A stretch of 64,000 nucleotides of DNA. Origin: a virus. This document shows, in pieces, positions 1-64,000 of this stretch (positions within the stretch are counted from its first letter, which is position 1; each line of letters opens with the position of its first letter). Position numbers and translations under genes: made by a program. Under the pieces are notes generated by a model, which saw only the letters and a program-made list of their open reading frames with translations, was not told where the DNA came from and did no database searches. The stretch is from IMG/VR virus record IMGVR_UViG_3300020220_003261, one strand, 5' to 3'.

Positions 1-777
1 GGTATACCCGGTTATGATTTTTTAATCGGATTTACCTCGTATTCAAGATACGCAGTTCAAATATTTGATATTGATAATAATATTATTCATTTAGAATCTA
101 ATATAACAACCAATTATAAAACTAATATTGCTTTAACTATTGACACATATGAAAAAGAAATAAAGATGTATCAAGATGGTGTATTAGTGGACAGTAAAAA
201 AATAAAAAAATTAAGAGATTATTATAGTAAGAATAGAAAATTTTATTTAGGATGTAGTAACCCTAATAGAAAAGACAATCAAAAATTTTTTAAGGGCACC
301 ATATCTAACTTTGCAGTTTTTTCTGACGTGTTAAATTATGATGAAATCAAAGAAATTTCAGATAACAAGTATTTTGGATTGACACAAAACTTCGGTAACT
401 ATAAATCAGACCATAGAGTGATATTATATTATGATGCTAAATTTATAAAGGGTTATAAATTAATTGATTTAAGTGGGAATGGTAATGACGGTGAAATACA
501 CAATTGTGAAATCGTAGGTGAATCATTTGAAGATTACATTGAAATCGAAATACCATACAGAAGAAAATCAACATTTGAATTGATTCCACATAGAGAAAAT
601 GGGTATATTAAAAATGGATGGAAAAATAAATTAACCAGATACAATCAATTAAGATTTTATAATGAAACTCTTAAAGGTTCTACAGATTTTAAAAAAGATG
701 GTTTAAATAATTGTGAATATGTTGAACATTCATACGTAAAAAATAAAAACGAAAATCATATTATTGTAGGAATATAA
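1..777 (+). CDS. GT7 (beta-1,4-galactosyltransferase-like) protein with LamG/ConA insert; 5'-truncated by window edge
   Basis: Frame 1 is open from base 1 (GIPGYDFLIG...) into the 166..777 ORF. C-terminus PYRR..F..IPH.ENG...KDGLN parallels the next gene; LamG-like FYLG..N..FFKGTISNFAVF segment. Confidence 0.75.
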   Translation, partial: GIPGYDFLIGFTSYSRYAVQIFDIDNNIIHLESNITTNYKTNIALTIDTYEKEIKMYQDGVLVDSKKIKKLRDYYSKNRKFYLGCSNPNRKDNQKFFKGTISNFAVFSDVLNYDEIKEISDNKYFGLTQNFGNYKSDHRVILYYDAKFIKGYKLIDLSGNGNDGEIHNCEIVGESFEDYIEIEIPYRRKSTFELIPHRENGYIKNGWKNKLTRYNQLRFYNETLKGSTDFKKDGLNNCEYVEHSYVKNKNENHIIVGI

Positions 778-2201
778 TGGGACATAAGTTAGGTATTTGT
801 ATACCATATAGAAATAGAAAAGATCATATTGATAAATTGATTCCTCATCTATCAAAGTATCTCGGTAATGTTGGAATTGATCACAAATTTTATGTCGGTC
901 ATCAAGTAGACGATAAACTTTTCAATAGAGGGGCAATGAAAAATATTGCAGCTCATTATGCTTTTCAAGAAGGATGTGATTATATTGCTTGGCATGATGT
1001 AGATATGTTAAGTGAAGATAGAGATGGTTTTATTTGTGATTATTCGTATCCGAATTTGAATCCAATTCACATTGCCACAAAATTGTCAAAATACAATTAT
1101 GGTTTAGGTTACGATCAATACTTTGGAGGAGTAGTTCTTTTTACAAAGGAACAGGCTTATCAAACAAATGGTTATTCAAATGATTATTGGGATTGGGGTC
1201 AAGAAGACGATGATTTATTTTGGAGATGTTATTTTGAAGGTATGACGACTGGAAAAATGCTTGAGGGTCATGGTGAAAGAATTGTTGCTGAATTTAATGG
1301 AGATAGTTCTTTTTTAAAAATACCAACAAACAGAGAAATATCTTATTCATTACACAACGAATTCACAATTTCTATTTTATTCAAGGCAGAACAACAACCT
1401 GAAAAAGTTCCAATTTGGCTTGTTGGTGATAAAGAAAAAAAATTCATAGAATATCCTTTAATAAGAAAAGATGGTGCGTGGACTTGGGGACTATCATTCA
1501 ATAATTCAAGAGCTGTAACTATGGTCTTGTTTGATAAAAATAATCAACATTATTATAATTGGGCAAAAAGATTTGAAAACTTATGGACGTGGGTAACTTT
1601 ATCATATTCAAAAGAAAAACGAGGAGCATACCTTTTTGTAAATAATGAATTAATTTGTCAAATGAATGGTGTTAAGGAAAACAAACCATTTTCTGTTAAA
1701 GAAGATCTTAGAACTTTAGATTCAATAAAACCATTTATTATTGGACACTGTCCACATTTAAACACTTTTTATAAAGGGAAAATTGCAGAGATAAAAATCT
1801 CAAATCAATTTACCGAAAATGTTAAAAAAGGAGTCAATAATTTACTATCTCATTATGATTTTGATAAAGGTTTTTTAAATCTTATTGATAAAAAAGAATT
1901 TGAAAATTTTGATGTTAAATTTTCAAAAGAAAATGTTGAAATTATCGAAAATATTTTACCTTTTAGAAGAGAAGGTAATTTTTATTGTATACCACATACT
2001 GATGAAGGTTTTGTAAATGGAACTTGGGCTAAGGGTGAATCAACTGCAAGAAATGAAAGGAGATTTGTAACAGAAATGCAACAGAAAAAAATTAACTATA
2101 AAGAAGATGGATTAAATAAAATTTTAGATGTTTTAACAATTGATGTTATAGATGAAGAACTATACCCTAACACAAAATTTATAAATGTAAGAATGAAATG
2201 A
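777..2201 (+). CDS. GT7 family glycosyltransferase with inserted LamG/ConA-like domain
   Basis: ICIPYRNR, FNRGAMKN, WHDVDM (DxD), YFGGV, GYSNDYWDWGQEDDDLFWR and C-terminal EDGLN match beta4GalT motifs; about 230-aa beta-rich LamG-like insert. Confidence 0.85.
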   Translation: MGHKLGICIPYRNRKDHIDKLIPHLSKYLGNVGIDHKFYVGHQVDDKLFNRGAMKNIAAHYAFQEGCDYIAWHDVDMLSEDRDGFICDYSYPNLNPIHIATKLSKYNYGLGYDQYFGGVVLFTKEQAYQTNGYSNDYWDWGQEDDDLFWRCYFEGMTTGKMLEGHGERIVAEFNGDSSFLKIPTNREISYSLHNEFTISILFKAEQQPEKVPIWLVGDKEKKFIEYPLIRKDGAWTWGLSFNNSRAVTMVLFDKNNQHYYNWAKRFENLWTWVTLSYSKEKRGAYLFVNNELICQMNGVKENKPFSVKEDLRTLDSIKPFIIGHCPHLNTFYKGKIAEIKISNQFTENVKKGVNNLLSHYDFDKGFLNLIDKKEFENFDVKFSKENVEIIENILPFRREGNFYCIPHTDEGFVNGTWAKGESTARNERRFVTEMQQKKINYKEDGLNKILDVLTIDVIDEELYPNTKFINVRMK

Positions 2202-4294
2202 AAATAGAATATCAAAAGCCGTGGTTTATAAAACCAAAATTAACTGAACCACAAACTAATCCACTTATTGATGGTCAATTTACTGTTTCACTTACATTTC
2301 AAGTAGGTAAGGATTTTAAAAAAGACAATAAAATTGGATTTTGGGGTGTGCCAGGTAAAAATATTGGAATTAGTTACGATTACGAAGTGAATTATTTTGT
2401 ATTTGAATTTTGGACTAAAGAAGAAAATGGTGAGGGTAAATTTAATTGTCACATTTATGATTGTATAAATGACAAATCACTTCATAAGGTTTTAAACATA
2501 ACAGTTGTATTCGATGGTGAAATTTATTATTTGTACAAAGATTATAAATTATTTGATACAATAATGAATTCAGCTCAATTGATTGATGATTATAAAAATG
2601 AACCCATTTATTTAGGATGTCATAATATTGATAGTTTAAATCAAAAACACAAATGTATAACTGAATTGGATGTTTTTCATTTTAGTGCTTATAAAAATGC
2701 AATAGATATTGACACAATAAAAAAATATATTGAGAATCCTAAAGAATTACAATTATCGGAAGATTTTAAAAGTACATATTGTTTTTATGATTTAGAAAAT
2801 ACGAATGAAGAATTTTTAATTTTAGATTCTTTTGTTAAGAAAACATTTTTGAAGAAAAAAAATAAAATGTCTTCTGTTGGTTTTGAAATTACAAAAGATA
2901 AATTAGATAGTGTTGGATGTGGTTTTTGTTTGGCAAAATGGACACAAGTTACAATGCATTTACATAATGGTACAACACATAGTTGTCACCACCCCGAACC
3001 ACATAAAATAGGTTTAGAAGAGATTAAAAGAAATCCAACCGCATTACACAATAGTAAAATAAAAAAACAGGCAAGAAAAGACATGTTAGAAGATAAACGA
3101 CCTTCAGAATGTCAATATTGTTGGAATGTTGAAGATAATTCATCATCATTTTCTGATAGAATTTTTAAATCTGCAGAACCGTGGTCTGAACCTTATTTTG
3201 ATGAAATTGCGAAATCAGATTGGAGAGAAGATTATAATCCAAAATATGCCGAAATAAGTTTTTCAAACACTTGTAATTTTAAATGTGCATATTGTGGTCC
3301 AGAATATTCATCAAAATGGATGGAAGAAATTAATGAATTTGGACCTTACAATCTTTCGTTTGAGTACAATGGTACGAGAAGAATGGAGGAAAGAAACACT
3401 AAACCATATAAACAAACACAAGAAAATCCATATGTTAATGCATTTTGGGAATGGTTTCCTGAATTGTACAATAGTTTAGATACATTTAGAATAACAGGAG
3501 GAGAACCATTATTACATAAAGATACTTGGAAAGTTTTAGATTATATTATTGATTCTGAAACTCCAAACAAAAATTTAAAATTATCAATTAATAGTAATTT
3601 AGGAGTTCCAGATGAATTGATTGATAAACTAATTGAAAAATTAGATAAAATTATCAGATGGGAAAGAGTACATGAAATGATAATTTTTACAAGTTGTGAT
3701 GGATATGGTAAACAAGCAGAATACACTAGATATGGATTAGATTTTGAAAAATTATTTCAAAATATAGATAAAATATTAACTAAACTGCCAAGAGTTACTA
3801 TAGTGATAATGTCAACTTTCAATGTATTCAGTATATTTTCATATGAATTATTGATTAAAAAGATATATAAAATGAAATTAAAACATTTCAATAATAAAAG
3901 ATATTGGAATACTGCATTAATTTTAGATACATCTTATTTGAGACACCCACCATTTATGAGTTTCAGAATACTTAAAAATTTTATAAATTTAGATTATTTT
4001 AATCGTTGGATTAAGTATATGAAATTCAATTCAACATTTAGAAGTCTTAACTTTCATAAAACCCAACACATAAGTGATGTGGGTTTCTCAACTCAAGAAA
4101 TAGAAAAAATTAATAGAATTAAAGATATATTTGTTGCAGATTATGAAACACCTATTGAACTTTTTAATAAAGATAAAATAGATTTTTCAAAATTTATAAA
4201 AGAATATGAAGTGAGGAGGGGGTACAATTGTTTGGAATATTTTCCTGAATTAAAAGAATTTATAAAATTAATTGAAAATGAAAATACAATATAA
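2198..4294 (+). CDS. LamG-like domain fused to twitch-domain radical SAM enzyme
   Basis: CLAKW..CHH..CQYCW twitch-like cysteines, then NTCNFKCAYC (CxxxCxxC) and ITGGEPLLH; N-terminal 220 aa LamG-like. Confidence 0.8.
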   Translation: MKIEYQKPWFIKPKLTEPQTNPLIDGQFTVSLTFQVGKDFKKDNKIGFWGVPGKNIGISYDYEVNYFVFEFWTKEENGEGKFNCHIYDCINDKSLHKVLNITVVFDGEIYYLYKDYKLFDTIMNSAQLIDDYKNEPIYLGCHNIDSLNQKHKCITELDVFHFSAYKNAIDIDTIKKYIENPKELQLSEDFKSTYCFYDLENTNEEFLILDSFVKKTFLKKKNKMSSVGFEITKDKLDSVGCGFCLAKWTQVTMHLHNGTTHSCHHPEPHKIGLEEIKRNPTALHNSKIKKQARKDMLEDKRPSECQYCWNVEDNSSSFSDRIFKSAEPWSEPYFDEIAKSDWREDYNPKYAEISFSNTCNFKCAYCGPEYSSKWMEEINEFGPYNLSFEYNGTRRMEERNTKPYKQTQENPYVNAFWEWFPELYNSLDTFRITGGEPLLHKDTWKVLDYIIDSETPNKNLKLSINSNLGVPDELIDKLIEKLDKIIRWERVHEMIIFTSCDGYGKQAEYTRYGLDFEKLFQNIDKILTKLPRVTIVIMSTFNVFSIFSYELLIKKIYKMKLKHFNNKRYWNTALILDTSYLRHPPFMSFRILKNFINLDYFNRWIKYMKFNSTFRSLNFHKTQHISDVGFSTQEIEKINRIKDIFVADYETPIELFNKDKIDFSKFIKEYEVRRGYNCLEYFPELKEFIKLIENENTI

Positions 4295-5015
4295 AGAACC
4301 ATATTGGGTAAAATTTGAATGGGATGTATCTGAACATCATGATAACCAATATGTGACCGCATTTGATAAAAGTGAAAACATAATATTTAGAGATTTTTTA
4401 CACAAAGACAAATACATATTAACTTGTAACTTCAAGTTAAAAAAACACTATAAAAAAGATGAAATATGTATGGTATTTGGTAAACCAGGTAAAAACTTAG
4501 GTTTATCGTACAATGAGGGGTCTAAAGTTTTAGCTTTTGAATTTTGGACTAAATCCGAAGATGGGGATAAGTTCAATATGGTAATATCTAAAACTGTAAC
4601 AACTAAGGACATTGAAAACGGAGTCACTATATCAATAGTAAGAGACGTTAATAAAATATCAATTTTTAAAAATTTTGAATTTGATAATACAGTAGAATTC
4701 AATGGTAATTTAGTTGATGACTATAAGGATAATGCTTTTTTTATTGGTTGTTCAAGTCCAGATATAGAATCAGAAAAACATAGATATTATTGTGAGGTTA
4801 GTATAAATCATTTATCACACATATCAAATACAAATAGTATTGAAATAGCTAAAGAAATTTGTGAAAACGAAACTCATAACTTACCAATGAGAAAATATTA
4901 TGAAGATATTTTATTCTATTATGATTTCAAAACAGTAAACAATATTGGTATTGTTTATGATGAATCAAAGTATACAAATTTTTTAGAAAAAGTTCCAACA
5001 GAGTATATTAAGTAA
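4278..5015 (+). CDS. Standalone LamG/ConA-like domain protein
   Basis: Paralogous to the N-terminus of 2198..4294 (KIQYKEPYW/KIEYQKPWF, GKPGKNLGLSY/GVPGKNIGISY, FEFWTK). ATG at 4278 preferred over TTG 4272. Confidence 0.7.
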   Translation: MKIQYKEPYWVKFEWDVSEHHDNQYVTAFDKSENIIFRDFLHKDKYILTCNFKLKKHYKKDEICMVFGKPGKNLGLSYNEGSKVLAFEFWTKSEDGDKFNMVISKTVTTKDIENGVTISIVRDVNKISIFKNFEFDNTVEFNGNLVDDYKDNAFFIGCSSPDIESEKHRYYCEVSINHLSHISNTNSIEIAKEICENETHNLPMRKYYEDILFYYDFKTVNNIGIVYDESKYTNFLEKVPTEYIK

Positions 5016-5046
5016 AATAAATTAATTAAATTATAATAAAAAAATT

Positions 5047-6495
5047 ATGTCAAAACAATTAGTAAAATGGAGAGATAAACATTTAAATTCTATAAGTAAT
5101 AGTTTTTGTGCGGCAAAATGGTTCAATGTAAGTTTACATTTAGGACACGGTTTTACAAATTCGTGTCATTTACCACTACCACATCCAATAGATTTGGAAA
5201 AAATTAAAACAAATCCCTCTGCACTTCATAATACTGATTTCAAAAAGGAGATTAGGAAGATGATGTTAGAAGGAACAAGACCGGCCGAATGTTCGTATTG
5301 TTGGAGAATTGAGGACATTGGTAGAAATAATGTTTCTGACAGGGTCTATAAAAGTCAAATATACAAGGAACAAGACATTGCTTCCATAAAAGACATACCA
5401 TGGGACGCTGATGTTATGCCAAAAACAATTGAAGTAAGTTTTGATAGAATTTGTAATTTTGCATGTACTTATTGCAATTCGGGTTATAGTACGAAATGGG
5501 GAAAAGACATTAAAGATAATGGACCGTATCAAAAGTTCAAAACAACGAGTGCGGGTGCATATTATGCAGACGGTTCATGGTCTGAAATATATGGAAAGTA
5601 TGGTGAGAATAATCCTTATGTTAAAGCATTCTTAGAATGGTGGCCTGAATTATCACAAAATTTAGAAGAAATTAGAATTACTGGTGGAGAGCCCTCCCAA
5701 AGCCATAACTTTTGGAAGTTTATGGAAATAGTAAAACAATATGATTCTCCGAATCTAAGAGTAGCTATTAATTCAAATTTAGGACAAACAGAGAGAACTA
5801 TTGATAGACTTATAAATGTAACAAAAGAAATAAAGGTAAAAGAATTTGATTTATACACAAGTTGTGAAGCATATGGAAAACATGCAGAATATATTAGAGA
5901 TGGTTTGAATTATAAAATATGGAGACAAAACTTAGTCAATATAATTGAAAATGCGAATATCAGACAAGTTGTTATTATGATGACAATAAATAATTTGTGT
6001 CTATTCAGTATCACTGATTTTATGAATGATATGTTAGAATTAAAAGCTAAGTATGGTTGGAATAAACCAATTTTAGATTTAAACATTCTGAGATGGCCCG
6101 CATTTATGTCACCACTTACCTTACCCAATGAATTTAAACACATATTACATGACAATTTGAAAACATGGTATGAAATGCAAGAGAATAATGAACTTTTAAA
6201 CATACATGAGAGAGGTCAAATTGAAAGACTAATTGATTACATAGAAGTTGTCAATAGAGGACATATTACAACAGAATTAGATAATGTATCACAATATCAT
6301 GATTTTAAAAGCTTTTATGTCCAATACGATTTAAGAAGAAATAAAAATTTTCAAGATACTTTTCCACAATTATCAGATTGGTTTAATGAAATTATAGTTG
6401 ATAAAAGTATACCTGATGTTAGTGTAACAGACGGAAGAATCACACATTTTGAACCAGGAATATACGTGTCAGATAAAGATAATTACAATAAGTAA
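5047..6495 (+). CDS. Twitch-domain radical SAM enzyme
   Basis: FCAAKW..SCH..CSYCW, ICNFACTYC, ITGGEP; paralogue of the C-terminal part of 2198..4294. Confidence 0.85.
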   Translation: MSKQLVKWRDKHLNSISNSFCAAKWFNVSLHLGHGFTNSCHLPLPHPIDLEKIKTNPSALHNTDFKKEIRKMMLEGTRPAECSYCWRIEDIGRNNVSDRVYKSQIYKEQDIASIKDIPWDADVMPKTIEVSFDRICNFACTYCNSGYSTKWGKDIKDNGPYQKFKTTSAGAYYADGSWSEIYGKYGENNPYVKAFLEWWPELSQNLEEIRITGGEPSQSHNFWKFMEIVKQYDSPNLRVAINSNLGQTERTIDRLINVTKEIKVKEFDLYTSCEAYGKHAEYIRDGLNYKIWRQNLVNIIENANIRQVVIMMTINNLCLFSITDFMNDMLELKAKYGWNKPILDLNILRWPAFMSPLTLPNEFKHILHDNLKTWYEMQENNELLNIHERGQIERLIDYIEVVNRGHITTELDNVSQYHDFKSFYVQYDLRRNKNFQDTFPQLSDWFNEIIVDKSIPDVSVTDGRITHFEPGIYVSDKDNYNK

Positions 6496-6560
6496 TGATT
6501 ACATATAATAAGACCTTAAGGTGAATATAAATTAGATTCAAAACCCATTTCTAAATCAAA

Positions 6561-7865
6561 ATGATGAATTTTTTGTTTGAAGATATTAAAGAATTAAAAA
6601 ATTTTATTGCATGTAAAGATCTTTGTCCTTCAGGTATTCCAAGATTTGGAGTTTCACCATTAGTTAATGTTATAAACATTCTCATATACGAAAAAAAACA
6701 TGGATTCAAATCTGTTGAGGTTGAGTGTGATAATTACATAATTTCAGCGGGTGTTAACCATAGTCCAGATGATTGGACAGGGTATAATCCGAGAGTTGAA
6801 AGTCTATTCAGTTACTTAAATGAAAAATACCTTAACGATTTAAGAAGTGGAAAGGCACTCATTATGTTAGATCAAAGTTTTGAAGGGTACCAAACTAATT
6901 GGTTATGGGAATGGTTTCATCAAGAATGTTCAAATCATAATATTCCCCCACAATCAATTGTATATGTGACGGGTAACATGATTGTAGATGAGGTATATAC
7001 AGAATGGGCAGATAAAAATAATATCAATGAAAGAATAAAACCAATTGGTTATCCACATTTTGAAATTGATGTAGCAATGAATGCAATAAACAGACCTACA
7101 GTTTCAAATCAACTACCATTACCAACATTCAAAGAACATGTGGAATATAAAAGTAAAAATAAGATAAAAACTTTTTCATGTCTTAATAAAAGAATTAGAC
7201 CACATAGGGTTTGGTTTTATAATTATTTATTTCACTCAGGATTGATTGAAATGGGTTTGGTGAGTATGAATGAGTTTTATAAAAATTCATATAAATGGGA
7301 AGGAAAAGAAATACCTTTGGATGTAATTGATAAATTAGGAGATTCATTACCACTTAGAGTTTACGGCAAACCAAACGACGAACTCGATGATAATTTTTAT
7401 ATTAATAGATTTAATCCTGAAATTTGTTTAGATACGTATGTTAGTGTCGTTAGTGAAGCACATTGTGGTGATAGTGATCAAACTATGTTTTTGAGTGAAA
7501 AAATATTCAAACCTATTGCAACAAGGCATCCGTTCATGGTAATGGGTAATAAAAATAGTATGAAAAAAATGAGGGAAATTGGTTACAAAACATTTGATGA
7601 ATTTATTGACCAATCTTATGACTCTTTACCTACACACGAAAGATTACAATATCTTATAGAGTGTATAAGAAAAATTGATAATATCGAGGATAAACAATCA
7701 TGGTTTAAATCTATGGAAAACGATGTGGAACATAATTATAATGTTTTAATTGGTAATATATTTAATAAAAAAGTTCCCGCTTTTACAAAATTAGAAGAAT
7801 ACTATAAACAATATTTTAAAATAGAATTTGATGCAACAAAGAAGATACCTACCAACATTATCTGA
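6561..7865 (+). CDS. Putative GT-B glycosyltransferase (GT10-like paralogue family, copy 1)
   Basis: VSVVSE..FLSEKIFKPI..HPFMVMG..GYKTFDEFIDQSYD motif shared by six paralogues; resembles the EN..(I/V)TEK donor-binding motif of GT10. Confidence 0.5.
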   Translation: MMNFLFEDIKELKNFIACKDLCPSGIPRFGVSPLVNVINILIYEKKHGFKSVEVECDNYIISAGVNHSPDDWTGYNPRVESLFSYLNEKYLNDLRSGKALIMLDQSFEGYQTNWLWEWFHQECSNHNIPPQSIVYVTGNMIVDEVYTEWADKNNINERIKPIGYPHFEIDVAMNAINRPTVSNQLPLPTFKEHVEYKSKNKIKTFSCLNKRIRPHRVWFYNYLFHSGLIEMGLVSMNEFYKNSYKWEGKEIPLDVIDKLGDSLPLRVYGKPNDELDDNFYINRFNPEICLDTYVSVVSEAHCGDSDQTMFLSEKIFKPIATRHPFMVMGNKNSMKKMREIGYKTFDEFIDQSYDSLPTHERLQYLIECIRKIDNIEDKQSWFKSMENDVEHNYNVLIGNIFNKKVPAFTKLEEYYKQYFKIEFDATKKIPTNII

Positions 7866-8235
7866 ACTTATAGATAGACTGACAATAACACAATTAAAAG
7901 AGGTTAAAATACCAAAACATAAAGAAATGTATGCTCAAGAAATTGCGGATATTGTTCACGATATTCAACTTATCTTAAATAATTCAGATAATGTGATTAC
8001 TGCTGAGCAAATAAGAGCAATTATAGTTTTAGCACAAATGAATGCACATATTTGGTATAACGAATCAAATGTTAGAAGTGGATCCGCGGGTCCAAATATG
8101 TTAGCTCTAACTCATGGTATCAATGGGATTAGAAATACTGCAAAAAATAAAATTCAAGAAGTTGTTGGTGGTAGAAAAGACTATAAAATAGATTGTTTGG
8201 CTGCAGAGTTTAAAGATTGGGAAATTAGTTGGTAA
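7831..8235 (+). CDS. DUF6165-like helical protein
   Basis: PTLSELIDRLTITQLK, MNAHIWYNESNVR and NGIRNTAKNKI resemble my recollection of the DUF6165 consensus. ATG 7831 preferred. Confidence 0.45.
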   Translation: MQQRRYLPTLSELIDRLTITQLKEVKIPKHKEMYAQEIADIVHDIQLILNNSDNVITAEQIRAIIVLAQMNAHIWYNESNVRSGSAGPNMLALTHGINGIRNTAKNKIQEVVGGRKDYKIDCLAAEFKDWEISW

Positions 8236-8238
8236 CTT

Positions 8239-9012
8239 ATGTTAAGAGTATATGGAGATAGTTGGACAGAAGGTCAAGGCGCTAACCTTGAAAAAGAAAA
8301 TTCACTAAAGAATAGAGATGAATTACAGAAATTTAGGAATGAATTTTCTTGGGCCAAAGTATTATCTGATAAAATCAATTTAGAACACACAAATGATGGT
8401 TTATCGGGGCACTCAAACTTAAAAATTTTTAATAAAATTTCATCAGACGTAAAGAATGGTATAATTACAAAGAATGACTTAGTGATAATAATGTGGTCAT
8501 CTTCACTTAGAGATACTGTAAACTTTCTTCCTAATAATGAATGGATTAGTTGGTCTGTTAGGCAATTAATAAATACACCTAATAGATTTATAAATTCGTT
8601 TGTAAGTGGAGATGAAAAATACGATAACTTTCTTCAAACATATAAAGAATTATATATAAGTGAACTTTTTAATCAAAATTATTATAACATAGTCAATCAA
8701 AAATATATAATATTTATACAGAAATTATTAGAATTTTATAATGTGAAATATATAATGTGTGACGCATTTGAAAGAATGATCATAGATTTAAATAAAAAAG
8801 ATGATATTACTAAACATATAAATAAAGATTCATATTGGGGTTTTAATAATAAATGTTTTAGAGAGTATCTAACTGAATTAAAAAGAGACGACATTTGGGA
8901 AGTAAAAAATATGACAAAAGATATTTTTTTAAGTCTACATCCTAATAAAATTGGTTATCAAATTATTTCAGATGTTTTATATAATTTTTTAAAAAAATTA
9001 AAATATGTTTAA
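8239..9012 (+). CDS. SGNH/GDSL hydrolase-family protein
   Basis: VYGDSWTEG block I, G..G.SN block II, HPNKIGY C-terminal His. Confidence 0.75.
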   Translation: MLRVYGDSWTEGQGANLEKENSLKNRDELQKFRNEFSWAKVLSDKINLEHTNDGLSGHSNLKIFNKISSDVKNGIITKNDLVIIMWSSSLRDTVNFLPNNEWISWSVRQLINTPNRFINSFVSGDEKYDNFLQTYKELYISELFNQNYYNIVNQKYIIFIQKLLEFYNVKYIMCDAFERMIIDLNKKDDITKHINKDSYWGFNNKCFREYLTELKRDDIWEVKNMTKDIFLSLHPNKIGYQIISDVLYNFLKKLKYV

Positions 9013-9769
9013 ATATTTGAATGATTTAGAAGTAAAAAAATTACTATTTGATTGGAAATACAAAGGATATGCAATTATTGATATGTTATCTATAGAAGAA
9101 TGTAATGATATAAATAATGAATTAAATAAATTGAGAATTAATAGAAATAATAATTTAGAAAAAAATTGGGATATATATGAACCATATATGCACCCACATA
9201 AAGAATCAGAATTAATTGAAAAGATTTTTGCTCATCCTAAGGCAATAGAAGTAATGGAATTACTTTTAGGGAATAATTTAGAGGGAGTTCAAACGTGGGC
9301 GTATTTTAAACCACCCGGTGAATTAGGTAGAGACGCTCACCAAGACGGGTTTTACAGTCAATCTATATGGAACACAATAGCTAATGTTAGTGTTGCACTC
9401 GATGACACCGATGAAACAAATGGAGGTATTTGGGCTTATGAATCTTCCCATTTATTACCACTATTGGAAATTGAGGTTGATGAAGAAAGAATTAAAACAA
9501 ACCCATCCAACTGGAGAAATGAGAGAGGTAAACCTTGTAAAATGCCAAATGGGCATAATTTTTCAAAAGTTTATCCATCATTGAAAAAAGGACAATCATT
9601 TTTAATACATTCACATTTAGTTCATGGTTCAGATGATAACAATTCAGAAAATTTTAGAAGATCAATTCTGATGGGTTATAAAACTATTGGGACACCTATT
9701 AGACAAGGTGAACATATGAAAAGAATTCCGGTTGATGTGTATGAGTTAAGAAATAAATTATGGAATTAA
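9005..9769 (+). CDS. PhyH-family 2OG-Fe(II) dioxygenase
   Basis: YFKPPG, HQD (HxD), VALDD..ETNGGI, LVHGS..N..RRS. Confidence 0.85.
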   Translation: MFKYLNDLEVKKLLFDWKYKGYAIIDMLSIEECNDINNELNKLRINRNNNLEKNWDIYEPYMHPHKESELIEKIFAHPKAIEVMELLLGNNLEGVQTWAYFKPPGELGRDAHQDGFYSQSIWNTIANVSVALDDTDETNGGIWAYESSHLLPLLEIEVDEERIKTNPSNWRNERGKPCKMPNGHNFSKVYPSLKKGQSFLIHSHLVHGSDDNNSENFRRSILMGYKTIGTPIRQGEHMKRIPVDVYELRNKLWN

Positions 9770-10314
9770 TTTGAATAATATAATTCGGGATATTCGACTA
9801 TTATATGTATACCACCTTTTTCATAGACATTTTTATATATCGATTCAATATTTTCCCAAGATAATAAATCGTGAAATTGAATGTTTTTACACATTGATTT
9901 ATATTCATTTATATAATTACCCTTATGTTGGTGACCAGGATCTAAAGGTTTGACTGATCCCTTTCCGAGTCTTATAATCATATTAGGTTTCCATTCACCT
10001 TTACTCATCAAAACAATTTTATCAACGTGATTTACCAATTGATTTGTTGCACATATTAAAAAATCCCATCTTGGATAAAAAGTAATAACAAATTTACCAG
10101 CCATCGCCATTCCTAAAGACATACCCATTTGAGATTCCTCCATTACTGGCAACTCAATAAGTTTATTTTTGGGAACGTTTCCAATCGTTGTGCTCATAGG
10201 ATTCCCATGCCAAACTATTTGTTGACCAATAAAAATCGTATCTTCTTTTTGACCTAGTAATGTCATTGAATTTGTTAACGCATCTTTGTATGGTGTATAT
10301 TCTGGTTTACTCAT
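9766..10314 (-). CDS. TPP-dependent dehydrogenase E1 beta-like subunit (pyrimidine-binding domain only)
   Basis: ELPVMEESQMGMSLGMAMAG..DFLICATNQLVN; lacks the transketolase C-terminal domain. Confidence 0.8.
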   Translation of the reverse strand: MSKPEYTPYKDALTNSMTLLGQKEDTIFIGQQIVWHGNPMSTTIGNVPKNKLIELPVMEESQMGMSLGMAMAGKFVITFYPRWDFLICATNQLVNHVDKIVLMSKGEWKPNMIIRLGKGSVKPLDPGHQHKGNYINEYKSMCKNIQFHDLLSWENIESIYKNVYEKGGIHIIVEYPELYYSN

Positions 10315-11140
10315 TCTCTATTTTTTTTATAATATTATCTGCAATTATTTTATGACACAATAATGATGGATGGGAATCTTGGGGACAATCATCACCAAAA
10401 AAAGCAAGATCTTCTTTTATTAATAAATTTTCATTTGATTTAATCATATAATCTAAACATTTATAATTTTTTCCCATATAATCGAAGGTTATTAACCTTT
10501 TGTTCAAAAAATCATCCTTCGTGATAACACGAGAATAATCATCTGACCAATTCCAAATCCAACATTTTATACCTTTGCTTTCATAAAATTCAAAAAAAGA
10601 TTTTATATCATTCATTATATTTTCTGCCATATGATTCATCAAATCAGGTAAACCATATAATTTTTTCAATTCCATATATTCATATAATAATCTTTGGTTT
10701 TCTTTGTCTTCATTAATAATTTGCAAATTATGTTTATGACCATCCTTTTCAATTTTTATATGATTTCTCATAATTAGTGATGTTTGTAGAACAATATGAC
10801 TTATTTCACTATAGTCAAATTTACCATCATAATTTGTATTTCTATGTGGGTTGTAATGGTCATCATACAACGGACCATCAACACTTATAACCCCTTTCAA
10901 AAAATTTATACTTGTTTCTTCATTTCCTCCGTTAGACTTTTTAACAACTTCGAATGTATTGAAATGTTGTGCCACAAGTCTTGCAAACCTGTTGGCATAC
11001 ATGTATTGATAATGTGCCTCCGTCAAATATTTAAAATCAAATTTTTCAGGTGGAGGTCTTTTAATCGTAGGCATTTTAGAATAATAATATAAACCTTGAC
11101 CCCATGTGAATGAACAACCTAAAAATATTATTCCATTCAT
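10307..11140 (-). CDS. SGNH-family protein (GCS variant)
   Basis: FLGCSFTWG ... NGGNE ... DSHPS. Confidence 0.65.
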   Translation of the reverse strand: MNGIIFLGCSFTWGQGLYYYSKMPTIKRPPPEKFDFKYLTEAHYQYMYANRFARLVAQHFNTFEVVKKSNGGNEETSINFLKGVISVDGPLYDDHYNPHRNTNYDGKFDYSEISHIVLQTSLIMRNHIKIEKDGHKHNLQIINEDKENQRLLYEYMELKKLYGLPDLMNHMAENIMNDIKSFFEFYESKGIKCWIWNWSDDYSRVITKDDFLNKRLITFDYMGKNYKCLDYMIKSNENLLIKEDLAFFGDDCPQDSHPSLLCHKIIADNIIKKIENE

Positions 11141-11937
11141 AGTTTACTTTTCATTTTTTTTATTATGTTATTTGCAAAAATTTGATGACATAGTTTTGAT
11201 GGATGATGATCTTTAGGTGGATTAGCACCAAAATTCTCATAATCTTTAGAAATTTCTAATTCAGGATTTTGATATATCATTTCGTATATGTTACTGTATA
11301 TTTTTTCTTTATATTCTAAATCAATGTATCTTTCACTTAAATATGGATCTTTTTTTATAAAAGGTAAATGATTTGTTTCCCATGAAAATAATAAACATTT
11401 TATACCCTTACTTTCATAAAATTCGAATTTTTTTTTAATTCTTTGGACTTGTTGTTCTGTAAATAAAACAACCCATTCATCAAATTCTAAATTATTTTCA
11501 TCTAACCATTCATGAAACTTATCTAAATTTTCACCAATACCACTTTTCCAAACATAAGACCAATAATCAACACCTTTTAATTTGTAATTAAATTTATTTC
11601 TCCAAATTTGAGATGTTTGTAATATTATAAATTCAAAGTCGTCATAATGAAATCTCTGATCACGAGCAATTAAATGTTCTTTTGGGTTTATTTTTTTATC
11701 TATATCAAATACTTGATCAAAAAAATCAAATGTCTCATCCTCACTACCCCCATTTTGATTTTTAAAAACTTCAAATGTTTTGAAATAATCTGCGACTAAT
11801 CTCGGATATCTTATAGTATTTTTGAATCTTATGTGTGATGTTTTTACTAAATGTGGATCGAATTGCCATTCAGGTGGATACTGAAGTCTATTTAAATCAG
11901 AATAAAAATATAAACCTTGACCCCATGTGAATGAACA
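11086..11937. repeat. 31-bp exact direct repeat (11086..11116 and 11907..11937) in the tandem SGNH genes
   Basis: aatataaaccttgaccccatgtgaatgaaca is read at both positions. Confidence 0.85.
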
Positions 11938-11961
11938 CCCACCAAATAATAATCCTTTCAT
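11137..11961 (-). CDS. SGNH-family protein (GCS variant), tandem paralogue of 10307..11140
   Basis: FGGCSFTWGQGLY ... NGGSE ... DHHPS. Confidence 0.65.
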   Translation of the reverse strand: MKGLLFGGCSFTWGQGLYFYSDLNRLQYPPEWQFDPHLVKTSHIRFKNTIRYPRLVADYFKTFEVFKNQNGGSEDETFDFFDQVFDIDKKINPKEHLIARDQRFHYDDFEFIILQTSQIWRNKFNYKLKGVDYWSYVWKSGIGENLDKFHEWLDENNLEFDEWVVLFTEQQVQRIKKKFEFYESKGIKCLLFSWETNHLPFIKKDPYLSERYIDLEYKEKIYSNIYEMIYQNPELEISKDYENFGANPPKDHHPSKLCHQIFANNIIKKMKSKL

Positions 11962-12591
11962 TTATTTAATTCGTAAAACTATTGTGTAAAATTTTGATTC
12001 TCCAGTCCAACCATAACTGTCATATTCTATATAACATACGTCATAATCAGATTTAGCGATTTCAATTATATCTTGAACAGATACACCATCTGCATTTTCT
12101 ACTAATATAATTGATGAATAACCTTCAACGTAATTTTGTGCATCTTTTAAAAACTTAGTATGAAATTTCATTTCTTCATCTAATGATATTAATTCTTCGT
12201 GTTCGTTTCTATATCCACCTGGTCTTCTTGTTTTGAAATGTGGAGGATTACTAATAATCGTATCAAATTTATAACTAAATTCAGGAAATGAATCAAAAAC
12301 ATTTGATTCTATAAATTTTGTATTTTTAATATTATTAGTTGATATTGTTTTATCAATATATTCTTTATTCTCAGCATTAATATCACTCAATATTAAGTTT
12401 TCACATTGATAGTTGAAATTGAGATAAAATCCCATGAAGCCAGGGCCACTACACATTTCTAAAACATTTTTTGGCCTTAAATGTTTTTTTACACCCTCAC
12501 TTTTTAGGGCATTAATACCAAAAACGGTTCCACCTCCATCCAATGTTTTGTGATAGTAAACTACCTTTTCATTTATTTTGAATTCTTCCAT
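11962..12591 (-). CDS. Class I SAM methyltransferase (MTS/HemK-like)
   Basis: LEMCSGPGFMG motif I and ISNPPHF motif IV. ATG 12591 preferred over TTG 12600. Confidence 0.8.
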   Translation of the reverse strand: MEEFKINEKVVYYHKTLDGGGTVFGINALKSEGVKKHLRPKNVLEMCSGPGFMGFYLNFNYQCENLILSDINAENKEYIDKTISTNNIKNTKFIESNVFDSFPEFSYKFDTIISNPPHFKTRRPGGYRNEHEELISLDEEMKFHTKFLKDAQNYVEGYSSIILVENADGVSVQDIIEIAKSDYDVCYIEYDSYGWTGESKFYTIVLRIK

Positions 12592-12592
12592 T

Positions 12593-13567
12593 TTAAGCAA
12601 ATTCAGTTTTGTTATCCATATACCATTGATATGTTATTTTTAAACCTTCATCTAAAGAAAATTTTGGTTCCCATCCTAAATTGCTCTTTATTTTATTTGA
12701 ATTAATTCTTCTTGTTGGAATCATAGATGGTTTGCCTTTAATAAATTCTGTTGGAGCGTCATAATCAACAATTTTTTTCATCTTATCGAGAACTTCTAAC
12801 ACAGAATAAACTTGATTTGATCCTACATTATAAACATTATATAATTCTTGTTCTTTTTCCATTATAATTTTTAAAGATTCTACAAAATCATCAACATATA
12901 ATAAATCCCTTAATTCACTTCCATCACCCCATACAGGTATTGGATTCATTTTGTCCGCGACTTTTCTTATTGTTGCAGGTGTAACATGACATTTATTGAA
13001 ATCATACTTGTCATGTGGACCAAAAAGATTTGCTGGTCTTACTACAGTGCATTTCATTTTTCTTGGTAAATGATTACCATACAATTCACATTGAAGTTCC
13101 GCATATCTTTTCATCCAACCAACAGCAAAATATACAGGATATGGTGGATTGAACATAAAGTCCGTTTCAACTACTGGTTCGTCTCCTTTAGGTGGGTAAA
13201 CTGTATTCGAAGAAATGAAAATATAATGTTTTACGTCGTTTCTCCAAGAAGCATCGATTAGAAAATTATTCATTGCAACATTTGGTGTGACATGTAAAAG
13301 AGGGTCTACAATAGTATCGACAGCATTTGATGTTTGAGCCGCACAATGAAACACAACATCGACATTTTTAGTGATATCCATACATTTATCGTGCGTCATT
13401 AAATCACCAACCCAATATTCAATTTGATCATATTTTATTCTTGGTTCTTTTCTATGAACTAAAACTCTTATATTATTGTATCCATTAGAAATTAAATGAT
13501 TAGTTAAATTTTGTCCAACTAATCCTGATCCACCTGTTATAAGTATTTTTGCGTTTTTATCTATCAT
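12593..13567 (-). CDS. Extended SDR, GDP-fucose-synthase-like epimerase/reductase (YxxxK Tyr absent)
   Basis: ITGGSGLVG, RPANLFGPHD, VWGDGSELRDLLYVDD; VGWMK in place of YxxxK. Confidence 0.75.
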   Translation of the reverse strand: MIDKNAKILITGGSGLVGQNLTNHLISNGYNNIRVLVHRKEPRIKYDQIEYWVGDLMTHDKCMDITKNVDVVFHCAAQTSNAVDTIVDPLLHVTPNVAMNNFLIDASWRNDVKHYIFISSNTVYPPKGDEPVVETDFMFNPPYPVYFAVGWMKRYAELQCELYGNHLPRKMKCTVVRPANLFGPHDKYDFNKCHVTPATIRKVADKMNPIPVWGDGSELRDLLYVDDFVESLKIIMEKEQELYNVYNVGSNQVYSVLEVLDKMKKIVDYDAPTEFIKGKPSMIPTRRINSNKIKSNLGWEPKFSLDEGLKITYQWYMDNKTEFA

Positions 13568-14340
13568 ATAGAATTTTTAAATATTTTTTTTGCGGCTCTA
13601 CTATGAAATTTCCACATTTCTTCTTCTGTTATTTTTCCCTTATTTAGTTCTTCTTTATAAAATAACTCTTCGTTATATACAAAACTTAAATAAGTAAACC
13701 TGTGAAAATCATTCTTTACGGGTTCTACTTCGTGTATAATATCGTGATTTAAAAAATCCATTATTACAAAATTATCAATTACAGGTTCTACTTTTTCTAG
13801 TTCATTTTCAGTCCTACCCACAACTAAATGTCCACCACCATCAATATAATCTTTTTTATCTGAAAGGTAAATTAAAATAACACAATATCTTTCAGGTGAC
13901 CTACCATCAAAATGCCTTTCGATAAAATCACCATTATCGTAGATGGTAAATGCGTCATGATGTTTTATATTATTTTGTAAATCAGGATATATTTTTGGTA
14001 AGAAACTATTCAAAGTATCCCTCATAAAAGATGTATGTTTTTCAAAATCACCACCTCCACCCTTTTCCCACCATTTTTGTATTATTCTATAATTATTTTT
14101 TTTTATATGATTTTGTCTTTCTTCAATTTCATCAAGACTTGTTACCCAATGTCTTTTATTTTCTTGATCAAGTTGTGGATATTGAAAACGGTATTTATAC
14201 CCTTTTCTAAATCTCGCATTGTAATCCTTGCCGTGTTCACGAACCTCTTCAGCAATTTTTTCAAAGGTTTCCATTTCTTTTATAATTTCATTGGTTTTAC
14301 CTATGTAATAACCACTTTCTAAATAGTCTTGTATATTCAT
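13564..14340 (-). CDS. 2OG-Fe(II) oxygenase (prolyl-4-hydroxylase-like)
   Basis: HFD, ILIYLS, GGHL, HEVEPV..RFT. Confidence 0.8.
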   Translation of the reverse strand: MNIQDYLESGYYIGKTNEIIKEMETFEKIAEEVREHGKDYNARFRKGYKYRFQYPQLDQENKRHWVTSLDEIEERQNHIKKNNYRIIQKWWEKGGGGDFEKHTSFMRDTLNSFLPKIYPDLQNNIKHHDAFTIYDNGDFIERHFDGRSPERYCVILIYLSDKKDYIDGGGHLVVGRTENELEKVEPVIDNFVIMDFLNHDIIHEVEPVKNDFHRFTYLSFVYNEELFYKEELNKGKITEEEMWKFHSRAAKKIFKNSI

Positions 14341-14341
14341 T

Positions 14342-15274
14342 CTAAATCGTTTTAATATAAAAATTATACGTTTTTTCTAAAGCTTGTTTAAATCCTAATT
14401 TTGGTAAAAGATTATATTTCTCCTGTTTAGTTGTGTCCATTTGTCTTCTTAAATCACCATTTGGTTTTGATGTATCCCAACTGACATCTAAACTTTTACC
14501 ACTAATATTAATTATCTGGTCAACCATATATTTTATTGATATTTCTTCTCCAGAACCAAAGTTTATAATTTCATTTATTTCATCCTCAAAAAGTTGAATA
14601 ATTGCATCTGCTACGTCTCCAGCATATACAAAATCTCTAATTGGTGAACCATCACCCCAGCAATCAATTTTATCAATAGATTCATAAACTTTTTTTATTG
14701 TGGATGAAATAACAGTTCCATTACCACTAAAATCATCATACTCACCAAAAATGTTAGCGGGTCTAACAATTGACCATCTATTATAATTGTATTGAACTTC
14801 ATATGCCCCTATTAGTATTTCACCCATTCTTTTACTCCATGAGGGAAACCAATCCGCTTCAGACGGAAGAGTCTTCCAAACTGTATCTTCCATAAACTTT
14901 TCAGCTGGTGCATAAACACCAACAGAACTAACGAATACTAACCATATATTATTGATTGCACATTGATTGATAATTTCTGTGTTTATCTTGAAAGAAGGTA
15001 ACAAAAAATCAACTGGTTTAGTTTTTGCCCTGATAGGAGAACCCTTTATGCCAAATGTGTTCAAAACAACATCTGGCTTTTCATAGAAAAATAAATTCTT
15101 GATGTTTTGATCATCAGTCAAATCTAATTTATAAAATATGAAATTATCTGACATCGGTAAATTTTGAGATTCCCTAATGTCTATACCAATAACAAAATAA
15201 CCCTTTTCTAAACATTTATTTACTAAATGAATACCAACTAATCCACTACAACCCGTTATTAAAATCTTTTTCAT
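14342..15274 (-). CDS. Extended SDR, GDP-fucose-synthase-like (YxxxK Tyr absent)
   Basis: ITGCSGLVG, RPANIFGEYD, CWGDGSPIRDFVYAGD, KPNGDLRR; PSWSK in place of YxxxK. Confidence 0.75.
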   Translation of the reverse strand: MKKILITGCSGLVGIHLVNKCLEKGYFVIGIDIRESQNLPMSDNFIFYKLDLTDDQNIKNLFFYEKPDVVLNTFGIKGSPIRAKTKPVDFLLPSFKINTEIINQCAINNIWLVFVSSVGVYAPAEKFMEDTVWKTLPSEADWFPSWSKRMGEILIGAYEVQYNYNRWSIVRPANIFGEYDDFSGNGTVISSTIKKVYESIDKIDCWGDGSPIRDFVYAGDVADAIIQLFEDEINEIINFGSGEEISIKYMVDQIINISGKSLDVSWDTSKPNGDLRRQMDTTKQEKYNLLPKLGFKQALEKTYNFYIKTI

Positions 15275-16524
15275 AAATTTTTATTTATCAAACTTTTAAA
15301 AAAATTAAAATCATAATTATCGTCTGCTAATGACATCACTTTAATTTTATTTTCCCATAATCTCCTTTCATTTTTTTTATAAAATTCGATGATACTATTT
15401 TTATTTTTTATTAGTCTTGTGACCTCATTAAAAAATTTGAAAAACCTTTCTCTTGGATCAAAAATCGTATCATAATCATGGTTAATAATATCTTCAAATA
15501 AATCGAAATTGTAAATGTATTTTAACTTACTCACATGATTGTGTGATGCCAAAAATATTGGTAATTGAAAAAAATACATCGGTTTTATTGATTTCTCACT
15601 AATATGGACATCATCGACAAAATATGCAGATTCAGTAACACAGTTGATAAAGTTGTTTTCGTAACTTTTTAATTCAAATATCTTCCCCCAATTAATTCTA
15701 CCATGATTATCAAAATCATCAAACCAATTTTTATCCTCTTCAAACATACTTTTTTTTATATCTAAATTATTAAAATAGTCTATTTCGGGTTTAATTCTTT
15801 CAATTTCATTATTGGTAAAAATATTTCTATAAAATTGATAATCAATACCATTTAAATTTCTTTTTTTATGTTCCCAACCCATAACCAAAGACCAATCAAA
15901 TTCGTGCAATATGTTGTATTTTTTTAAAAGAACTAATAACGAATACCTATGAGGTTTTGGTGTTCTATTGTGACACATAAATAAACAACCTTCTTTTTCT
16001 GTCACATATTTACTTTCAAAATGTGATATATTAAGTGCGGTAATTTTAGGAAGAAATCTTATACTATGAACATTTATATCTGTATTGTGTTTCTTTTTAT
16101 AGTCATTTAAATTTGAATTATTATTTATAAAATAAACTTTTTTATGTGGTATACTAACTTTATCTAAATGATAAATTAATTTAGTTAATGCTTTTTCGGG
16201 TTCATACTCGTGTTCAGAAACAAGGCCTAAATAAAAATTATCGTTAGATTTTAAATAATTAATTACCTCATCTGAGATTGGGAGACGATTAATATCCTTC
16301 AACATACTATGTATATCTTGTATATTATTTATAAAATAATAAAAATTTTCATTTGGTTTATCTGTTATTTCACTTAGTTTATAAGATTTACAATTTCTAA
16401 ATTTATAAAAATTTAATAATCCCTCTACTTTTCTTACTTTGAAATCTCCCTTTACTATGTTTTTACCATTTTCGATTGGCATTTCATTATCCCATATGTC
16501 ATATACTAAATTTAAGTAATCCAT
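15271..16524 (-). CDS. GT10-like paralogue family, copy 2
   Basis: FMCHNRTPKPHR, INCVTES..ISEKSIKP..PIFLA..FDLFEDIINHDYD. ATG 16524 preferred over TTG 16554. Confidence 0.5.
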   Translation of the reverse strand: MDYLNLVYDIWDNEMPIENGKNIVKGDFKVRKVEGLLNFYKFRNCKSYKLSEITDKPNENFYYFINNIQDIHSMLKDINRLPISDEVINYLKSNDNFYLGLVSEHEYEPEKALTKLIYHLDKVSIPHKKVYFINNNSNLNDYKKKHNTDINVHSIRFLPKITALNISHFESKYVTEKEGCLFMCHNRTPKPHRYSLLVLLKKYNILHEFDWSLVMGWEHKKRNLNGIDYQFYRNIFTNNEIERIKPEIDYFNNLDIKKSMFEEDKNWFDDFDNHGRINWGKIFELKSYENNFINCVTESAYFVDDVHISEKSIKPMYFFQLPIFLASHNHVSKLKYIYNFDLFEDIINHDYDTIFDPRERFFKFFNEVTRLIKNKNSIIEFYKKNERRLWENKIKVMSLADDNYDFNFFKSLINKNL

Positions 16525-16540
16525 ATTTAAATTTCTAAAT

Positions 16541-17836
16541 TTAAGATATTCCAATTATATTTTTATTTATATAATTAATGTCAGTTTTATCATTCATAAT
16601 ATCTTTCGTAATTTGTTGATTTTTAAAAAGTCTTTCACGATTTTCTACATAAAATTTTTTTACCTGATCTTTATTTTGATGTAATCTTTTTATTTCTTTA
16701 AAAATCATGTTGAATCTTTTGTAATCATCAAATTCCTGATCATAACTATGGTCTATTAGGTCATCAAAAAAATCATAACCATATCTTTCTTTCATACACT
16801 CAACATGTCTCGGTGTTGCAACAAATAAAGGTAATTGTAGGAAATAAAATGGTTTAAAAGATTTTTCTGTAATTGATACATAGTTCTTTTTCGAAAATGC
16901 GGTTTCAGCTGTTATGTTAATATAAGAATTAACATATGTCTCTAACACATAATGATCACCCCAATTATTATTTAATGGGCGTTTATTTGTTCCTAAATCA
17001 AACCAATTTAAGTGTTTTTCGAATTTACTTTTTTTGACATCTATACTCATTAAGTAGTTAATCTCATTTTGATATTCATTTACCTCTTCCACATTCATCA
17101 CATCATTAAAAAACATGTGATTAAAATCTTTCATTTTTTGTCCAGTGTTTCTAAATTGATATCCACAACCTGCAGACCAATCAACATCATCAATTATATT
17201 ATTTTTCATCATTTTCATTATTAGACCATATCTATGAGATTTTGGGACTCTAATATGAAATAAAAAGAGAAAATCTTTTTGTCTTAAAAATTGAATATCG
17301 TATCTTAAGAACCAATAAACATGTGAATGTGCAAGTGCTCTACAGGAATAGACGTTAATCTTAGTATTACATTTTTTATTATATTCCTCTAAAAAATAAT
17401 TATTATTTATTACAAAAATTTGTTCCTCATTTATGTTTTGAAATTTACAAGCTTCCTTCAAGTAGTCTAATATTTCAACAATATCGGCTTCAGAGGGATG
17501 ACAAATTAGAATTTTAAAATTGGCATTTTTTCTAATTGTTTCTAAAAATTCCGAATTAAACGGAAGTCTTTTTCTTTCCATCAAATAAGTACTAATTTTA
17601 TAAAACCAATCAGAAATTACAAAATAAAAATTTTCATCTGGAAACTTTTCAATTTCTTTTAAATCACACTTATTAAAATTTTTCATCTTATAAGTTGTAA
17701 ATAAAGGTTTAGAATGATTAAATAGTTCTTCAGATGTTATTGTAAAATCTTTTTTTATACGTTCTGAAAAATAAGTGTATTGAAAATGAAAATCTACACA
17801 TACTAAATTTATTCTTCTTGTTTCTATACCAAACAT
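16541..17836 (-). CDS. GT10-like paralogue family, copy 3
   Basis: INITAET..ITEKSFKP..PLFVA..YDFFDDLIDHSYD. Confidence 0.5.
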   Translation of the reverse strand: MFGIETRRINLVCVDFHFQYTYFSERIKKDFTITSEELFNHSKPLFTTYKMKNFNKCDLKEIEKFPDENFYFVISDWFYKISTYLMERKRLPFNSEFLETIRKNANFKILICHPSEADIVEILDYLKEACKFQNINEEQIFVINNNYFLEEYNKKCNTKINVYSCRALAHSHVYWFLRYDIQFLRQKDFLFLFHIRVPKSHRYGLIMKMMKNNIIDDVDWSAGCGYQFRNTGQKMKDFNHMFFNDVMNVEEVNEYQNEINYLMSIDVKKSKFEKHLNWFDLGTNKRPLNNNWGDHYVLETYVNSYINITAETAFSKKNYVSITEKSFKPFYFLQLPLFVATPRHVECMKERYGYDFFDDLIDHSYDQEFDDYKRFNMIFKEIKRLHQNKDQVKKFYVENRERLFKNQQITKDIMNDKTDINYINKNIIGIS

Positions 17837-19080
17837 TTTAAAAATTTTTCGTCATATTGATTATTACTGAATTGTATAATTTTTAATTTATTTTGATAAA
17901 ATCTTTCATAATTATTTTTATAGAATTCAATCACATCTGTTTTTCTATTATAAAGAGAAACTATTTCATTTACTATTTTTTGAAATCTTATTTTATTATC
18001 GGGTTCATTATCATAATCATGATTTACAACATCTTCAAAAAAATCAAATCCGTATCTATTTTTCATTGCTTTTATGTGACCACAAGTTGCAAAAATTATT
18101 GGTATTTGAAAAGAATGAAAGGGTATGTATGATTTTTCAGTTACATGTATTATACCTGGTCTTTCGAATGAAGATTCAGTTGTAATATTCACATAAGATG
18201 TTTCATATGTTTTTGAATCATAATAGTTACCCCACTGACCTTTTGCTGGTGAACCGTTTTCATTCAAATAGTGCCACGTCATATAATCTTCATACTTACT
18301 TTTTTTTATGTCATCTTTTGTAACAAAATCAATATCATTTTCAATTTCTTTTAATTCTGTTTTTTCTATTAAATGTTCAAAAAAAGTATTTTTAATATCA
18401 CCAACATTATCTTTACACATTTTTTTATATTGAAATGATTGTAAATTCGACCAATTGGTGTCTTCTAATAAATTGTTTTTACTCAAGTATGCCAATGTTA
18501 ATAATCTATGTGCTTTCATAGTTTTGTTGTGACATAAAAAGAAAAATTCTTTTTCTTTAACAAAATCTATTTTATAATTTTCCATATCTCTGTTCATTAA
18601 AGACATGTGATGATTTGCTATATGATGTATTGGTTTAAAATTATGTTTATTTACATAATAATCAAAATTATGATCATCATCTATGATAATAAATTGATTG
18701 GGATCTATATCAAAATGATCACAAGTATTTTTAATTAATATAAAAAATTGTTCACCGAAACATTCATGGGCTTCACAAAAAAATATTTTGAAATTTTTGT
18801 AATTTTTAAGATAGTGAACTATTTTATTTGAAAACGGTATGAAATTTGGTCTTAATTTTGTAACAACAGCATAAAAAAATGTGTTACACGCCGGCGGACT
18901 ATAGTAAAAATATTCACTCGGATTATTTTCGATATCCCCAAATTCTTTTTTTACTGGATCCGCAATATTATAAAAGCCGAAAAGTGCACCAGTATTATAT
19001 ATTGCATCTCTTTCATTTATAACAGAAGAATCTTCATTATATAAATCGTAATCTAATATTACATTTAAAATATTACCCAT
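17824..19080 (-). CDS. GT10-like paralogue family, copy 4
   Basis: FLCHNKTMKAHR, VNITTES..VTEKSYIP..PIIFA..FDFFEDVVNHDYD. Confidence 0.5.
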   Translation of the reverse strand: MGNILNVILDYDLYNEDSSVINERDAIYNTGALFGFYNIADPVKKEFGDIENNPSEYFYYSPPACNTFFYAVVTKLRPNFIPFSNKIVHYLKNYKNFKIFFCEAHECFGEQFFILIKNTCDHFDIDPNQFIIIDDDHNFDYYVNKHNFKPIHHIANHHMSLMNRDMENYKIDFVKEKEFFFLCHNKTMKAHRLLTLAYLSKNNLLEDTNWSNLQSFQYKKMCKDNVGDIKNTFFEHLIEKTELKEIENDIDFVTKDDIKKSKYEDYMTWHYLNENGSPAKGQWGNYYDSKTYETSYVNITTESSFERPGIIHVTEKSYIPFHSFQIPIIFATCGHIKAMKNRYGFDFFEDVVNHDYDNEPDNKIRFQKIVNEIVSLYNRKTDVIEFYKNNYERFYQNKLKIIQFSNNQYDEKFLKCLV

Positions 19081-19694
19081 TTACCTGTTCCGTAATGCGG
19101 CCATTGTTTTTTATAATCATACCAAATAACATCATCAGGTATTTCACTTTTTATTTTCCAAGTTTCAACTGTCGGTGTATTTGTTGATACTCCGTTATCT
19201 TCTACAACAAATCTTATAGGTAAGTCAAAGTTTTTTGAATATTTGTAATTTTCCATAAAACCACCAGTTTCAAATGCCATGTCACCAACAAAGCACCACA
19301 CTAATTCATCATTACCTTTCAATTTATTTGCCATTGCCACACCTACCGCGATTGGTATGATAGCACCAACAATTGCCGATGCATAAAATTTATATTCTTT
19401 ACTAACAATCGTTATTGATCTACCTTCTAAAATTTCATTTTCTAACCATTCTGAAGGAACACCCTTTATTAATGCATGATAATGTGAACGCCATGTGCTG
19501 AAAACCCAATCAGTTGGTTTAATTCTTTTTCCAATTTCAAGTATTTCATATTCATTTCCACCACTTAAATGAATCGGACCCCTAACTCTACCGGCCTCCC
19601 AATGATCTGCCATTTTTCTTTCAAATCCGATTAATCCGTGTGTATCCCATAGAACTTCATTAACTATTGGATATTTTTCTAAATTTTTTATCAT
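19065..19694 (-). CDS. TPP-dependent dehydrogenase E1 alpha-like subunit (short)
   Basis: GPIHLSGG, STWRSHYHAL, VGDMAFETG..LPIRFVVEDN (GDG..NN TPP motif variant). Confidence 0.85.
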   Translation of the reverse strand: MIKNLEKYPIVNEVLWDTHGLIGFERKMADHWEAGRVRGPIHLSGGNEYEILEIGKRIKPTDWVFSTWRSHYHALIKGVPSEWLENEILEGRSITIVSKEYKFYASAIVGAIIPIAVGVAMANKLKGNDELVWCFVGDMAFETGGFMENYKYSKNFDLPIRFVVEDNGVSTNTPTVETWKIKSEIPDDVIWYDYKKQWPHYGTGKWVIF

Positions 19695-20236
19695 CTGTCT
19701 CTTTTTTGTAATATTGGTTTATCTGTTGGCCATTCCATTTGATATTCAGGATCATTCCATTTTACAACATATTGTTTATCAACATCAACATAGCTTTCTT
19801 TATAAAATAAATTATAATGAAACATACAGTCTGTTAATGCATAGTGTCCATTTGCAAAACCTGGAGGAACCAGTACTTGATTTCTTAATCTTTCAGTGAT
19901 AATAAAACTTTCCCATTCTCCAAATGTGTTAGAATTTTCTCTCATGTCCAAAACAACTAAATAGATGTCACCAACCGCCGCTTGAACCATCTTCCAAGTT
20001 TTATTATCCCAATGTAATCCTCTTAAAACCCCTTTATAAGATTTAGAAAATCTTCCGTGAATACTAATTTCATTTTTATCGTAATGAATATGTCTCATTA
20101 CAGGATGATCTTCTGAATGAAAAGTTGTCCAAATTTCTCCTCTATATTCTCTATACACAGAAGGTTGAAATTGTGGAACTTGATACCCAAACTTTTTTGA
20201 TGGTATCTCAATAAATTCATTCCAATTATTATCCAT
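19691..20236 (-). CDS. rmlC: dTDP-4-dehydrorhamnose 3,5-epimerase family
   Basis: GVLRGLH, VLDMRENSNTFGEW, VPPGFANG, WNDP. ATG 20236 preferred. Confidence 0.85.
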   Translation of the reverse strand: MDNNWNEFIEIPSKKFGYQVPQFQPSVYREYRGEIWTTFHSEDHPVMRHIHYDKNEISIHGRFSKSYKGVLRGLHWDNKTWKMVQAAVGDIYLVVLDMRENSNTFGEWESFIITERLRNQVLVPPGFANGHYALTDCMFHYNLFYKESYVDVDKQYVVKWNDPEYQMEWPTDKPILQKRDR

Positions 20237-20237
20237 A

Positions 20238-21203
20238 TTATGTTTGATTTGCATAACCTAAAGGAAATCCGTTTCTAAATTCGGCACCCATTTTGGGAAC
20301 AATCATTTGATATGCTTGTATGAGTTGTTTAATTCCCATATCTAAATCCCAAGTAGGTGACCAACCTGTTGATTCTATTTTTTGATTTGAAACAATATAA
20401 TTTCTTTTATCTGGATCTTCATAATAATCATCATAAACCACAGCAAAGTCTTTTACATGTGTTTGTATTTTTTCAAGTAGTTCTTGTTTTGATAGATTAG
20501 CATCACTCAACCCAACATTAAAAACTTCATTTTTATAAGTTTCATAATTTTCAAGCATGAATAAAAAAGCATCTGCAACGTCCTCTATATGAATAAAGTT
20601 TCTTTTAAAACTCTTTTCAAAAACAACTATATATTTGTCTGTAATAGCCTTGTAAACAAAATCATTTACTAATAAGTCATTTCTCATTCTTGGTGATACA
20701 CCAAAAACAGTTGCCAATCTAAAAATAATAGCATCAGTTGAAGACCTAAGAAAATTTTCAGCTTCAACTTTTGTTGTTCCATAAACTGATATGGGATTCA
20801 AAGGAGACTCCTCGGTGCAAAATATATCGTTTTCACGAACACCGTATCCACTATTTGTGTTTGGATATAATATTTTTTTATTCTTAGAAAACTTAACAAC
20901 GTTGACTATTTGTTTGAAATTTATTTCTTTTGATAATTGTGGATCTGCCGCACAAGCTGGAAATCCAACTATTGCTGCCAATGGTATTATTACATCAGAT
21001 TCACCACATAACTGCTCTAAAAGTTTTTCATTTCTAACATCACCATAAATAAATTTAAATTTTGTATTCGAAGTGTATCCTAAAAGAGAAACTTGATTGA
21101 AAAGAAGTTTATCTAAAACAGTTACACTATATCCTGAATTTAATAATTTTTTTGTTATAACTGACCCCAAGTAACCGGCGCCGCCTGTAATTAAAACTCT
21201 CAT
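20238..21203 (-). CDS. NAD-dependent sugar epimerase/dehydratase
   Basis: ITGGAGYLG, LAAIVGFPAC, YGTTK, FRLATVFG. Confidence 0.9.
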   Translation of the reverse strand: MRVLITGGAGYLGSVITKKLLNSGYSVTVLDKLLFNQVSLLGYTSNTKFKFIYGDVRNEKLLEQLCGESDVIIPLAAIVGFPACAADPQLSKEINFKQIVNVVKFSKNKKILYPNTNSGYGVRENDIFCTEESPLNPISVYGTTKVEAENFLRSSTDAIIFRLATVFGVSPRMRNDLLVNDFVYKAITDKYIVVFEKSFKRNFIHIEDVADAFLFMLENYETYKNEVFNVGLSDANLSKQELLEKIQTHVKDFAVVYDDYYEDPDKRNYIVSNQKIESTGWSPTWDLDMGIKQLIQAYQMIVPKMGAEFRNGFPLGYANQT

Positions 21204-21296
21204 ATATTAATTTATATATATCTGAAAAATAACATTTTTGAAAAGATTAGTAAACGAATTTAAAATTTATTTTTTTTGTTTTATATTTTGTTTTAC

Positions 21297-22586
21297 ATGG
21301 ATAAAATTATATGTAGTTTAGAAGATTGGGATTCTATTTTTGATTATTATAGACCAAACGGATCCTCAAAAACTTGGTACATAAAAGAACTAAAAATTTT
21401 GACATTACCTCTCATGTTGGCGGAATGGACCATTTTTACCGAACAGGGTGAAATGTTCGGAGAAGGACATTTGAGAAACACCATAACGCCAAACTATTCA
21501 AATTTAATACAATATACACCAAAAGAGAAAATTGGTCACTCTCCACACATTTATATTATTAATGTGTATGATAGTAATTTTTTTCACAACAATAGAAATT
21601 TAGGTTTTAGGTGCATTTCAAAAAATTACTTAAATGATATTAGAAATGGTAAATCTAAAATATTAATGTTTTTTTTATATGAAGGATATTCAGGAACAAA
21701 AAACAATGAAGACTTCGAATTGATTGAAAAGTGGAGAATAGATTCTGATTTACCCATCGATTCTATATATTATGTTTGTGGTAACTTATTATGTGAAGAA
21801 ATAGTTCGAGAAAAAGGTTATGGATATCAAGCGAGAGGTATTCATAATTTTGAACCGTGGAATAAATATGGTGGTAACTTATTGAATTTTAACCCTTTAT
21901 ATGATAAATTTTTGTTTCTGTCTTATAACAGACAATGCAGACACCATAGGATTAGATTTATAATTGATTTGTTAGATAAGAATTTAATTAACAAAGGATT
22001 AATAAGTTTAAATAAATTAAATAATATTCCATATGAAACAACGGATCAAAATAAAGATTTTTTAATTAACAAAACACCGTTGATTATTGATTCACTTCCT
22101 GATTTAACGAATAACTTGGCTGTAAACATAACCACTCAAGACTACGAAAGAACATTTATGTCTATTGTCACCGAAACTTTAGCAGATGATAATACTTTAT
22201 TTTTTTCTGAAAAAGTATGGAAACCTATTATGGTTGGTCATCCTTTCATGATTTATGGTAATCGTGGGTCATTAAAATATTTGAAAGATTTAGGATTTAA
22301 AACATATGATAAATGGTTTGATGAATCATATGATAACGAACTTGATAGGGACATTAGATCAAAAAAAATTGTAAATGAAATAGAAAGATTAAGTAAAAAA
22401 AGTTTAGAAGAATTGAAAATAATAAGAGAGGAAATGAAAGAAACTTGTCAATATAATTTTCATTTTTATAAAAAATATTATTCAGAAAAGTATGGTAATA
22501 ATGACCAATCTAAAGCAATAAGAGATATTTTATTAGAAATTTGGTCATCAATTTCTAATACAACGCCAAAACCAAATTTAATATGA
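21297..22586 (+). CDS. GT10-like paralogue family, copy 5
   Basis: FLSYNR..RHHR, MSIVTET..FSEKVWKP..HPFMIYG..GFKTYD..DESYD. ATG 21297 preferred. Confidence 0.5.
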   Translation: MDKIICSLEDWDSIFDYYRPNGSSKTWYIKELKILTLPLMLAEWTIFTEQGEMFGEGHLRNTITPNYSNLIQYTPKEKIGHSPHIYIINVYDSNFFHNNRNLGFRCISKNYLNDIRNGKSKILMFFLYEGYSGTKNNEDFELIEKWRIDSDLPIDSIYYVCGNLLCEEIVREKGYGYQARGIHNFEPWNKYGGNLLNFNPLYDKFLFLSYNRQCRHHRIRFIIDLLDKNLINKGLISLNKLNNIPYETTDQNKDFLINKTPLIIDSLPDLTNNLAVNITTQDYERTFMSIVTETLADDNTLFFSEKVWKPIMVGHPFMIYGNRGSLKYLKDLGFKTYDKWFDESYDNELDRDIRSKKIVNEIERLSKKSLEELKIIREEMKETCQYNFHFYKKYYSEKYGNNDQSKAIRDILLEIWSSISNTTPKPNLI

Positions 22587-23263
22587 AAACATTGTGGACA
22601 TTTGGTGATAGCTACACTGCGGAATATGATTATAGTAACAATGATTCTTATAGTAGATATAAAGAAATAATAGGAAAAGAGATAAAAACATGGCCAACTA
22701 TATTGTCTGATAAATTAAACATACGACTCGAAAATTTGGGGAAAAGAGGAAGTGGAAATTCGGACATATTTGAAACTTTAATAAACAATATTAGATATAT
22801 TAATGAAGACGATATTGTTATTATTGGTTGGGGGCTTAACTCTAAATTCAGAATTGCAAGTAATAATAAACTTATAACATTATTTCCTTTCGGTTCACAT
22901 ACTGATAATAATATGTCCAAAGAATGTTTGAATTTATTGTCAAAAAATAAAGAAGAAAGGATTTGGAATGATGAAATATATCAATGGGAAAAAATTATAA
23001 AATATATTTCAGAACTTAAAAATTTTTACGTGTTTTTTTGGAATTCGGAAGATCCAAACTTGATATATGGACTTTCAAATAAAAATAAAAAAGAATATAT
23101 TTTGTCTGAAAGCAATATCGGGTTGATTTTTTATTTAAAAAACTTGGGAGCTAGAACTATTTCAGATGACACCGAAAACATTATAAACGATTGTCATTTT
23201 GGAGAACATGGACATATTTTTCAAGCCGATTGTTTTTATAAACATATAAATGAATTTTTATGA
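22583..23263 (+). CDS. SGNH-family protein
   Basis: TFGDSYT, NLGKRGSGN, DCHFG. Confidence 0.7.
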   Translation: MKTLWTFGDSYTAEYDYSNNDSYSRYKEIIGKEIKTWPTILSDKLNIRLENLGKRGSGNSDIFETLINNIRYINEDDIVIIGWGLNSKFRIASNNKLITLFPFGSHTDNNMSKECLNLLSKNKEERIWNDEIYQWEKIIKYISELKNFYVFFWNSEDPNLIYGLSNKNKKEYILSESNIGLIFYLKNLGARTISDDTENIINDCHFGEHGHIFQADCFYKHINEFL

Positions 23264-23841
23264 CACTATTAGATTTATACTATCAAAATGAGTATGATAA
23301 ACTAGATGTTGGTTTCCAATTAGATAAGTTTGATCACATGTATCTTCAGAAATATTATGATAAAGAATTTACACCGAGAAGAAATGACGAAATTAATTTA
23401 TTAGAAATAGGTGTAGCCACTGGTATATCTATGAAATTTTGGTCGGAATGGTTTGTTAATGGTAAAATTTACGGTGTTGATTTGGGACACGAAAGCAGGT
23501 TAAGTGATTTTTACAAAAAACATAATTTAAATAACATTTATTGGGAAAACGCACTTACAAATTCATTTGTAAACAGATTTGAAAATGATTATTTTGATTA
23601 TGTAATTGATGACGGTAGTCATAGAATTGAAGACCAAATTGTTGCGATAAAAAAATATCTACCAAAAATTAAATCAGGTGGAAAACTTGTTATTGAAGAT
23701 ATCATGAACATACATTATATCCCAATAATAATAGAAAGTATTGATAAAAAATTATCAGATGAATGGAATCTTTATGATTTAAGATATGTCGGAGGAAGAC
23801 ATTATCCCAATAGTGTGTTTTTTGAAATTATTAGAAAATGA
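23260..23841 (+). CDS. Sugar O-methyltransferase-like (MycE/Methyltransf_24-type)
   Basis: DK..H.Y..YY, LLEIGVATG, VIDDGSH, GGKLVIEDI. Confidence 0.8.
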   Translation: MTLLDLYYQNEYDKLDVGFQLDKFDHMYLQKYYDKEFTPRRNDEINLLEIGVATGISMKFWSEWFVNGKIYGVDLGHESRLSDFYKKHNLNNIYWENALTNSFVNRFENDYFDYVIDDGSHRIEDQIVAIKKYLPKIKSGGKLVIEDIMNIHYIPIIIESIDKKLSDEWNLYDLRYVGGRHYPNSVFFEIIRK

Positions 23842-24602
23842 ACAGATTATTTGCTTTAGGTTGTAGTTTTACCGATTATATGTGGCCAACGTGGGTTGAT
23901 TTTATATCAAATAAATTTGATTTTACATACAACTTGGGTCACAGTGGTGCGGGTAATTTTTATATTGCAACTCAATTATATGAAATTAATTTAAAAGAAA
24001 AAATTACAAAGGATGATACTGTGCTAATTATGTTAACTAGTTTTACCAGATATGACACTATTCTTAGAGATTTTGGGTGGTCTAATAGTGGTAATATATA
24101 CTCCCAAACAATTTTTGGAAAAGAATTTATTGAAAAATATTGGTCAGAAGAATTTGGGTTTTACAACACGTGGTTTTCAATAATGTCTATGAAATCACTT
24201 TTGGACAATATAGGTTGTAAATATAAATTCATGTGTGCATTTAATTTAACAAAAAAAGAAACAGATCCTTTATTATTTGAAGAATTAGATAAACCAAGAT
24301 TAAGTAATGTTTGGTCGTCTTTGCTTGATATAATTTCTGAAAATAATTTTAGAGATTTTTGTGATCAAAATAAAAGATATTACAGTTTTAATGGTGAAAC
24401 CGATTTTCACCCCACAATTTCTGACCACCATGATTGGGTTGAACAAGAATTACCCGAATATTATGACAAGTCATATGATAATATTAGGCAAGAGTGGGAG
24501 AGTAATGTCACTGATGATTTGGAAAAAACGGTGATAAATTTTTTCAACGTTAAACCTGAGTTTAAAAATAAATTTAATAAAAGATTTAATTGGAATTTTT
24601 AA
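23838..24602 (+). CDS. SGNH-family protein (GCS variant)
   Basis: ALGCSFT, NLGHSGAGN, DFHPT. Confidence 0.7.
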   Translation: MNRLFALGCSFTDYMWPTWVDFISNKFDFTYNLGHSGAGNFYIATQLYEINLKEKITKDDTVLIMLTSFTRYDTILRDFGWSNSGNIYSQTIFGKEFIEKYWSEEFGFYNTWFSIMSMKSLLDNIGCKYKFMCAFNLTKKETDPLLFEELDKPRLSNVWSSLLDIISENNFRDFCDQNKRYYSFNGETDFHPTISDHHDWVEQELPEYYDKSYDNIRQEWESNVTDDLEKTVINFFNVKPEFKNKFNKRFNWNF

Positions 24603-24603
24603 T

Positions 24604-25740
24604 ATGAAAGTAGGATTTATTGGTGTTGGTAAATTGGGAAAAGATGTTGCCGAGGTTATGGCGGAAAAATATTATGTGGAGGGTTATGATGTAAAAAATA
24701 TCAAACCAATTAACTTTAAAATGGTGGAAACACTTAAAGAGGTGTGTTCCGATAAAGACATAATTTTTATCGCAGTCCCCACACCTCATCATGTAGATTA
24801 TGATGGTAGTAAACCAACATCAAACTTAGAACCAAAGGATTTTGATTATACTACCGTAAAAAATATTTTATTGGAAATAAATAAATTTACAAATATAAAA
24901 CAACTTGTTGTTTTAATTTCAACCGTTCTACCAGGAACAATTAGACGTGAATTTATACCATTGGTTCAAAATTATAGATTTATTTATAATCCTTATTTGA
25001 TTGCAATGGGGACAGTAAAATACGATATGGTTAATCCCGAAATGGTGATTATAGGAACTGAAGATGGGTCATTTACATCGGACGCAAAAATATTAATAGA
25101 TTTTTATGAAACAATTATAAAACCCGATACACGATATGAGATCGGTACTTGGGACGATGCTGAAGCCATTAAAATATTCTACAACACATTCATATCTGCT
25201 AAAATATCAATTGTTAACATGATAATGGATGTTGCTGAAATAAATGGTAACATGAACACAGATGTGGTGACTGGTGCACTTGAAAGAAGTTCATACAGAA
25301 TTACGGGTCCTGCATATATGAAAGCAGGAATGGGGGATGGAGGGGCTTGTCACCCAAGAGATAATATTGCTCTTAGATATATGGCGGAGAAATATGATTT
25401 AGGTTATGATTTATTTGATGCAATTATGAAGTCTAGAGAAAAACAAGCTGAGAATATCGCGAAAAAACTTACAGAATTAAAAAATCTTCATAACCTACCA
25501 ATAGTAATCATGGGAAAAAGTTATAAACCTGGTGTTGAATATGTGGATGGATCATATTCTATTTTGATTTCTCATTATTTACCAAACGACATAAAATTTG
25601 ATGATAATACTACACCCGCAATTTATCTTTTAGGACATAGAAAAGTTTTTAATAACACAATATTTCCAAAAGGAAGCGTAGTTTTAGATCCATGGAGAGA
25701 AAGAACAAAAAAAGATACAATATACTATGGAGGAAAGTAA
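24604..25740 (+). CDS. ugd: UDP-glucose/GDP-mannose dehydrogenase family
   Basis: GFIGVGKLG, IAVPTP, STVLPGT, AEAIKIFYN, GGACHPRD catalytic Cys. Confidence 0.85.
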   Translation: MKVGFIGVGKLGKDVAEVMAEKYYVEGYDVKNIKPINFKMVETLKEVCSDKDIIFIAVPTPHHVDYDGSKPTSNLEPKDFDYTTVKNILLEINKFTNIKQLVVLISTVLPGTIRREFIPLVQNYRFIYNPYLIAMGTVKYDMVNPEMVIIGTEDGSFTSDAKILIDFYETIIKPDTRYEIGTWDDAEAIKIFYNTFISAKISIVNMIMDVAEINGNMNTDVVTGALERSSYRITGPAYMKAGMGDGGACHPRDNIALRYMAEKYDLGYDLFDAIMKSREKQAENIAKKLTELKNLHNLPIVIMGKSYKPGVEYVDGSYSILISHYLPNDIKFDDNTTPAIYLLGHRKVFNNTIFPKGSVVLDPWRERTKKDTIYYGGK

Positions 25741-26734
25741 AAAAGAATTTATAATATGTTTTTCAAGCCATTACGGTAAAAATGTTTTGAAACCGTTGAT
25801 GGAGGATATTAAAAAATATTCACCAAAAAAGGTTCTGTATTGGGCAGGTGATGAATGGGCATTACCTGGGGATATGATTATAGAAGATTTAGATAATCTA
25901 AAAGATTTGATCATAGACACAAATACACAATTATATGTTCTTTTTGGAAGTTGTGAAACTGAGAAAGGTCATTTCTACAAAAAAGTTTACCCACAAGAAA
26001 ACTTTAAAATTTTAAATTGGCCGACTTATTTCATACACAGGGTTAACTACGATACTAATAATTTTTTAAACGAATTTAACTATCTTTTTTCCAACTTAAA
26101 TTATATACCACATCATCACAGATGTGTTTTAATGGATGAGTTATATAATGTAAATTTATTTAATGTTGGAAAAATATCATGGAACTTAATTGATGAAAAT
26201 TATTCACAATATGATTTTAAGTATTGGAAACAAGAACTTATAGAAATAGACAACTTTATTAAAAACAAAAAAAATTTCACAAATACCTTTTATGAAACCG
26301 ATGACTCACTAATATCAATAGTAACAGAATCAACCACAAGAGATATGTTTTTTACTGAAAAAACATTTAAACCAATCATATCGGAAAGACCATTTATAGT
26401 TTTGGGGTATAAGGGTCAAAATTTAGAATTAAAAAAATATGGATTTGAATTATTCGATGAAATATTTAATTATGAGTTTGATTTATCTGATGATGTGGTT
26501 TATCGAGCAAAAGGTATTGTTCAAAACCTACAAAATTTAAAAAATGAAAACTATAACTTATTATATAATAAAGTATCAGAAAAGTTAAGACATAATAAAG
26601 AAGTCGCACTTAACATATTAGAAAATGACTTATTTATACCACAAGAAATATTGGAATTTAAAAACTTATATAAAGACGAATTCATCGAAGGTTTACACCA
26701 TAAAGTTCCTCAATTTTTCTCAAAGTATTTGTAA
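25727..26734 (+). CDS. GT10-like paralogue family, copy 6
   Basis: ISIVTES..FTEKTFKP..RPFIVLG..GFELFDEIFNYEFD. Confidence 0.5.
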   Translation: MEESKKEFIICFSSHYGKNVLKPLMEDIKKYSPKKVLYWAGDEWALPGDMIIEDLDNLKDLIIDTNTQLYVLFGSCETEKGHFYKKVYPQENFKILNWPTYFIHRVNYDTNNFLNEFNYLFSNLNYIPHHHRCVLMDELYNVNLFNVGKISWNLIDENYSQYDFKYWKQELIEIDNFIKNKKNFTNTFYETDDSLISIVTESTTRDMFFTEKTFKPIISERPFIVLGYKGQNLELKKYGFELFDEIFNYEFDLSDDVVYRAKGIVQNLQNLKNENYNLLYNKVSEKLRHNKEVALNILENDLFIPQEILEFKNLYKDEFIEGLHHKVPQFFSKYL

Positions 26735-28404
26735 TGTATATTATTGGAATATCGGCATTTTATCATGATTCATCGGTCTGTTTATTCAGAAACGACCAAC
26801 TTATATTTGCATGTGAAGAAGAAAAATTCACAGGTATAAAACACGATAGTTCCTTTCCCGAAAAAACATTGAATTATATTTTTAAAAAATATAAAATTCA
26901 AAAAAATGAAATTGAAAGTGTTTGTTATTATGAAAATCCACGTATAAAATTAAATAGAGTAATTAAAAACTTAAAGAAGAATATTTTCAATAGTCCATTA
27001 TATTGTATAAAATCATATTTGACAATTAAAAAAAACATTAAATATTTGGATAAAAGGTTAAATGAAATATGTCCAAATGTTTTTTATTCAACACATCATG
27101 AAGCTCATCAGTATTATTCATTTTACTCATCTCCATTTGATAAATCTGTCTGTCTGTCTGTAGACGGGGTAGGTGAAATTGACACATTGTCTATGGGTGA
27201 AACTAAATATAATGGAATATTATATACTCCTATTGCAGAATATCCTAATTCACTAGGTTTGTTTTATTCTGCCATGACATCATTTTTAGGTTTTAGACCA
27301 AATGAAGGTGAATATAAAGTCATGGGTCTCGCATCATATGGAAACCCTGTAGATCATATTGATAAAGTAAGAAAATTAATAAGATTCAAAAATGGTAGAC
27401 TCGAATGTAACATGGATGTTTTTTGTTGGGATCGATCAGATAGAATTATGTTTAATGAGAAATTACCCTCTTTATTGGAAATTGATCAGAGATTACCAAA
27501 CGAGAAGTTGGAAAAAATTCACGAAAATTTGGCAGCTTCGGTTCAAAAAGTATATGAAGAAATTCTGTTTAATATTTTAAAAATGGTTTCATTATGTTCT
27601 GAAAGTGGAAATTTATGTTTAAGTGGTGGTTGTGCATATAATGGAACCGCAAACGGAAAAATTACAAGTTTTACCAATTTCAAACATCTTTGGATACCAC
27701 CCGCCCCATCTGACGCTGGATCCACAATTGGTTCATGCGTACACTATATGGTTAAAATTAAAAAAAATGATAATAAAATAACAAGGAATCCTTTCTTGGG
27801 TCCTGAATATAATGTTGATGACTATACAAAATATATAAAATCATCTTCCAAGACTTATAAAATATTAAACGAATCTAAAATTAGATCTATTATCTCTAAA
27901 GAATTATTAGATGGAAAAGTGGTAGGTTGGTTTCAAGGTCATATTGAATTTGGTGCCAGAGCATTAGGAAACAGATCAATATTAGCAAACCCAACTGTTG
28001 ATGGAATGAAAGATAAAATAAATAGAGTTATTAAAAAAAGAGAGGGTTTTAGACCATTCGCACCTATGGTTGTCAAAGAAAAACAACATTTATATTTTGA
28101 TGTTACGGATGATGTTCCATACATGAATCAAGTGGTCAAAGTTAAACCTGAATATGTCGATAAATTAAAAGCTGTTACACATGTCGATGGTACCGCTAGA
28201 ATTCAGACGGTATATGAACACACCAGAATTCATGAATTATTAATAGACTTTGAAAAGTTAAGTGGATTTCCTATATTATTGAATACGTCGTTTAATGTAA
28301 AAGATAAAACGATGGTATTAACACCCAAAGATGCGATAGATACATTTTATGATACTGAAATGGATATATTAGTTATGGGTAATTATATTATATACAAATC
28401 TTAA
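26734..28404 (+). CDS. O-carbamoyltransferase (NodU/CmcH/TobZ family)
   Basis: GISAFYHDSS, HHEAH, DGVGE, SLGLFY, EGEYKVMGLASYG, LSGGCAYN, EFGARALGNRSIL, RPFAP, LNTSFN. Confidence 0.95.
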   Translation: MYIIGISAFYHDSSVCLFRNDQLIFACEEEKFTGIKHDSSFPEKTLNYIFKKYKIQKNEIESVCYYENPRIKLNRVIKNLKKNIFNSPLYCIKSYLTIKKNIKYLDKRLNEICPNVFYSTHHEAHQYYSFYSSPFDKSVCLSVDGVGEIDTLSMGETKYNGILYTPIAEYPNSLGLFYSAMTSFLGFRPNEGEYKVMGLASYGNPVDHIDKVRKLIRFKNGRLECNMDVFCWDRSDRIMFNEKLPSLLEIDQRLPNEKLEKIHENLAASVQKVYEEILFNILKMVSLCSESGNLCLSGGCAYNGTANGKITSFTNFKHLWIPPAPSDAGSTIGSCVHYMVKIKKNDNKITRNPFLGPEYNVDDYTKYIKSSSKTYKILNESKIRSIISKELLDGKVVGWFQGHIEFGARALGNRSILANPTVDGMKDKINRVIKKREGFRPFAPMVVKEKQHLYFDVTDDVPYMNQVVKVKPEYVDKLKAVTHVDGTARIQTVYEHTRIHELLIDFEKLSGFPILLNTSFNVKDKTMVLTPKDAIDTFYDTEMDILVMGNYIIYKS

Positions 28405-28407
28405 AGT

Positions 28408-28524
28408 ATGAAAAAATTGATAGAATGGTTAGTAAACAAGGTAAAAGATTACAAAAAAAAGAGAAAATTCAAAAAGAAATTAGAGGAATTGAAGAAAAGA
28501 GACCCATTTATTTATAAACATTAA
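28408..28524 (+). CDS. Small basic protein (38 aa, ends KKRDPFIYKH); not in ORF track
   Basis: ATG 3 nt after the carbamoyltransferase stop; open to TAA at 28524. Confidence 0.65.
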   Translation: MKKLIEWLVNKVKDYKKKRKFKKKLEELKKRDPFIYKH

Positions 28525-28561
28525 TTTTATTTTTTGAAAGGAAATCATTATATTATATATT

Positions 28562-28996
28562 ATGATATATTGGTTTACAGGACAGCCCGGATCGGGTAAA
28601 ACAACATTAGCTCTGGAATTAATGAAACATCTTCCGGCCGCAACCACTGTTCATATTGACGGTGATCACTTAAGGGATATTTTTAAAAATAAGGACTATT
28701 CTGAAGCAGGACGGAGAAAGAATATAGAAAGAGCGCAAGATATTGCTAAGTTCTTAAATACCAAAGGTTATTCGGTTATAGTGTCTTTAGTTTCCCCATA
28801 TAAGGACCAAAGAGATAAATTCAAATCAGAAAATTCTGTAGTAGAGATATATGTTCATACCAACGAAACAAGAGGTAGAGAACACTTTTCTGTAGATGAC
28901 TACAACCCACCAACTGAAAGATATCTTGATATGGATACAACAAATCAAACAATAGAAGAATCCACTAATAAATTACTTAATACTATATTTTTATGA
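28562..28996 (+). CDS. cysC: Adenylyl-sulfate (APS) kinase
   Basis: WFTGQPGSGKTT P-loop, IDGDHLR, VSLVSPY..R. Confidence 0.9.
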   Translation: MIYWFTGQPGSGKTTLALELMKHLPAATTVHIDGDHLRDIFKNKDYSEAGRRKNIERAQDIAKFLNTKGYSVIVSLVSPYKDQRDKFKSENSVVEIYVHTNETRGREHFSVDDYNPPTERYLDMDTTNQTIEESTNKLLNTIFL

Positions 28997-29367
28997 AAAG
29001 GTACGCAATGTACATTGGCAGGTGGCAAAATTGGCACGCCGGTCACGAATGGCTTATTCGCCAGCAATTAGATAAAGGTAAAAATGTATGGGTAGCTATC
29101 AGAGATGTACAAGTTGATGAAAATAATCCAAAATCAGCAAAAGAGGTATTTTGGTCATTAAAAAATGAACCATTTTTTGCTAATAATACGGACAAAATAA
29201 TGGTATCTGTCATTCCAGATATAGAATCCGTGAATTATGGTAGAGGTGTTGGATATGATGTTATTTATCATGAGCCGCCAAATGAAATCGCCGAAATAAG
29301 CGGAACTAAAATTAGAAAAGGAGAAATTGATGTCAATGGTAAAACGACACATAGCAAAGAGTATTAG
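28993..29367 (+). CDS. Small HIGH-superfamily nucleotidyltransferase
   Basis: IGRWQNWHAGH (HxGH) and ISGTKIR (KMSKS-like). Confidence 0.75.
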   Translation: MKRYAMYIGRWQNWHAGHEWLIRQQLDKGKNVWVAIRDVQVDENNPKSAKEVFWSLKNEPFFANNTDKIMVSVIPDIESVNYGRGVGYDVIYHEPPNEIAEISGTKIRKGEIDVNGKTTHSKEY

Positions 29368-29545
29368 CTATAGATTTGTAGGTACAATAACCACAATCAT
29401 ATTATCTGTATCTGCTGGCCTACCACTAAAGTGGGCGGGTATGGTTGGTTTGGGTGAGTTTATTTTGAAGCCTATCATATATTTTTTACATGAGAGAGTT
29501 TGGTACAAATGGATAAAATATGGGTTAAAAAATAAAACAATTTAG
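29330..29545 (+). CDS. DUF2061-like small membrane protein
   Basis: KSISYR..T, hydrophobic core, YFLHERVW. Confidence 0.8.
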   Translation: MSMVKRHIAKSISYRFVGTITTIILSVSAGLPLKWAGMVGLGEFILKPIIYFLHERVWYKWIKYGLKNKTI

Positions 29546-29609
29546 TATATTTATCTATAAAAGGAAAAATTTCTTTTTTAAAACGACTTCCCCCCTACCC
29601 CCAACCCCT

Positions 29610-29638
29610 TTGGTAAATTAAAATATTTTTCGTATAAT
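29610..29638 (+). promoter_or_regulatory. sigma70-like promoter TTGGTA-17-TATAAT, 6 nt before ATG 29645
   Basis: Read directly from the sequence; canonical 17-nt spacing. Confidence 0.6.
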
Positions 29639-29644
29639 TACAAT

Positions 29645-30151
29645 ATGATAAAAGTAATTGATAATATTTTAACTAAATCTGAGTTTTCTTTTCTAAAAAA
29701 AATTATTAACAACCCCAATTTCTATGCGGACAATAAACCACATACTAAGGTTGATTCAAAAAATTATTACAATCGTAAATTCATAACACCTACGGATAAT
29801 ATAGAAAAAAGGATATATGAGTGTTTAAAATTAGAATATGACTCGCTTAAATTCAAAATTTCTAATTGTTGGATAAACCATATATATGTGGATACAAACA
29901 AAAATGATAATTTTCATAAAGACAGTTCAGATGTTTCTACGGTACTTTTTTTAAATGAGGGATTTATTGGTGGTAATTTTGAATATAAAGATTTTAATGG
30001 TGATATTAATATTATAACACCGAAAGAAAATCGTTTAATCGTAATCGATAAAGAATGTTTACATAGAGTTAGCAACGTAATTGAAGGTAATAGATACACT
30101 TTTGTAGCGTTTTTACATTTTCAAGAAAAAACAAGTAAAACAATAATATGA
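29645..30151 (+). CDS. 2OG-Fe(II) oxygenase
   Basis: FHKD, VLFLNE.F.GG.F, HRVSNVIEGNRY; ends SKTII. Confidence 0.85.
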   Translation: MIKVIDNILTKSEFSFLKKIINNPNFYADNKPHTKVDSKNYYNRKFITPTDNIEKRIYECLKLEYDSLKFKISNCWINHIYVDTNKNDNFHKDSSDVSTVLFLNEGFIGGNFEYKDFNGDINIITPKENRLIVIDKECLHRVSNVIEGNRYTFVAFLHFQEKTSKTII

Positions 30152-30159
30152 AATTGATA

Positions 30160-30167
30160 TATTTATA
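30160..30167 (+). promoter_or_regulatory. TAYTTATA motif (putative late promoter) before ATP-grasp/Hint gene
   Basis: TATTTATA 17 nt before ATG; the same motif precedes five other genes. Confidence 0.4.
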
Positions 30168-30184
30168 AAAAAAGGAAAAAATCT

Positions 30185-31633
30185 ATGAAATCAGTATTAA
30201 TAGCAACAGATTTAATAAAAACAACTTCAGGAGAAATTAAGGTACTCGAAACCAATACTAATGTAAAAATAGGTCAACCTTTTGGTACTAACACACATTA
30301 CATGGATGGTATCATACCATTTATACAGAATGGTGGTTTTCAAACAGTTCATTGTATTTTGCCAAGAAGTTCACATTATTTTAGTGATGAATTAAATAGG
30401 GTTTGTAATTCTTTAAACATACCACTAACCATACACTTTACTACACCTGACGCCATTACAGTTCCTTTTATTGAGGATTCAGATGATGTGTTAATCATAA
30501 GATTAACATACGATACAACAGCAATAATCGATGATGATTATTGTAGAGATAAATTCGCATTACAGAAAATAATTAATACTAAATCTTATGGTTCAAAAAC
30601 ATATATACCAAATGTTTTAGATGATTTTGATGGTATTGAAGATTTTATATTCAATGAGAACGCTCCAAATTTTATAATTAAAAAACGTTTTCCAAACTAC
30701 AATAAAGAAGTGTGGCCAAAATTGTATAAAATTGAAAATTTAAACCAATTAAACACATTAAAATCAGAAATCGAATCTGATTGTTATTTACAGGAATTCC
30801 ATAATTCCGAATTGATTGATGGAAAAAGATGTATTATCAGAACTCTCGATTTATTATATGGTTCAAATTTAGATGTTTTGAATATTTGTAGTTTTTATAG
30901 AACATCAGAATTGGCCGAGGGCTATTGGCCGAATACGTTTGATGAAAATGGATTACTAGCCTTTAAAGACAGATTTAAATATTTATCTCACGCCTCACAT
31001 GAGGATTCATATATATCAGAATATGTTTACGATGTTGACCAAGAAGTTGTAATGGGTGATGGTAGTAAAAAAATGTTCGCACTTTTAGAAGTTGGAGACC
31101 AAGTAAAAGGAATTCACATTGAGGGATTGGATTTAGATGAATCATCATACGATTTAAAAACTTGGACTGGTAATTATTCTGATTTTATTCAAAATTACAA
31201 TTTAGTAACAACCGAAGTAAAATATACACACACTTCACCCCCAACAAACAAATTATTTTTAAGAGTTACTCTTAACGATGGTAATACACAATGGGATGAT
31301 TTGGGTATTTCTCGAATATTAATAAAGGATAACGATTTGATTAGATTTACATTATTTGAAAATTTAGAAGTGGGTGATGAAATTGTCACATATAATTTTG
31401 AAACTAATTCTGTAGAAATCAAATCAATTCAAACAATAGAAGTTGTTTATAAAGAAAATCAAATTTTAGGCGTTCTTGATGCAGAACCAACTGATTTATA
31501 TCTACCATTAGTTTCTGATAAAATAACAATTATACAACATAACCTGTGTAAAGCTCTATGTAGAAGTACTCAATGTGCTAATGCGACACAATGCGGTGAC
31601 TGCACTACATTTCAATGTTTAAACCAAAAATAA
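30185..31633 (+). CDS. Circularly permuted ATP-grasp + Hint domain + C-terminal six-Cys peptide
   Basis: N-terminal D-x11-ETN metal motif, IIKKRFP, YLQEF; Hint V.MGDGSKK..LEVGD.V ... LEVGDEI ... IIQHN; tail LCKALCRSTQCANATQCGDCTTFQCLNQK. Confidence 0.7.
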   Translation: MKSVLIATDLIKTTSGEIKVLETNTNVKIGQPFGTNTHYMDGIIPFIQNGGFQTVHCILPRSSHYFSDELNRVCNSLNIPLTIHFTTPDAITVPFIEDSDDVLIIRLTYDTTAIIDDDYCRDKFALQKIINTKSYGSKTYIPNVLDDFDGIEDFIFNENAPNFIIKKRFPNYNKEVWPKLYKIENLNQLNTLKSEIESDCYLQEFHNSELIDGKRCIIRTLDLLYGSNLDVLNICSFYRTSELAEGYWPNTFDENGLLAFKDRFKYLSHASHEDSYISEYVYDVDQEVVMGDGSKKMFALLEVGDQVKGIHIEGLDLDESSYDLKTWTGNYSDFIQNYNLVTTEVKYTHTSPPTNKLFLRVTLNDGNTQWDDLGISRILIKDNDLIRFTLFENLEVGDEIVTYNFETNSVEIKSIQTIEVVYKENQILGVLDAEPTDLYLPLVSDKITIIQHNLCKALCRSTQCANATQCGDCTTFQCLNQK

Positions 31634-31656
31634 ATTACTTATAAAATAATTAGAAT

Positions 31657-31767
31657 ATGTTAATAAAAATTATATTTCAGCCAACAGAAGAGTCTACGAA
31701 ACTAAATTTGGATACCGTGATAAAGGATGTTGCCTCCACTATTAAGACAGACATTCAAAACGGTTAA
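31657..31767 (+). CDS. Small 36-aa protein (MLIKIIFQPTEESTKLNLDTVIKDVASTIKTDIQNG); not in ORF track
   Basis: Open frame fills the gap between two genes; TACTTATA motif at 31636..31643 upstream. Confidence 0.55.
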   Translation: MLIKIIFQPTEESTKLNLDTVIKDVASTIKTDIQNG

Positions 31768-31773
31768 AATACT

Positions 31774-32067
31774 ATGGGATTAGATATTAAAGAAATAACT
31801 AAAGCTTGGTTTGATTCTTATTTTGCAAAAGAAGAACAAAAAGCTTTAGCAAAAAAAAGATTTGAAATATGTAAAAATTGTCCATCTTTAAAGAATAAGT
31901 TTCAAATACTTTGGCCAAAAATGGAAATAACAGTTTGTGGTGAATGTGGATGTCCAATAAAAAAAAAGATTTTTTCATCTAACTTTAATGCGTGTCCATT
32001 AAAAAAATGGAAGGAGGTGGATATGGAAAATATGAAACTATTTGAAAAAAATAAAACTTTAATATAA
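31774..32067 (+). CDS. DUF6171-like Cys-rich (metal-binding) protein
   Basis: R..ICKNCP..CGECGCP..CPLKKW; ends NKTLI. Confidence 0.6.
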   Translation: MGLDIKEITKAWFDSYFAKEEQKALAKKRFEICKNCPSLKNKFQILWPKMEITVCGECGCPIKKKIFSSNFNACPLKKWKEVDMENMKLFEKNKTLI

Positions 32068-32124
32068 ATTACTTAAAAGTGTGATTTACTAAAAAATTTA
32101 TAGTAAAGGAATAAATTAATTAAT

Positions 32125-32724
32125 GTGAATTATCCTTTTTATCAAGAAGTTATTTTTACGGGAGAAGAATGTAAAAAAATAATAGAATATTCTAAAAAAT
32201 ATCCGGCACTCGCTGAAAAGAGAAAATTAGAACCAAAAATAGATTTGACCACAGGTAGAGTAGAACAATTGTTCCAATCTAACGATGGTGATAAGAAAGG
32301 AAAGGCTTTCTTCGTTTATGATATTGTTAGAGATGAGACTACTGAATGGGTTTTTAAAAAACTATTAAATTGGTTTCAAATGGTTTCGGATATTAAATTA
32401 AAAGAAACGCCCGTAGTAAATGGTATGACTCTACTTAATTATAGAGTTGGTGATTTTTTTATGAAACATACGGATATATATGAAAATTTTGAGTGGAGAA
32501 GATGGACATTAAACATTCAATTAGGTAATCAATATAAAGGGGGTGATTATGTTTTGTATTTAGATGACAAAGAAGTTATCTTAAATAAAGATACGGGAAA
32601 CGCAATTGCATATTGGGCCGGTACTGAACACGAAATAAAAGAAATAGAAGAAGGAGAAAGGTGGTCTATTGTTTGTACTATTACTAAGTATATGATTGTT
32701 GAAAAAGAAAAGAAGTTATTTTAA
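32125..32724 (+). CDS. 2OG-Fe(II) oxygenase
   Basis: KHTD, YKGGDY, HEIKEIEEGERWS; GTG start; ends EKKLF. Confidence 0.85.
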   Translation: MNYPFYQEVIFTGEECKKIIEYSKKYPALAEKRKLEPKIDLTTGRVEQLFQSNDGDKKGKAFFVYDIVRDETTEWVFKKLLNWFQMVSDIKLKETPVVNGMTLLNYRVGDFFMKHTDIYENFEWRRWTLNIQLGNQYKGGDYVLYLDDKEVILNKDTGNAIAYWAGTEHEIKEIEEGERWSIVCTITKYMIVEKEKKLF

Positions 32725-32725
32725 A

Positions 32726-33418
32726 ATGTCCCTATTAATAAATGATGAGTTAATATGGGTATCAATACCGAAAAATGCGAGTCATTCGATTGAAAATTCA
32801 CTTTATTTATCTAATCTTAAAATTGAAAACTTTGATTCCAAACTTAATAATTTAAATCCATCTAATCCAAAATTTTTGCATAAACACCATAAGTTAGATG
32901 ATATGTGTAAATATTGGAAAAACAAAAAATCAATTTGTGTAAAAAGAGACTTTGTGGATAGATGGATTTCCGCATTATCGTACACTTGGGACCAATTTAA
33001 AAAAAAAGAATTATCTCCGATTATTGAGTATGAGGATATAGACAATAATTTTATTTATAAAACCTTTGATAAAAAATTTTCAGATATTTTATATGGTCAT
33101 GATGGTAGAGTTGAAATTATAAAATATCTAATTAAAGATAAATTAAACGAAGATAGTTTATTTGAAAATAGAATAAGCGTATTTTTTTCACAAAATTATT
33201 GGCTTGGATTAAGTAAAAATTGTGATTATGAATTCAATATAAATGAGTTAGATAAGTTGGTTGATTTTATTGAAAACAAATATGGGGAAAAATTATTGTT
33301 AAATAAATTTAACGTATCAAAAAAACAAAGGAATAAAATAATAATAAATAACGAGTTTAAAAACCACATATGGGAGATTTTTGAAAAACCATTTGTAAAA
33401 ACGAAAAAAATTTTGTAA
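32726..33418 (+). CDS. Sulfotransferase family 2-like protein
   Basis: WVSIPKNASHS (5'-PSB-like) and KRDFVDRWISA (3'-PB-like). ATG 32726 preferred; ends TKKIL. Confidence 0.6.
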   Translation: MSLLINDELIWVSIPKNASHSIENSLYLSNLKIENFDSKLNNLNPSNPKFLHKHHKLDDMCKYWKNKKSICVKRDFVDRWISALSYTWDQFKKKELSPIIEYEDIDNNFIYKTFDKKFSDILYGHDGRVEIIKYLIKDKLNEDSLFENRISVFFSQNYWLGLSKNCDYEFNINELDKLVDFIENKYGEKLLLNKFNVSKKQRNKIIINNEFKNHIWEIFEKPFVKTKKIL

Positions 33419-33423
33419 ATAAG

Positions 33424-34041
33424 ATGCACGGTAAAGAAAAAATAAAGATTTCTAAAGATGAGATAAAAATTATTAATAGTAATTTGCCAACAAATACTAT
33501 AATGCATTCGGGTGAAAAACATTTAATGGCTAGACTTGCGGACATTGCAACAAAAAATGGCGGTGATATTTTAGAAATTGGTTTTGGTTTACACCTATCC
33601 GCCGATGCTGTTCAGAGTAATCCAAATGTAAAATCACATACTATCATTGAAATACATCCTGAAATATATAAATCGGCATTAACTTGGGCAAAAGATAAAC
33701 CAAATGTTAATATTATTTTAGGTGATTGGATTAAAATTTTACCAATATTAGGGGGAAAATTTGATGGTATAATTCACGATACTCATATAGATAGAAACAT
33801 TCCATTTTTTTTGGATTATGTTAAAAATAATTGTAAAAAGGGTGCCATTGTCGCTTTTTTTGAGTATATGTTATTTGATACAAGATTTAATGGAGTTAGA
33901 TATAAATTGAACAAAGAAGACTACGATTCTTTACCTTACAGAAATAATCAATGTTTTTTTAATTACGAATACGAATTAAAATATACAACATTTAATGGTA
34001 TTGATTTTTATTCAGATAGAAAAGTTGACAAATTAATTTAA
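33424..34041 (+). CDS. GAMT/RMT2-like class I methyltransferase
   Basis: GGDILEIGFG..SADAVQ, HTIIEIHP, GDW, FDGIIHDT; ends DKLI. Confidence 0.75.
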   Translation: MHGKEKIKISKDEIKIINSNLPTNTIMHSGEKHLMARLADIATKNGGDILEIGFGLHLSADAVQSNPNVKSHTIIEIHPEIYKSALTWAKDKPNVNIILGDWIKILPILGGKFDGIIHDTHIDRNIPFFLDYVKNNCKKGAIVAFFEYMLFDTRFNGVRYKLNKEDYDSLPYRNNQCFFNYEYELKYTTFNGIDFYSDRKVDKLI

Positions 34042-34043
34042 AA

Positions 34044-35090
34044 ATGATTGATTTAAAGAATTATATATGTAGAGTACCTTTTGATTCATTAGAAATACAT
34101 AATAATGTTTGTTTTGTCTGCTGTCCTTCTTGGTTACCAAATAGAGTAGAACTAAATAAAATTCCATTAAGAGATGTTTATAATAGTAAACCAATAATTG
34201 ATATTCGAAAATCAATTTTGGATGGTACATTTAAATACTGTGATAAAGAAATGTGTCCTCATTTGAGTAAAGTAATAAAATATGATATTCCTGCAGGCCC
34301 GATTATTAAAAAAAATAGTGTAGAAAAATTTGATTTAATAATAAAAAATAATACACCAGATAATGTGGTAATGAACTTTGATAGAACATGTAATTATAAA
34401 TGCCCTTCGTGTAGAATAAATTTAATTGTTGAGGATAGTAATGGAATTAAAAGAATTGAAAAAACAATAGAAGAAATTGATACTTACTATTCTGCAAATG
34501 TAAAAACATTGTATATTACAGGTACAGGCGACCCATTTGTATCAGTAGGGTTTAGAAATTATTTAAGAAATTTTAACACTAAAAAATATCCAAAATTACA
34601 ATCAATACATTTACATACAAACGCATCAATGTGGAATCAAGAAATGTGGGAATCAATGCCAAACGTACACAAATATGTAAAAACGTGTGAAATTAGTATT
34701 GATGCCGGAACAAAGGATACTTATGAAAATAAAACTAGATTGGGTGGTAATTGGGAAAATTTACTAAATAACTTAAAGTTTATATCTACGATACCAACAT
34801 TGTATAGAGTTAAAACATCATTTGTGGTACAAGATTCCAATTATATGGAAATGGAAACATTTTATAATTTAATGTATTCTATATTTGGTGAAAAAGTAAA
34901 TGTATTTTTTGGTAAAATAACAAATTGGGGAACATATTCTGAAGGTGAGTTTAAATTAAAGCAAGTTTGGAATTTTGAACATCCGGAACATATGTTATTT
35001 AAAAAAGAATTTAATAAGATATGGAGGAACCAACGACTTTTTCATAATTTATATGAGTTCATTGATAATACAAATAAAACGTTAATATAA
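34044..35090 (+). CDS. Radical SAM enzyme with N-terminal Cys cluster
   Basis: YIC..PF..CCPSWL..C..CP, RTCNYKCPSC, ITGTGDPF; ends NKTLI. Confidence 0.85.
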   Translation: MIDLKNYICRVPFDSLEIHNNVCFVCCPSWLPNRVELNKIPLRDVYNSKPIIDIRKSILDGTFKYCDKEMCPHLSKVIKYDIPAGPIIKKNSVEKFDLIIKNNTPDNVVMNFDRTCNYKCPSCRINLIVEDSNGIKRIEKTIEEIDTYYSANVKTLYITGTGDPFVSVGFRNYLRNFNTKKYPKLQSIHLHTNASMWNQEMWESMPNVHKYVKTCEISIDAGTKDTYENKTRLGGNWENLLNNLKFISTIPTLYRVKTSFVVQDSNYMEMETFYNLMYSIFGEKVNVFFGKITNWGTYSEGEFKLKQVWNFEHPEHMLFKKEFNKIWRNQRLFHNLYEFIDNTNKTLI

Positions 35091-35587
35091 TGAAGATTTT
35101 ATTAATAACCCTACCCAGAACAGGATCCACTTCATTATTAAAAAATTTATCAGAACAATATAATTTAAATGCAATAAGTGAACCATTCAACCCATCTACT
35201 AAAAATTTAGAACAATATAAAAATTTTGATTGGAATACTACAAATGAAATATGTGTTAAAACCCATATAAATCACAAAGACATATCATTCTATACAGATT
35301 TTGTAAAACTATTTGATAAAGTAATTTTAGTATCTAGAAAGGATTTAAAGTTGTGTGCTGAGAGTTTGGCATATGCAAATCATTTTGGAAATTTTAGTGA
35401 AAAATACAAATGGATTAATACACCTAATTTAACACATAATGTAAAATTAGTAAAAAAATTTGACGCAGATTTAAAAAAATTATCAGAACTAATTAATATT
35501 GATATATTATACTATGAAGATTTGTTTGATATAAATTCTGAAAATAAATTAAGAAAAAATGTTGTTAAAAGAAAAAATCTTATTTAG
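35090..35587 (+). CDS. Sulfotransferase-like P-loop protein
   Basis: LPRTGSTSL, EPFN, R.DL...AES, YYEDLF; ends KNLI. Confidence 0.65.
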   Translation: MKILLITLPRTGSTSLLKNLSEQYNLNAISEPFNPSTKNLEQYKNFDWNTTNEICVKTHINHKDISFYTDFVKLFDKVILVSRKDLKLCAESLAYANHFGNFSEKYKWINTPNLTHNVKLVKKFDADLKKLSELINIDILYYEDLFDINSENKLRKNVVKRKNLI

Positions 35588-36077
35588 TAAAAAAGAGTGT
35601 GAATATATTATTGAGTTATCTAAAAATTTACCAAATACTAAACCATACACTAGTAAAAGTGACCAATTTAAAGTTTCTTATGATGCTTGGAAATTAATTT
35701 TAGATAATAATTCTCAATGGATTTTTGATAAAATCACTCAATACTTTACATATGCAACTAATCTAAAAATAAAAAAAGAATTAAGTACGTTATATATCCA
35801 CAAATATAATGTAGGTCAACAATTTGAAAAGCATAACGATACGCAATATAAAACTCAAATACACAATGTAGGTGTATGTTTAAATGATGATTATGTAGGT
35901 GGTGATTTTATCTTATATAATCCAAAGGAAATACTACCGAAAAGACAAGGTGAAATATACACATTTCCTAGTAGTAGATTTCATGAGGTTGAACAAATAG
36001 TAAAGGGTGAACGATGGAGTATAATTGGATTTATACATATAGAAAATATTTATTTATCTAATAAAACTTTAATATGA
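35559..36077 (+). CDS. 2OG-Fe(II) oxygenase
   Basis: KHND, LNDDYVGGDF, HEVEQIVKGERWS; ends NKTLI. Confidence 0.85.
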   Translation: MLLKEKILFSKKECEYIIELSKNLPNTKPYTSKSDQFKVSYDAWKLILDNNSQWIFDKITQYFTYATNLKIKKELSTLYIHKYNVGQQFEKHNDTQYKTQIHNVGVCLNDDYVGGDFILYNPKEILPKRQGEIYTFPSSRFHEVEQIVKGERWSIIGFIHIENIYLSNKTLI

Positions 36078-36631
36078 AAATCGCAATAACCGGTCACAGC
36101 GATGGCGTTGGTAAAAGTATTTATGAAAAACTTTTGAAAGAGTTTAGTGTAATTGGACTAAGTAGGACTAATGGATATGATATTAAAAACGTTGACGAAA
36201 TATTGAAACAAGTAGAAGAGTGTGATGTTTTTATTAATAACGCTTTCCAACAAAACTACCAAACGTTATTATTTGAAAAACTTTTTTACAGATGGAAATA
36301 TACCACAAAGTTAATTATTAATATGAACAGTAGTTGTGTATACGAGTCGTCAGACTGGAATCCGACATATGCGAATATTAAAAAGGATTTTAAAGAAGTT
36401 TCTATGAATATCATAAGAAGCAATATTGATAAGAAAGTTAGGATAACTAATTTGTATCCATCAACACTATCTTCTCACACAAGATTTGAAAAATTAAATA
36501 AAATTGATATTAACTATATTTCAGACGTTATTCTTTGGTTAGTGTCTCAACCTAAAGAGGTCGAAATAAGAGAAATGAGTATTTATAGTACAACTTTGGA
36601 GAAAGAATTTAAAATAGATAAGTTAATGTGA
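36074..36631 (+). CDS. Short-chain dehydrogenase/reductase
   Basis: IAITGHSDGVG, FINNA, YANIK; ends DKLM. Confidence 0.8.
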   Translation: MKIAITGHSDGVGKSIYEKLLKEFSVIGLSRTNGYDIKNVDEILKQVEECDVFINNAFQQNYQTLLFEKLFYRWKYTTKLIINMNSSCVYESSDWNPTYANIKKDFKEVSMNIIRSNIDKKVRITNLYPSTLSSHTRFEKLNKIDINYISDVILWLVSQPKEVEIREMSIYSTTLEKEFKIDKLM

Positions 36632-37167
36632 ATGTTTGTATAGTTTGTTATAGTAGAGTCGGTGGTACATCTTTTGGAAAATGGTTAAGTTTAGAATTAA
36701 ACTACACTTATATACAGGAACCATTTAATCAAAATCATAACGAATTATATAAAAACACAGATTATTCCGAAAATAAATTTGTTATAAAATTAGAACCTGA
36801 ACAAGTTGAATTAATTAAAACAGATAAAAAAACGATTGGATTAATAAGAGAAAACACAATGGATTGTGCAATAAGTTTACTACATTGTTTAGAAAGTGGT
36901 AAATGGCACAGAGAATATAGTGTAAATCAAAATTAGATTGATTACAACAAAAAAAGGTTAGAAGAAATAGAACTACAAATAAAAAATCAGAACACTAATA
37001 TTAAAAAAATGAATACGGATATTTTAGTAACATATGAAGGTATATATAATACACGTTCAGATATACTAAAACTAAAAGAATTTTTTAATATTAAAAATTT
37101 TTCATATATTTCTACATATTTAAACCCAAAAATACGTTATAGAAATGGTAATAAAATAATAATATAA
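36628..37167 (+). pseudogene. Sulfotransferase-like gene interrupted by an in-frame TAG at 36934..36936
   Basis: YSRVGGTSF, EPFN; the frame stays open for 76 more codons (DILVTYEGIY...NKIII) to TAA 37167. Confidence 0.7.
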
Positions 37168-37189
37168 ATTTGGAGCGATTCTCATTACT

Positions 37190-37218
37190 TTGGTTCTTGC
37201 AAAAAGAAAATATAAAAT
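37190..37218 (+). promoter_or_regulatory. sigma70-like promoter TTGGTT-17-TAAAAT
   Basis: Intergenic; 19 nt before ATG 37238. Confidence 0.35.
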
Positions 37219-37237
37219 TTAAAACAAATAAACTATT

Positions 37238-38035
37238 ATGAATCCTTTACAATATTGGAAACCAGAAGGATTCGAAATTTCATCTTACAAATATTCATTA
37301 AGAGAAAGAGTAAATCAAACATATACAACTTCGGGTGGAGATAATACAAATTTATGTACTTACACATATAATGAATTGGGATTTAGAGGTGATAGTATAA
37401 AAAAAGAAGGTTTCAAAGTAATGTCATTAGGATGTTCAATCACAGAAGGGGTTGGGGTAAATGATGACGAGACCTGGCCCGCGCAATTTTGTAACCATAT
37501 TGAAAACGGGGTAAATTTAAATTTTGGAACCGGAGGAAGAAGTAACGATTTTATTTGCAGATGTTTAATAAGTTATTATGATTTAATACAACCTGATTTA
37601 GTTTTAATTATGTATACATTTCCGCATAGAAGAGAAGTTTATACAGAAGATAACGGAATAGAACCATATGTACCAACAAAAGTTTGGGGAAAATTATTAG
37701 AAACTAAAGAGGGACAAATTATACAAAATAGTATGGATGTTTTACAAAACGATAACTCTGATTTTATAAACTGGTATAAAAATCATATTCTAATTAAGTA
37801 CTTTTTAGAAAGTAAAAAATGTAATTGGTTGTGGAATGGGAAAAACTTAAATATCAATTACAATGAATTCAATAGATTTGATGGGGAAAAATCATTTTTA
37901 GATAAGGGAAGTGACGATAAGCACCCTGGTCCAAAAACACATAATAGAGATGCAAATTTATTATACGATTATATTAGAATGAAATTTCCAAACTATATTC
38001 CAAAAAACGAACATGCCTTTCTTAAAATAATTTAG
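37238..38035 (+). CDS. SGNH-family protein (GCS variant)
   Basis: YTYNELGFRG, SLGCSITEGVG, NFGTGGRSND, DKHPG; ends LKII. Confidence 0.7.
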   Translation: MNPLQYWKPEGFEISSYKYSLRERVNQTYTTSGGDNTNLCTYTYNELGFRGDSIKKEGFKVMSLGCSITEGVGVNDDETWPAQFCNHIENGVNLNFGTGGRSNDFICRCLISYYDLIQPDLVLIMYTFPHRREVYTEDNGIEPYVPTKVWGKLLETKEGQIIQNSMDVLQNDNSDFINWYKNHILIKYFLESKKCNWLWNGKNLNINYNEFNRFDGEKSFLDKGSDDKHPGPKTHNRDANLLYDYIRMKFPNYIPKNEHAFLKII

Positions 38036-38064
38036 TTGGTTTTTCCCTATTTTTTTCGTATATT
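38036..38064 (+). promoter_or_regulatory. sigma70-like promoter TTGGTT-17-TATATT, 7 nt before ATG 38072
   Basis: Read directly; mirrors the 29610 promoter, including ttttcg just before the -10 box. Confidence 0.55.
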
Positions 38065-38071
38065 TTATACG

Positions 38072-40798
38072 ATGAAAATACTCGCTCACGCCCCTTTTAT
38101 TGGAACGACTGGTTATGCTAATCATGCTCGTTCCTTTTTTTGTGCTCTAAACAAATATCATATTGTTAAAATACGTAATCTAACCATAGGAAATAGTTGG
38201 AAAGGAATGAACAATCGTCCACATGACGGCGAATCCTATTTCACTAAAGAAATGGAAAAAATGTTGATTTTACAAACACTACACAGATCTGATGGAAATG
38301 GTAGAATTGACGAACCCATGTATGGTTATAAAGGAGATTTTGTTCCTGATGTTCATATTGTTTTAATGGAAACTAATAATCATTATTTTTATGATGATTA
38401 TGAAGGTTATAAAATTGCGTATAATGTTTGGGAATCAACAAGATATCCTGAAGAATTTTTTCAAAGACTTTTTTATTTTGATGAGGTTTGGGTTCCGACT
38501 CAATGGCAGTTTGATTGTTTAGTTGAACAAGGATATCCATCTTATAAAATATTCGTAGTTCCCGAAGGTGTAGATGTAGATGTTTTTAAACCTATAAATA
38601 AATTTCCAAAAAGAGATAAGATTAGATTTGTCCTTTTTGGAAGATGGGACTATAGAAAGGGGACTACAGAAATTTTACAAGCATTCTCTGAGGAATTTAA
38701 AGATAACGATGATATCGAATTGTTAGCATCAGTTGAGAATCCGTATCCTTATGATGGTTTATATTCAACCGAAGAAAGAATTAAACATTACAATATAGAC
38801 ACAAAAAATATTCAGTTTTTAAAATTTCCATCAAGAGAACATTATGTAAATTATCTACAAACTGCACAAGTTTTTGTCTCATGTTCTAGAAGTGAGGGAT
38901 GGAATTTACCATTAATTGAGGCAATGGCGTGTGGAACACCATCAATATATTCAAACTGGGGTGGTCAATTACAGTTCGCAAAAGATAAGGGTATTCCTGT
39001 TGATATAAAAGGATTAAGACCTGCAAATATAGAACATAAAGAATGGCCTGGAGAATACTGTGAACCAGATTGGAAAGATCTCAGATATAAAATGAGGGAA
39101 GCTTACAACTATCATTCTGCTATGTGGATAAAAGCGGTAGATGACGCGAAAGATATTCATAAAAAATTTAATTGGAATACTATAGCCAAGGGTGCATCTG
39201 ATATTTTGACGAGAAATAAAAAACCATTTGCGTTTGTTACAACTGGCAACATTGGTTATATGCCAGTAATAGAAAAACTTGTTCAGTCATTATTAGAATT
39301 TTCTGAACAAAAAATTATTGTATATGGTGTAGATTGTGATGTTCCTTTTGATTATCCAAATGTAATTAAAAGAAGAATCAACCCACCAAAAATATCTGAA
39401 CACGATAAATGGTATTGGAAACAACATGCTTGTGCTGAATCACTGAAAGAAATTTTTGATTATTTTATTTGGATAGATGGTGATGTAGTTGTAAATTATA
39501 ACATAGACAATGTCCGTCAGTATTTCAATAAAGTTGGTAAATATCCATTGTCAGATATACACGTTCAAGAGGAATTTTTTGGTTTATATGACAAAGGAAA
39601 TAAATCACAATTGTTTAATCAACAATTAAGTCATGAATGGGGCGTAAAGAAATCAAATCCATACGCACATGTTTGTTTTTACATATATAATTTAGAATCT
39701 AAACTTTGGTTTGAAGAAATTATCAATCATTATGAAACTATAATGAAAAATAACCCGAGTGATTATAAAAGACTTTATTTATGGAACGATGAAGGAATAG
39801 ATAATGCAATGAGATGGAAATATGGTTTCACAAATCATTTACCATTATCTAATTTTGACACATCGTCATATGACGGTGATGAAGGGTATATAAATCAAAC
39901 TTTAAATCAATTTTATAAATTTTGGAATGAGGATGGACCACAAAATTTCAATAGAATATTTGGATATCAATTTATACCCAAAGATAAATCAAACATAATT
40001 TATTTTCACGGTAATAAAAACGCACAGGTATCTGATAAAATGATTGAATTTATAAAAATGAAAAGAGACAATTCTTTTTATAAATCGAAATGTTTTTATT
40101 GTGATCTTTATAAATTAGAAAACTTTGATAGCTTATTCGAATGTGAAGGAAGTACTTTAGATATTGCTGACAAATTTGGTTGGTCGGCGGCAATCTTTCA
40201 TGAAATATATAACCTGAGAGATTATTATAGGAATAGAGAAAAAAGAATACACGAGGGTGATATTGTCGTTGATTTAGGCGGAAATATTGGTATCTTTAAT
40301 AGATGGGCCTATAATGAAGGTGCAAGTAAAGTTATATCTTTTGAACCAGACAAAAGGTACTTTAAATTACTTTCATTAAATGCGGACCCACGTTCAATTT
40401 TGTTTAATGCAGCTGTTAGTAATCAAATAAATGAAATGACTTTATACGAGAGTACACACTTAGGTGGATCAAATTTATTTAGAATACAACAGAATTCAAC
40501 TTCGTATAGTGTTAGAACTTACAATTTAGATTATCTATTTGAGTCCAACTTAATTGATAGGATTGATTTTTTAAAGATTGATATCGAAGGTTCTGAACAC
40601 TATGCTCTATCAGGAATTAGTGATGAAAACTTGATGAAGGTAAAAACAATCTCGATTGAGTATCACCATTCACATTTTAATTATGATGAAGAACTAAGAC
40701 AGAAACTTATAAACAGAATGATTATACTCGGATTTAATTCTTATCTTATGTTTATGGGTTCAAATAATGCATCACAAATGATATATTTTAATAGATGA
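38072..40798 (+). CDS. Three-domain fusion: GT4 glycosyltransferase + GT-A (DxD) domain + FkbM methyltransferase
   Basis: SRSEGWNLPLIEAMACG (GT4); FIWIDGDVVV; VDLGGNIG..SFEP..LKIDIEGSE (FkbM). ATG 38072 preferred. Confidence 0.85.
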   Translation: MKILAHAPFIGTTGYANHARSFFCALNKYHIVKIRNLTIGNSWKGMNNRPHDGESYFTKEMEKMLILQTLHRSDGNGRIDEPMYGYKGDFVPDVHIVLMETNNHYFYDDYEGYKIAYNVWESTRYPEEFFQRLFYFDEVWVPTQWQFDCLVEQGYPSYKIFVVPEGVDVDVFKPINKFPKRDKIRFVLFGRWDYRKGTTEILQAFSEEFKDNDDIELLASVENPYPYDGLYSTEERIKHYNIDTKNIQFLKFPSREHYVNYLQTAQVFVSCSRSEGWNLPLIEAMACGTPSIYSNWGGQLQFAKDKGIPVDIKGLRPANIEHKEWPGEYCEPDWKDLRYKMREAYNYHSAMWIKAVDDAKDIHKKFNWNTIAKGASDILTRNKKPFAFVTTGNIGYMPVIEKLVQSLLEFSEQKIIVYGVDCDVPFDYPNVIKRRINPPKISEHDKWYWKQHACAESLKEIFDYFIWIDGDVVVNYNIDNVRQYFNKVGKYPLSDIHVQEEFFGLYDKGNKSQLFNQQLSHEWGVKKSNPYAHVCFYIYNLESKLWFEEIINHYETIMKNNPSDYKRLYLWNDEGIDNAMRWKYGFTNHLPLSNFDTSSYDGDEGYINQTLNQFYKFWNEDGPQNFNRIFGYQFIPKDKSNIIYFHGNKNAQVSDKMIEFIKMKRDNSFYKSKCFYCDLYKLENFDSLFECEGSTLDIADKFGWSAAIFHEIYNLRDYYRNREKRIHEGDIVVDLGGNIGIFNRWAYNEGASKVISFEPDKRYFKLLSLNADPRSILFNAAVSNQINEMTLYESTHLGGSNLFRIQQNSTSYSVRTYNLDYLFESNLIDRIDFLKIDIEGSEHYALSGISDENLMKVKTISIEYHHSHFNYDEELRQKLINRMIILGFNSYLMFMGSNNASQMIYFNR

Positions 40799-41454
40799 GT
40801 ACCTTAAACAAAATTGCACAATCGTATGGAACGGATAAAAGTTCAGATATACACAACTACTGTGTAAAATATGAAAAATATCTACCATTTAATAGATACG
40901 AAGAATTGAACATTTTAGAAATTGGAATCTTAAACGGTAAGTCACTTAAAACATGGAAAGAATATTACTATCGTTCTAAAATTGTCGGTATTGACATCAA
41001 TCCTGATTGTAAACAATATGAAGAAGAAAGAGTAAGTGTTGAAATTGGATCACAGGTAGATGGAAGTTTTCTATCTCGTGTTCGGCAACAATATGGTCCA
41101 TTTGATATGATATTAGATGATGGTTCACATATGAATTCACATGTTATATACTCTTTTCAAAACTTGTGGAAAAGCCTAAAATCTGGCGGTGTTTATATAA
41201 TAGAAGATTGTGGAACTGCATATTGGGAAGATTATGAGGGCGGTTATTTGAAACCAACAACAAGTGTTGAGGCATTTAAATCTTTAGTTGATGATGTAAA
41301 TTTTAGAGGACTAATGAATTTAGATAAACCAAATGTACATGCAAGAAGAGAAGATTGGTTAATAGAATTATCAAAAAAAACACAACCATTTTGTGTTGTG
41401 GATATCGAGTCAATAAACTTTTTAAACGGAATTATTATAATAACAAAAAGATAA
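40795..41454 (+). CDS. Sugar O-methyltransferase-like (MycE/Methyltransf_24-type)
   Basis: GTDK..HNY..YE, LEIGI..GKS, ILDDGSH, GGVYIIED. Confidence 0.85.
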   Translation: MSTLNKIAQSYGTDKSSDIHNYCVKYEKYLPFNRYEELNILEIGILNGKSLKTWKEYYYRSKIVGIDINPDCKQYEEERVSVEIGSQVDGSFLSRVRQQYGPFDMILDDGSHMNSHVIYSFQNLWKSLKSGGVYIIEDCGTAYWEDYEGGYLKPTTSVEAFKSLVDDVNFRGLMNLDKPNVHARREDWLIELSKKTQPFCVVDIESINFLNGIIIITKR

Positions 41455-43574
41455 TGGGATATACGTTCGAAGAGGATATTTTTGTAATTGATTGTTGGTT
41501 AGATACTGTCGAAAAGGAAAACACTCTATTAAAATTAATTGAAAGAATTAAAGTTTTTAATATACCAATAATTTTATGTGGGCATTTTCCTGTAAATCCA
41601 AAAATTCAGAAACAAGTTGATTATTTTATTTATGATAAAAATAATGATATTTTGTTGGAAAAAGATTTTAATCAGTATGAAGTAATGAGTGATAGGTGGT
41701 CAATTATGAATGACTATAAAGTTTTTAACAAAGTAGATTTTCATCATGACTATGCTATTTGGATCACTATGAAAAATGCTTTTAATTTAGTTAAACAACT
41801 AAATAAAAAATATATCCATTTTCTCGAATATGATAACATACCCGACGAAATTCAATATCGACAAGCTTTTATGGAATATATTAGAAACCACGATGCTGTT
41901 GTATATGAATATATGCCAGGTTCAACCAATCAAATGCAACCATATTGTTCGACATATATTTTTTCAATAAAAACCGATGTTGCATTATCAGTGATTAATA
42001 AAGTTAATAATAAAGAAGAGTATTTCAAAAATAGACCAAATGGTTGGCAATTAGAAAAAGTTTTCTTTCAAACGTTAAAAGGTGTGACAAGTAATATATT
42101 TGTAAGTAAGTATATACCTAATGATAATGAACTTAATATATATGCAGCTTGGAACAGAAATGGAATTTTAAAAAATGGTGCAATTTTTCAAACTTACTTG
42201 GCTGTAGACGAATCCAACAAATTACATATTCATTTCATTTCTGGATTTTCAGAAAAAGACGCTGATAAAGATTACTTATGTGAGATAAACTATTCAAACA
42301 CCAAATTTTTCTTTACTGTAAAAAGAAAACAATATCACTTAGAATTGTTGGGTGACTATATAGAAAATGAAACTGTTAGAGTTTTTTATCAGGGTATTGA
42401 AGTTTTCACACAAAAACTGACCGAAGATGTTATAAAATTTAAAAGAAAAAACATTTTAGAATGGAAAAATAAAGTATCAAATAGAAAGATAAATGTTCAT
42501 TTTATTGATGGTGCATATGTTGAAATATTGGACAACATACCTTTGAAATATAATGTTCAATTTATTGATAAAAAAAATAACAATATTGTTTATAGCACAG
42601 AATTAATCAGCAACCATTGGTGTAAGACTTCTTTGAAATATTATGTCGACTGGGAAATTAGGATAAAAGGAATAGATAACGATTATTTGGAATATCACAA
42701 TTTTACAACTGAGAATAATAAATTTTATATCTCTTTTGAGACAAAATCTTTGGGTGACACATTAGCTTTTATACCTTATGTTGAGGAATTTAGAAAAGAA
42801 AAAAAATGTAAAATAATATGTTCGACTTTCCATAATGAATTGTTCAGAAAACAGTATCCCGAAATTGAGTTTGTAAATCCTGGAACAAATGTTAACAATA
42901 TTATGGGTCTTTACAGATTAGGACTCTTTTATAATGGATCTAATGTTGATTATGAAAAACATCCTTATAATCCTCTTAAAGAACCGTTACAAAAAATTGC
43001 ATCAGATATACTAGGTTTAGACTACAAAGAAATTAAACCATTTTTACCAAAATTAGGAGGACATAAAAAGAAAAGAGTGTGTATTGCAATTCACTCTACA
43101 TCACAATGTAAATATTGGAATAACCCACATGGATGGCAAGAAGTAGTTGATTATATAAAATCCCAAGGATATGAAGTTAGGTTACTATCAAGAGAAGAAG
43201 ACGGTTACATGGGAAATAAAAACCCGAAAGGAATAAAACAACAACCAAATAGTTCAACTATCGAAATACTTAAAGTTCTACAAGAGTCACATTTATTTAT
43301 AGGAATAAGTAGTGGTTTGAGTTGGTTGGCATGGGCTTCAGATATACCTGTAATATTGGTATCGGGATTTACAGATGTTTATTTAGAACCATTTAAAGAT
43401 GTGACTAGAATTATAAATAAAGATGTGTGTAACGGATGTTGGCATAATCATAAGTTTGATCCGGGAGATTGGTATTGGTGTCCAATTCATAAAGGAACAG
43501 ACAAACAATACGAATGTTCAAAAGAAATAAGTGGGCAAAATGTTATTTCTTCGATAAAAAAATTTTTAGTTTAA
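41454..43574 (+). CDS. Autotransporter O-heptosyltransferase (Aah/TibC)-like protein with N-terminal extra GT-like domain
   Basis: KSLGDTLAFIPY, HSTSQCKYWNN..W, FIGISSGLSWLAW..VILVSGF, CNGCW..DWYWCPIH..QYECSK four-Cys motif. ATG 41454 preferred. Confidence 0.8.
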   Translation: MGYTFEEDIFVIDCWLDTVEKENTLLKLIERIKVFNIPIILCGHFPVNPKIQKQVDYFIYDKNNDILLEKDFNQYEVMSDRWSIMNDYKVFNKVDFHHDYAIWITMKNAFNLVKQLNKKYIHFLEYDNIPDEIQYRQAFMEYIRNHDAVVYEYMPGSTNQMQPYCSTYIFSIKTDVALSVINKVNNKEEYFKNRPNGWQLEKVFFQTLKGVTSNIFVSKYIPNDNELNIYAAWNRNGILKNGAIFQTYLAVDESNKLHIHFISGFSEKDADKDYLCEINYSNTKFFFTVKRKQYHLELLGDYIENETVRVFYQGIEVFTQKLTEDVIKFKRKNILEWKNKVSNRKINVHFIDGAYVEILDNIPLKYNVQFIDKKNNNIVYSTELISNHWCKTSLKYYVDWEIRIKGIDNDYLEYHNFTTENNKFYISFETKSLGDTLAFIPYVEEFRKEKKCKIICSTFHNELFRKQYPEIEFVNPGTNVNNIMGLYRLGLFYNGSNVDYEKHPYNPLKEPLQKIASDILGLDYKEIKPFLPKLGGHKKKRVCIAIHSTSQCKYWNNPHGWQEVVDYIKSQGYEVRLLSREEDGYMGNKNPKGIKQQPNSSTIEILKVLQESHLFIGISSGLSWLAWASDIPVILVSGFTDVYLEPFKDVTRIINKDVCNGCWHNHKFDPGDWYWCPIHKGTDKQYECSKEISGQNVISSIKKFLV

Positions 43575-43595
43575 GTTTTTTAATTGTAATATCCA

Positions 43596-43627
43596 ATATT
43601 TATATGAGTATAATACCATATAAATAT
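43596..43627 (+). promoter_or_regulatory. 11-bp perfect inverted repeat covering the tail-fibre start codon; 5' arm contains the TATTTATA motif
   Basis: ATATTTATATG (43596..43606) / CATATAAATAT (43617..43627); ATG at 43626. Confidence 0.55.
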
Positions 43628-46220
43628 GAAAATATTTCAGCCTTTAATAACTGGTTCGTTAAGTGTATCAGGCTCAACGACGATTAGTCAAGATTTAACA
43701 GTCCTTGGAACCATCAATGCGACGATTAGTGGTACCACAACAAACGCAATTACCGCTTCATATGCTTTAAATGCAGATACTATTGATAATATTGATTCAT
43801 TAAGATTAGCAACAACTGGAAGTAACACATTTAATGCAGATCAAACAGTAACTGGATCAATAAAGATTCAAGGAGATTTATACATTAACGGGACTCAGTA
43901 TACGGCTGCAACATCAGGAACCTCAGGAACAAGCGGTTCTTCTGGTTCATCAGGAACTTCAGGATCATCTGGTAGCTCTGGTTCGTCTGGTTCTTCTGGT
44001 AGCTCAGGTTCTTCGGGAACAAGCGGTTCTTCTGGTTCATCAGGAACAAGTGGTAGCTCAGGTACATCAGGAACCTCTGGTACAAGTGGAACATCAGGAA
44101 CTTCAGGATCATCTGGTAGCTCTGGTTCGTCTGGTTCTTCTGGTAGCTCAGGTTCTTCGGGAACTAGTGGAACATCTGGTTCATCAGGAACAAGTGGTAG
44201 CTCAGGTACATCAGGAACCTCTGGTACAAGTGGAACATCAGGATCATCAGGATCATCTGGATCGAGTGGTACTGTAACAATGACAGGAGCTCAAGATAAT
44301 GGTGTATTAACATTAAACGGTTCCTCTCCAAATGTGACCGCCGAAACTAATTTAACATTTGATGGCACAACATTAACTGTTACTGGTGACGTATTAATAA
44401 CAAATAATTTATTAGTACAAGGAACAAATACAAATTTACAAGTTACTCAATTGTTTATTGAGGACAAGACAATAACATTAGCTAGTGGTTCTTTAACAGC
44501 AGCAGCTGCCAATGGTGCAGGTATTGAGGTAGTTGGCCCAACAACAGCGGCAACAATCACATATACAAGTGCGAACGATAGTTGGAATACTAATAAAATA
44601 TTAAGAGTTCCTGAGTTATTCATAAATGGAACACAATATACTGCGGCAACCTCAGGTACAAGTGGTTCATCTGGTTCTTCGGGAACAAGTGGAACATCGG
44701 GATCAAGTGGTTCGTCTGGATCTTCTGGTAGCTCAGGTTCTTCGGGAACAAGTGGAACATCGGGATCAAGTGGTTCGTCTGGATCTTCTGGTTCATCAGG
44801 AACCTCTGGTACAAGTGGAACATCGGGATCAAGTGGTTCGTCTGGATCCTCTGGTAGCTCAGGTTCTTCGGGAACTTCAGGAAGTTCAGGTTCATCAGGA
44901 ACCTCAGGTAGTAGTGGTAGCTCAGGTTCATCTGGAACATCAGGTTCTTCTGGATCATCAGGAACCTCAGGTAGTAGTGGTAGCTCAGGTTCATCAGGAA
45001 CCTCAGGTAGTAGTGGTAGCTCAGGTTCATCTGGAACATCAGGTTCTTCTGGTTCATCAGGTTCATCAGGAACCTCAGGTAGTAGTGGTAGCTCAGGTTC
45101 ATCTGGAACATCAGGTTCTTCTGGTTCTTCTGGATCATCAGGAACCTCAGGTAGTAGTGGTAGCTCAGGTTCATCAGGTTCATCAGGAAGTTCTGGGTCA
45201 AGCGGATCAAGTGGATCAAGTGGATCAAGTGGATCATCAGGTACTTCAGTTTCAGTATCAGGAACTAACAATACATTAGTTAAATTCACATCAGCATCAA
45301 CAGTGGGTAATTCATCCATTACAGATGATGGTACAACAGTAACAATTGGTGGTAACTTAGTTATTTCAGGTACACAAACAACAGTTAACTCAACAACCGT
45401 TAATATTGCTGATAATATTATTCAATTAAATGGTACTGGAGCAACAAACGCAGGTTTAGTTGTAAGAGACGCTACCGCATCTACGTTGGTATCAGGTTCA
45501 TTTTTGTGGGATACAACAAATGATAAATGGATTGCGGGTCCGTTAGGATCTGAAGATGATGTTGTATTAAAAACAGCATCGCAAACTTTAACGAATAAAA
45601 CAATTAACGCTTCCCAATTAGTTGATGCATCTGTAACAAATGCTAAATTAACTAACTCATCTTTAACAGTTACGGCTGGTACAGGTATGAGTGGTGGAGG
45701 ATCAGTTGCATTAGGGTCATCGGTAACATTAACAAATGCCGGTGTGACATCGGCGGTTGCAGGAACGGGTGTTAGTGTAAGTGCCGGAACAGGAGCGGTA
45801 ACAATTTCAATTGGTCAAGCCGTAGCGACCAACTCGAATGTTCAATTTAACGCTTTAGGTGTTGGAACCGCTGCACCAAACACGGCAGGTTTGATTAGAG
45901 CAACAAATGACGTAATTGCTTTCTATGGCTCAGATATAAGATTAAAAGAAAATATAACACCTATATCTAATCCAATCGAAAAGTTAAAACAAATAAATGG
46001 TTACGAATTTGATTGGATTCCTTTAGAGGGTATTCACGAAAATGAAGGTCATGATATTGGAGTGGTTGCTCAAGAGATTGAAGAAGTCTTACCTGAAATT
46101 GTAACAACAAGAGATAATGGTTATAAGGCTGTTAAGTATGAAAAACTTGTGGCGTTATTAATCGAATCTAATAAAGAATTACTTAGGAAAATTGAAATAC
46201 TTGAGAATAAACTTAGGTAA
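43626..46220 (+). CDS. Phage tail fibre with two Ser/Thr-Gly triplet tracts and C-terminal peptidase S74 intramolecular chaperone
   Basis: SDIRLKENI..GYEFDW..DIGVVAQE.E.VLPE..YKAVKYEKLVALLIE; (S/T)SG repeats. Confidence 0.9.
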   Translation: MKIFQPLITGSLSVSGSTTISQDLTVLGTINATISGTTTNAITASYALNADTIDNIDSLRLATTGSNTFNADQTVTGSIKIQGDLYINGTQYTAATSGTSGTSGSSGSSGTSGSSGSSGSSGSSGSSGSSGTSGSSGSSGTSGSSGTSGTSGTSGTSGTSGSSGSSGSSGSSGSSGSSGTSGTSGSSGTSGSSGTSGTSGTSGTSGSSGSSGSSGTVTMTGAQDNGVLTLNGSSPNVTAETNLTFDGTTLTVTGDVLITNNLLVQGTNTNLQVTQLFIEDKTITLASGSLTAAAANGAGIEVVGPTTAATITYTSANDSWNTNKILRVPELFINGTQYTAATSGTSGSSGSSGTSGTSGSSGSSGSSGSSGSSGTSGTSGSSGSSGSSGSSGTSGTSGTSGSSGSSGSSGSSGSSGTSGSSGSSGTSGSSGSSGSSGTSGSSGSSGTSGSSGSSGSSGTSGSSGSSGSSGTSGSSGSSGSSGTSGSSGSSGSSGTSGSSGSSGSSGTSGSSGSSGSSGSSGSSGSSGSSGSSGSSGSSGTSVSVSGTNNTLVKFTSASTVGNSSITDDGTTVTIGGNLVISGTQTTVNSTTVNIADNIIQLNGTGATNAGLVVRDATASTLVSGSFLWDTTNDKWIAGPLGSEDDVVLKTASQTLTNKTINASQLVDASVTNAKLTNSSLTVTAGTGMSGGGSVALGSSVTLTNAGVTSAVAGTGVSVSAGTGAVTISIGQAVATNSNVQFNALGVGTAAPNTAGLIRATNDVIAFYGSDIRLKENITPISNPIEKLKQINGYEFDWIPLEGIHENEGHDIGVVAQEIEEVLPEIVTTRDNGYKAVKYEKLVALLIESNKELLRKIEILENKLR
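43911..44273 (+). repeat. (S/T)-S-G tripeptide tract 1 (about 120 aa) with 144-bp DNA periodicity
   Basis: caggaacttcaggatcatctggtagctctgg... at both 43951 and 44095. Confidence 0.9.
44649..45245 (+). repeat. (S/T)-S-G tripeptide tract 2 (about 200 aa) with multiple DNA-level repeat units
   Basis: ggaacctcaggtagtagtggtagctcaggttcatc recurs several times between about 44900 and 45180. Confidence 0.9.
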
Positions 46221-46225
46221 TAAAA

Positions 46226-46252
46226 TATTCCCTATATAAAATATTGGGAATA
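46226..46252. terminator. Hairpin after the tail-fibre gene (terminator or processing site)
   Basis: TATTCCC-13 nt-GGGAATA; no clear U-tract. Confidence 0.35.
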
Positions 46253-46276
46253 CTTATAAATAAAATTTAATAGACA

Positions 46277-46492
46277 ATGGGTCTTATACCTGCCACAGGA
46301 TCTGAGGTTAGTTTAGGGAGAATAGGTCAAGCATTAGGAATGGGAACAGCAGGAACTGTGGCTGTAGCACTAAATGCTGGTGCAGGAGCAAACAGAGGAA
46401 ATAATCAATCAGGTGTAGGAGCAATTTCCTCAGGTTCACAAACAGAAGAGGGTGCCAGTTTCGGTGGTTTAAATGCTAACGGAACATATTAA
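46277..46492 (+). CDS. Small Gly-rich protein, probable tail-fibre-associated structural protein
   Basis: M.LIP.TGS.VS..RI..ALG..FGG pattern; follows the S74 fibre; TACTTATA motif 18 nt upstream. Confidence 0.45.
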   Translation: MGLIPATGSEVSLGRIGQALGMGTAGTVAVALNAGAGANRGNNQSGVGAISSGSQTEEGASFGGLNANGTY

Positions 46493-46531
46493 TGTCTTTA
46501 TTATTAAGTTATAAACTCTTATATTTTATTG

Positions 46532-46978
46532 ATGAAATTAAAGTATAAGAGTTTTTCTTGCAAATACGAATTATATTATATAACTTGGAATGGAATTAAT
46601 TTCGATAAAGATAAACTTATAAAATTAACAAATAGATTAAAATTACTAAAATTCACATCTCTTTTATTTAAATCACATAAAGAAGAATTAAGAATTTTAA
46701 AAGAAATATATTCATCTTATGATGAAAAAGTTCTGATAGGTCTATTAAATAATGATGAGAAAATTTGTAGAAATGGTTTTATAGAAAAATGGGCAAGAAT
46801 TGGTGCAATAGATATTTTATTGACGGGTGTTTATAGTAGAAATACATTTACAACAATAAGTAACTTACCAGTTGAGGACTATCAATTAATATGTAAAAGA
46901 ATTGAGGAATTAGTAAATTACGGAAGAAACTTAACATATCAACAAGATAAAATTAGTAACAATATACCTGGATTATGA
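46532..46978 (+). CDS. Hypothetical protein
   Basis: Long ORF coupled to the next gene; TATATT 6 nt before ATG 46532. Confidence 0.7.
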   Translation: MKLKYKSFSCKYELYYITWNGINFDKDKLIKLTNRLKLLKFTSLLFKSHKEELRILKEIYSSYDEKVLIGLLNNDEKICRNGFIEKWARIGAIDILLTGVYSRNTFTTISNLPVEDYQLICKRIEELVNYGRNLTYQQDKISNNIPGL

Positions 46979-47616
46979 ATAAATCATTTTATAGTCAATC
47001 AATGTGGTCTGGTTTACCGAGAAAATTATCAATATTAGTTCCAACAAGGGATATGATTCATTCTCATTTTGCATATTGTTTAACACAACTTATCAAAACC
47101 ACAAATCAAAATAATATTGATACATATCTTTTTTTTGATTCAAGTACAATTTTATTAAATCAAAGAACAAATTTGATCAAGAAATCTTTAGAGGTTAAAT
47201 CTGATTATTTGTTATGGTTAGACAGTGATATGATGTTTCCGTCAAGCACCGCATTAAGATTATTAAATCATAATAAAGATATTGTAGCGTGTAATTACAT
47301 AAAAAGAACTAAACCACAAAACCCAGTTGCTTATAAAGATATTACAGATTTTAATAGTTTTATACCGCTAACACCTCAAGAAGAGTTAGTTGAAGTAGAA
47401 GGAATAGGAATGGGTTGTATGTTAATGAAGACAGATATATTCAACCAATTAGATAAACCTTACTTCAAATTTATTTATAAGGAAGATACAGATGATTGGC
47501 ATGGAGAAGATTTTGATATGTTATCAAGATTTAGAAAACTTGGGTATACCATTTATGTTGATTCTTTATTGAGTTTAGAAATAAAACATTTGGGTAACCA
47601 AGCATTTGGTGTTTAA
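46975..47616 (+). CDS. GT2-like (GT-A) glycosyltransferase
   Basis: LLWLDSDMMFP, GIGMGCMLMK..F, GEDF..GYTIYVD..HLG. Confidence 0.75.
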   Translation: MNKSFYSQSMWSGLPRKLSILVPTRDMIHSHFAYCLTQLIKTTNQNNIDTYLFFDSSTILLNQRTNLIKKSLEVKSDYLLWLDSDMMFPSSTALRLLNHNKDIVACNYIKRTKPQNPVAYKDITDFNSFIPLTPQEELVEVEGIGMGCMLMKTDIFNQLDKPYFKFIYKEDTDDWHGEDFDMLSRFRKLGYTIYVDSLLSLEIKHLGNQAFGV

Positions 47617-48722
47617 ATTTCTTTTTTAATTTCGATTAACATATTACCTATATTATATTGATTAGGTTTATATTCAGGAATTGATAATCTTAATTTTTGT
47701 AATGTATAAACATCTTCATCTGTAAATGGTGAGGTTTCATAAATTATTACATCCACCATGTCAGTTAAAGTAAATTTACTTCTCAAATCGTATCTAGTAT
47801 TCTTCTGTTCGTTTTCAATATAGTCATCAGGTATTATACCTAAATCTATCTTATCAAAAAAAGGTTCAATTTCATATAACCTATTACAATTTCTTGTTAA
47901 TAAAGACATTGTGAATGTTTTAAATTTAAACGGGTTATCCTCCCAATATCTCATCTCATTAAATGCGGATATTGGTATTCCCCATTTCCTCACAAAGTTT
48001 CTATTTGATGATATTTCATATTTAAATCTATCGTTTTTATAATCGTTTCCGAATCTAGATGTTTGAGAAACAAAATGATATGTTATTGCACATTCAGTTG
48101 TTTTTAGATCGTAACCTTTCAATTTAGCACGGATTAAAAAATCATCATCCTCACAAAAACAAGGAATAAAACTGAATCCATCAAACATCCCAACATCTTC
48201 AAACATTTTTTTATATCCACTCATAAAAAAAACTGCGCCATCATATAGTGTTATGTCATTTTTGTGATCTTCGACATAACTATCAAAAGATATGTAATCA
48301 AATTCTTGAAATGTTCTACCCATATCAATTAAAACTTTACCTGGCCTTCTATGTGTGGTAAAAATTGGAGGTTCAATTGTTGTATAACACAAAACCATTT
48401 TCTCATTTAACAACCTATCAATATTTTCTAAGAAATTTTTACCAATGACCATGTCATTGTGAATTAAAACTAATTTTTCGGTATCAACAAGATTAATACC
48501 TGTGTTATATGTTTCAGAAAATGTTAATCTATCATCATCATGAAATATTGTGAGATAATCATCTTCATTTGATGTATTTTCTAACCATTGTTTAGTCCCA
48601 TCATATGACCCACCGCTACTAATTACAATTGGAATTTTAGGGTATATTTCACGTATTCTTTTATAACAATTTTTTGTTAATTCTAAATTATTATAAACCG
48701 CTAAAACAAAACTTATGTCCAT
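47613..48722 (-). CDS. GT2 family glycosyltransferase
   Basis: SFVLAVYNN, LIHNDM, FCEDDDF, YHFVSQT. Confidence 0.85.
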   Translation of the reverse strand: MDISFVLAVYNNLELTKNCYKRIREIYPKIPIVISSGGSYDGTKQWLENTSNEDDYLTIFHDDDRLTFSETYNTGINLVDTEKLVLIHNDMVIGKNFLENIDRLLNEKMVLCYTTIEPPIFTTHRRPGKVLIDMGRTFQEFDYISFDSYVEDHKNDITLYDGAVFFMSGYKKMFEDVGMFDGFSFIPCFCEDDDFLIRAKLKGYDLKTTECAITYHFVSQTSRFGNDYKNDRFKYEISSNRNFVRKWGIPISAFNEMRYWEDNPFKFKTFTMSLLTRNCNRLYEIEPFFDKIDLGIIPDDYIENEQKNTRYDLRSKFTLTDMVDVIIYETSPFTDEDVYTLQKLRLSIPEYKPNQYNIGNMLIEIKKEI

Positions 48723-49567
48723 TTACTCAAATATGCTTTTATATAGTCATCAATATTTTTTACAGGATTCCAACCTAAAAGTTCTTTTGCTAAAAAAGAT
48801 TCACATAAAGTTTCTTGTGATTCTCCAGGTAAATCCTCTGAGTAAATTTTTTCTTTACCATACATTTCTGCAATTTCATTTATAGAATAATTATGACCTC
48901 TTCCAAATTCAAAGACATTACCCCAACTTTCTTTTTCTTTAATTTTTATTAAACCATCAACAATATCTTCAACATGAGTAAAATCTCTTCTTTTTTCTCC
49001 ATTACCATAAATCGTTAAAGGATTGTTGTTTTCGATTAAATTTTCCCATCTACCAATTAATGTTGTATAACCACCCGTTTTTAAATGATATGGACCATAA
49101 ACATTATAAAATCTAGCAATTGAACATTTTAATTTAAAATGTTCTTGATAAAGTTTAATTATTTCTTCACCGATGTCTTTACTGAAAGTATATGGATTTT
49201 TAAACTTACCTGAGTGATGTGAACTACTACCAGCATAAATAAGGGGAACATTATTTTTGGAACAATATTCAACTATTTCAAATGTTCCGTTTGCATTCAC
49301 ATCAAAGTATTCTTTAGGATTTTTAAAAGATGGTTGTATTCTTGCAACTGCAGCCAAATGATAAATTACATCAATATTTTTACAATTTCCCCAAGAGTTA
49401 AATCTTCTAATATCATCTTCCAAATATTTTATGGCACCATCAATATGATTATCTTTCAAACCTGTTGTGTAATTGTCTATTGATATTATAAAATGACCCT
49501 CATTTAATAACCTTTTAATTAAATTGGTTCCAACAAAACCAGCTCCACCCGTTACAATAATTCTCAT
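48713..49567 (-). CDS. NAD-dependent epimerase/dehydratase
   Basis: VTGGAGFVG, HLAA, YTFSK, RFYNVYGP, RDFTHVED. ATG 49567 preferred. Confidence 0.9.
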   Translation of the reverse strand: MRIIVTGGAGFVGTNLIKRLLNEGHFIISIDNYTTGLKDNHIDGAIKYLEDDIRRFNSWGNCKNIDVIYHLAAVARIQPSFKNPKEYFDVNANGTFEIVEYCSKNNVPLIYAGSSSHHSGKFKNPYTFSKDIGEEIIKLYQEHFKLKCSIARFYNVYGPYHLKTGGYTTLIGRWENLIENNNPLTIYGNGEKRRDFTHVEDIVDGLIKIKEKESWGNVFEFGRGHNYSINEIAEMYGKEKIYSEDLPGESQETLCESFLAKELLGWNPVKNIDDYIKAYLSKWT

Positions 49568-50535
49568 TTTGAATATATTTTCAACCAATGTTCAATCATT
49601 TCATCCATCATAGATTCGAAAGTATATTCTGGTTTCCAACCTAAAATATTTCTAACCTTAGATGAATCTCCTTTAAGATAGGATAATTCTTCAGGTCGTA
49701 AAAATTTTTGATTTTGGATTATATATTCTTGATAATCCAAACCTAATGTTTCAAAAACATATTTACACATGTCTCTTACTGATCTACTTTCCCCTGTTGC
49801 GACAACAAAATCATCTGGTGATGTGTGATTATTAATCAAATGCATAGCCTTTACATAATCTTTAGAATGCCCCCAATCTCTATATGCATCCAAATTTCCT
49901 AACTCTAAACTTTTTTGTAATCCAAGTTTTATTCTTACTGCAGCCTTCACAACTTTATTTGTGACAAAGTTGGACCCCCTTCTTGGAGATTCATGATTAA
50001 AAAGAATACCATTTGTTGCAAACAAATTATATGCATGTCTATAATTTCTAACAATATTATACCCAAACACTTTTGTGCAACCATATGGTGATACTGGTGT
50101 CATTCTTGTTGTTTCTCTTTGAAATCCATCATCGTCTACGGAGGAACCAAACATCTCAGATGAAGAGGCTTGATAAAATCTAGCATTCGGACATGAAGTT
50201 CTATACGCCTCCAACATATTTAAAACTCCCACCGCATTTGATTGAGCTGTAAAAATTGGAATATCAAAACTAATTCTTACATGTGACTGTGCACCAATAT
50301 TATAAATTTCATCAGGTTGTATTTGATCTAACAATCTGTGTAAGGTAGAATAATCGATAAGATCACCATAATAAGTTTTTACCTTATCTTCAAGATGTCC
50401 AATTCTACTTTCTTGATGTTCTGGTGTTGAATTTCTCCTAACAATACCATGTATTTCATATCCTAAATCTAATAAGTGTTCGGCTAAATAACTTCCGTCT
50501 TGTCCCGCAATACCCGTGATAAATGCTTTCTTCAT
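49564..50535 (-). CDS. gmd: GDP-mannose 4,6-dehydratase
   Basis: ITGIAGQDGSYLAE, AQSHVRISF, QASSSEMFG, SPYGCTK, FNHESPRRG.FVT, RDWGH. Confidence 0.95.
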   Translation of the reverse strand: MKKAFITGIAGQDGSYLAEHLLDLGYEIHGIVRRNSTPEHQESRIGHLEDKVKTYYGDLIDYSTLHRLLDQIQPDEIYNIGAQSHVRISFDIPIFTAQSNAVGVLNMLEAYRTSCPNARFYQASSSEMFGSSVDDDGFQRETTRMTPVSPYGCTKVFGYNIVRNYRHAYNLFATNGILFNHESPRRGSNFVTNKVVKAAVRIKLGLQKSLELGNLDAYRDWGHSKDYVKAMHLINNHTSPDDFVVATGESRSVRDMCKYVFETLGLDYQEYIIQNQKFLRPEELSYLKGDSSKVRNILGWKPEYTFESMMDEMIEHWLKIYSK

Positions 50536-51506
50536 TTTATATTTTTTAATATGTTAATATCATTTTTTACCATTTTTTCAACCATCTCTTCAAATTTTGT
50601 TTTAGGTTCCCATCCCAAAATGTTTTTTGCCTTTGAATAATCACCTCTAATTGCATCCATTTCAATCGGTCTAATAAACTTCGGATCTACCTTAATATAT
50701 TTTGTCCATTCAGATTCACCAATGAAATTAAAAGCAATGTTTAACAAATCCTCTATTGTTCTAGATTTATTGGTCGATAAAATATAATCATCAGGATTTT
50801 CTTGTTGTAACATCAACCACATACCCTCAACAAAATCGAGTGAATAACCCCAATCTTTCGCAATTTTTATATTTCCTAATGTTATTGAGTCAGATAAACC
50901 TAAATGAATTTTAGCAACACCGTTTGTTATTTTTCTTACAACAAATCTAACACCTCTTCTTTCACTTTCATGATTAAATGCAATTCCACTACAGTTAAAC
51001 ATTCCATATGATTCTCTATAATTTTTAGTAATCCAATGTGCATATAATTTAGCAACAGCATATGGCGATTTTGGATATAATGGTGTTGTTTCCTTAACAG
51101 GGTTTTCATACATTTTACCAAACATTTCTGATGAAGATGCTTGATAAAATTTTAAGTCTTTATTTCCGTGTTCCCTTATTGCATCTAATAATCTGAGAAC
51201 ACCTAATCCGGTTATATTTGCCTGTGATTCGGGTGTCATCCAACTATCACCAACAAAAGACTGTGCTGCAAAGTTATAGACTTCGTCTGGATTAGATTCC
51301 TTTAAACATTTTGAAAGAGAACTTCCATCGACTAAATCACCTTTAAGAAATGTAACTTTACCAATTAAATGTGATGAGTTTATTCTGTTTTCTTCGGATT
51401 CAGTTCTTTCCATACCAAAAACTTCGTAACCTTTTGACAATAAAAAATCTGCCAAATGAGATCCGTCCATACCATTTATTCCAGTAATAAGTGCTCTTCT
51501 ATTCAT
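50532..51506 (-). CDS. gmd: GDP-mannose 4,6-dehydratase (second copy)
   Basis: ITGINGMDGSHLAD, AQSFVGDS, QASSSEMFG, SPYAVAK, FNHESERRG. Confidence 0.9.
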   Translation of the reverse strand: MNRRALITGINGMDGSHLADFLLSKGYEVFGMERTESEENRINSSHLIGKVTFLKGDLVDGSSLSKCLKESNPDEVYNFAAQSFVGDSWMTPESQANITGLGVLRLLDAIREHGNKDLKFYQASSSEMFGKMYENPVKETTPLYPKSPYAVAKLYAHWITKNYRESYGMFNCSGIAFNHESERRGVRFVVRKITNGVAKIHLGLSDSITLGNIKIAKDWGYSLDFVEGMWLMLQQENPDDYILSTNKSRTIEDLLNIAFNFIGESEWTKYIKVDPKFIRPIEMDAIRGDYSKAKNILGWEPKTKFEEMVEKMVKNDINILKNIK

Positions 51507-52101
51507 TTTTGAAAATATCCATTTGTGTTAAATCCGGCCAATCGGTAACAACCCATTGTCTTGGTGTAGTTTCAATTGCCCTTTGTAATTTATCCAAACC
51601 CATTTGAGCGGTCTCGGGAGTCATATAATAGTGATAACCTATTGTATTAATGTTTTGATTTCTCCAAGGTATATTCGGTAATCTACCATCATAAGACATT
51701 TTTTTTAATTCCACTGCTGCTTTTTCATCATCAAGTAAGATCATACCTCCCCTACCTAATGATAAATGTTTTTGATATTGAAAACTTAAACACATAAAAG
51801 TGTTAGGAATGTATGAATCCTTTTTCCATAAAACCGCAGCATCTATGATTCTTTTATCACCATAATTCAAAGTGTAGTAATCTGTCCAAAATTCTTCCCT
51901 CCATACTCTTCCGATTCCTAATTTTTCCGATAAAAAAGGAATCGATAGATATGTATTTTTTGGAACATTTATTTTGGTTTCTTTTGTATATCTTAAACAA
52001 AGTTCTATTCCATGTGTGCAACTATCAACCGCAACCGCATATTTGGAACCAAAAAAGTTAGATATTTCTTTTTCAAAACTTGAAATAATATCAAAATTCA
52101 T
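51499..52101 (-). CDS. DegT/DnrJ/EryC1/StrS-like PLP enzyme, miniaturised (200 aa)
   Basis: AVDSCTHGIEL, IDAA, SFQYQKHL..GRGGMI, GYHYYM. Confidence 0.8.
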   Translation of the reverse strand: MNFDIISSFEKEISNFFGSKYAVAVDSCTHGIELCLRYTKETKINVPKNTYLSIPFLSEKLGIGRVWREEFWTDYYTLNYGDKRIIDAAVLWKKDSYIPNTFMCLSFQYQKHLSLGRGGMILLDDEKAAVELKKMSYDGRLPNIPWRNQNINTIGYHYYMTPETAQMGLDKLQRAIETTPRQWVVTDWPDLTQMDIFKNE

Positions 52102-52135
52102 TTTAAAATATATTAAAAATTTGTTGTTTAAACAA

Positions 52136-52684
52136 TTAAATTGTCATCTTTTTATTACACTCAACATTTAAACTTATTAACACACCATTTTCTTTATCCA
52201 TGTGGGGAATATATGCTTGTGAATGATCATCCTCATTTTCATGATCTGTTAATCTCCAATCATATCTTCTGATACCATCAAATCCACATGAATATAAAAT
52301 ATCTGAAATTGATTTATAATCATAAGTTGTCTTATGATATATTATATTATTACCCATATTCATTTTCCCATATAAAGGTCCTAAAAACCTACTCAGCTCA
52401 ATTTTCCTTTTGACATATAATTCGGTCATAATTTCAAAATCGGGAACAGCAAGTCTTAATAATCCATTTAGTTTTAAAACTCTGTTCCATTCTTTTAATA
52501 CGTCAAGAACTTCTACCCTATCAAAGTATTCTATAACGTGAGATGAGTATATTAAATCAACTGAATTATCTTTAAATGGAATTTTAGTTATATCATGTGA
52601 ATGTAAATGTGAAAAATTACCACCATCTATATGAATCCAATCAGAACCAAAATTTCTTTTTCCACAACCTAAGTGTAATTTCAT
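52136..52684 (-). CDS. Methyltransferase type 11-like
   Basis: LHLGCG, DLIYSSHVIEY, EWNRVLK..GLLRLAVPD. Confidence 0.85.
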   Translation of the reverse strand: MKLHLGCGKRNFGSDWIHIDGGNFSHLHSHDITKIPFKDNSVDLIYSSHVIEYFDRVEVLDVLKEWNRVLKLNGLLRLAVPDFEIMTELYVKRKIELSRFLGPLYGKMNMGNNIIYHKTTYDYKSISDILYSCGFDGIRRYDWRLTDHENEDDHSQAYIPHMDKENGVLISLNVECNKKMTI

Positions 52685-52688
52685 GATT

Positions 52689-53102
52689 TTAATTTATGAA
52701 TGTTTTATCCATTGATTGTCCTTCATAAGGTCCAGTCTTATATTCATAGACTAGTGTCTCATCTTCGAGTATTAAATAGTTATGACCACCTTCTAAAGTA
52801 AAACTCGTATCACCTGGATATAAAATTGGTTCGGATATAATATTATCATCTAAATCATAAAAAATACATTTTACACTTCCACTTATCACAACCCAACTTT
52901 CTTGTGCAATAACATTACGATTTCTTTCTTTCCAAATATGTCTGTGAGGTCTAAAAGTTTTACCCTCATTCATGTTCAACATAGAACATTGAATAAAATT
53001 ATCTTCAGAAATAATATCCTCTCTACCAGGTTTCATATCTTTCTTTCTGACAATTATGTGTAATAATTTATTGGGATCAATTTTACTATATATTTTTTCC
53101 AT
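52689..53102 (-). CDS. WbuC-like cupin
   Basis: PHRH..QESWVVISG..GGHNY..E.KTGPY. Confidence 0.65.
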   Translation of the reverse strand: MEKIYSKIDPNKLLHIIVRKKDMKPGREDIISEDNFIQCSMLNMNEGKTFRPHRHIWKERNRNVIAQESWVVISGSVKCIFYDLDDNIISEPILYPGDTSFTLEGGHNYLILEDETLVYEYKTGPYEGQSMDKTFIN

Positions 53103-53103
53103 A

Positions 53104-53850
53104 TTAAATTTTTTCTTTTGCTCTAACTTCTTTTAATGGATTTTTAGAATGATTAATATAATTGTTTATATCAATCGGACAACCAAAATCTTCCGTTAAA
53201 CCACCGTGTTTAAGTTCTTTATTGTACAGTTTAAAACAAGATTCTAAAACCCAATTATCCGCCCATTCAGGTTCATTTACAAAAACATTACCTGATAAGT
53301 AATAATTTAAATAAAATTTTGCGAAATCTTTAGTCTTTTCATTAATTTTTATGAATTGAAAACCACTTTCTATCCAATCTTTATATCTCAGTATAACCAA
53401 CCAATCATTTTCTTCAAAATATTCATAAAAGTTATCAGGTAAATCTTTACATAGATAAGAGTCAACATCCGCCCAAATCATTACATCACCTATTTCAAAC
53501 ATTTCAATTGCGTCACAAATTGCAACTACTTTTCTAAACCAAAAGGGAGAATTCTTCATATAATAATTTGAAGATTTATAACAATCTTTAAAAGGTGATG
53601 TGATTAGAAAATCTTTTAACCATTTATTATTTTCAAATAAATCCATGTATTGAATATTTTTATAATTTTCTAATTTTGAAAAATCAATAGATTGATTATA
53701 CATAGAATTATCGAATGAATTTTCATGATAAACAAAAATTTTATTTTTTGTATATGAATTAGGTATGTTTTTCATGAAAAGATTGTGACTATGATTATAC
53801 AATCTTGTATTGAAAGAGGTAACAAATTTATAATTTTCAGGTAATTTCAT
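53104..53850 (-). CDS. Putative GT-A (DxD) glycosyltransferase
   Basis: FRKV.AI, MIWADVDS, ESGF, WADNWV. Confidence 0.55.
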   Translation of the reverse strand: MKLPENYKFVTSFNTRLYNHSHNLFMKNIPNSYTKNKIFVYHENSFDNSMYNQSIDFSKLENYKNIQYMDLFENNKWLKDFLITSPFKDCYKSSNYYMKNSPFWFRKVVAICDAIEMFEIGDVMIWADVDSYLCKDLPDNFYEYFEENDWLVILRYKDWIESGFQFIKINEKTKDFAKFYLNYYLSGNVFVNEPEWADNWVLESCFKLYNKELKHGGLTEDFGCPIDINNYINHSKNPLKEVRAKEKI

Positions 53851-53851
53851 T

Positions 53852-54712
53852 TTAATATTTTTGTGATATTACTCTTGATATTTCAGCAAAACTACTTAGT
53901 GGGTGATATATCAATATGTTAGTGTGTGCCAATAAATAAATGTCTTCTAACCCCTCTTGTGCAACTTCTGTGGTTATCGCAAAACTTGTATGATCATTCC
54001 ATTCTTTTTTGGAATCTTTTTTAACTATGTAATTTTCTTTTTTCCTTAATATGATACTGTCACTAAACAAATCACATATTACATTTTCATAATCAGGATC
54101 TTCAGTTGATAGAAAAATTTTTTGTTTAGGATTTTGTTCTAATAATTTTTTTATTGCATTAACATATAAGGTCAGAGGTGCACCAAAATCTGTTCCTCTA
54201 GCATGAACACCAATCACATTTTTATTTAAACCTAATTCCCCAACATAGTGATCTATTTTTTGTTGAACTTTTTTTATTGGTTTAAGATTTATTAAGAATT
54301 CAGCGCAGTCTTTTTTATCTACAGTTGGTAAAAAGTTATTATGGTATATTATAACATTTTTTTGTTTATCGTCATATGAAAATGATTCGTAATGTCTATA
54401 TGGATTCTTCAAAGACAATTCTTTTAAAGTAGTTCTTCCAAACTTTGTGACTTCTCTGTCTATACCGTGACCACCGTGACCCGATTCTGTTAACAATAAA
54501 CAATCATCTAAATTAGAAAGATCTTCTAATGAAAGAACATCAAGATCGTTTTCGAATAACTCATCAAATCTTGCTAAACAACCGTTTGTAGTGATGTTGT
54601 CCCAATATGCTTTTAATTGTCTACCAGATTTTTTTGAAATTGCATAACAAGAAGATAATGGTCTCAACCTATTTCCCATTCCACTTGTTGAATAATTTAT
54701 TATTGTTTTCAT
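53852..54712 (-). CDS. NodZ/O-fucosyltransferase-like glycosyltransferase
   Basis: SGMGNRL, IGVHARGTD, IFLSTED, DIYLLA..SSF. Confidence 0.7.
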   Translation of the reverse strand: MKTIINYSTSGMGNRLRPLSSCYAISKKSGRQLKAYWDNITTNGCLARFDELFENDLDVLSLEDLSNLDDCLLLTESGHGGHGIDREVTKFGRTTLKELSLKNPYRHYESFSYDDKQKNVIIYHNNFLPTVDKKDCAEFLINLKPIKKVQQKIDHYVGELGLNKNVIGVHARGTDFGAPLTLYVNAIKKLLEQNPKQKIFLSTEDPDYENVICDLFSDSIILRKKENYIVKKDSKKEWNDHTSFAITTEVAQEGLEDIYLLAHTNILIYHPLSSFAEISRVISQKY

Positions 54713-55411
54713 TTAATATTTTTTATGTTTTCCTTGATCTTCAAAGTATTCATTTCCTTCGTTCTTTCCCCCCATTGAAAATAAGTTTGAAAATCCCCTT
54801 AATCTTTTCTTTTTTATTCTATCTTTCATTCTCCATAAACAGAAAGGAAAACTTATTTGATCTCTTGAACTAAATCTACATAGTTGTTCCCACCACATTA
54901 GTTGTAATTCTTTAACCACATCACTTGTTTTAACAATAAAAGTTGACATTTCGAATAAACCAAAATCGGTTGGCATTCCCATATACTTATAAAATTTAAA
55001 CTGATTTTCTAAATTTTCTCTGTGATCAAGTTGCCATTGCGCACAAGCTGATATTTCTTGATATATACATTTTCTGTCAGGATGTTTAAAAAGAAAAAGA
55101 TCTACATCAGAACCGTATTCATCTATTATACTTTGAGGATCTTTTTTTAGTTGGTGATTACCGTCTACCCAAATTATGTATTCATATTGTGGAAACATCA
55201 GGGAACTTATAATTTTGTAAGGCTTAGCGTTTCTTCTGTTTGTAAAATTATCAATATTTGAAAATTTAAAAACATCTTTTTGTTCCCATACTTTTACTTC
55301 GTACGATTTATCAACAAATGAAATGTAATCACAATTATCAAAAACTATTAGGGGATCCACTAAATCGTCTTTTCCATCTGTGATTGATGTTATTACTAAA
55401 AATTTTTTCAT
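54713..55411 (-). CDS. DUF616 (TOD1/MUCI70-like) glycosyltransferase
   Basis: TSITDGKDDL, IWVDGN, HPDRKCIYQE, RDQISFPF. Confidence 0.8.
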   Translation of the reverse strand: MKKFLVITSITDGKDDLVDPLIVFDNCDYISFVDKSYEVKVWEQKDVFKFSNIDNFTNRRNAKPYKIISSLMFPQYEYIIWVDGNHQLKKDPQSIIDEYGSDVDLFLFKHPDRKCIYQEISACAQWQLDHRENLENQFKFYKYMGMPTDFGLFEMSTFIVKTSDVVKELQLMWWEQLCRFSSRDQISFPFCLWRMKDRIKKKRLRGFSNLFSMGGKNEGNEYFEDQGKHKKY

Positions 55412-55412
55412 A

Positions 55413-56399
55413 TTATCGCCAAAATGAATATAATCCGTTTCTTATTTCGTATTCAGACCATTTATATCTTTCTCTTTTTGGTTGTTGTTTAGCCCATTCC
55501 CACATAATTTTAATTCCATCATACAGTGATGTCCTATCACAATAACCAAGGATCTCAACCGATTTTTGCCACGTTGGATGTGCATTTTTTACTTCATGTC
55601 TTTGTTCTATATAAACAGTTTGACCCCCTTGAATGATATCTTTTAAAATATTATTAGCCTCATTTATGGTATAGTATTTTGTGGCACCTAAATTAAAAAT
55701 TTGTTTAGAACAATTATCTTGTTGTGAGGCTCTCCATAAACCCTCTAAAGAATCATCAATAAAACTAAATGCTCTTTTTTGTTCACCATCACCAAATATT
55801 GTCATCTTTTCACCATTCATATATTGATACATCCAAATACCAATTACGTTTCTATATTTGTCCCAAATATTTTGTTTTACACCATAAAAATTATGAGGTC
55901 TTATAATACACCAATCCAATCCGTGTTGTTCACCTGCTACTTTAATATCCATTTCACATGCATATTTTGCGATACCATAGGGATCAACTGGTTGAGGTAA
56001 ATCATTTTCATTAAACGGAGGGTTACCATTTCCATAAACGGCCATTGAGGAAGTAAAAACCAATCTTTTTATATTATGTTTGATACAGGCATTTACAATT
56101 TTAACTGTTGCAATCAAATTATTTTGATAGTTGTAACTTCTTATAAATGGTGATAGTCCTTCTGCGGCATAGGCTGCGAAATGAAAAACATAATCAATTT
56201 TTCTTCTACTAAAACAAACATCTAAATCCGCCTCCACCAAATTCATTTTCCAAAAATCAACACGAGTATCAACATTGTCTAAATAACCACCACTCAAATC
56301 ATCTATGCCTGTAATTTTAATATCGGGATACTTTTCTAAAATATAATCTGCTAATCTCGAACCGAGTAAACCAGCAACACCTGTTATAAGAACATTCAT
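55413..56399 (-). CDS. NAD-dependent epimerase/dehydratase (GalE-like)
   Basis: ITGVAGLLG, HFAAYAAEGLSPF, DPYGIAK, RPHN.YG, GDGEQKRAFS. Confidence 0.9.
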   Translation of the reverse strand: MNVLITGVAGLLGSRLADYILEKYPDIKITGIDDLSGGYLDNVDTRVDFWKMNLVEADLDVCFSRRKIDYVFHFAAYAAEGLSPFIRSYNYQNNLIATVKIVNACIKHNIKRLVFTSSMAVYGNGNPPFNENDLPQPVDPYGIAKYACEMDIKVAGEQHGLDWCIIRPHNFYGVKQNIWDKYRNVIGIWMYQYMNGEKMTIFGDGEQKRAFSFIDDSLEGLWRASQQDNCSKQIFNLGATKYYTINEANNILKDIIQGGQTVYIEQRHEVKNAHPTWQKSVEILGYCDRTSLYDGIKIMWEWAKQQPKRERYKWSEYEIRNGLYSFWR

Positions 56400-57019
56400 A
56401 TAGTATTATAAAAATTATTTTGATTTTCTTGTCTTGTTATTGTTTTGTTATGTTCAATAAAATATTCATCATTATCCACTGGGATTAGAGAATAATATTT
56501 CGCACCAATAATTTTTTCATGAACTTTACCCTCCCACCTCAAATTACCTTTATAAATTCTTCCTTGATAATCAGGGAAGTTTATTCTCATTTTATCATCC
56601 ATATTCCATCGCCAGTTTCTAATATGTTCCATAGTTATACCCTCAACGGTATTTAAACGTGGAATATAAAATAAATCTGTCTCAGGATTCAATTCAATAA
56701 TACTTGGTAAGTCTCTAATCAAATCTTTACTTATCATTTCATCAGCATCTAATTGAAATATATAATCTCCAACACAATAATAATTCAATCTGTTTTTCCA
56801 TTCGGCAAAATCTTTTCTAAATCCATTATTCCTCCAAATCTGAACATCTGGTTTTAAATTATAAGGTAAAAGAAAATCTAAAACTTCTTTAAATCCATTT
56901 TTTTCATCAAATAAAATAACAATTTCATCTTCTATCCTTTTGTTCTCAAGAATAAAGGGTAACAATCTTTTAATTTCATCTAATTCATTACAAACTGTAA
57001 TCGCATAACTTATTTTCAT
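56396..57019 (-). CDS. GT2 family glycosyltransferase
   Basis: ISYAITVCNE, YIFQLDADE, FPDYQGRIY, W.GKVHE. Confidence 0.85.
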   Translation of the reverse strand: MKISYAITVCNELDEIKRLLPFILENKRIEDEIVILFDEKNGFKEVLDFLLPYNLKPDVQIWRNNGFRKDFAEWKNRLNYYCVGDYIFQLDADEMISKDLIRDLPSIIELNPETDLFYIPRLNTVEGITMEHIRNWRWNMDDKMRINFPDYQGRIYKGNLRWEGKVHEKIIGAKYYSLIPVDNDEYFIEHNKTITRQENQNNFYNTI

Positions 57020-57288
57020 GCTCTCTCACCTCCTTGATTTATTTCTCTTGCAAAAATTTTGAATGTTCTTCCGTTATCATTAAAAATAATATTTCCATTT
57101 GGTGTCGGTGTAATAACTAAATGTAAATTGTTTTCACCAGATCCCAAATGGACAGGATCATTATCATCAAATTGAAAACAGAACTCTACATTGTGTCTAT
57201 CAAATGATAAAATTGGTTGAACTAAAAAAGTTTCATTTTGTAAAAATCTAATTTCAGGATCCTTACCTCTTAGAAATTTAAAATTCAT
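57016..57288 (-). CDS. Hypothetical protein
   Basis: ORF coupled to flanking genes (4-nt overlap / 2-nt gap). Confidence 0.7.
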   Translation of the reverse strand: MNFKFLRGKDPEIRFLQNETFLVQPILSFDRHNVEFCFQFDDNDPVHLGSGENNLHLVITPTPNGNIIFNDNGRTFKIFAREINQGGERA

Positions 57289-57290
57289 AT

Positions 57291-58541
57291 TTAATTTACT
57301 TTAGTCAATTTTGGTAGAACAATTTTATTTTCAAATGGTTGATTTATATAAGGCGTTAATATTTCAATTAATTTTTCTTTCATTTTATTTAAAGTAAACT
57401 TTGATAGGTTCTCTTTTCTTAATGTTTCTGATCTTTCTAAAAAATTATCATAATCCTTTTCTACTATTTTCATAACCTCTATCACCTCATTGTAATTTGC
57501 GGTAAACCATTTTGAACCTTTGATAATAAATTCATTTATGGATGATTCGTGAACTTCGGTCAAAGACCCCCCAACCATTATTGCCTTATCCATGGGTAAA
57601 AAATCTTTGTGTCCAGACCAATTAGATGCAATTACCGGTTTACCCGTCATTGTGAATTCTAACAATGGTCTACCAAATCCTTCCCCTTTTGTAATTGAAA
57701 TCATACACTTTACTTTGGGATGATTATACAGATTATTCATTTCTGAATCACTTAGCTCACCAAATAAAAGATATATCGAAGGTGGATTTTCTGATTGATC
57801 TATTATGGATTTAATTTTCTTTCGAAAATTTTCTCTTTCTTTGATTGAAAAATTTGCAGAAGACGTTTTTAAAATTAATGCAGGTTTATTTTCATGATTT
57901 TTAAAAGACTCATTAAAACATTTAATTAACATACCCACATCTTTTCTATCGTGTCCTAATTTACCATTCAACCAATGACCAACAAATAAAAATGCAAAAT
58001 CTTCATTGATTTCTAAATCAATTTTTTCATATGTGTTATTAAAAATATTTTCATTAATACCCTCGAATAGTATTTCAATTGGAGTTTTAATTTTATGTTG
58101 ATTTACTAATTTACCGGTATTTTTTTCTGTTTCATTATAAACTGTTTGTAGTAAAACATCTCTTGAAAACAAAGAAGTAGTAATAATTAAATCCATTTTA
58201 TTACAACCATCAATCCAAGATTTAGGTGCGATTGTTGTTTCAATACCCGCAGTTATTCCAATATTGAACTTTCCCTTTCTTTGAAATTCGTTTGGAACCG
58301 TAACCTCAATATAGATATCTGGAGTGGGAATTGTACTTGTTATAAAATTTGACTCAATCCATTTATGAAATTGATTGGTCTCTTCCAACGCTGTCATCGG
58401 ATTCATACCCCAACCACAACTATCAATTTTAATATCGAACAAATCTGATTCATATAAAACCTCCAATAAATCTCTTGAATGTGATCCATAACCACTTCTT
58501 GATTTTACTGGTCCTCTAAATAATAAAAAGGGTTTATTCAT
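57291..58541 (-). CDS. GT4-like glycosyltransferase
   Basis: SGYGSHSRD, FLFVGHW, TKGEGFGRPLLEF..GKPVIASNWSGH. Confidence 0.85.
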   Translation of the reverse strand: MNKPFLLFRGPVKSRSGYGSHSRDLLEVLYESDLFDIKIDSCGWGMNPMTALEETNQFHKWIESNFITSTIPTPDIYIEVTVPNEFQRKGKFNIGITAGIETTIAPKSWIDGCNKMDLIITTSLFSRDVLLQTVYNETEKNTGKLVNQHKIKTPIEILFEGINENIFNNTYEKIDLEINEDFAFLFVGHWLNGKLGHDRKDVGMLIKCFNESFKNHENKPALILKTSSANFSIKERENFRKKIKSIIDQSENPPSIYLLFGELSDSEMNNLYNHPKVKCMISITKGEGFGRPLLEFTMTGKPVIASNWSGHKDFLPMDKAIMVGGSLTEVHESSINEFIIKGSKWFTANYNEVIEVMKIVEKDYDNFLERSETLRKENLSKFTLNKMKEKLIEILTPYINQPFENKIVLPKLTKVN

Positions 58542-59896
58542 ACAATTTTATATAAGTCGAATTTTTTTCTTGGTTTGAAATTTTTTATTACACTATCAAT
58601 ACCCTCTGACATTTTTTCACACATAATTTTACTTGATAAATTTTTTAACATAAATTCTCTTCCTAACAAACCTCTTCTTTTTCTTTCCTCTCTTGTCCAA
58701 TTATAAACTTTTTCTATAGCATCCGCAACTTCATAATCGTCTACTCTGTCATCGAAAATATATGGAGTTGCGGGTGATCCATTTATATTAATCGCTGATG
58801 GCCATATTGGAACAACCCATTCACCATAATTTATTGATCCATGTATTCTTTTATCATGTAACGTTCCTAAAGAAATATAATCATTTTCATTGAAATCAAA
58901 CCCCATTTGGTCTTGTAAACCACCTGTGACATTTGCTATAATCGGTGTTCCAGCCATCAATGATTCTGCGGTAGTTAATCCAAACCCCTCATTATTTGCA
59001 ATGTTAATTGTGCAATCAACAATATTATAAATCTCATTTAACTTTTCCTGTTCAATTTTTTGACCAATAAACTTTACATTATATTTAGGACAAACTGTAT
59101 TTACCACCTCGTATAAATCCGTCCCATTGTCATCAATCGGTATTGTATGCATCAACAACAAACATTTATTTGCCCTCTCTTTAGGTAATCTATCACAAAA
59201 TAGTTTGAAAGAATAGACAACATCTGATGGTTGTTTTCTTCTTATGTTTCTATTATTATAAAACAAAATGAAATCTAAGTCCTCACTCCCTTTTATAAGA
59301 TCGTATATATCATTACCAACATTTTGTAATGGTTTAAAAGTGTTGTGATTAATACCATGTGGGACATAACTTATCTGCCAATCATCTAATGGTTTAAATG
59401 TTATTTCATCTTTTCTTTTACCTACTCTATGAACTATACCATATGTTTGTTTCGAGATGCAACCTATCCAATCGCAGCTTTCATAATAATTTCTATTATA
59501 AAAAGGATCAGGTAGATTATCCCAAATGTGATAATAAAGTATTGGAACTTGTTGTCTTATTTCGTGTTCGTTGTCATATAACCACTGCCAATAATGAGGA
59601 TCAGTAAAATGTAAAATTGCATCAGGTTTTTCTTCTTGCAAAAGTTTTCTGATAACAGAAATATCACCATATCCGTTGTATGGTATTATTTTAAGACTCG
59701 CATCTTTTATACCTGTTCTTTTTTTTATATCATCATCAATAGATACAATTTTTCCTAATTCAGGATGATTAATCGCGGAACCTAGTTGAACCCAATCATA
59801 TTTTTCTATCGTTCCCATGACAAATTCTTTCGACATAGTAGATATGCCAGATGTCATCCTCAAGTCATCCGATAGTAATAATATCTTTTTTTTCAT
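58538..59896 (-). CDS. GT4 glycosyltransferase
   Basis: LLSDDLR, VPHGIN, NRNIRRKQ, NEGFGLTTAESLMAGTP. Confidence 0.9.
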   Translation of the reverse strand: MKKKILLLSDDLRMTSGISTMSKEFVMGTIEKYDWVQLGSAINHPELGKIVSIDDDIKKRTGIKDASLKIIPYNGYGDISVIRKLLQEEKPDAILHFTDPHYWQWLYDNEHEIRQQVPILYYHIWDNLPDPFYNRNYYESCDWIGCISKQTYGIVHRVGKRKDEITFKPLDDWQISYVPHGINHNTFKPLQNVGNDIYDLIKGSEDLDFILFYNNRNIRRKQPSDVVYSFKLFCDRLPKERANKCLLLMHTIPIDDNGTDLYEVVNTVCPKYNVKFIGQKIEQEKLNEIYNIVDCTINIANNEGFGLTTAESLMAGTPIIANVTGGLQDQMGFDFNENDYISLGTLHDKRIHGSINYGEWVVPIWPSAININGSPATPYIFDDRVDDYEVADAIEKVYNWTREERKRRGLLGREFMLKNLSSKIMCEKMSEGIDSVIKNFKPRKKFDLYKIV

Positions 59897-59899
59897 TAA

Positions 59900-60097
59900 T
59901 TAAAATTTCGACCCACTTGATGCCAATCCATCATGGTTATTAATTAAGTCTCTAAATTTTTCATCTTTGATATAGAGATCTAATGATCTGTTTACCAATT
60001 TTTGTAAATTGATTGATCCTTCAATTGATTTGACTTTAAATTTTTTGTAGACATCGTCTAAAATATTGACGCTTGTTAATTTAGTTTCTGCTTTCAT
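59900..60097 (-). CDS. Small ribbon-helix-helix-like DNA-binding protein
   Basis: Alternating KLTSVNI strand, helix DDVYKKFK, helix LQKLVNRSLDLY. Confidence 0.55.
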   Translation of the reverse strand: MKAETKLTSVNILDDVYKKFKVKSIEGSINLQKLVNRSLDLYIKDEKFRDLINNHDGLASSGSKF

Positions 60098-60130
60098 ATT
60101 AGTATATATATTCTTATATATTATTTTACT

Positions 60131-60154
60131 AAAAAAAATCGGAATTTACCGATT
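60131..60154 (-). terminator. Rho-independent terminator
   Basis: Minus strand AATCGG-TAAATT-CCGATT followed by 6 T, at the stop of the 60153..60329 ORF. Confidence 0.65.
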
Positions 60155-60329
60155 ATTCATTTTTTGTTAACTCTTTGATTCGATTAACAATTTCGTTTAA
60201 CTGTTCATCTTGTTTTGATTTCTCTATTTCAGTCTGATTTAGTAGTGAAGCTTCTGTAACTGTTAAAGAAACTTGTTGTGGCTCAGATGAAGGTTGAATG
60301 ATCTTCTTTTTTTTACATCCACATCCCAT
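60153..60329 (-). CDS. Small 58-aa protein starting MGCGCKKKK; not in ORF track
   Basis: Open frame with its own TATTTATA motif (60342..60349) and a terminator. Confidence 0.7.
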   Translation of the reverse strand: MGCGCKKKKIIQPSSEPQQVSLTVTEASLLNQTEIEKSKQDEQLNEIVNRIKELTKNE

Positions 60330-60408
60330 GTCTATTTTTTTTATAAATATTTTGATTTATATTTTTATAAAATATAGAGAAAAAAATAATTACAGTCAAC
60401 AGTTAGTA

Positions 60409-61131
60409 ATGAAAATTGGAGTCACAGGTTGTTCACATTCAAGTTATATTTGGGGTAATCCTTGGCATTTTTACTTATCCGAAGAATTTAAAGCAGAAGT
60501 TATTTATACATGTTCACCTGGTGCAGGTAACGAAATGAATTTCGAAAAAATGAAATATACGATAGAAACATATAATGTGGATTATTTTATATTTCAAATA
60601 TCTGATCCCTCAAGGTTGGTTATGGGTATTAATAATTGGGTAAATGAACATGAAATTAACAGAAACCAAATGATACCAAACCTGAGTATAAATGAACAGA
60701 TGAGACATGGTCAAATTTTTAGAGACTTATATTTTTATACTTTTAATGCACATAAAAACGAAAAAAACTTAGAAAAAATATTTGAGAAGAAACTACCCGT
60801 GGATGATTTTATGATTAATCATGTCATGACATCAACATATAACATTGAATATAAAGTGTTCATGACTATGTGTGCAACAAAGTTTATCTGTGATTTTTAT
60901 GGTATTCCTCTAATATTTTTTAGTTGGTTTACGGATATAAACGAACTATCAAAAAAAGTAGGATATAATAACATTTTAGAAAAAATGAATATAGTTCCTG
61001 GTTGTGTTATTGACTTTATAAATGAGAACAAAATAGAAGCAATACCGAACGATGGACACTACGATGGTGATTCTCATCTTAAAATTTATCGAGAATATCT
61101 TAGTCCATATATTAAAACAATTATAAAATAA
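60409..61131 (+). CDS. SGNH-family protein (GCS variant)
   Basis: VTGCSHS, PGAGN, DGHY. ATG 60409 preferred because the track start at 60298 overlaps the opposite-strand ORF. Confidence 0.65.
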   Translation: MKIGVTGCSHSSYIWGNPWHFYLSEEFKAEVIYTCSPGAGNEMNFEKMKYTIETYNVDYFIFQISDPSRLVMGINNWVNEHEINRNQMIPNLSINEQMRHGQIFRDLYFYTFNAHKNEKNLEKIFEKKLPVDDFMINHVMTSTYNIEYKVFMTMCATKFICDFYGIPLIFFSWFTDINELSKKVGYNNILEKMNIVPGCVIDFINENKIEAIPNDGHYDGDSHLKIYREYLSPYIKTIIK

Positions 61132-61210
61132 TAGATCTGAAAAATACACTAAAATTTTTAAACAAAGAGAAGAAATAACAAATTAGTAGTATTTATATTA
61201 AAACAAATAT

Positions 61211-61633
61211 ATGGCTTGCACATTTCTAAGGGGTAGTAACGTATTTTACGATGGATTAGCGTCTATTGTTATAGAAGATTTTCATAATGGTCAAGGCCTT
61301 TTAAGTTATGATTTCGAAATTGCAGAATCTGTTAACGGAACTGTCTTTGAAAATGAAGAAATTACTATAGATTCTTACCTTAAAATAACTTGTGAAGACG
61401 GAGCTGTTTTAAAAACTGTTGATAATCAAAAATTTTACGTAAACGAATCTTGGATTCAAGCTAAAAACTTAGAGATTGGTAATGAACTAACCAAGTTTAA
61501 AGAAAATGAAATGTTGGAGAAAGTTGTTATTACTGATATTGAGGTGGTAAATGAGTCTGCAACCGCATTTATTTTCAATGAAATTTTAGATAAACATATT
61601 TTATTCGTTGAAAGAATAATGGTTCATGACTAA
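61211..61633 (+). CDS. Standalone Hint-domain protein
   Basis: MAC-TFLRGSNV start, KITCEDG..LKTV..QKFYV..WIQAKNLEIGNEL, ends IMVHD-stop; TATTTATA 13 nt upstream. Confidence 0.7.
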   Translation: MACTFLRGSNVFYDGLASIVIEDFHNGQGLLSYDFEIAESVNGTVFENEEITIDSYLKITCEDGAVLKTVDNQKFYVNESWIQAKNLEIGNELTKFKENEMLEKVVITDIEVVNESATAFIFNEILDKHILFVERIMVHD

Positions 61634-61995
61634 ATAATAGGATTCTCAGGACTTCCTAAATATAGATTTACTCTGTCCCCAACTTTAAATTTTGAACAGG
61701 TTCCTCCTTTAAATTCAATAACATGGTCTCCTATTCCTGTATATCTAAGTGGGTTTAGTTGATGTTTGTCGGCTGGGGGACAATTGTGGTGAATTCTTGA
61801 TATTCTGTTATTGTTAACAAAGACAATATCCAATGGGATTAGACAATTCTTCATCCAAAATGAATGATGACCTTTACCGATTTTGAATACCATACATCCA
61901 TTTAATTCTTTTCTACCCATCATACCACGTCGGATATCATCAGGGTTAGTTAAGTATTCGGCCTCAAATGTTTTGTTGTTAATGTGTACAGACAT
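61630..61995 (-). CDS. DUF192 family protein
   Basis: RRGMMGR, GCMVF, SFWMKNCLIPLDIVFV, VIEF.GG. Confidence 0.85.
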   Translation of the reverse strand: MSVHINNKTFEAEYLTNPDDIRRGMMGRKELNGCMVFKIGKGHHSFWMKNCLIPLDIVFVNNNRISRIHHNCPPADKHQLNPLRYTGIGDHVIEFKGGTCSKFKVGDRVNLYLGSPENPII

Positions 61996-62042
61996 ATCTA
62001 TAATTATTTTGTATTGCCAAATAAATTTAATATATTCGAGTT

Positions 62043-62252
62043 ATGGAAAATATATTTGGTGGATTAATTGAATTTCCTTCAGAAAAAGAGTTCGATGAAT
62101 TTCTTAGTAAAATGGACAAAGAAACAGCACTATCTGTGGTAGAAAAGGCTATAGAATTTGCGTATCAAAATAATACATTTTCTGTTCAGGAAACATATTT
62201 TATATATAAATCCTTGAAAATATTGAAAGATAAAAATTTGAATAATGAGTAA
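62043..62252 (+). CDS. Hypothetical protein
   Basis: ORF 6 nt after a TATATT box; coupled to the next gene. Confidence 0.7.
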   Translation: MENIFGGLIEFPSEKEFDEFLSKMDKETALSVVEKAIEFAYQNNTFSVQETYFIYKSLKILKDKNLNNE

Positions 62253-63342
62253 AATTGCTGTTTTAGGTGCTGGATTGGTCGGAAGAACAATTGCGGTCGA
62301 TTTAAGTAGAAGTGATCATAATGTTGTAAGTTATGATATGGATAAAAATAATCTGAATCTACTATCAAACTATACTGACATAGAAAAAAAACAAGTTGAT
62401 TTGACAATGTTCAATTACGAAACACAACTTATTGATTTTGATTTGGTTGTGTCGGCGGTACCTGGTCGTGTTGGTTATAGAGTTTTGAAAGATATAATTT
62501 GTTGGGCAAAAAAAGATTGTGTCGATATATCATTCTTTATTGAAGACTATAGACCACTCGATGCTTTAGCAAAAGAAAATAATTTGCGTGTCGTAATCGA
62601 CTGTGGTATTGCACCAGGTATGAGTAATATAATTTTAGGTCGGGAGTCCGAAAATATGTTAGTAAAAAATTATAAGTTCAGCGTCGGAGGGTTACCCCAA
62701 GAGAGAGTTTTACCGTTTGAATATAAAGCCCCATATTCACCATCAGATGTTATTGAATTTTATACTAGACCAGTAAGAAAAAGAATTAATGGTGTTGATG
62801 TAATCGAGGAACCATTATCTGATATTGAAAATTTGTATGTAGAAAATGTTGGAACTTTGGAAGCATTTGAAACCGATGGACTAAGAACACTTCTCACATC
62901 ATTTCCTGAGATTCAAAATATGACAGAAAAAACCATCAGATATCCAGGTTATGCCGATAAAATTAATCTTTTGAAAGATATGGGTTTCTTTAAAAAAGAA
63001 AATTTAAATAACACCGTACAAGTATTGATAAACGAGTGGAAAATGAAACCGAGTGATAAAGATTTAACTGTTATGATAGCCGATATCAATGGTATCGATT
63101 TGTTAGGTAATAAAATTCATTTACAATATTCATTAGTTGATAAACATGACGGTGAATTCAGCTCAATGTCAAGGTGCACCGCTTTCACTTGTACTGCAGT
63201 TGTTGATTTGATTTTGAATAAAAATATAAATGAATTTGGTGTTTACCCACCAGAAATAATTGCAAAAGATAATAATTGTTTTGATGAAATTTTGAATCAT
63301 TTAAAAAATAGAAACGTATTATGGCAAAAAAAGTATATCTAA
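62245..63342 (+). CDS. Saccharopine dehydrogenase / lysine dehydrogenase family
   Basis: VLGAGLVG, SAVPG..G, DCGIAPGMSN, VGGLP, EAFETDGLRTL, KTIRYPG, MSRCTA. Confidence 0.85.
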   Translation: MSKIAVLGAGLVGRTIAVDLSRSDHNVVSYDMDKNNLNLLSNYTDIEKKQVDLTMFNYETQLIDFDLVVSAVPGRVGYRVLKDIICWAKKDCVDISFFIEDYRPLDALAKENNLRVVIDCGIAPGMSNIILGRESENMLVKNYKFSVGGLPQERVLPFEYKAPYSPSDVIEFYTRPVRKRINGVDVIEEPLSDIENLYVENVGTLEAFETDGLRTLLTSFPEIQNMTEKTIRYPGYADKINLLKDMGFFKKENLNNTVQVLINEWKMKPSDKDLTVMIADINGIDLLGNKIHLQYSLVDKHDGEFSSMSRCTAFTCTAVVDLILNKNINEFGVYPPEIIAKDNNCFDEILNHLKNRNVLWQKKYI

Positions 63343-63515
63343 AAGATTTTTTTGTTTATAAAAAAAAACATCATTGGTTTATTTTTCCCGCAATAATATT
63401 TTACTATGACAAATATTCATATTATGACGATGGGAAAATGTCGCCTTCATGGGGTTTTACTATTAGATGGTTAACATTTATGATTGGATTTCAAATACAG
63501 AAAATACATGAATAA
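63321..63515 (+). CDS. Hypothetical small protein
   Basis: ORF in an overlapping-gene run. Confidence 0.6.
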   Translation: MAKKVYLKDFFVYKKKHHWFIFPAIIFYYDKYSYYDDGKMSPSWGFTIRWLTFMIGFQIQKIHE

Positions 63516-63663
63516 TATAGACAGACAATCAGTTGAAAAATGTGTTGAGGAATCTTATAATTTAGGTGTTAACGATGTGTTGAGTTGGTTATCTAAAATA
63601 GATTATCTTTCCGATAACTTAGGATACATTATAGAGGAATGGAACAATAAACATTTGTTATGA
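63508..63663 (+). CDS. Hypothetical 51-aa protein; not in ORF track
   Basis: MNNIDRQSVEKC...; overlaps both neighbours. Confidence 0.55.
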   Translation: MNNIDRQSVEKCVEESYNLGVNDVLSWLSKIDYLSDNLGYIIEEWNNKHLL

Positions 63664-63827
63664 CAAACGAAGAAATTATAGATGAGCTGATGCACCAGGC
63701 TTATGAGTTAAAAATTCGTGATCAGGTATTAGATCTTTCAAGGCTTTTGAGAGAAAAAAATAATAAAATGACGATGTTAGAATCACTCGAATTAGCAATG
63801 AGTCACATAAAATCTAGCTATGAATAA
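63660..63827 (+). CDS. Hypothetical 55-aa protein; not in ORF track
   Basis: ATGA overlap with the previous stop; [16 protein letters not shown]... Confidence 0.55.
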
Positions 63828-64000
63828 TTTAGATTCAAGTTATCAAGCCTTATTGGAAGATATTCTAAATACAGGTGTGGAAAAAAAGGATAGAACAGGA
63901 ACAGGTACCATATCAGTTTTTGGTAGACAAATTCGTCACAAGATGTCTGAAGGATTTCCTATTTTAACAACAAAGAAAATGGCTTGGAAAACTGTGGTTG
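63820..64000 (+). CDS. thyA: Thymidylate synthase, truncated by window edge
   Basis: [39 protein letters not shown]. Confidence 0.95.

Follow-up and report, generated by a model that had tools for sequence, protein, structure and literature searches.

Gene and domain layout of the locus

We analysed a window of 64,000 nucleotides (record IMGVR_UViG_3300020220_003261) from a large uncultured lake phage. The ORF map and translation placed an enzyme of 706 aa at 41454-43574 on the plus strand, followed by a tail-fibre gene at 43626-46220; the 51 nt that the earlier note gave for the gap between them was exact. The features considered below were as follows.

38036..40798, +, 920-aa fusion of a GT4 glycosyltransferase with an FkbM-type methyltransferase, two genes upstream of the enzyme in the same gene string (Pfam Glycos_transf_1, 6.8e-15; Methyltransf_21, 2.5e-17)
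40795..41454, +, 219-aa SAM-dependent methyltransferase (Pfam Methyltransf_24, 2.3e-7)
41454..42173, +, enzyme residues 1-240, predicted GT-A / nucleotide-diphospho-sugar-transferase fold with a DxD-like E-Y-D motif at 125-127 (AF2 model, fold searches)
42186..42473, +, enzyme residues 245-340, predicted extra beta-sandwich linker domain (AF2 strands 245-321, pLDDT mostly 81-97)
42480..43562, +, enzyme residues 343-703, TibC/Aah-type (BAHT) module: beta-barrel, GT-B catalytic domain, thumb and four-Cys iron finger (TIGR04414, 4RAP)
43575..43625, +, AT-rich spacer of 51 nt between enzyme and fibre, free of terminator-like hairpins
43626..43916, +, fibre residues 1-97, N-terminal, probable attachment part (translation)
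43917..44276, +, collagen-like tract 1, aa 98-217, 40 Gly-(Ser/Thr)-Ser triplets, proposed acceptor (Pfam Collagen, triplet count)
44277..44654, +, beta-rich spacer between the tracts (translation)
44655..45248, +, collagen-like tract 2, aa 344-541, 66 Gly-(Ser/Thr)-Ser triplets, proposed acceptor (Pfam Collagen, triplet count)
45249..45929, +, fibre residues 542-768, Ser/Thr/Gly/Ala-rich distal shaft and tip (distal tail-fibre PHROGs 8215, 5668 and 11011)
45930..46220, +, Peptidase S74 intramolecular chaperone, then the stop codon (Pfam Peptidase_S74, PF13884, 2e-16, 60.4 bits, residues 769-826)
46975..47616, +, 213-aa Anp1/GT-A-like transferase, kept downstream of the fibre in close relatives (Pfam Anp1, 4.9e-8)

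The stop codon of the methyltransferase gene and the first ATG of the enzyme overlapped by one base (TAATG), and many relatives had a methyltransferase in frame with the enzyme, in single proteins of about 895-930 aa. The GT4 and FkbM domain types were themselves fused to a TibC-like domain in other phage lineages and in Microcystis phage Mel-JY01. On the 3' side of the fibre, relatives carried a conserved pair of ORFs (147 aa and 211 aa). The 149-aa ORF after the fibre was considered as a relative of the DUF6165 ORF that lies between enzyme and fibre in a marine clade, and was found to be unrelated. Judged by the Pfam scans, the window is a transferase-rich glycan island about 60 kb long. Scans for promoters and terminators told us little: promoter-like sites were fewer than in shuffled sequence.

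Tail-fibre PHROGs matched the whole fibre protein, and neither Pfam nor PHROGs detected an autotransporter or AIDA domain in it. The Pfam Collagen model (PF01391) matched with an E value of 3e-44, over runs of 40 and 66 strict Gly-X-Y triplets. The earlier note had described about 320 residues of (S/T)SG repeats; the length stood (318 residues), and the Gly-X-Y register had been left unsaid. Since these repeats are 106 strict Gly-X-Y triplets, the fibre is classed as collagen-like. X was Ser in 70 triplets and Thr in 36, Y was Ser in 105 and Val in 1, and the tracts contained no Pro and no Lys and presented 105 Ser-Gly steps. These proline-free collagen-like tracts may form a triple helix. The G+C content was 42% over tract 2 versus about 28% elsewhere in the window, and the same lead-in (I-N-G-T-Q-Y-T-A-A-T-S) stood directly before tract 1 and again at the end of the inter-tract spacer. 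In the S74 domain, Ser769 and Lys774 lay five residues apart in S-D-I-R-L-K; we take them to be the Ser-Lys dyad known from this family, by which the domain presumably cleaves itself off after trimerisation. The collagen-like register, the S74 chaperone and the N-terminal transferase domain of the enzyme were all additions to the earlier description.

Enzyme domains and sugar donor

Residues 343-703 of the enzyme matched TIGR04414 (hepto_Aah_TibC) with an E value of 6.9e-86 and 288.5 bits over model positions 9-373 of 374, well above the curated cut-off of 200 bits, and matched the TibC chain 4RAP with an E value of 2.3e-58. LPS heptosyltransferase models reached only about 26 bits, versus 288 bits for the protein-modifying family. 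In the alignment D435 corresponded to the catalytic base D110 of TibC, T549, K553 and W624 to the phosphate- and sugar-binding T226, K230 and W305, and C659, C662, C676 and C688 to the iron-binding cysteines 339, 342, 358 and 370, so that the Aah/TibC-like motifs and the four-Cys metal motif read from the gene earlier were confirmed. Y585-M586 aligned with the hydrophobic thumb pair F265/V266, and Y686 with F368. The module is complete and a true relative of TibC; all four Cys of the finger are kept, and an iron site is predicted. Among 82 aligned BAHT domains, the D110, K230 and W305 positions were identical in all 82, the iron-finger Cys were present in 81 (the remaining one being a gap), and the T226 position was Thr or Ser in 81. 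In an alignment of 116 phage and bacterial members, each column of the catalytic Asp, of Lys230, of Trp305 and of the finger cysteines was kept in 114-116. When the region was compared with isolated phages by megablast, the only match was to an unrelated epimerase.

The N-terminal domain had no match in Pfam or PHROGs, and a search of the ESM Atlas gave weak GT25/WavE leads only. AF2 modelled the N-terminal part from alignment A1 with a pLDDT of 90, versus 36 for the N-terminal 349 residues from the single sequence, so that the model is usable only with the alignment. Foldseek placed GT6, LH3/ColGalT1 and GlcAT-P as the best matches of the residue 1-240 model (E about 1e-5 to GT6, GT2 and LH3), and VIA-align gave Z scores of 14-15 to GT2, hyaluronan synthase, GlmU and IspD. 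E125-Y126-D127 followed a strand at 120-125, and D127 was nearly invariant in the alignment. The nucleotidyltransferases IspD and GlmU scored as well as glycosyltransferases for this fold; inspection by eye revealed no Gly-rich N-terminal loop, which favours a glycosyltransferase over a nucleotidyltransferase without proving it. On the strength of this model, residues 1-240 are probably a second glycosyltransferase. The GT-A domain recurred in many other BAHT fusion proteins, while a search for shorter stand-alone homologues gave mostly fragments. Nine phage BAHT genes from other lineages were scanned, and every one carried additional domains; these, like the fused GT-A domain, fit the earlier proposal that a priming sugar is extended by the rest of the island. 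A ring-shaped oligomer of the TibC type is conceivable, and the 340-residue N-terminal extension may not fit such a dodecameric ring.

The enzyme had been called an O-heptosyltransferase. Its place in the TibC/Aah family held; heptose as the sugar became doubtful on two grounds, the residue at one donor-binding position and the want of a committed pathway gene. In TibC, Arg286 hydrogen-bonds N1 of the adenine of ADP-heptose and underlies the specificity for ADP-sugars, and its mutation abolished or strongly reduced activity. The corresponding residue in the phage enzyme was Ile605. Throughout the sub-branch of the window this position was I, V, L, M, T or A, versus Arg in the classical branch and in other phage clades, and a Lys was conserved two residues further on in the window's clade. 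The replacement suggests that the donor may differ from ADP-heptose, or that its binding is rearranged. As the earlier note had stated, ADP-heptose synthesis genes were absent from the window: Pfam found no GmhA/SIS, PfkB kinase, HAD phosphatase or HldE-type nucleotidyltransferase in 66 ORFs of at least 100 aa, a scan outside which three short ORFs of 102-135 aa lay. Neither the window nor two near-complete relatives contained a committed heptose-pathway gene (gmhA, gmhB), and a genuine heptose-7-phosphate kinase homologue was found in another BAHT-bearing phage (G006). The SDR at 48713-49588 was rejected as an ADP-heptose 6-epimerase, with 102 bits against a cut-off of 275, a score equalled by other SDR families. 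We regard heptose as a possible donor of the 706-aa enzyme, with the balance tilted towards another sugar.

Pairing of the enzyme with Ser/Thr-collagen fibres

The co-occurrence of TibC-like genes with Ser/Thr-Gly fibres, which the earlier note had proposed as a check, was found across phage genomes in both search directions. An enzyme-centred search yielded 79 phage loci. In the cluster of the window, 25 of 26 informative loci had a Ser/Thr-collagen ORF that began no more than 2.5 kb downstream of the enzyme and on its strand, and the same was true of 11 of 16 loci in a second cluster, whose enzymes were 38-41% identical and were 1000-1300-aa GT4-GT2-BAHT fusions. About seven Ser/Thr-collagen ORFs were counted elsewhere in the 1.26 Mb of flanks of these loci. 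The reverse search, with the tip region of the fibre (residues 542-768) as query, covered 78 loci. A BAHT gene lay in the locus for 18 of 23 Ser/Thr-collagen fibres versus 2 of 47 non-collagen fibres; both of the latter belonged to one phage, which had another Ser/Thr-collagen ORF 1 kb upstream of its enzyme. This search also recovered additional deep lineages (L133/L146, L108/L126 and L107), all of them GT4 fusions. In two near-complete phages with a Ser/Thr-collagen fibre and no enzyme nearby, the enzyme was located elsewhere in the genome, in one of them again followed by a Ser/Thr-collagen fibre. BAHT genes were absent from five phage records whose fibres were of the non-collagen kind; two of these records were 100% complete.

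Overall, the pair recurred in phage lineages whose enzymes were 35-48% identical; phage gene order is inherited, so some of these recurrences are not independent. In the cultured phage Mel-JY01 a Gly-Thr/Ser-Ser ORF (1016 aa or longer) lay 1.7 kb from the gene of an FkbM-GT-A-BAHT fusion; the 'cytidylyltransferase-like' protein of this phage had no match among solved structures. The phage BAHT loci L036, L038-040 and L064-080 had no collagen-like neighbour within 10 kb, nor did L027 and L031, inside the window's own clade, have such a neighbour. Two phage-contig BAHTs that adjoined bacterial ones on the tree had the gene of an AIDA-repeat protein after them.

In bacterial genomes, Gly-Ser/Thr-Ser ORFs lay within about 2 kb of 22 of the 36 closest homologues versus 1 of the next 44, and the paired loci included one on a complete Arenicellales chromosome. 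In the triplet runs of the small bacterial neighbour ORFs (130-330 aa), Ser and Thr made up 0.8-0.98 of the X and Y positions. On the tree the BAHT family falls into two branches, the classical one of the autotransporters and one whose members stand beside Gly-Ser/Thr-Ser proteins in phages and bacteria, the latter set apart with a support of 1.0; a quick IQ-TREE tree and FastTree trees were used, so the deep branch order is provisional. On E. coli and Pantoea plasmids the substrate gene was located directly 3' of the BAHT gene, and in bacteria the substrate gene is described as directly following the BAHT gene (PMC4358343). In the window the fibre occupies this slot, which we count in favour of the fibre as substrate.

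Proposed substrate of the enzyme and known systems

The HMM and synteny results were favourable and the pairing is present in bacteria too, so the reading with the best support is that the two genes encode an enzyme and its substrate and that the phage glycosylates its own fibre. We consider it likely that the 706-aa protein is a two-headed protein glycosyltransferase whose main substrate is the adjoining collagen-like fibre. The support is comparative, and the fibre glycan is what we infer from it. In this proposal the C-terminal TibC-type GT-B module, with Asp435 as base, would take a sugar from a nucleotide-sugar and attach it to Ser hydroxyls in the Gly-(Ser/Thr)-Ser triplets; this would happen in the cytoplasm of the host, either before the fibre assembles or as it does so. 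Further transferases of the island, together with the fused GT-A domain and the coupled methyltransferase, might then extend or decorate the first sugar, in an order that we propose tentatively, while the S74 chaperone would assist trimerisation of the fibre and then cleave itself off. The TibC sites N-S-G-G and T-S-A-A are modified on Ser and not on Thr, and the enzyme accepts peptides in vitro (PMC4358343). Counting against the fibre reading, a collagen triple helix differs greatly as an acceptor from the strand-loop-strand of the AIDA-I/TibA beta-helix; the replacement of Arg286, the lack of gmhA and gmhB in the window and its near-complete relatives, the BAHT loci with no collagen-like neighbour and the N-terminal extension weigh on the same side.

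A rival reading has the fibre glycosylated at Ser in its beta-rich non-collagen parts (aa 1-97, 218-343 and 542-768), with the collagen tracts serving only as spacers. The known family recognises a beta-strand / short loop / beta-strand arrangement (the name of TIGR04414; the TibA Ser176 loop model), and short Ser/Thr-Gly turns abound between the hydrophobic strands of these parts, which may adopt strand-loop-strand turns like those of AIDA-I and TibA. However, it was the Gly-Ser/Thr-Ser tract, and not other fibre parts, that recurred beside enzymes 35-48% identical. Fibres that share the tip and lack the tract were almost never found with the enzyme (2/47), and the bacterial neighbours of 130-330 aa consist in part of triplet runs with Ser/Thr at 0.8-0.98 of X and Y. 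We therefore consider these sites improbable.

Adjacency within a common glycan island of about 60 kb, rich in transferases, could also place the two genes side by side while the enzyme acts on other virion proteins, on a surface protein of the host or on an acceptor linked to lipid or LPS. Some phage BAHT genes (L071, L076) do lie amid other transferase genes with no fibre nearby, and the GT9 relatives WaaC and WaaF act on LPS. Yet the adjacency was specific to Ser/Thr-collagen ORFs in both search directions and at the level of whole genomes, and the match to LPS heptosyltransferases was about 26 bits versus 288 bits for the protein-modifying family. The pairing also occurred on bacterial contigs, including the complete Arenicellales chromosome, which would speak against this reading if those loci lie outside glycan islands. 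Such acceptors seem to us as improbable as the non-collagen sites. Finally, the loss of Arg286, needed for TibC activity, and a donor pathway not found in the window or its near-complete relatives might suggest a module inactive in sugar transfer, which would be either a decaying gene or a ring that helps to assemble or hold the fibre. This is hardly credible. The gene is intact, with another transferase fused to it, and 114-116 of 116 members keep the catalytic Asp, Lys230, Trp305 and the Cys of the iron finger. The change from Arg to hydrophobic residues is common to a large and long-lived sub-branch and is accompanied, in the window's clade, by a conserved Lys two positions further on; this pattern points to altered specificity and not to decay.

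Fibre self-glycosylation, the preferred reading, can be carried further. Hydroxyproline has a stabilising role in animal collagen. A dense Ser-linked glycan could take over that role and let a Pro-free triple helix both fold and remain stable, which would make the enzyme an obligatory maturation factor of the fibre and not mere decoration. The branch common to large aquatic phages and environmental bacteria would then be dedicated to the glycosylation of Pro-free Gly-Ser/Thr-Ser rods, with the window's sub-branch having moved off ADP-heptose to a different nucleotide-sugar. We offer this wider reading as a speculative one, and unlikely as a whole.

The nearest known systems are the BAHT systems TibC-TibA and Aah-AIDA-I of E. 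coli (PDB 4RAP/4RB4; Yao et al. 2014, PMC4358343). The phage enzyme is homologous over the whole TibC chain, with the same Asp, Thr/Lys/Trp and four-Cys finger and probably a hydrophobic thumb tip; its gene likewise lies directly 5' of a long, repetitive, Ser-rich surface-fibre gene, and the reaction would again be cytoplasmic, on a protein later displayed outside. Unlike in these systems, the neighbour is a Gly-X-Y tail fibre with an S74 domain and not a beta-helical autotransporter, and the enzyme has 340 extra residues (GT-A and beta-sandwich), Ile in place of Arg286, and a position in the separate branch of phages and environmental bacteria. BclA of Bacillus anthracis and related collagen-like glycoproteins of the exosporium (for example PMC6222408) offer a second comparison. 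BclA, too, is a trimeric collagen-like surface filament, and dedicated transferases in the cytoplasm attach many O-linked sugars to its Gly-X-Thr repeats. It differs in being a spore protein with Pro in its repeats (Gly-Pro-Thr), in its sugars (rhamnose, GalNAc, anthrose) and in enzymes outside the TibC family. A further case is that of mycobacteriophages, whose transferases glycosylate structural proteins of the phage that encodes them (Freeman et al. 2023, PMC10527164). As that work is cited in PMC12619734, the sites are, in contrast, capsid and tail-tube C-termini, and the transferases belong to other families, with no collagen-like fibre and no BAHT. Animal LH3/ColGalT1 and the collagen-modifying enzymes of Mimivirus have a collagen triple-helix protein as target, as is proposed for the phage enzyme. 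They act on hydroxylysine, whereas the fibre tracts have no Lys or Pro. The match of the GT-A domain to LH3 and ColGalT1 is one of generic GT-A fold at 6-11% identity, and implies no kinship.

A literature search for phage BAHT enzymes, heptosylated fibres or such a gene pairing returned nothing relevant. To our knowledge, mycobacteriophage capsids and tail tubes are the main cases to date in which a phage has been shown to glycosylate proteins of its own virion, and the TibC/Aah family is known solely for modifying enterobacterial adhesins, a role linked to virulence. If the proposal is true, lake and marine phages of an abundant group coat collagen-like fibres with sugar by means of a repurposed adhesin glycosyltransferase, and the family gains a second substrate class, the Gly-X-Y rod, and probably a second donor specificity. 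The pairing bears on the protease resistance of the fibre, anti-sticking and host recognition, and on how Pro-free collagen helices are stabilised. The same module is present in the cultured phage Mel-JY01, and the gene pair is small, so the proposal is directly testable.

The gene pair and its products

The ATG of the TibC-like enzyme gene and the stop of an upstream methyltransferase gene overlapped by one base, and the enzyme stop preceded the fibre gene by exactly 51 nt, the gap given in the earlier note.

41454-43574 (+), TibC-like enzyme gene, 706 aa
43626-46220 (+), collagen-like tail fibre gene

The spacer between them was scanned and no terminator-like hairpin was found. The sequence TATAAATA at 43618-43627, directly before and overlapping the fibre ATG, matched the T4 late-promoter consensus. 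This match may be due to chance, given AT-rich DNA, and it sits too near the fibre ATG to serve that start codon.

The Aah/TibC motifs and the four-Cys metal motif previously read from the sequence were borne out by profile search and alignment. Residues 343-703 gave a full-length match to the autotransporter heptosyltransferase (BAHT) family profile TIGR04414 (Aah/TibC), scoring 288.5 bits (cut-off 200), LPS heptosyltransferase models gave only about 26 bits on the same enzyme, and the comparison of residues 343-703 with the TibC structure (PDB 4RAP) gave an E-value of 2e-58. Residue roles were transferred to the phage protein from Yao et al. 2014 (PMC4358343), and all four iron-finger Cys were aligned.

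Residues of TibC, their roles, and the corresponding residues of the phage enzyme
Asp110, catalytic base: D435
Thr226 / Lys230, beta-phosphate binding: T549 / K553
Trp305, heptose O4 contact: W624
Cys339/342/358/370, iron finger: C659/662/676/688
Phe265-Val266, thumb tip: Y585-M586
Phe368, thumb contact: Y686
Pro300 (Ser294 in Aah), stereo-selectivity: Ser619, Aah-like
Arg286, adenine N1 contact: Ile605, not kept

Residues 1-340 had no match in Pfam or PHROG. An AF2 model of the N-terminal part, built from a 27-sequence alignment (pLDDT 90), placed residues 1-240 in the GT-A / nucleotide-diphospho-sugar-transferase fold (VIA-align Z 14-15), with GT6, LH3/ColGalT1 and GlcAT-P as the top Foldseek matches and a nearly invariant Asp127 in an E-Y-D motif right behind the fourth strand; residues 245-340 were modelled as a beta-sandwich. 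The model suggests a second transferase domain, absent from the earlier note, and the GT-A module was found at varying positions in many further TibC-like fusion proteins.

The fibre had been described as carrying (S/T)SG repeats. The repeats were there, and their register, which had gone unrecognised, was that of strict Gly-X-Y collagen-like triplets (Pfam Collagen, E 3e-44): 106 triplets, divided between tracts at aa 98-217 and aa 344-541, with X being Ser in 70 and Thr in 36, and Y being Ser in 105 and Val in one. The tracts were free of Pro, Lys and charged residues. Many tail-fibre PHROGs matched the protein, and its C-terminal domain was an intramolecular chaperone of the Peptidase S74 family (60 bits, dyad Ser769/Lys774). 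G+C content was 42% in the second tract versus about 28% elsewhere in the window, where genes were densely packed. Three further long ORFs within this tract, in another frame or on the opposite strand, at 44447-45319 (-), 44620-45237 (-) and 44626-45279 (+), are in all likelihood spurious, produced by the repetitive Gly/Ser codons.

Association of TibC-like genes with Ser/Thr-collagen

The expected synteny of TibC-like genes with Ser/Thr-Gly fibres was recovered from both sides. An enzyme-centred search of IMG/VR yielded 79 loci with 1.26 Mb of flanks. Among the loci of the window's own cluster with adequate downstream sequence, 25 of 26 had a same-strand Ser/Thr-collagen ORF starting within 2.5 kb, typically 63-78 nt past the enzyme stop, and a locus at 46% identity (L034) showed the same arrangement. 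A cluster of 38-41% identity, in which the enzyme is a 1000-1300-aa GT4-GT2-BAHT(-FkbM) fusion, had such a downstream ORF at 11 of 16 loci, with a 129-aa DUF6165 ORF standing between enzyme and fibre and the fibre reaching 417 Gly-(Thr/Ser)-(Ser/Asp/Gln/Asn) triplets. The remaining flanks held about seven Ser/Thr-collagen ORFs. In a marine clade, a 129-aa DUF6165 ORF always lay between enzyme and fibre (e.g. L054:10852-11241 (+)), and in another lineage DUF6165 was fused onto the C-terminus of the TibC-like protein (L036:9980-12451 (+)); because of this position and this fusion, the ORF is a candidate accessory factor.

The fibre-centred search used the non-collagen tip (aa 553-864) as the query and returned 78 loci. 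A TibC-like gene was present in the locus for 18 of 23 fibres with Ser/Thr-collagen tracts versus 2 of 47 collagen-free fibres, and for 2 of 8 with ordinary or mixed collagen. Both collagen-free exceptions came from one phage, in which a further Ser/Thr-collagen ORF lies a short way upstream of the enzyme gene. Two near-complete phages with a Ser/Thr-collagen fibre lacking a nearby enzyme had one or two enzyme copies elsewhere, in one case immediately followed by another Ser/Thr-collagen fibre, and a whole-record check of five phage records with non-collagen fibres found no TibC-like gene. Set beside these counts, the reading that the acceptor Ser lies outside the collagen tracts, in beta-rich parts of the fibre, is unlikely.

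The fibre-centred search also added deep enzyme lineages (L133/L146, L108/L126/L122 and L107), and all five of their domain-scanned enzymes were GT4 fusions. The fibre ORF of one such locus (L126:2-10423 (+)) was at least 3474 aa long with 1103 Gly-X-Y triplets, Ser/Thr occupying 95% of X and Y, and a GT4-BAHT fusion lay 7.5 kb downstream. The cultured Microcystis phage Mel-JY01 (PP395634.1, L001) encoded an FkbM-GT-A-BAHT fusion and, 1.7 kb upstream of it at 2-3052 (+), a Gly-Thr/Ser-Ser triplet ORF of at least 1016 aa that extends past the record start. This ORF is unannotated over its first 2.5 kb, a gene being called only for the final 534 bases; the opposite-strand 'hypothetical' CDSs of this record, at 1-651 and 739-2298, look like repeat artefacts. 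A 238-kb contig labelled as a Pseudobdellovibrionaceae MAG (JBIIER010000003.1, L165) carried a TibC-like domain 56% identical to that of the window with an adjoining Ser/Thr-collagen ORF, and is probably a jumbo-phage contig mis-binned into a bacterial MAG.

The classical bacterial layout places the enzyme gene right before an autotransporter gene (PMC4358343), as in bacterial loci examined here. At two phage-contig loci (L059:7234-8562 (+) and L069:2117-7387 (+)), TibC-like genes grouped with the bacterial ones and were followed by AIDA-repeat/Hint proteins, in which Pfam reported no autotransporter barrel. A profile built from the phage domains was run against prokaryotes, one genome per species, and gave 80 loci. 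Gly-Ser/Thr-Ser ORFs of 120-870 aa occurred in the 8-kb flanks of 22 of the 36 closest matches (among them methanotrophs, Burkholderiales and Arenicellales, the last including one complete chromosome), usually no more than about 2 kb from the enzyme gene, and near only one of the remaining 44.

FastTree resolved 116 domains into two branches (support 1.0), although deep branch order is provisional since the trees are quick ones. The classical branch comprised Enterobacteria, Paraburkholderia, Selenomonadales and Lentisphaeria and kept Arg286 except in two members. Every collagen-associated member, phage and bacterial, fell in the second; in the window's sub-branch the Arg286 position was I/V/L/M/T/A, both in phages and in bacteria, and the window's clade had a conserved Lys two residues past it. 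Gene order is passed down by descent, so the number of independent recurrences is smaller than the number of loci. The glycan island takes up nearly the whole window, and the enzyme could serve other targets and merely be located there. We consider this improbable; a pairing that spans 35-48% enzyme identity, varied fusions, phages and bacteria is difficult to account for unless the two genes are functionally linked.

Proposed modification of the fibre

The support for the fibre as the substrate comes from comparison. From its intact catalytic set, the TibC-type module would be an active GT-B protein O-glycosyltransferase; the catalytic Asp, Lys and Trp and the four Cys were retained in essentially all 116 members, and a catalytically dead module is hardly credible. 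The active module would add the first sugar to Ser of the triplets. TibC modifies Ser, not Thr, at sites that precede Gly or Ala (N-S-G-G, T-S-A-A), and accepts peptides in vitro (PMC4358343). The fibre offers 105 Ser-Gly steps.

The GT-A domain, the coupled methyltransferase and the products of the GT4-FkbM and Anp1-like genes nearby may then extend or decorate this sugar. The methyltransferase, translationally coupled to the enzyme here, was an in-frame fusion in many relatives. Such a step fits, since each of the nine BAHT genes scanned in other phage lineages carried extra domains, which in seven included other glycosyltransferases. Proteins with the S74 domain trimerise with shedding of the chaperone, and the fibre would do so last.

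Automatic pipelines label such genes "autotransporter strand-loop-strand O-heptosyltransferase", and the literature searched held no report of TibC-like enzymes in phages, or of phage fibres that are heptosylated or collagen-like and glycosylated. The enzyme family is already known, as is the logic of an enzyme gene preceding its repetitive surface substrate; the substrate class and the multi-transferase architecture are new, and the donor probably is too.

The donor sugar and the surrounding island

Heptose is possible, though less likely than not, as the sugar of the window's enzyme. Arg286 of TibC hydrogen-bonds adenine N1, and its mutants had abolished or strongly reduced activity (PMC4358343); its loss counts against heptose. 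So does the lack of gmhA and gmhB, neither of which was found in the window, as the earlier note had stated for ADP-heptose synthesis genes, or in relatives 100% and 97% complete. Two other phages gave leads to some donor pathway. In a phage of the window's clade (G001, 336 kb, 100% complete), two adjacent, overlapping genes (L246:1477-2638 (-)) encoded a cytidylyltransferase-family protein of 139 aa and a weakly matching PfkB-type sugar kinase of 254 aa; among solved structures the kinase was closest to heptose-7-phosphate kinase, over its first 50 residues only. They may be a diverged donor-activation pair, and no homologue of either was found in the window. Another phage (G006, 270 kb, 99% complete) had two TibC-like genes and Ser/Thr-collagen fibres. 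One of its BAHT copies retained Arg286, and a genuine D-beta-D-heptose-7-phosphate kinase homologue (L245:1477-2451 (+); TIGR02198, 314 bits; PDB 4E84, E 1e-49) stood alone, with a DNA ligase gene on one side and the T4-type portal gene on the other; GmhB was not found in this genome. This makes heptose a plausible sugar for other branches.

Further features of the glycan island in the window
49564-51506 (-), two tandem GDP-mannose-4,6-dehydratase paralogues, 382 and 378 bits, slightly below the equivalog cut-off of 415
Transferases: GT2, GT4, GT7, NodZ-like, TOD1-like and Anp1-like
Several SDR epimerases/reductases, an RmlC-like epimerase and a nucleotide-sugar dehydrogenase
A carbamoyltransferase and an APS-kinase-like protein
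Methyltransferases, radical-SAM enzymes and 2OG-Fe(II) oxygenases

An SDR and a 200-aa DegT-family ORF, the latter covering only the middle third of its model, adjoined the dehydratase pair, and together these genes suggest synthesis of a GDP-6-deoxy or amino sugar. Four 2OG-Fe(II) oxygenase genes, at 13564-14340 (-), 29645-30151 (+), 32125-32724 (+) and 35559-36077 (+), were of the prolyl-hydroxylase type and shared the island with a collagen-like fibre whose tracts have neither Pro nor Lys.
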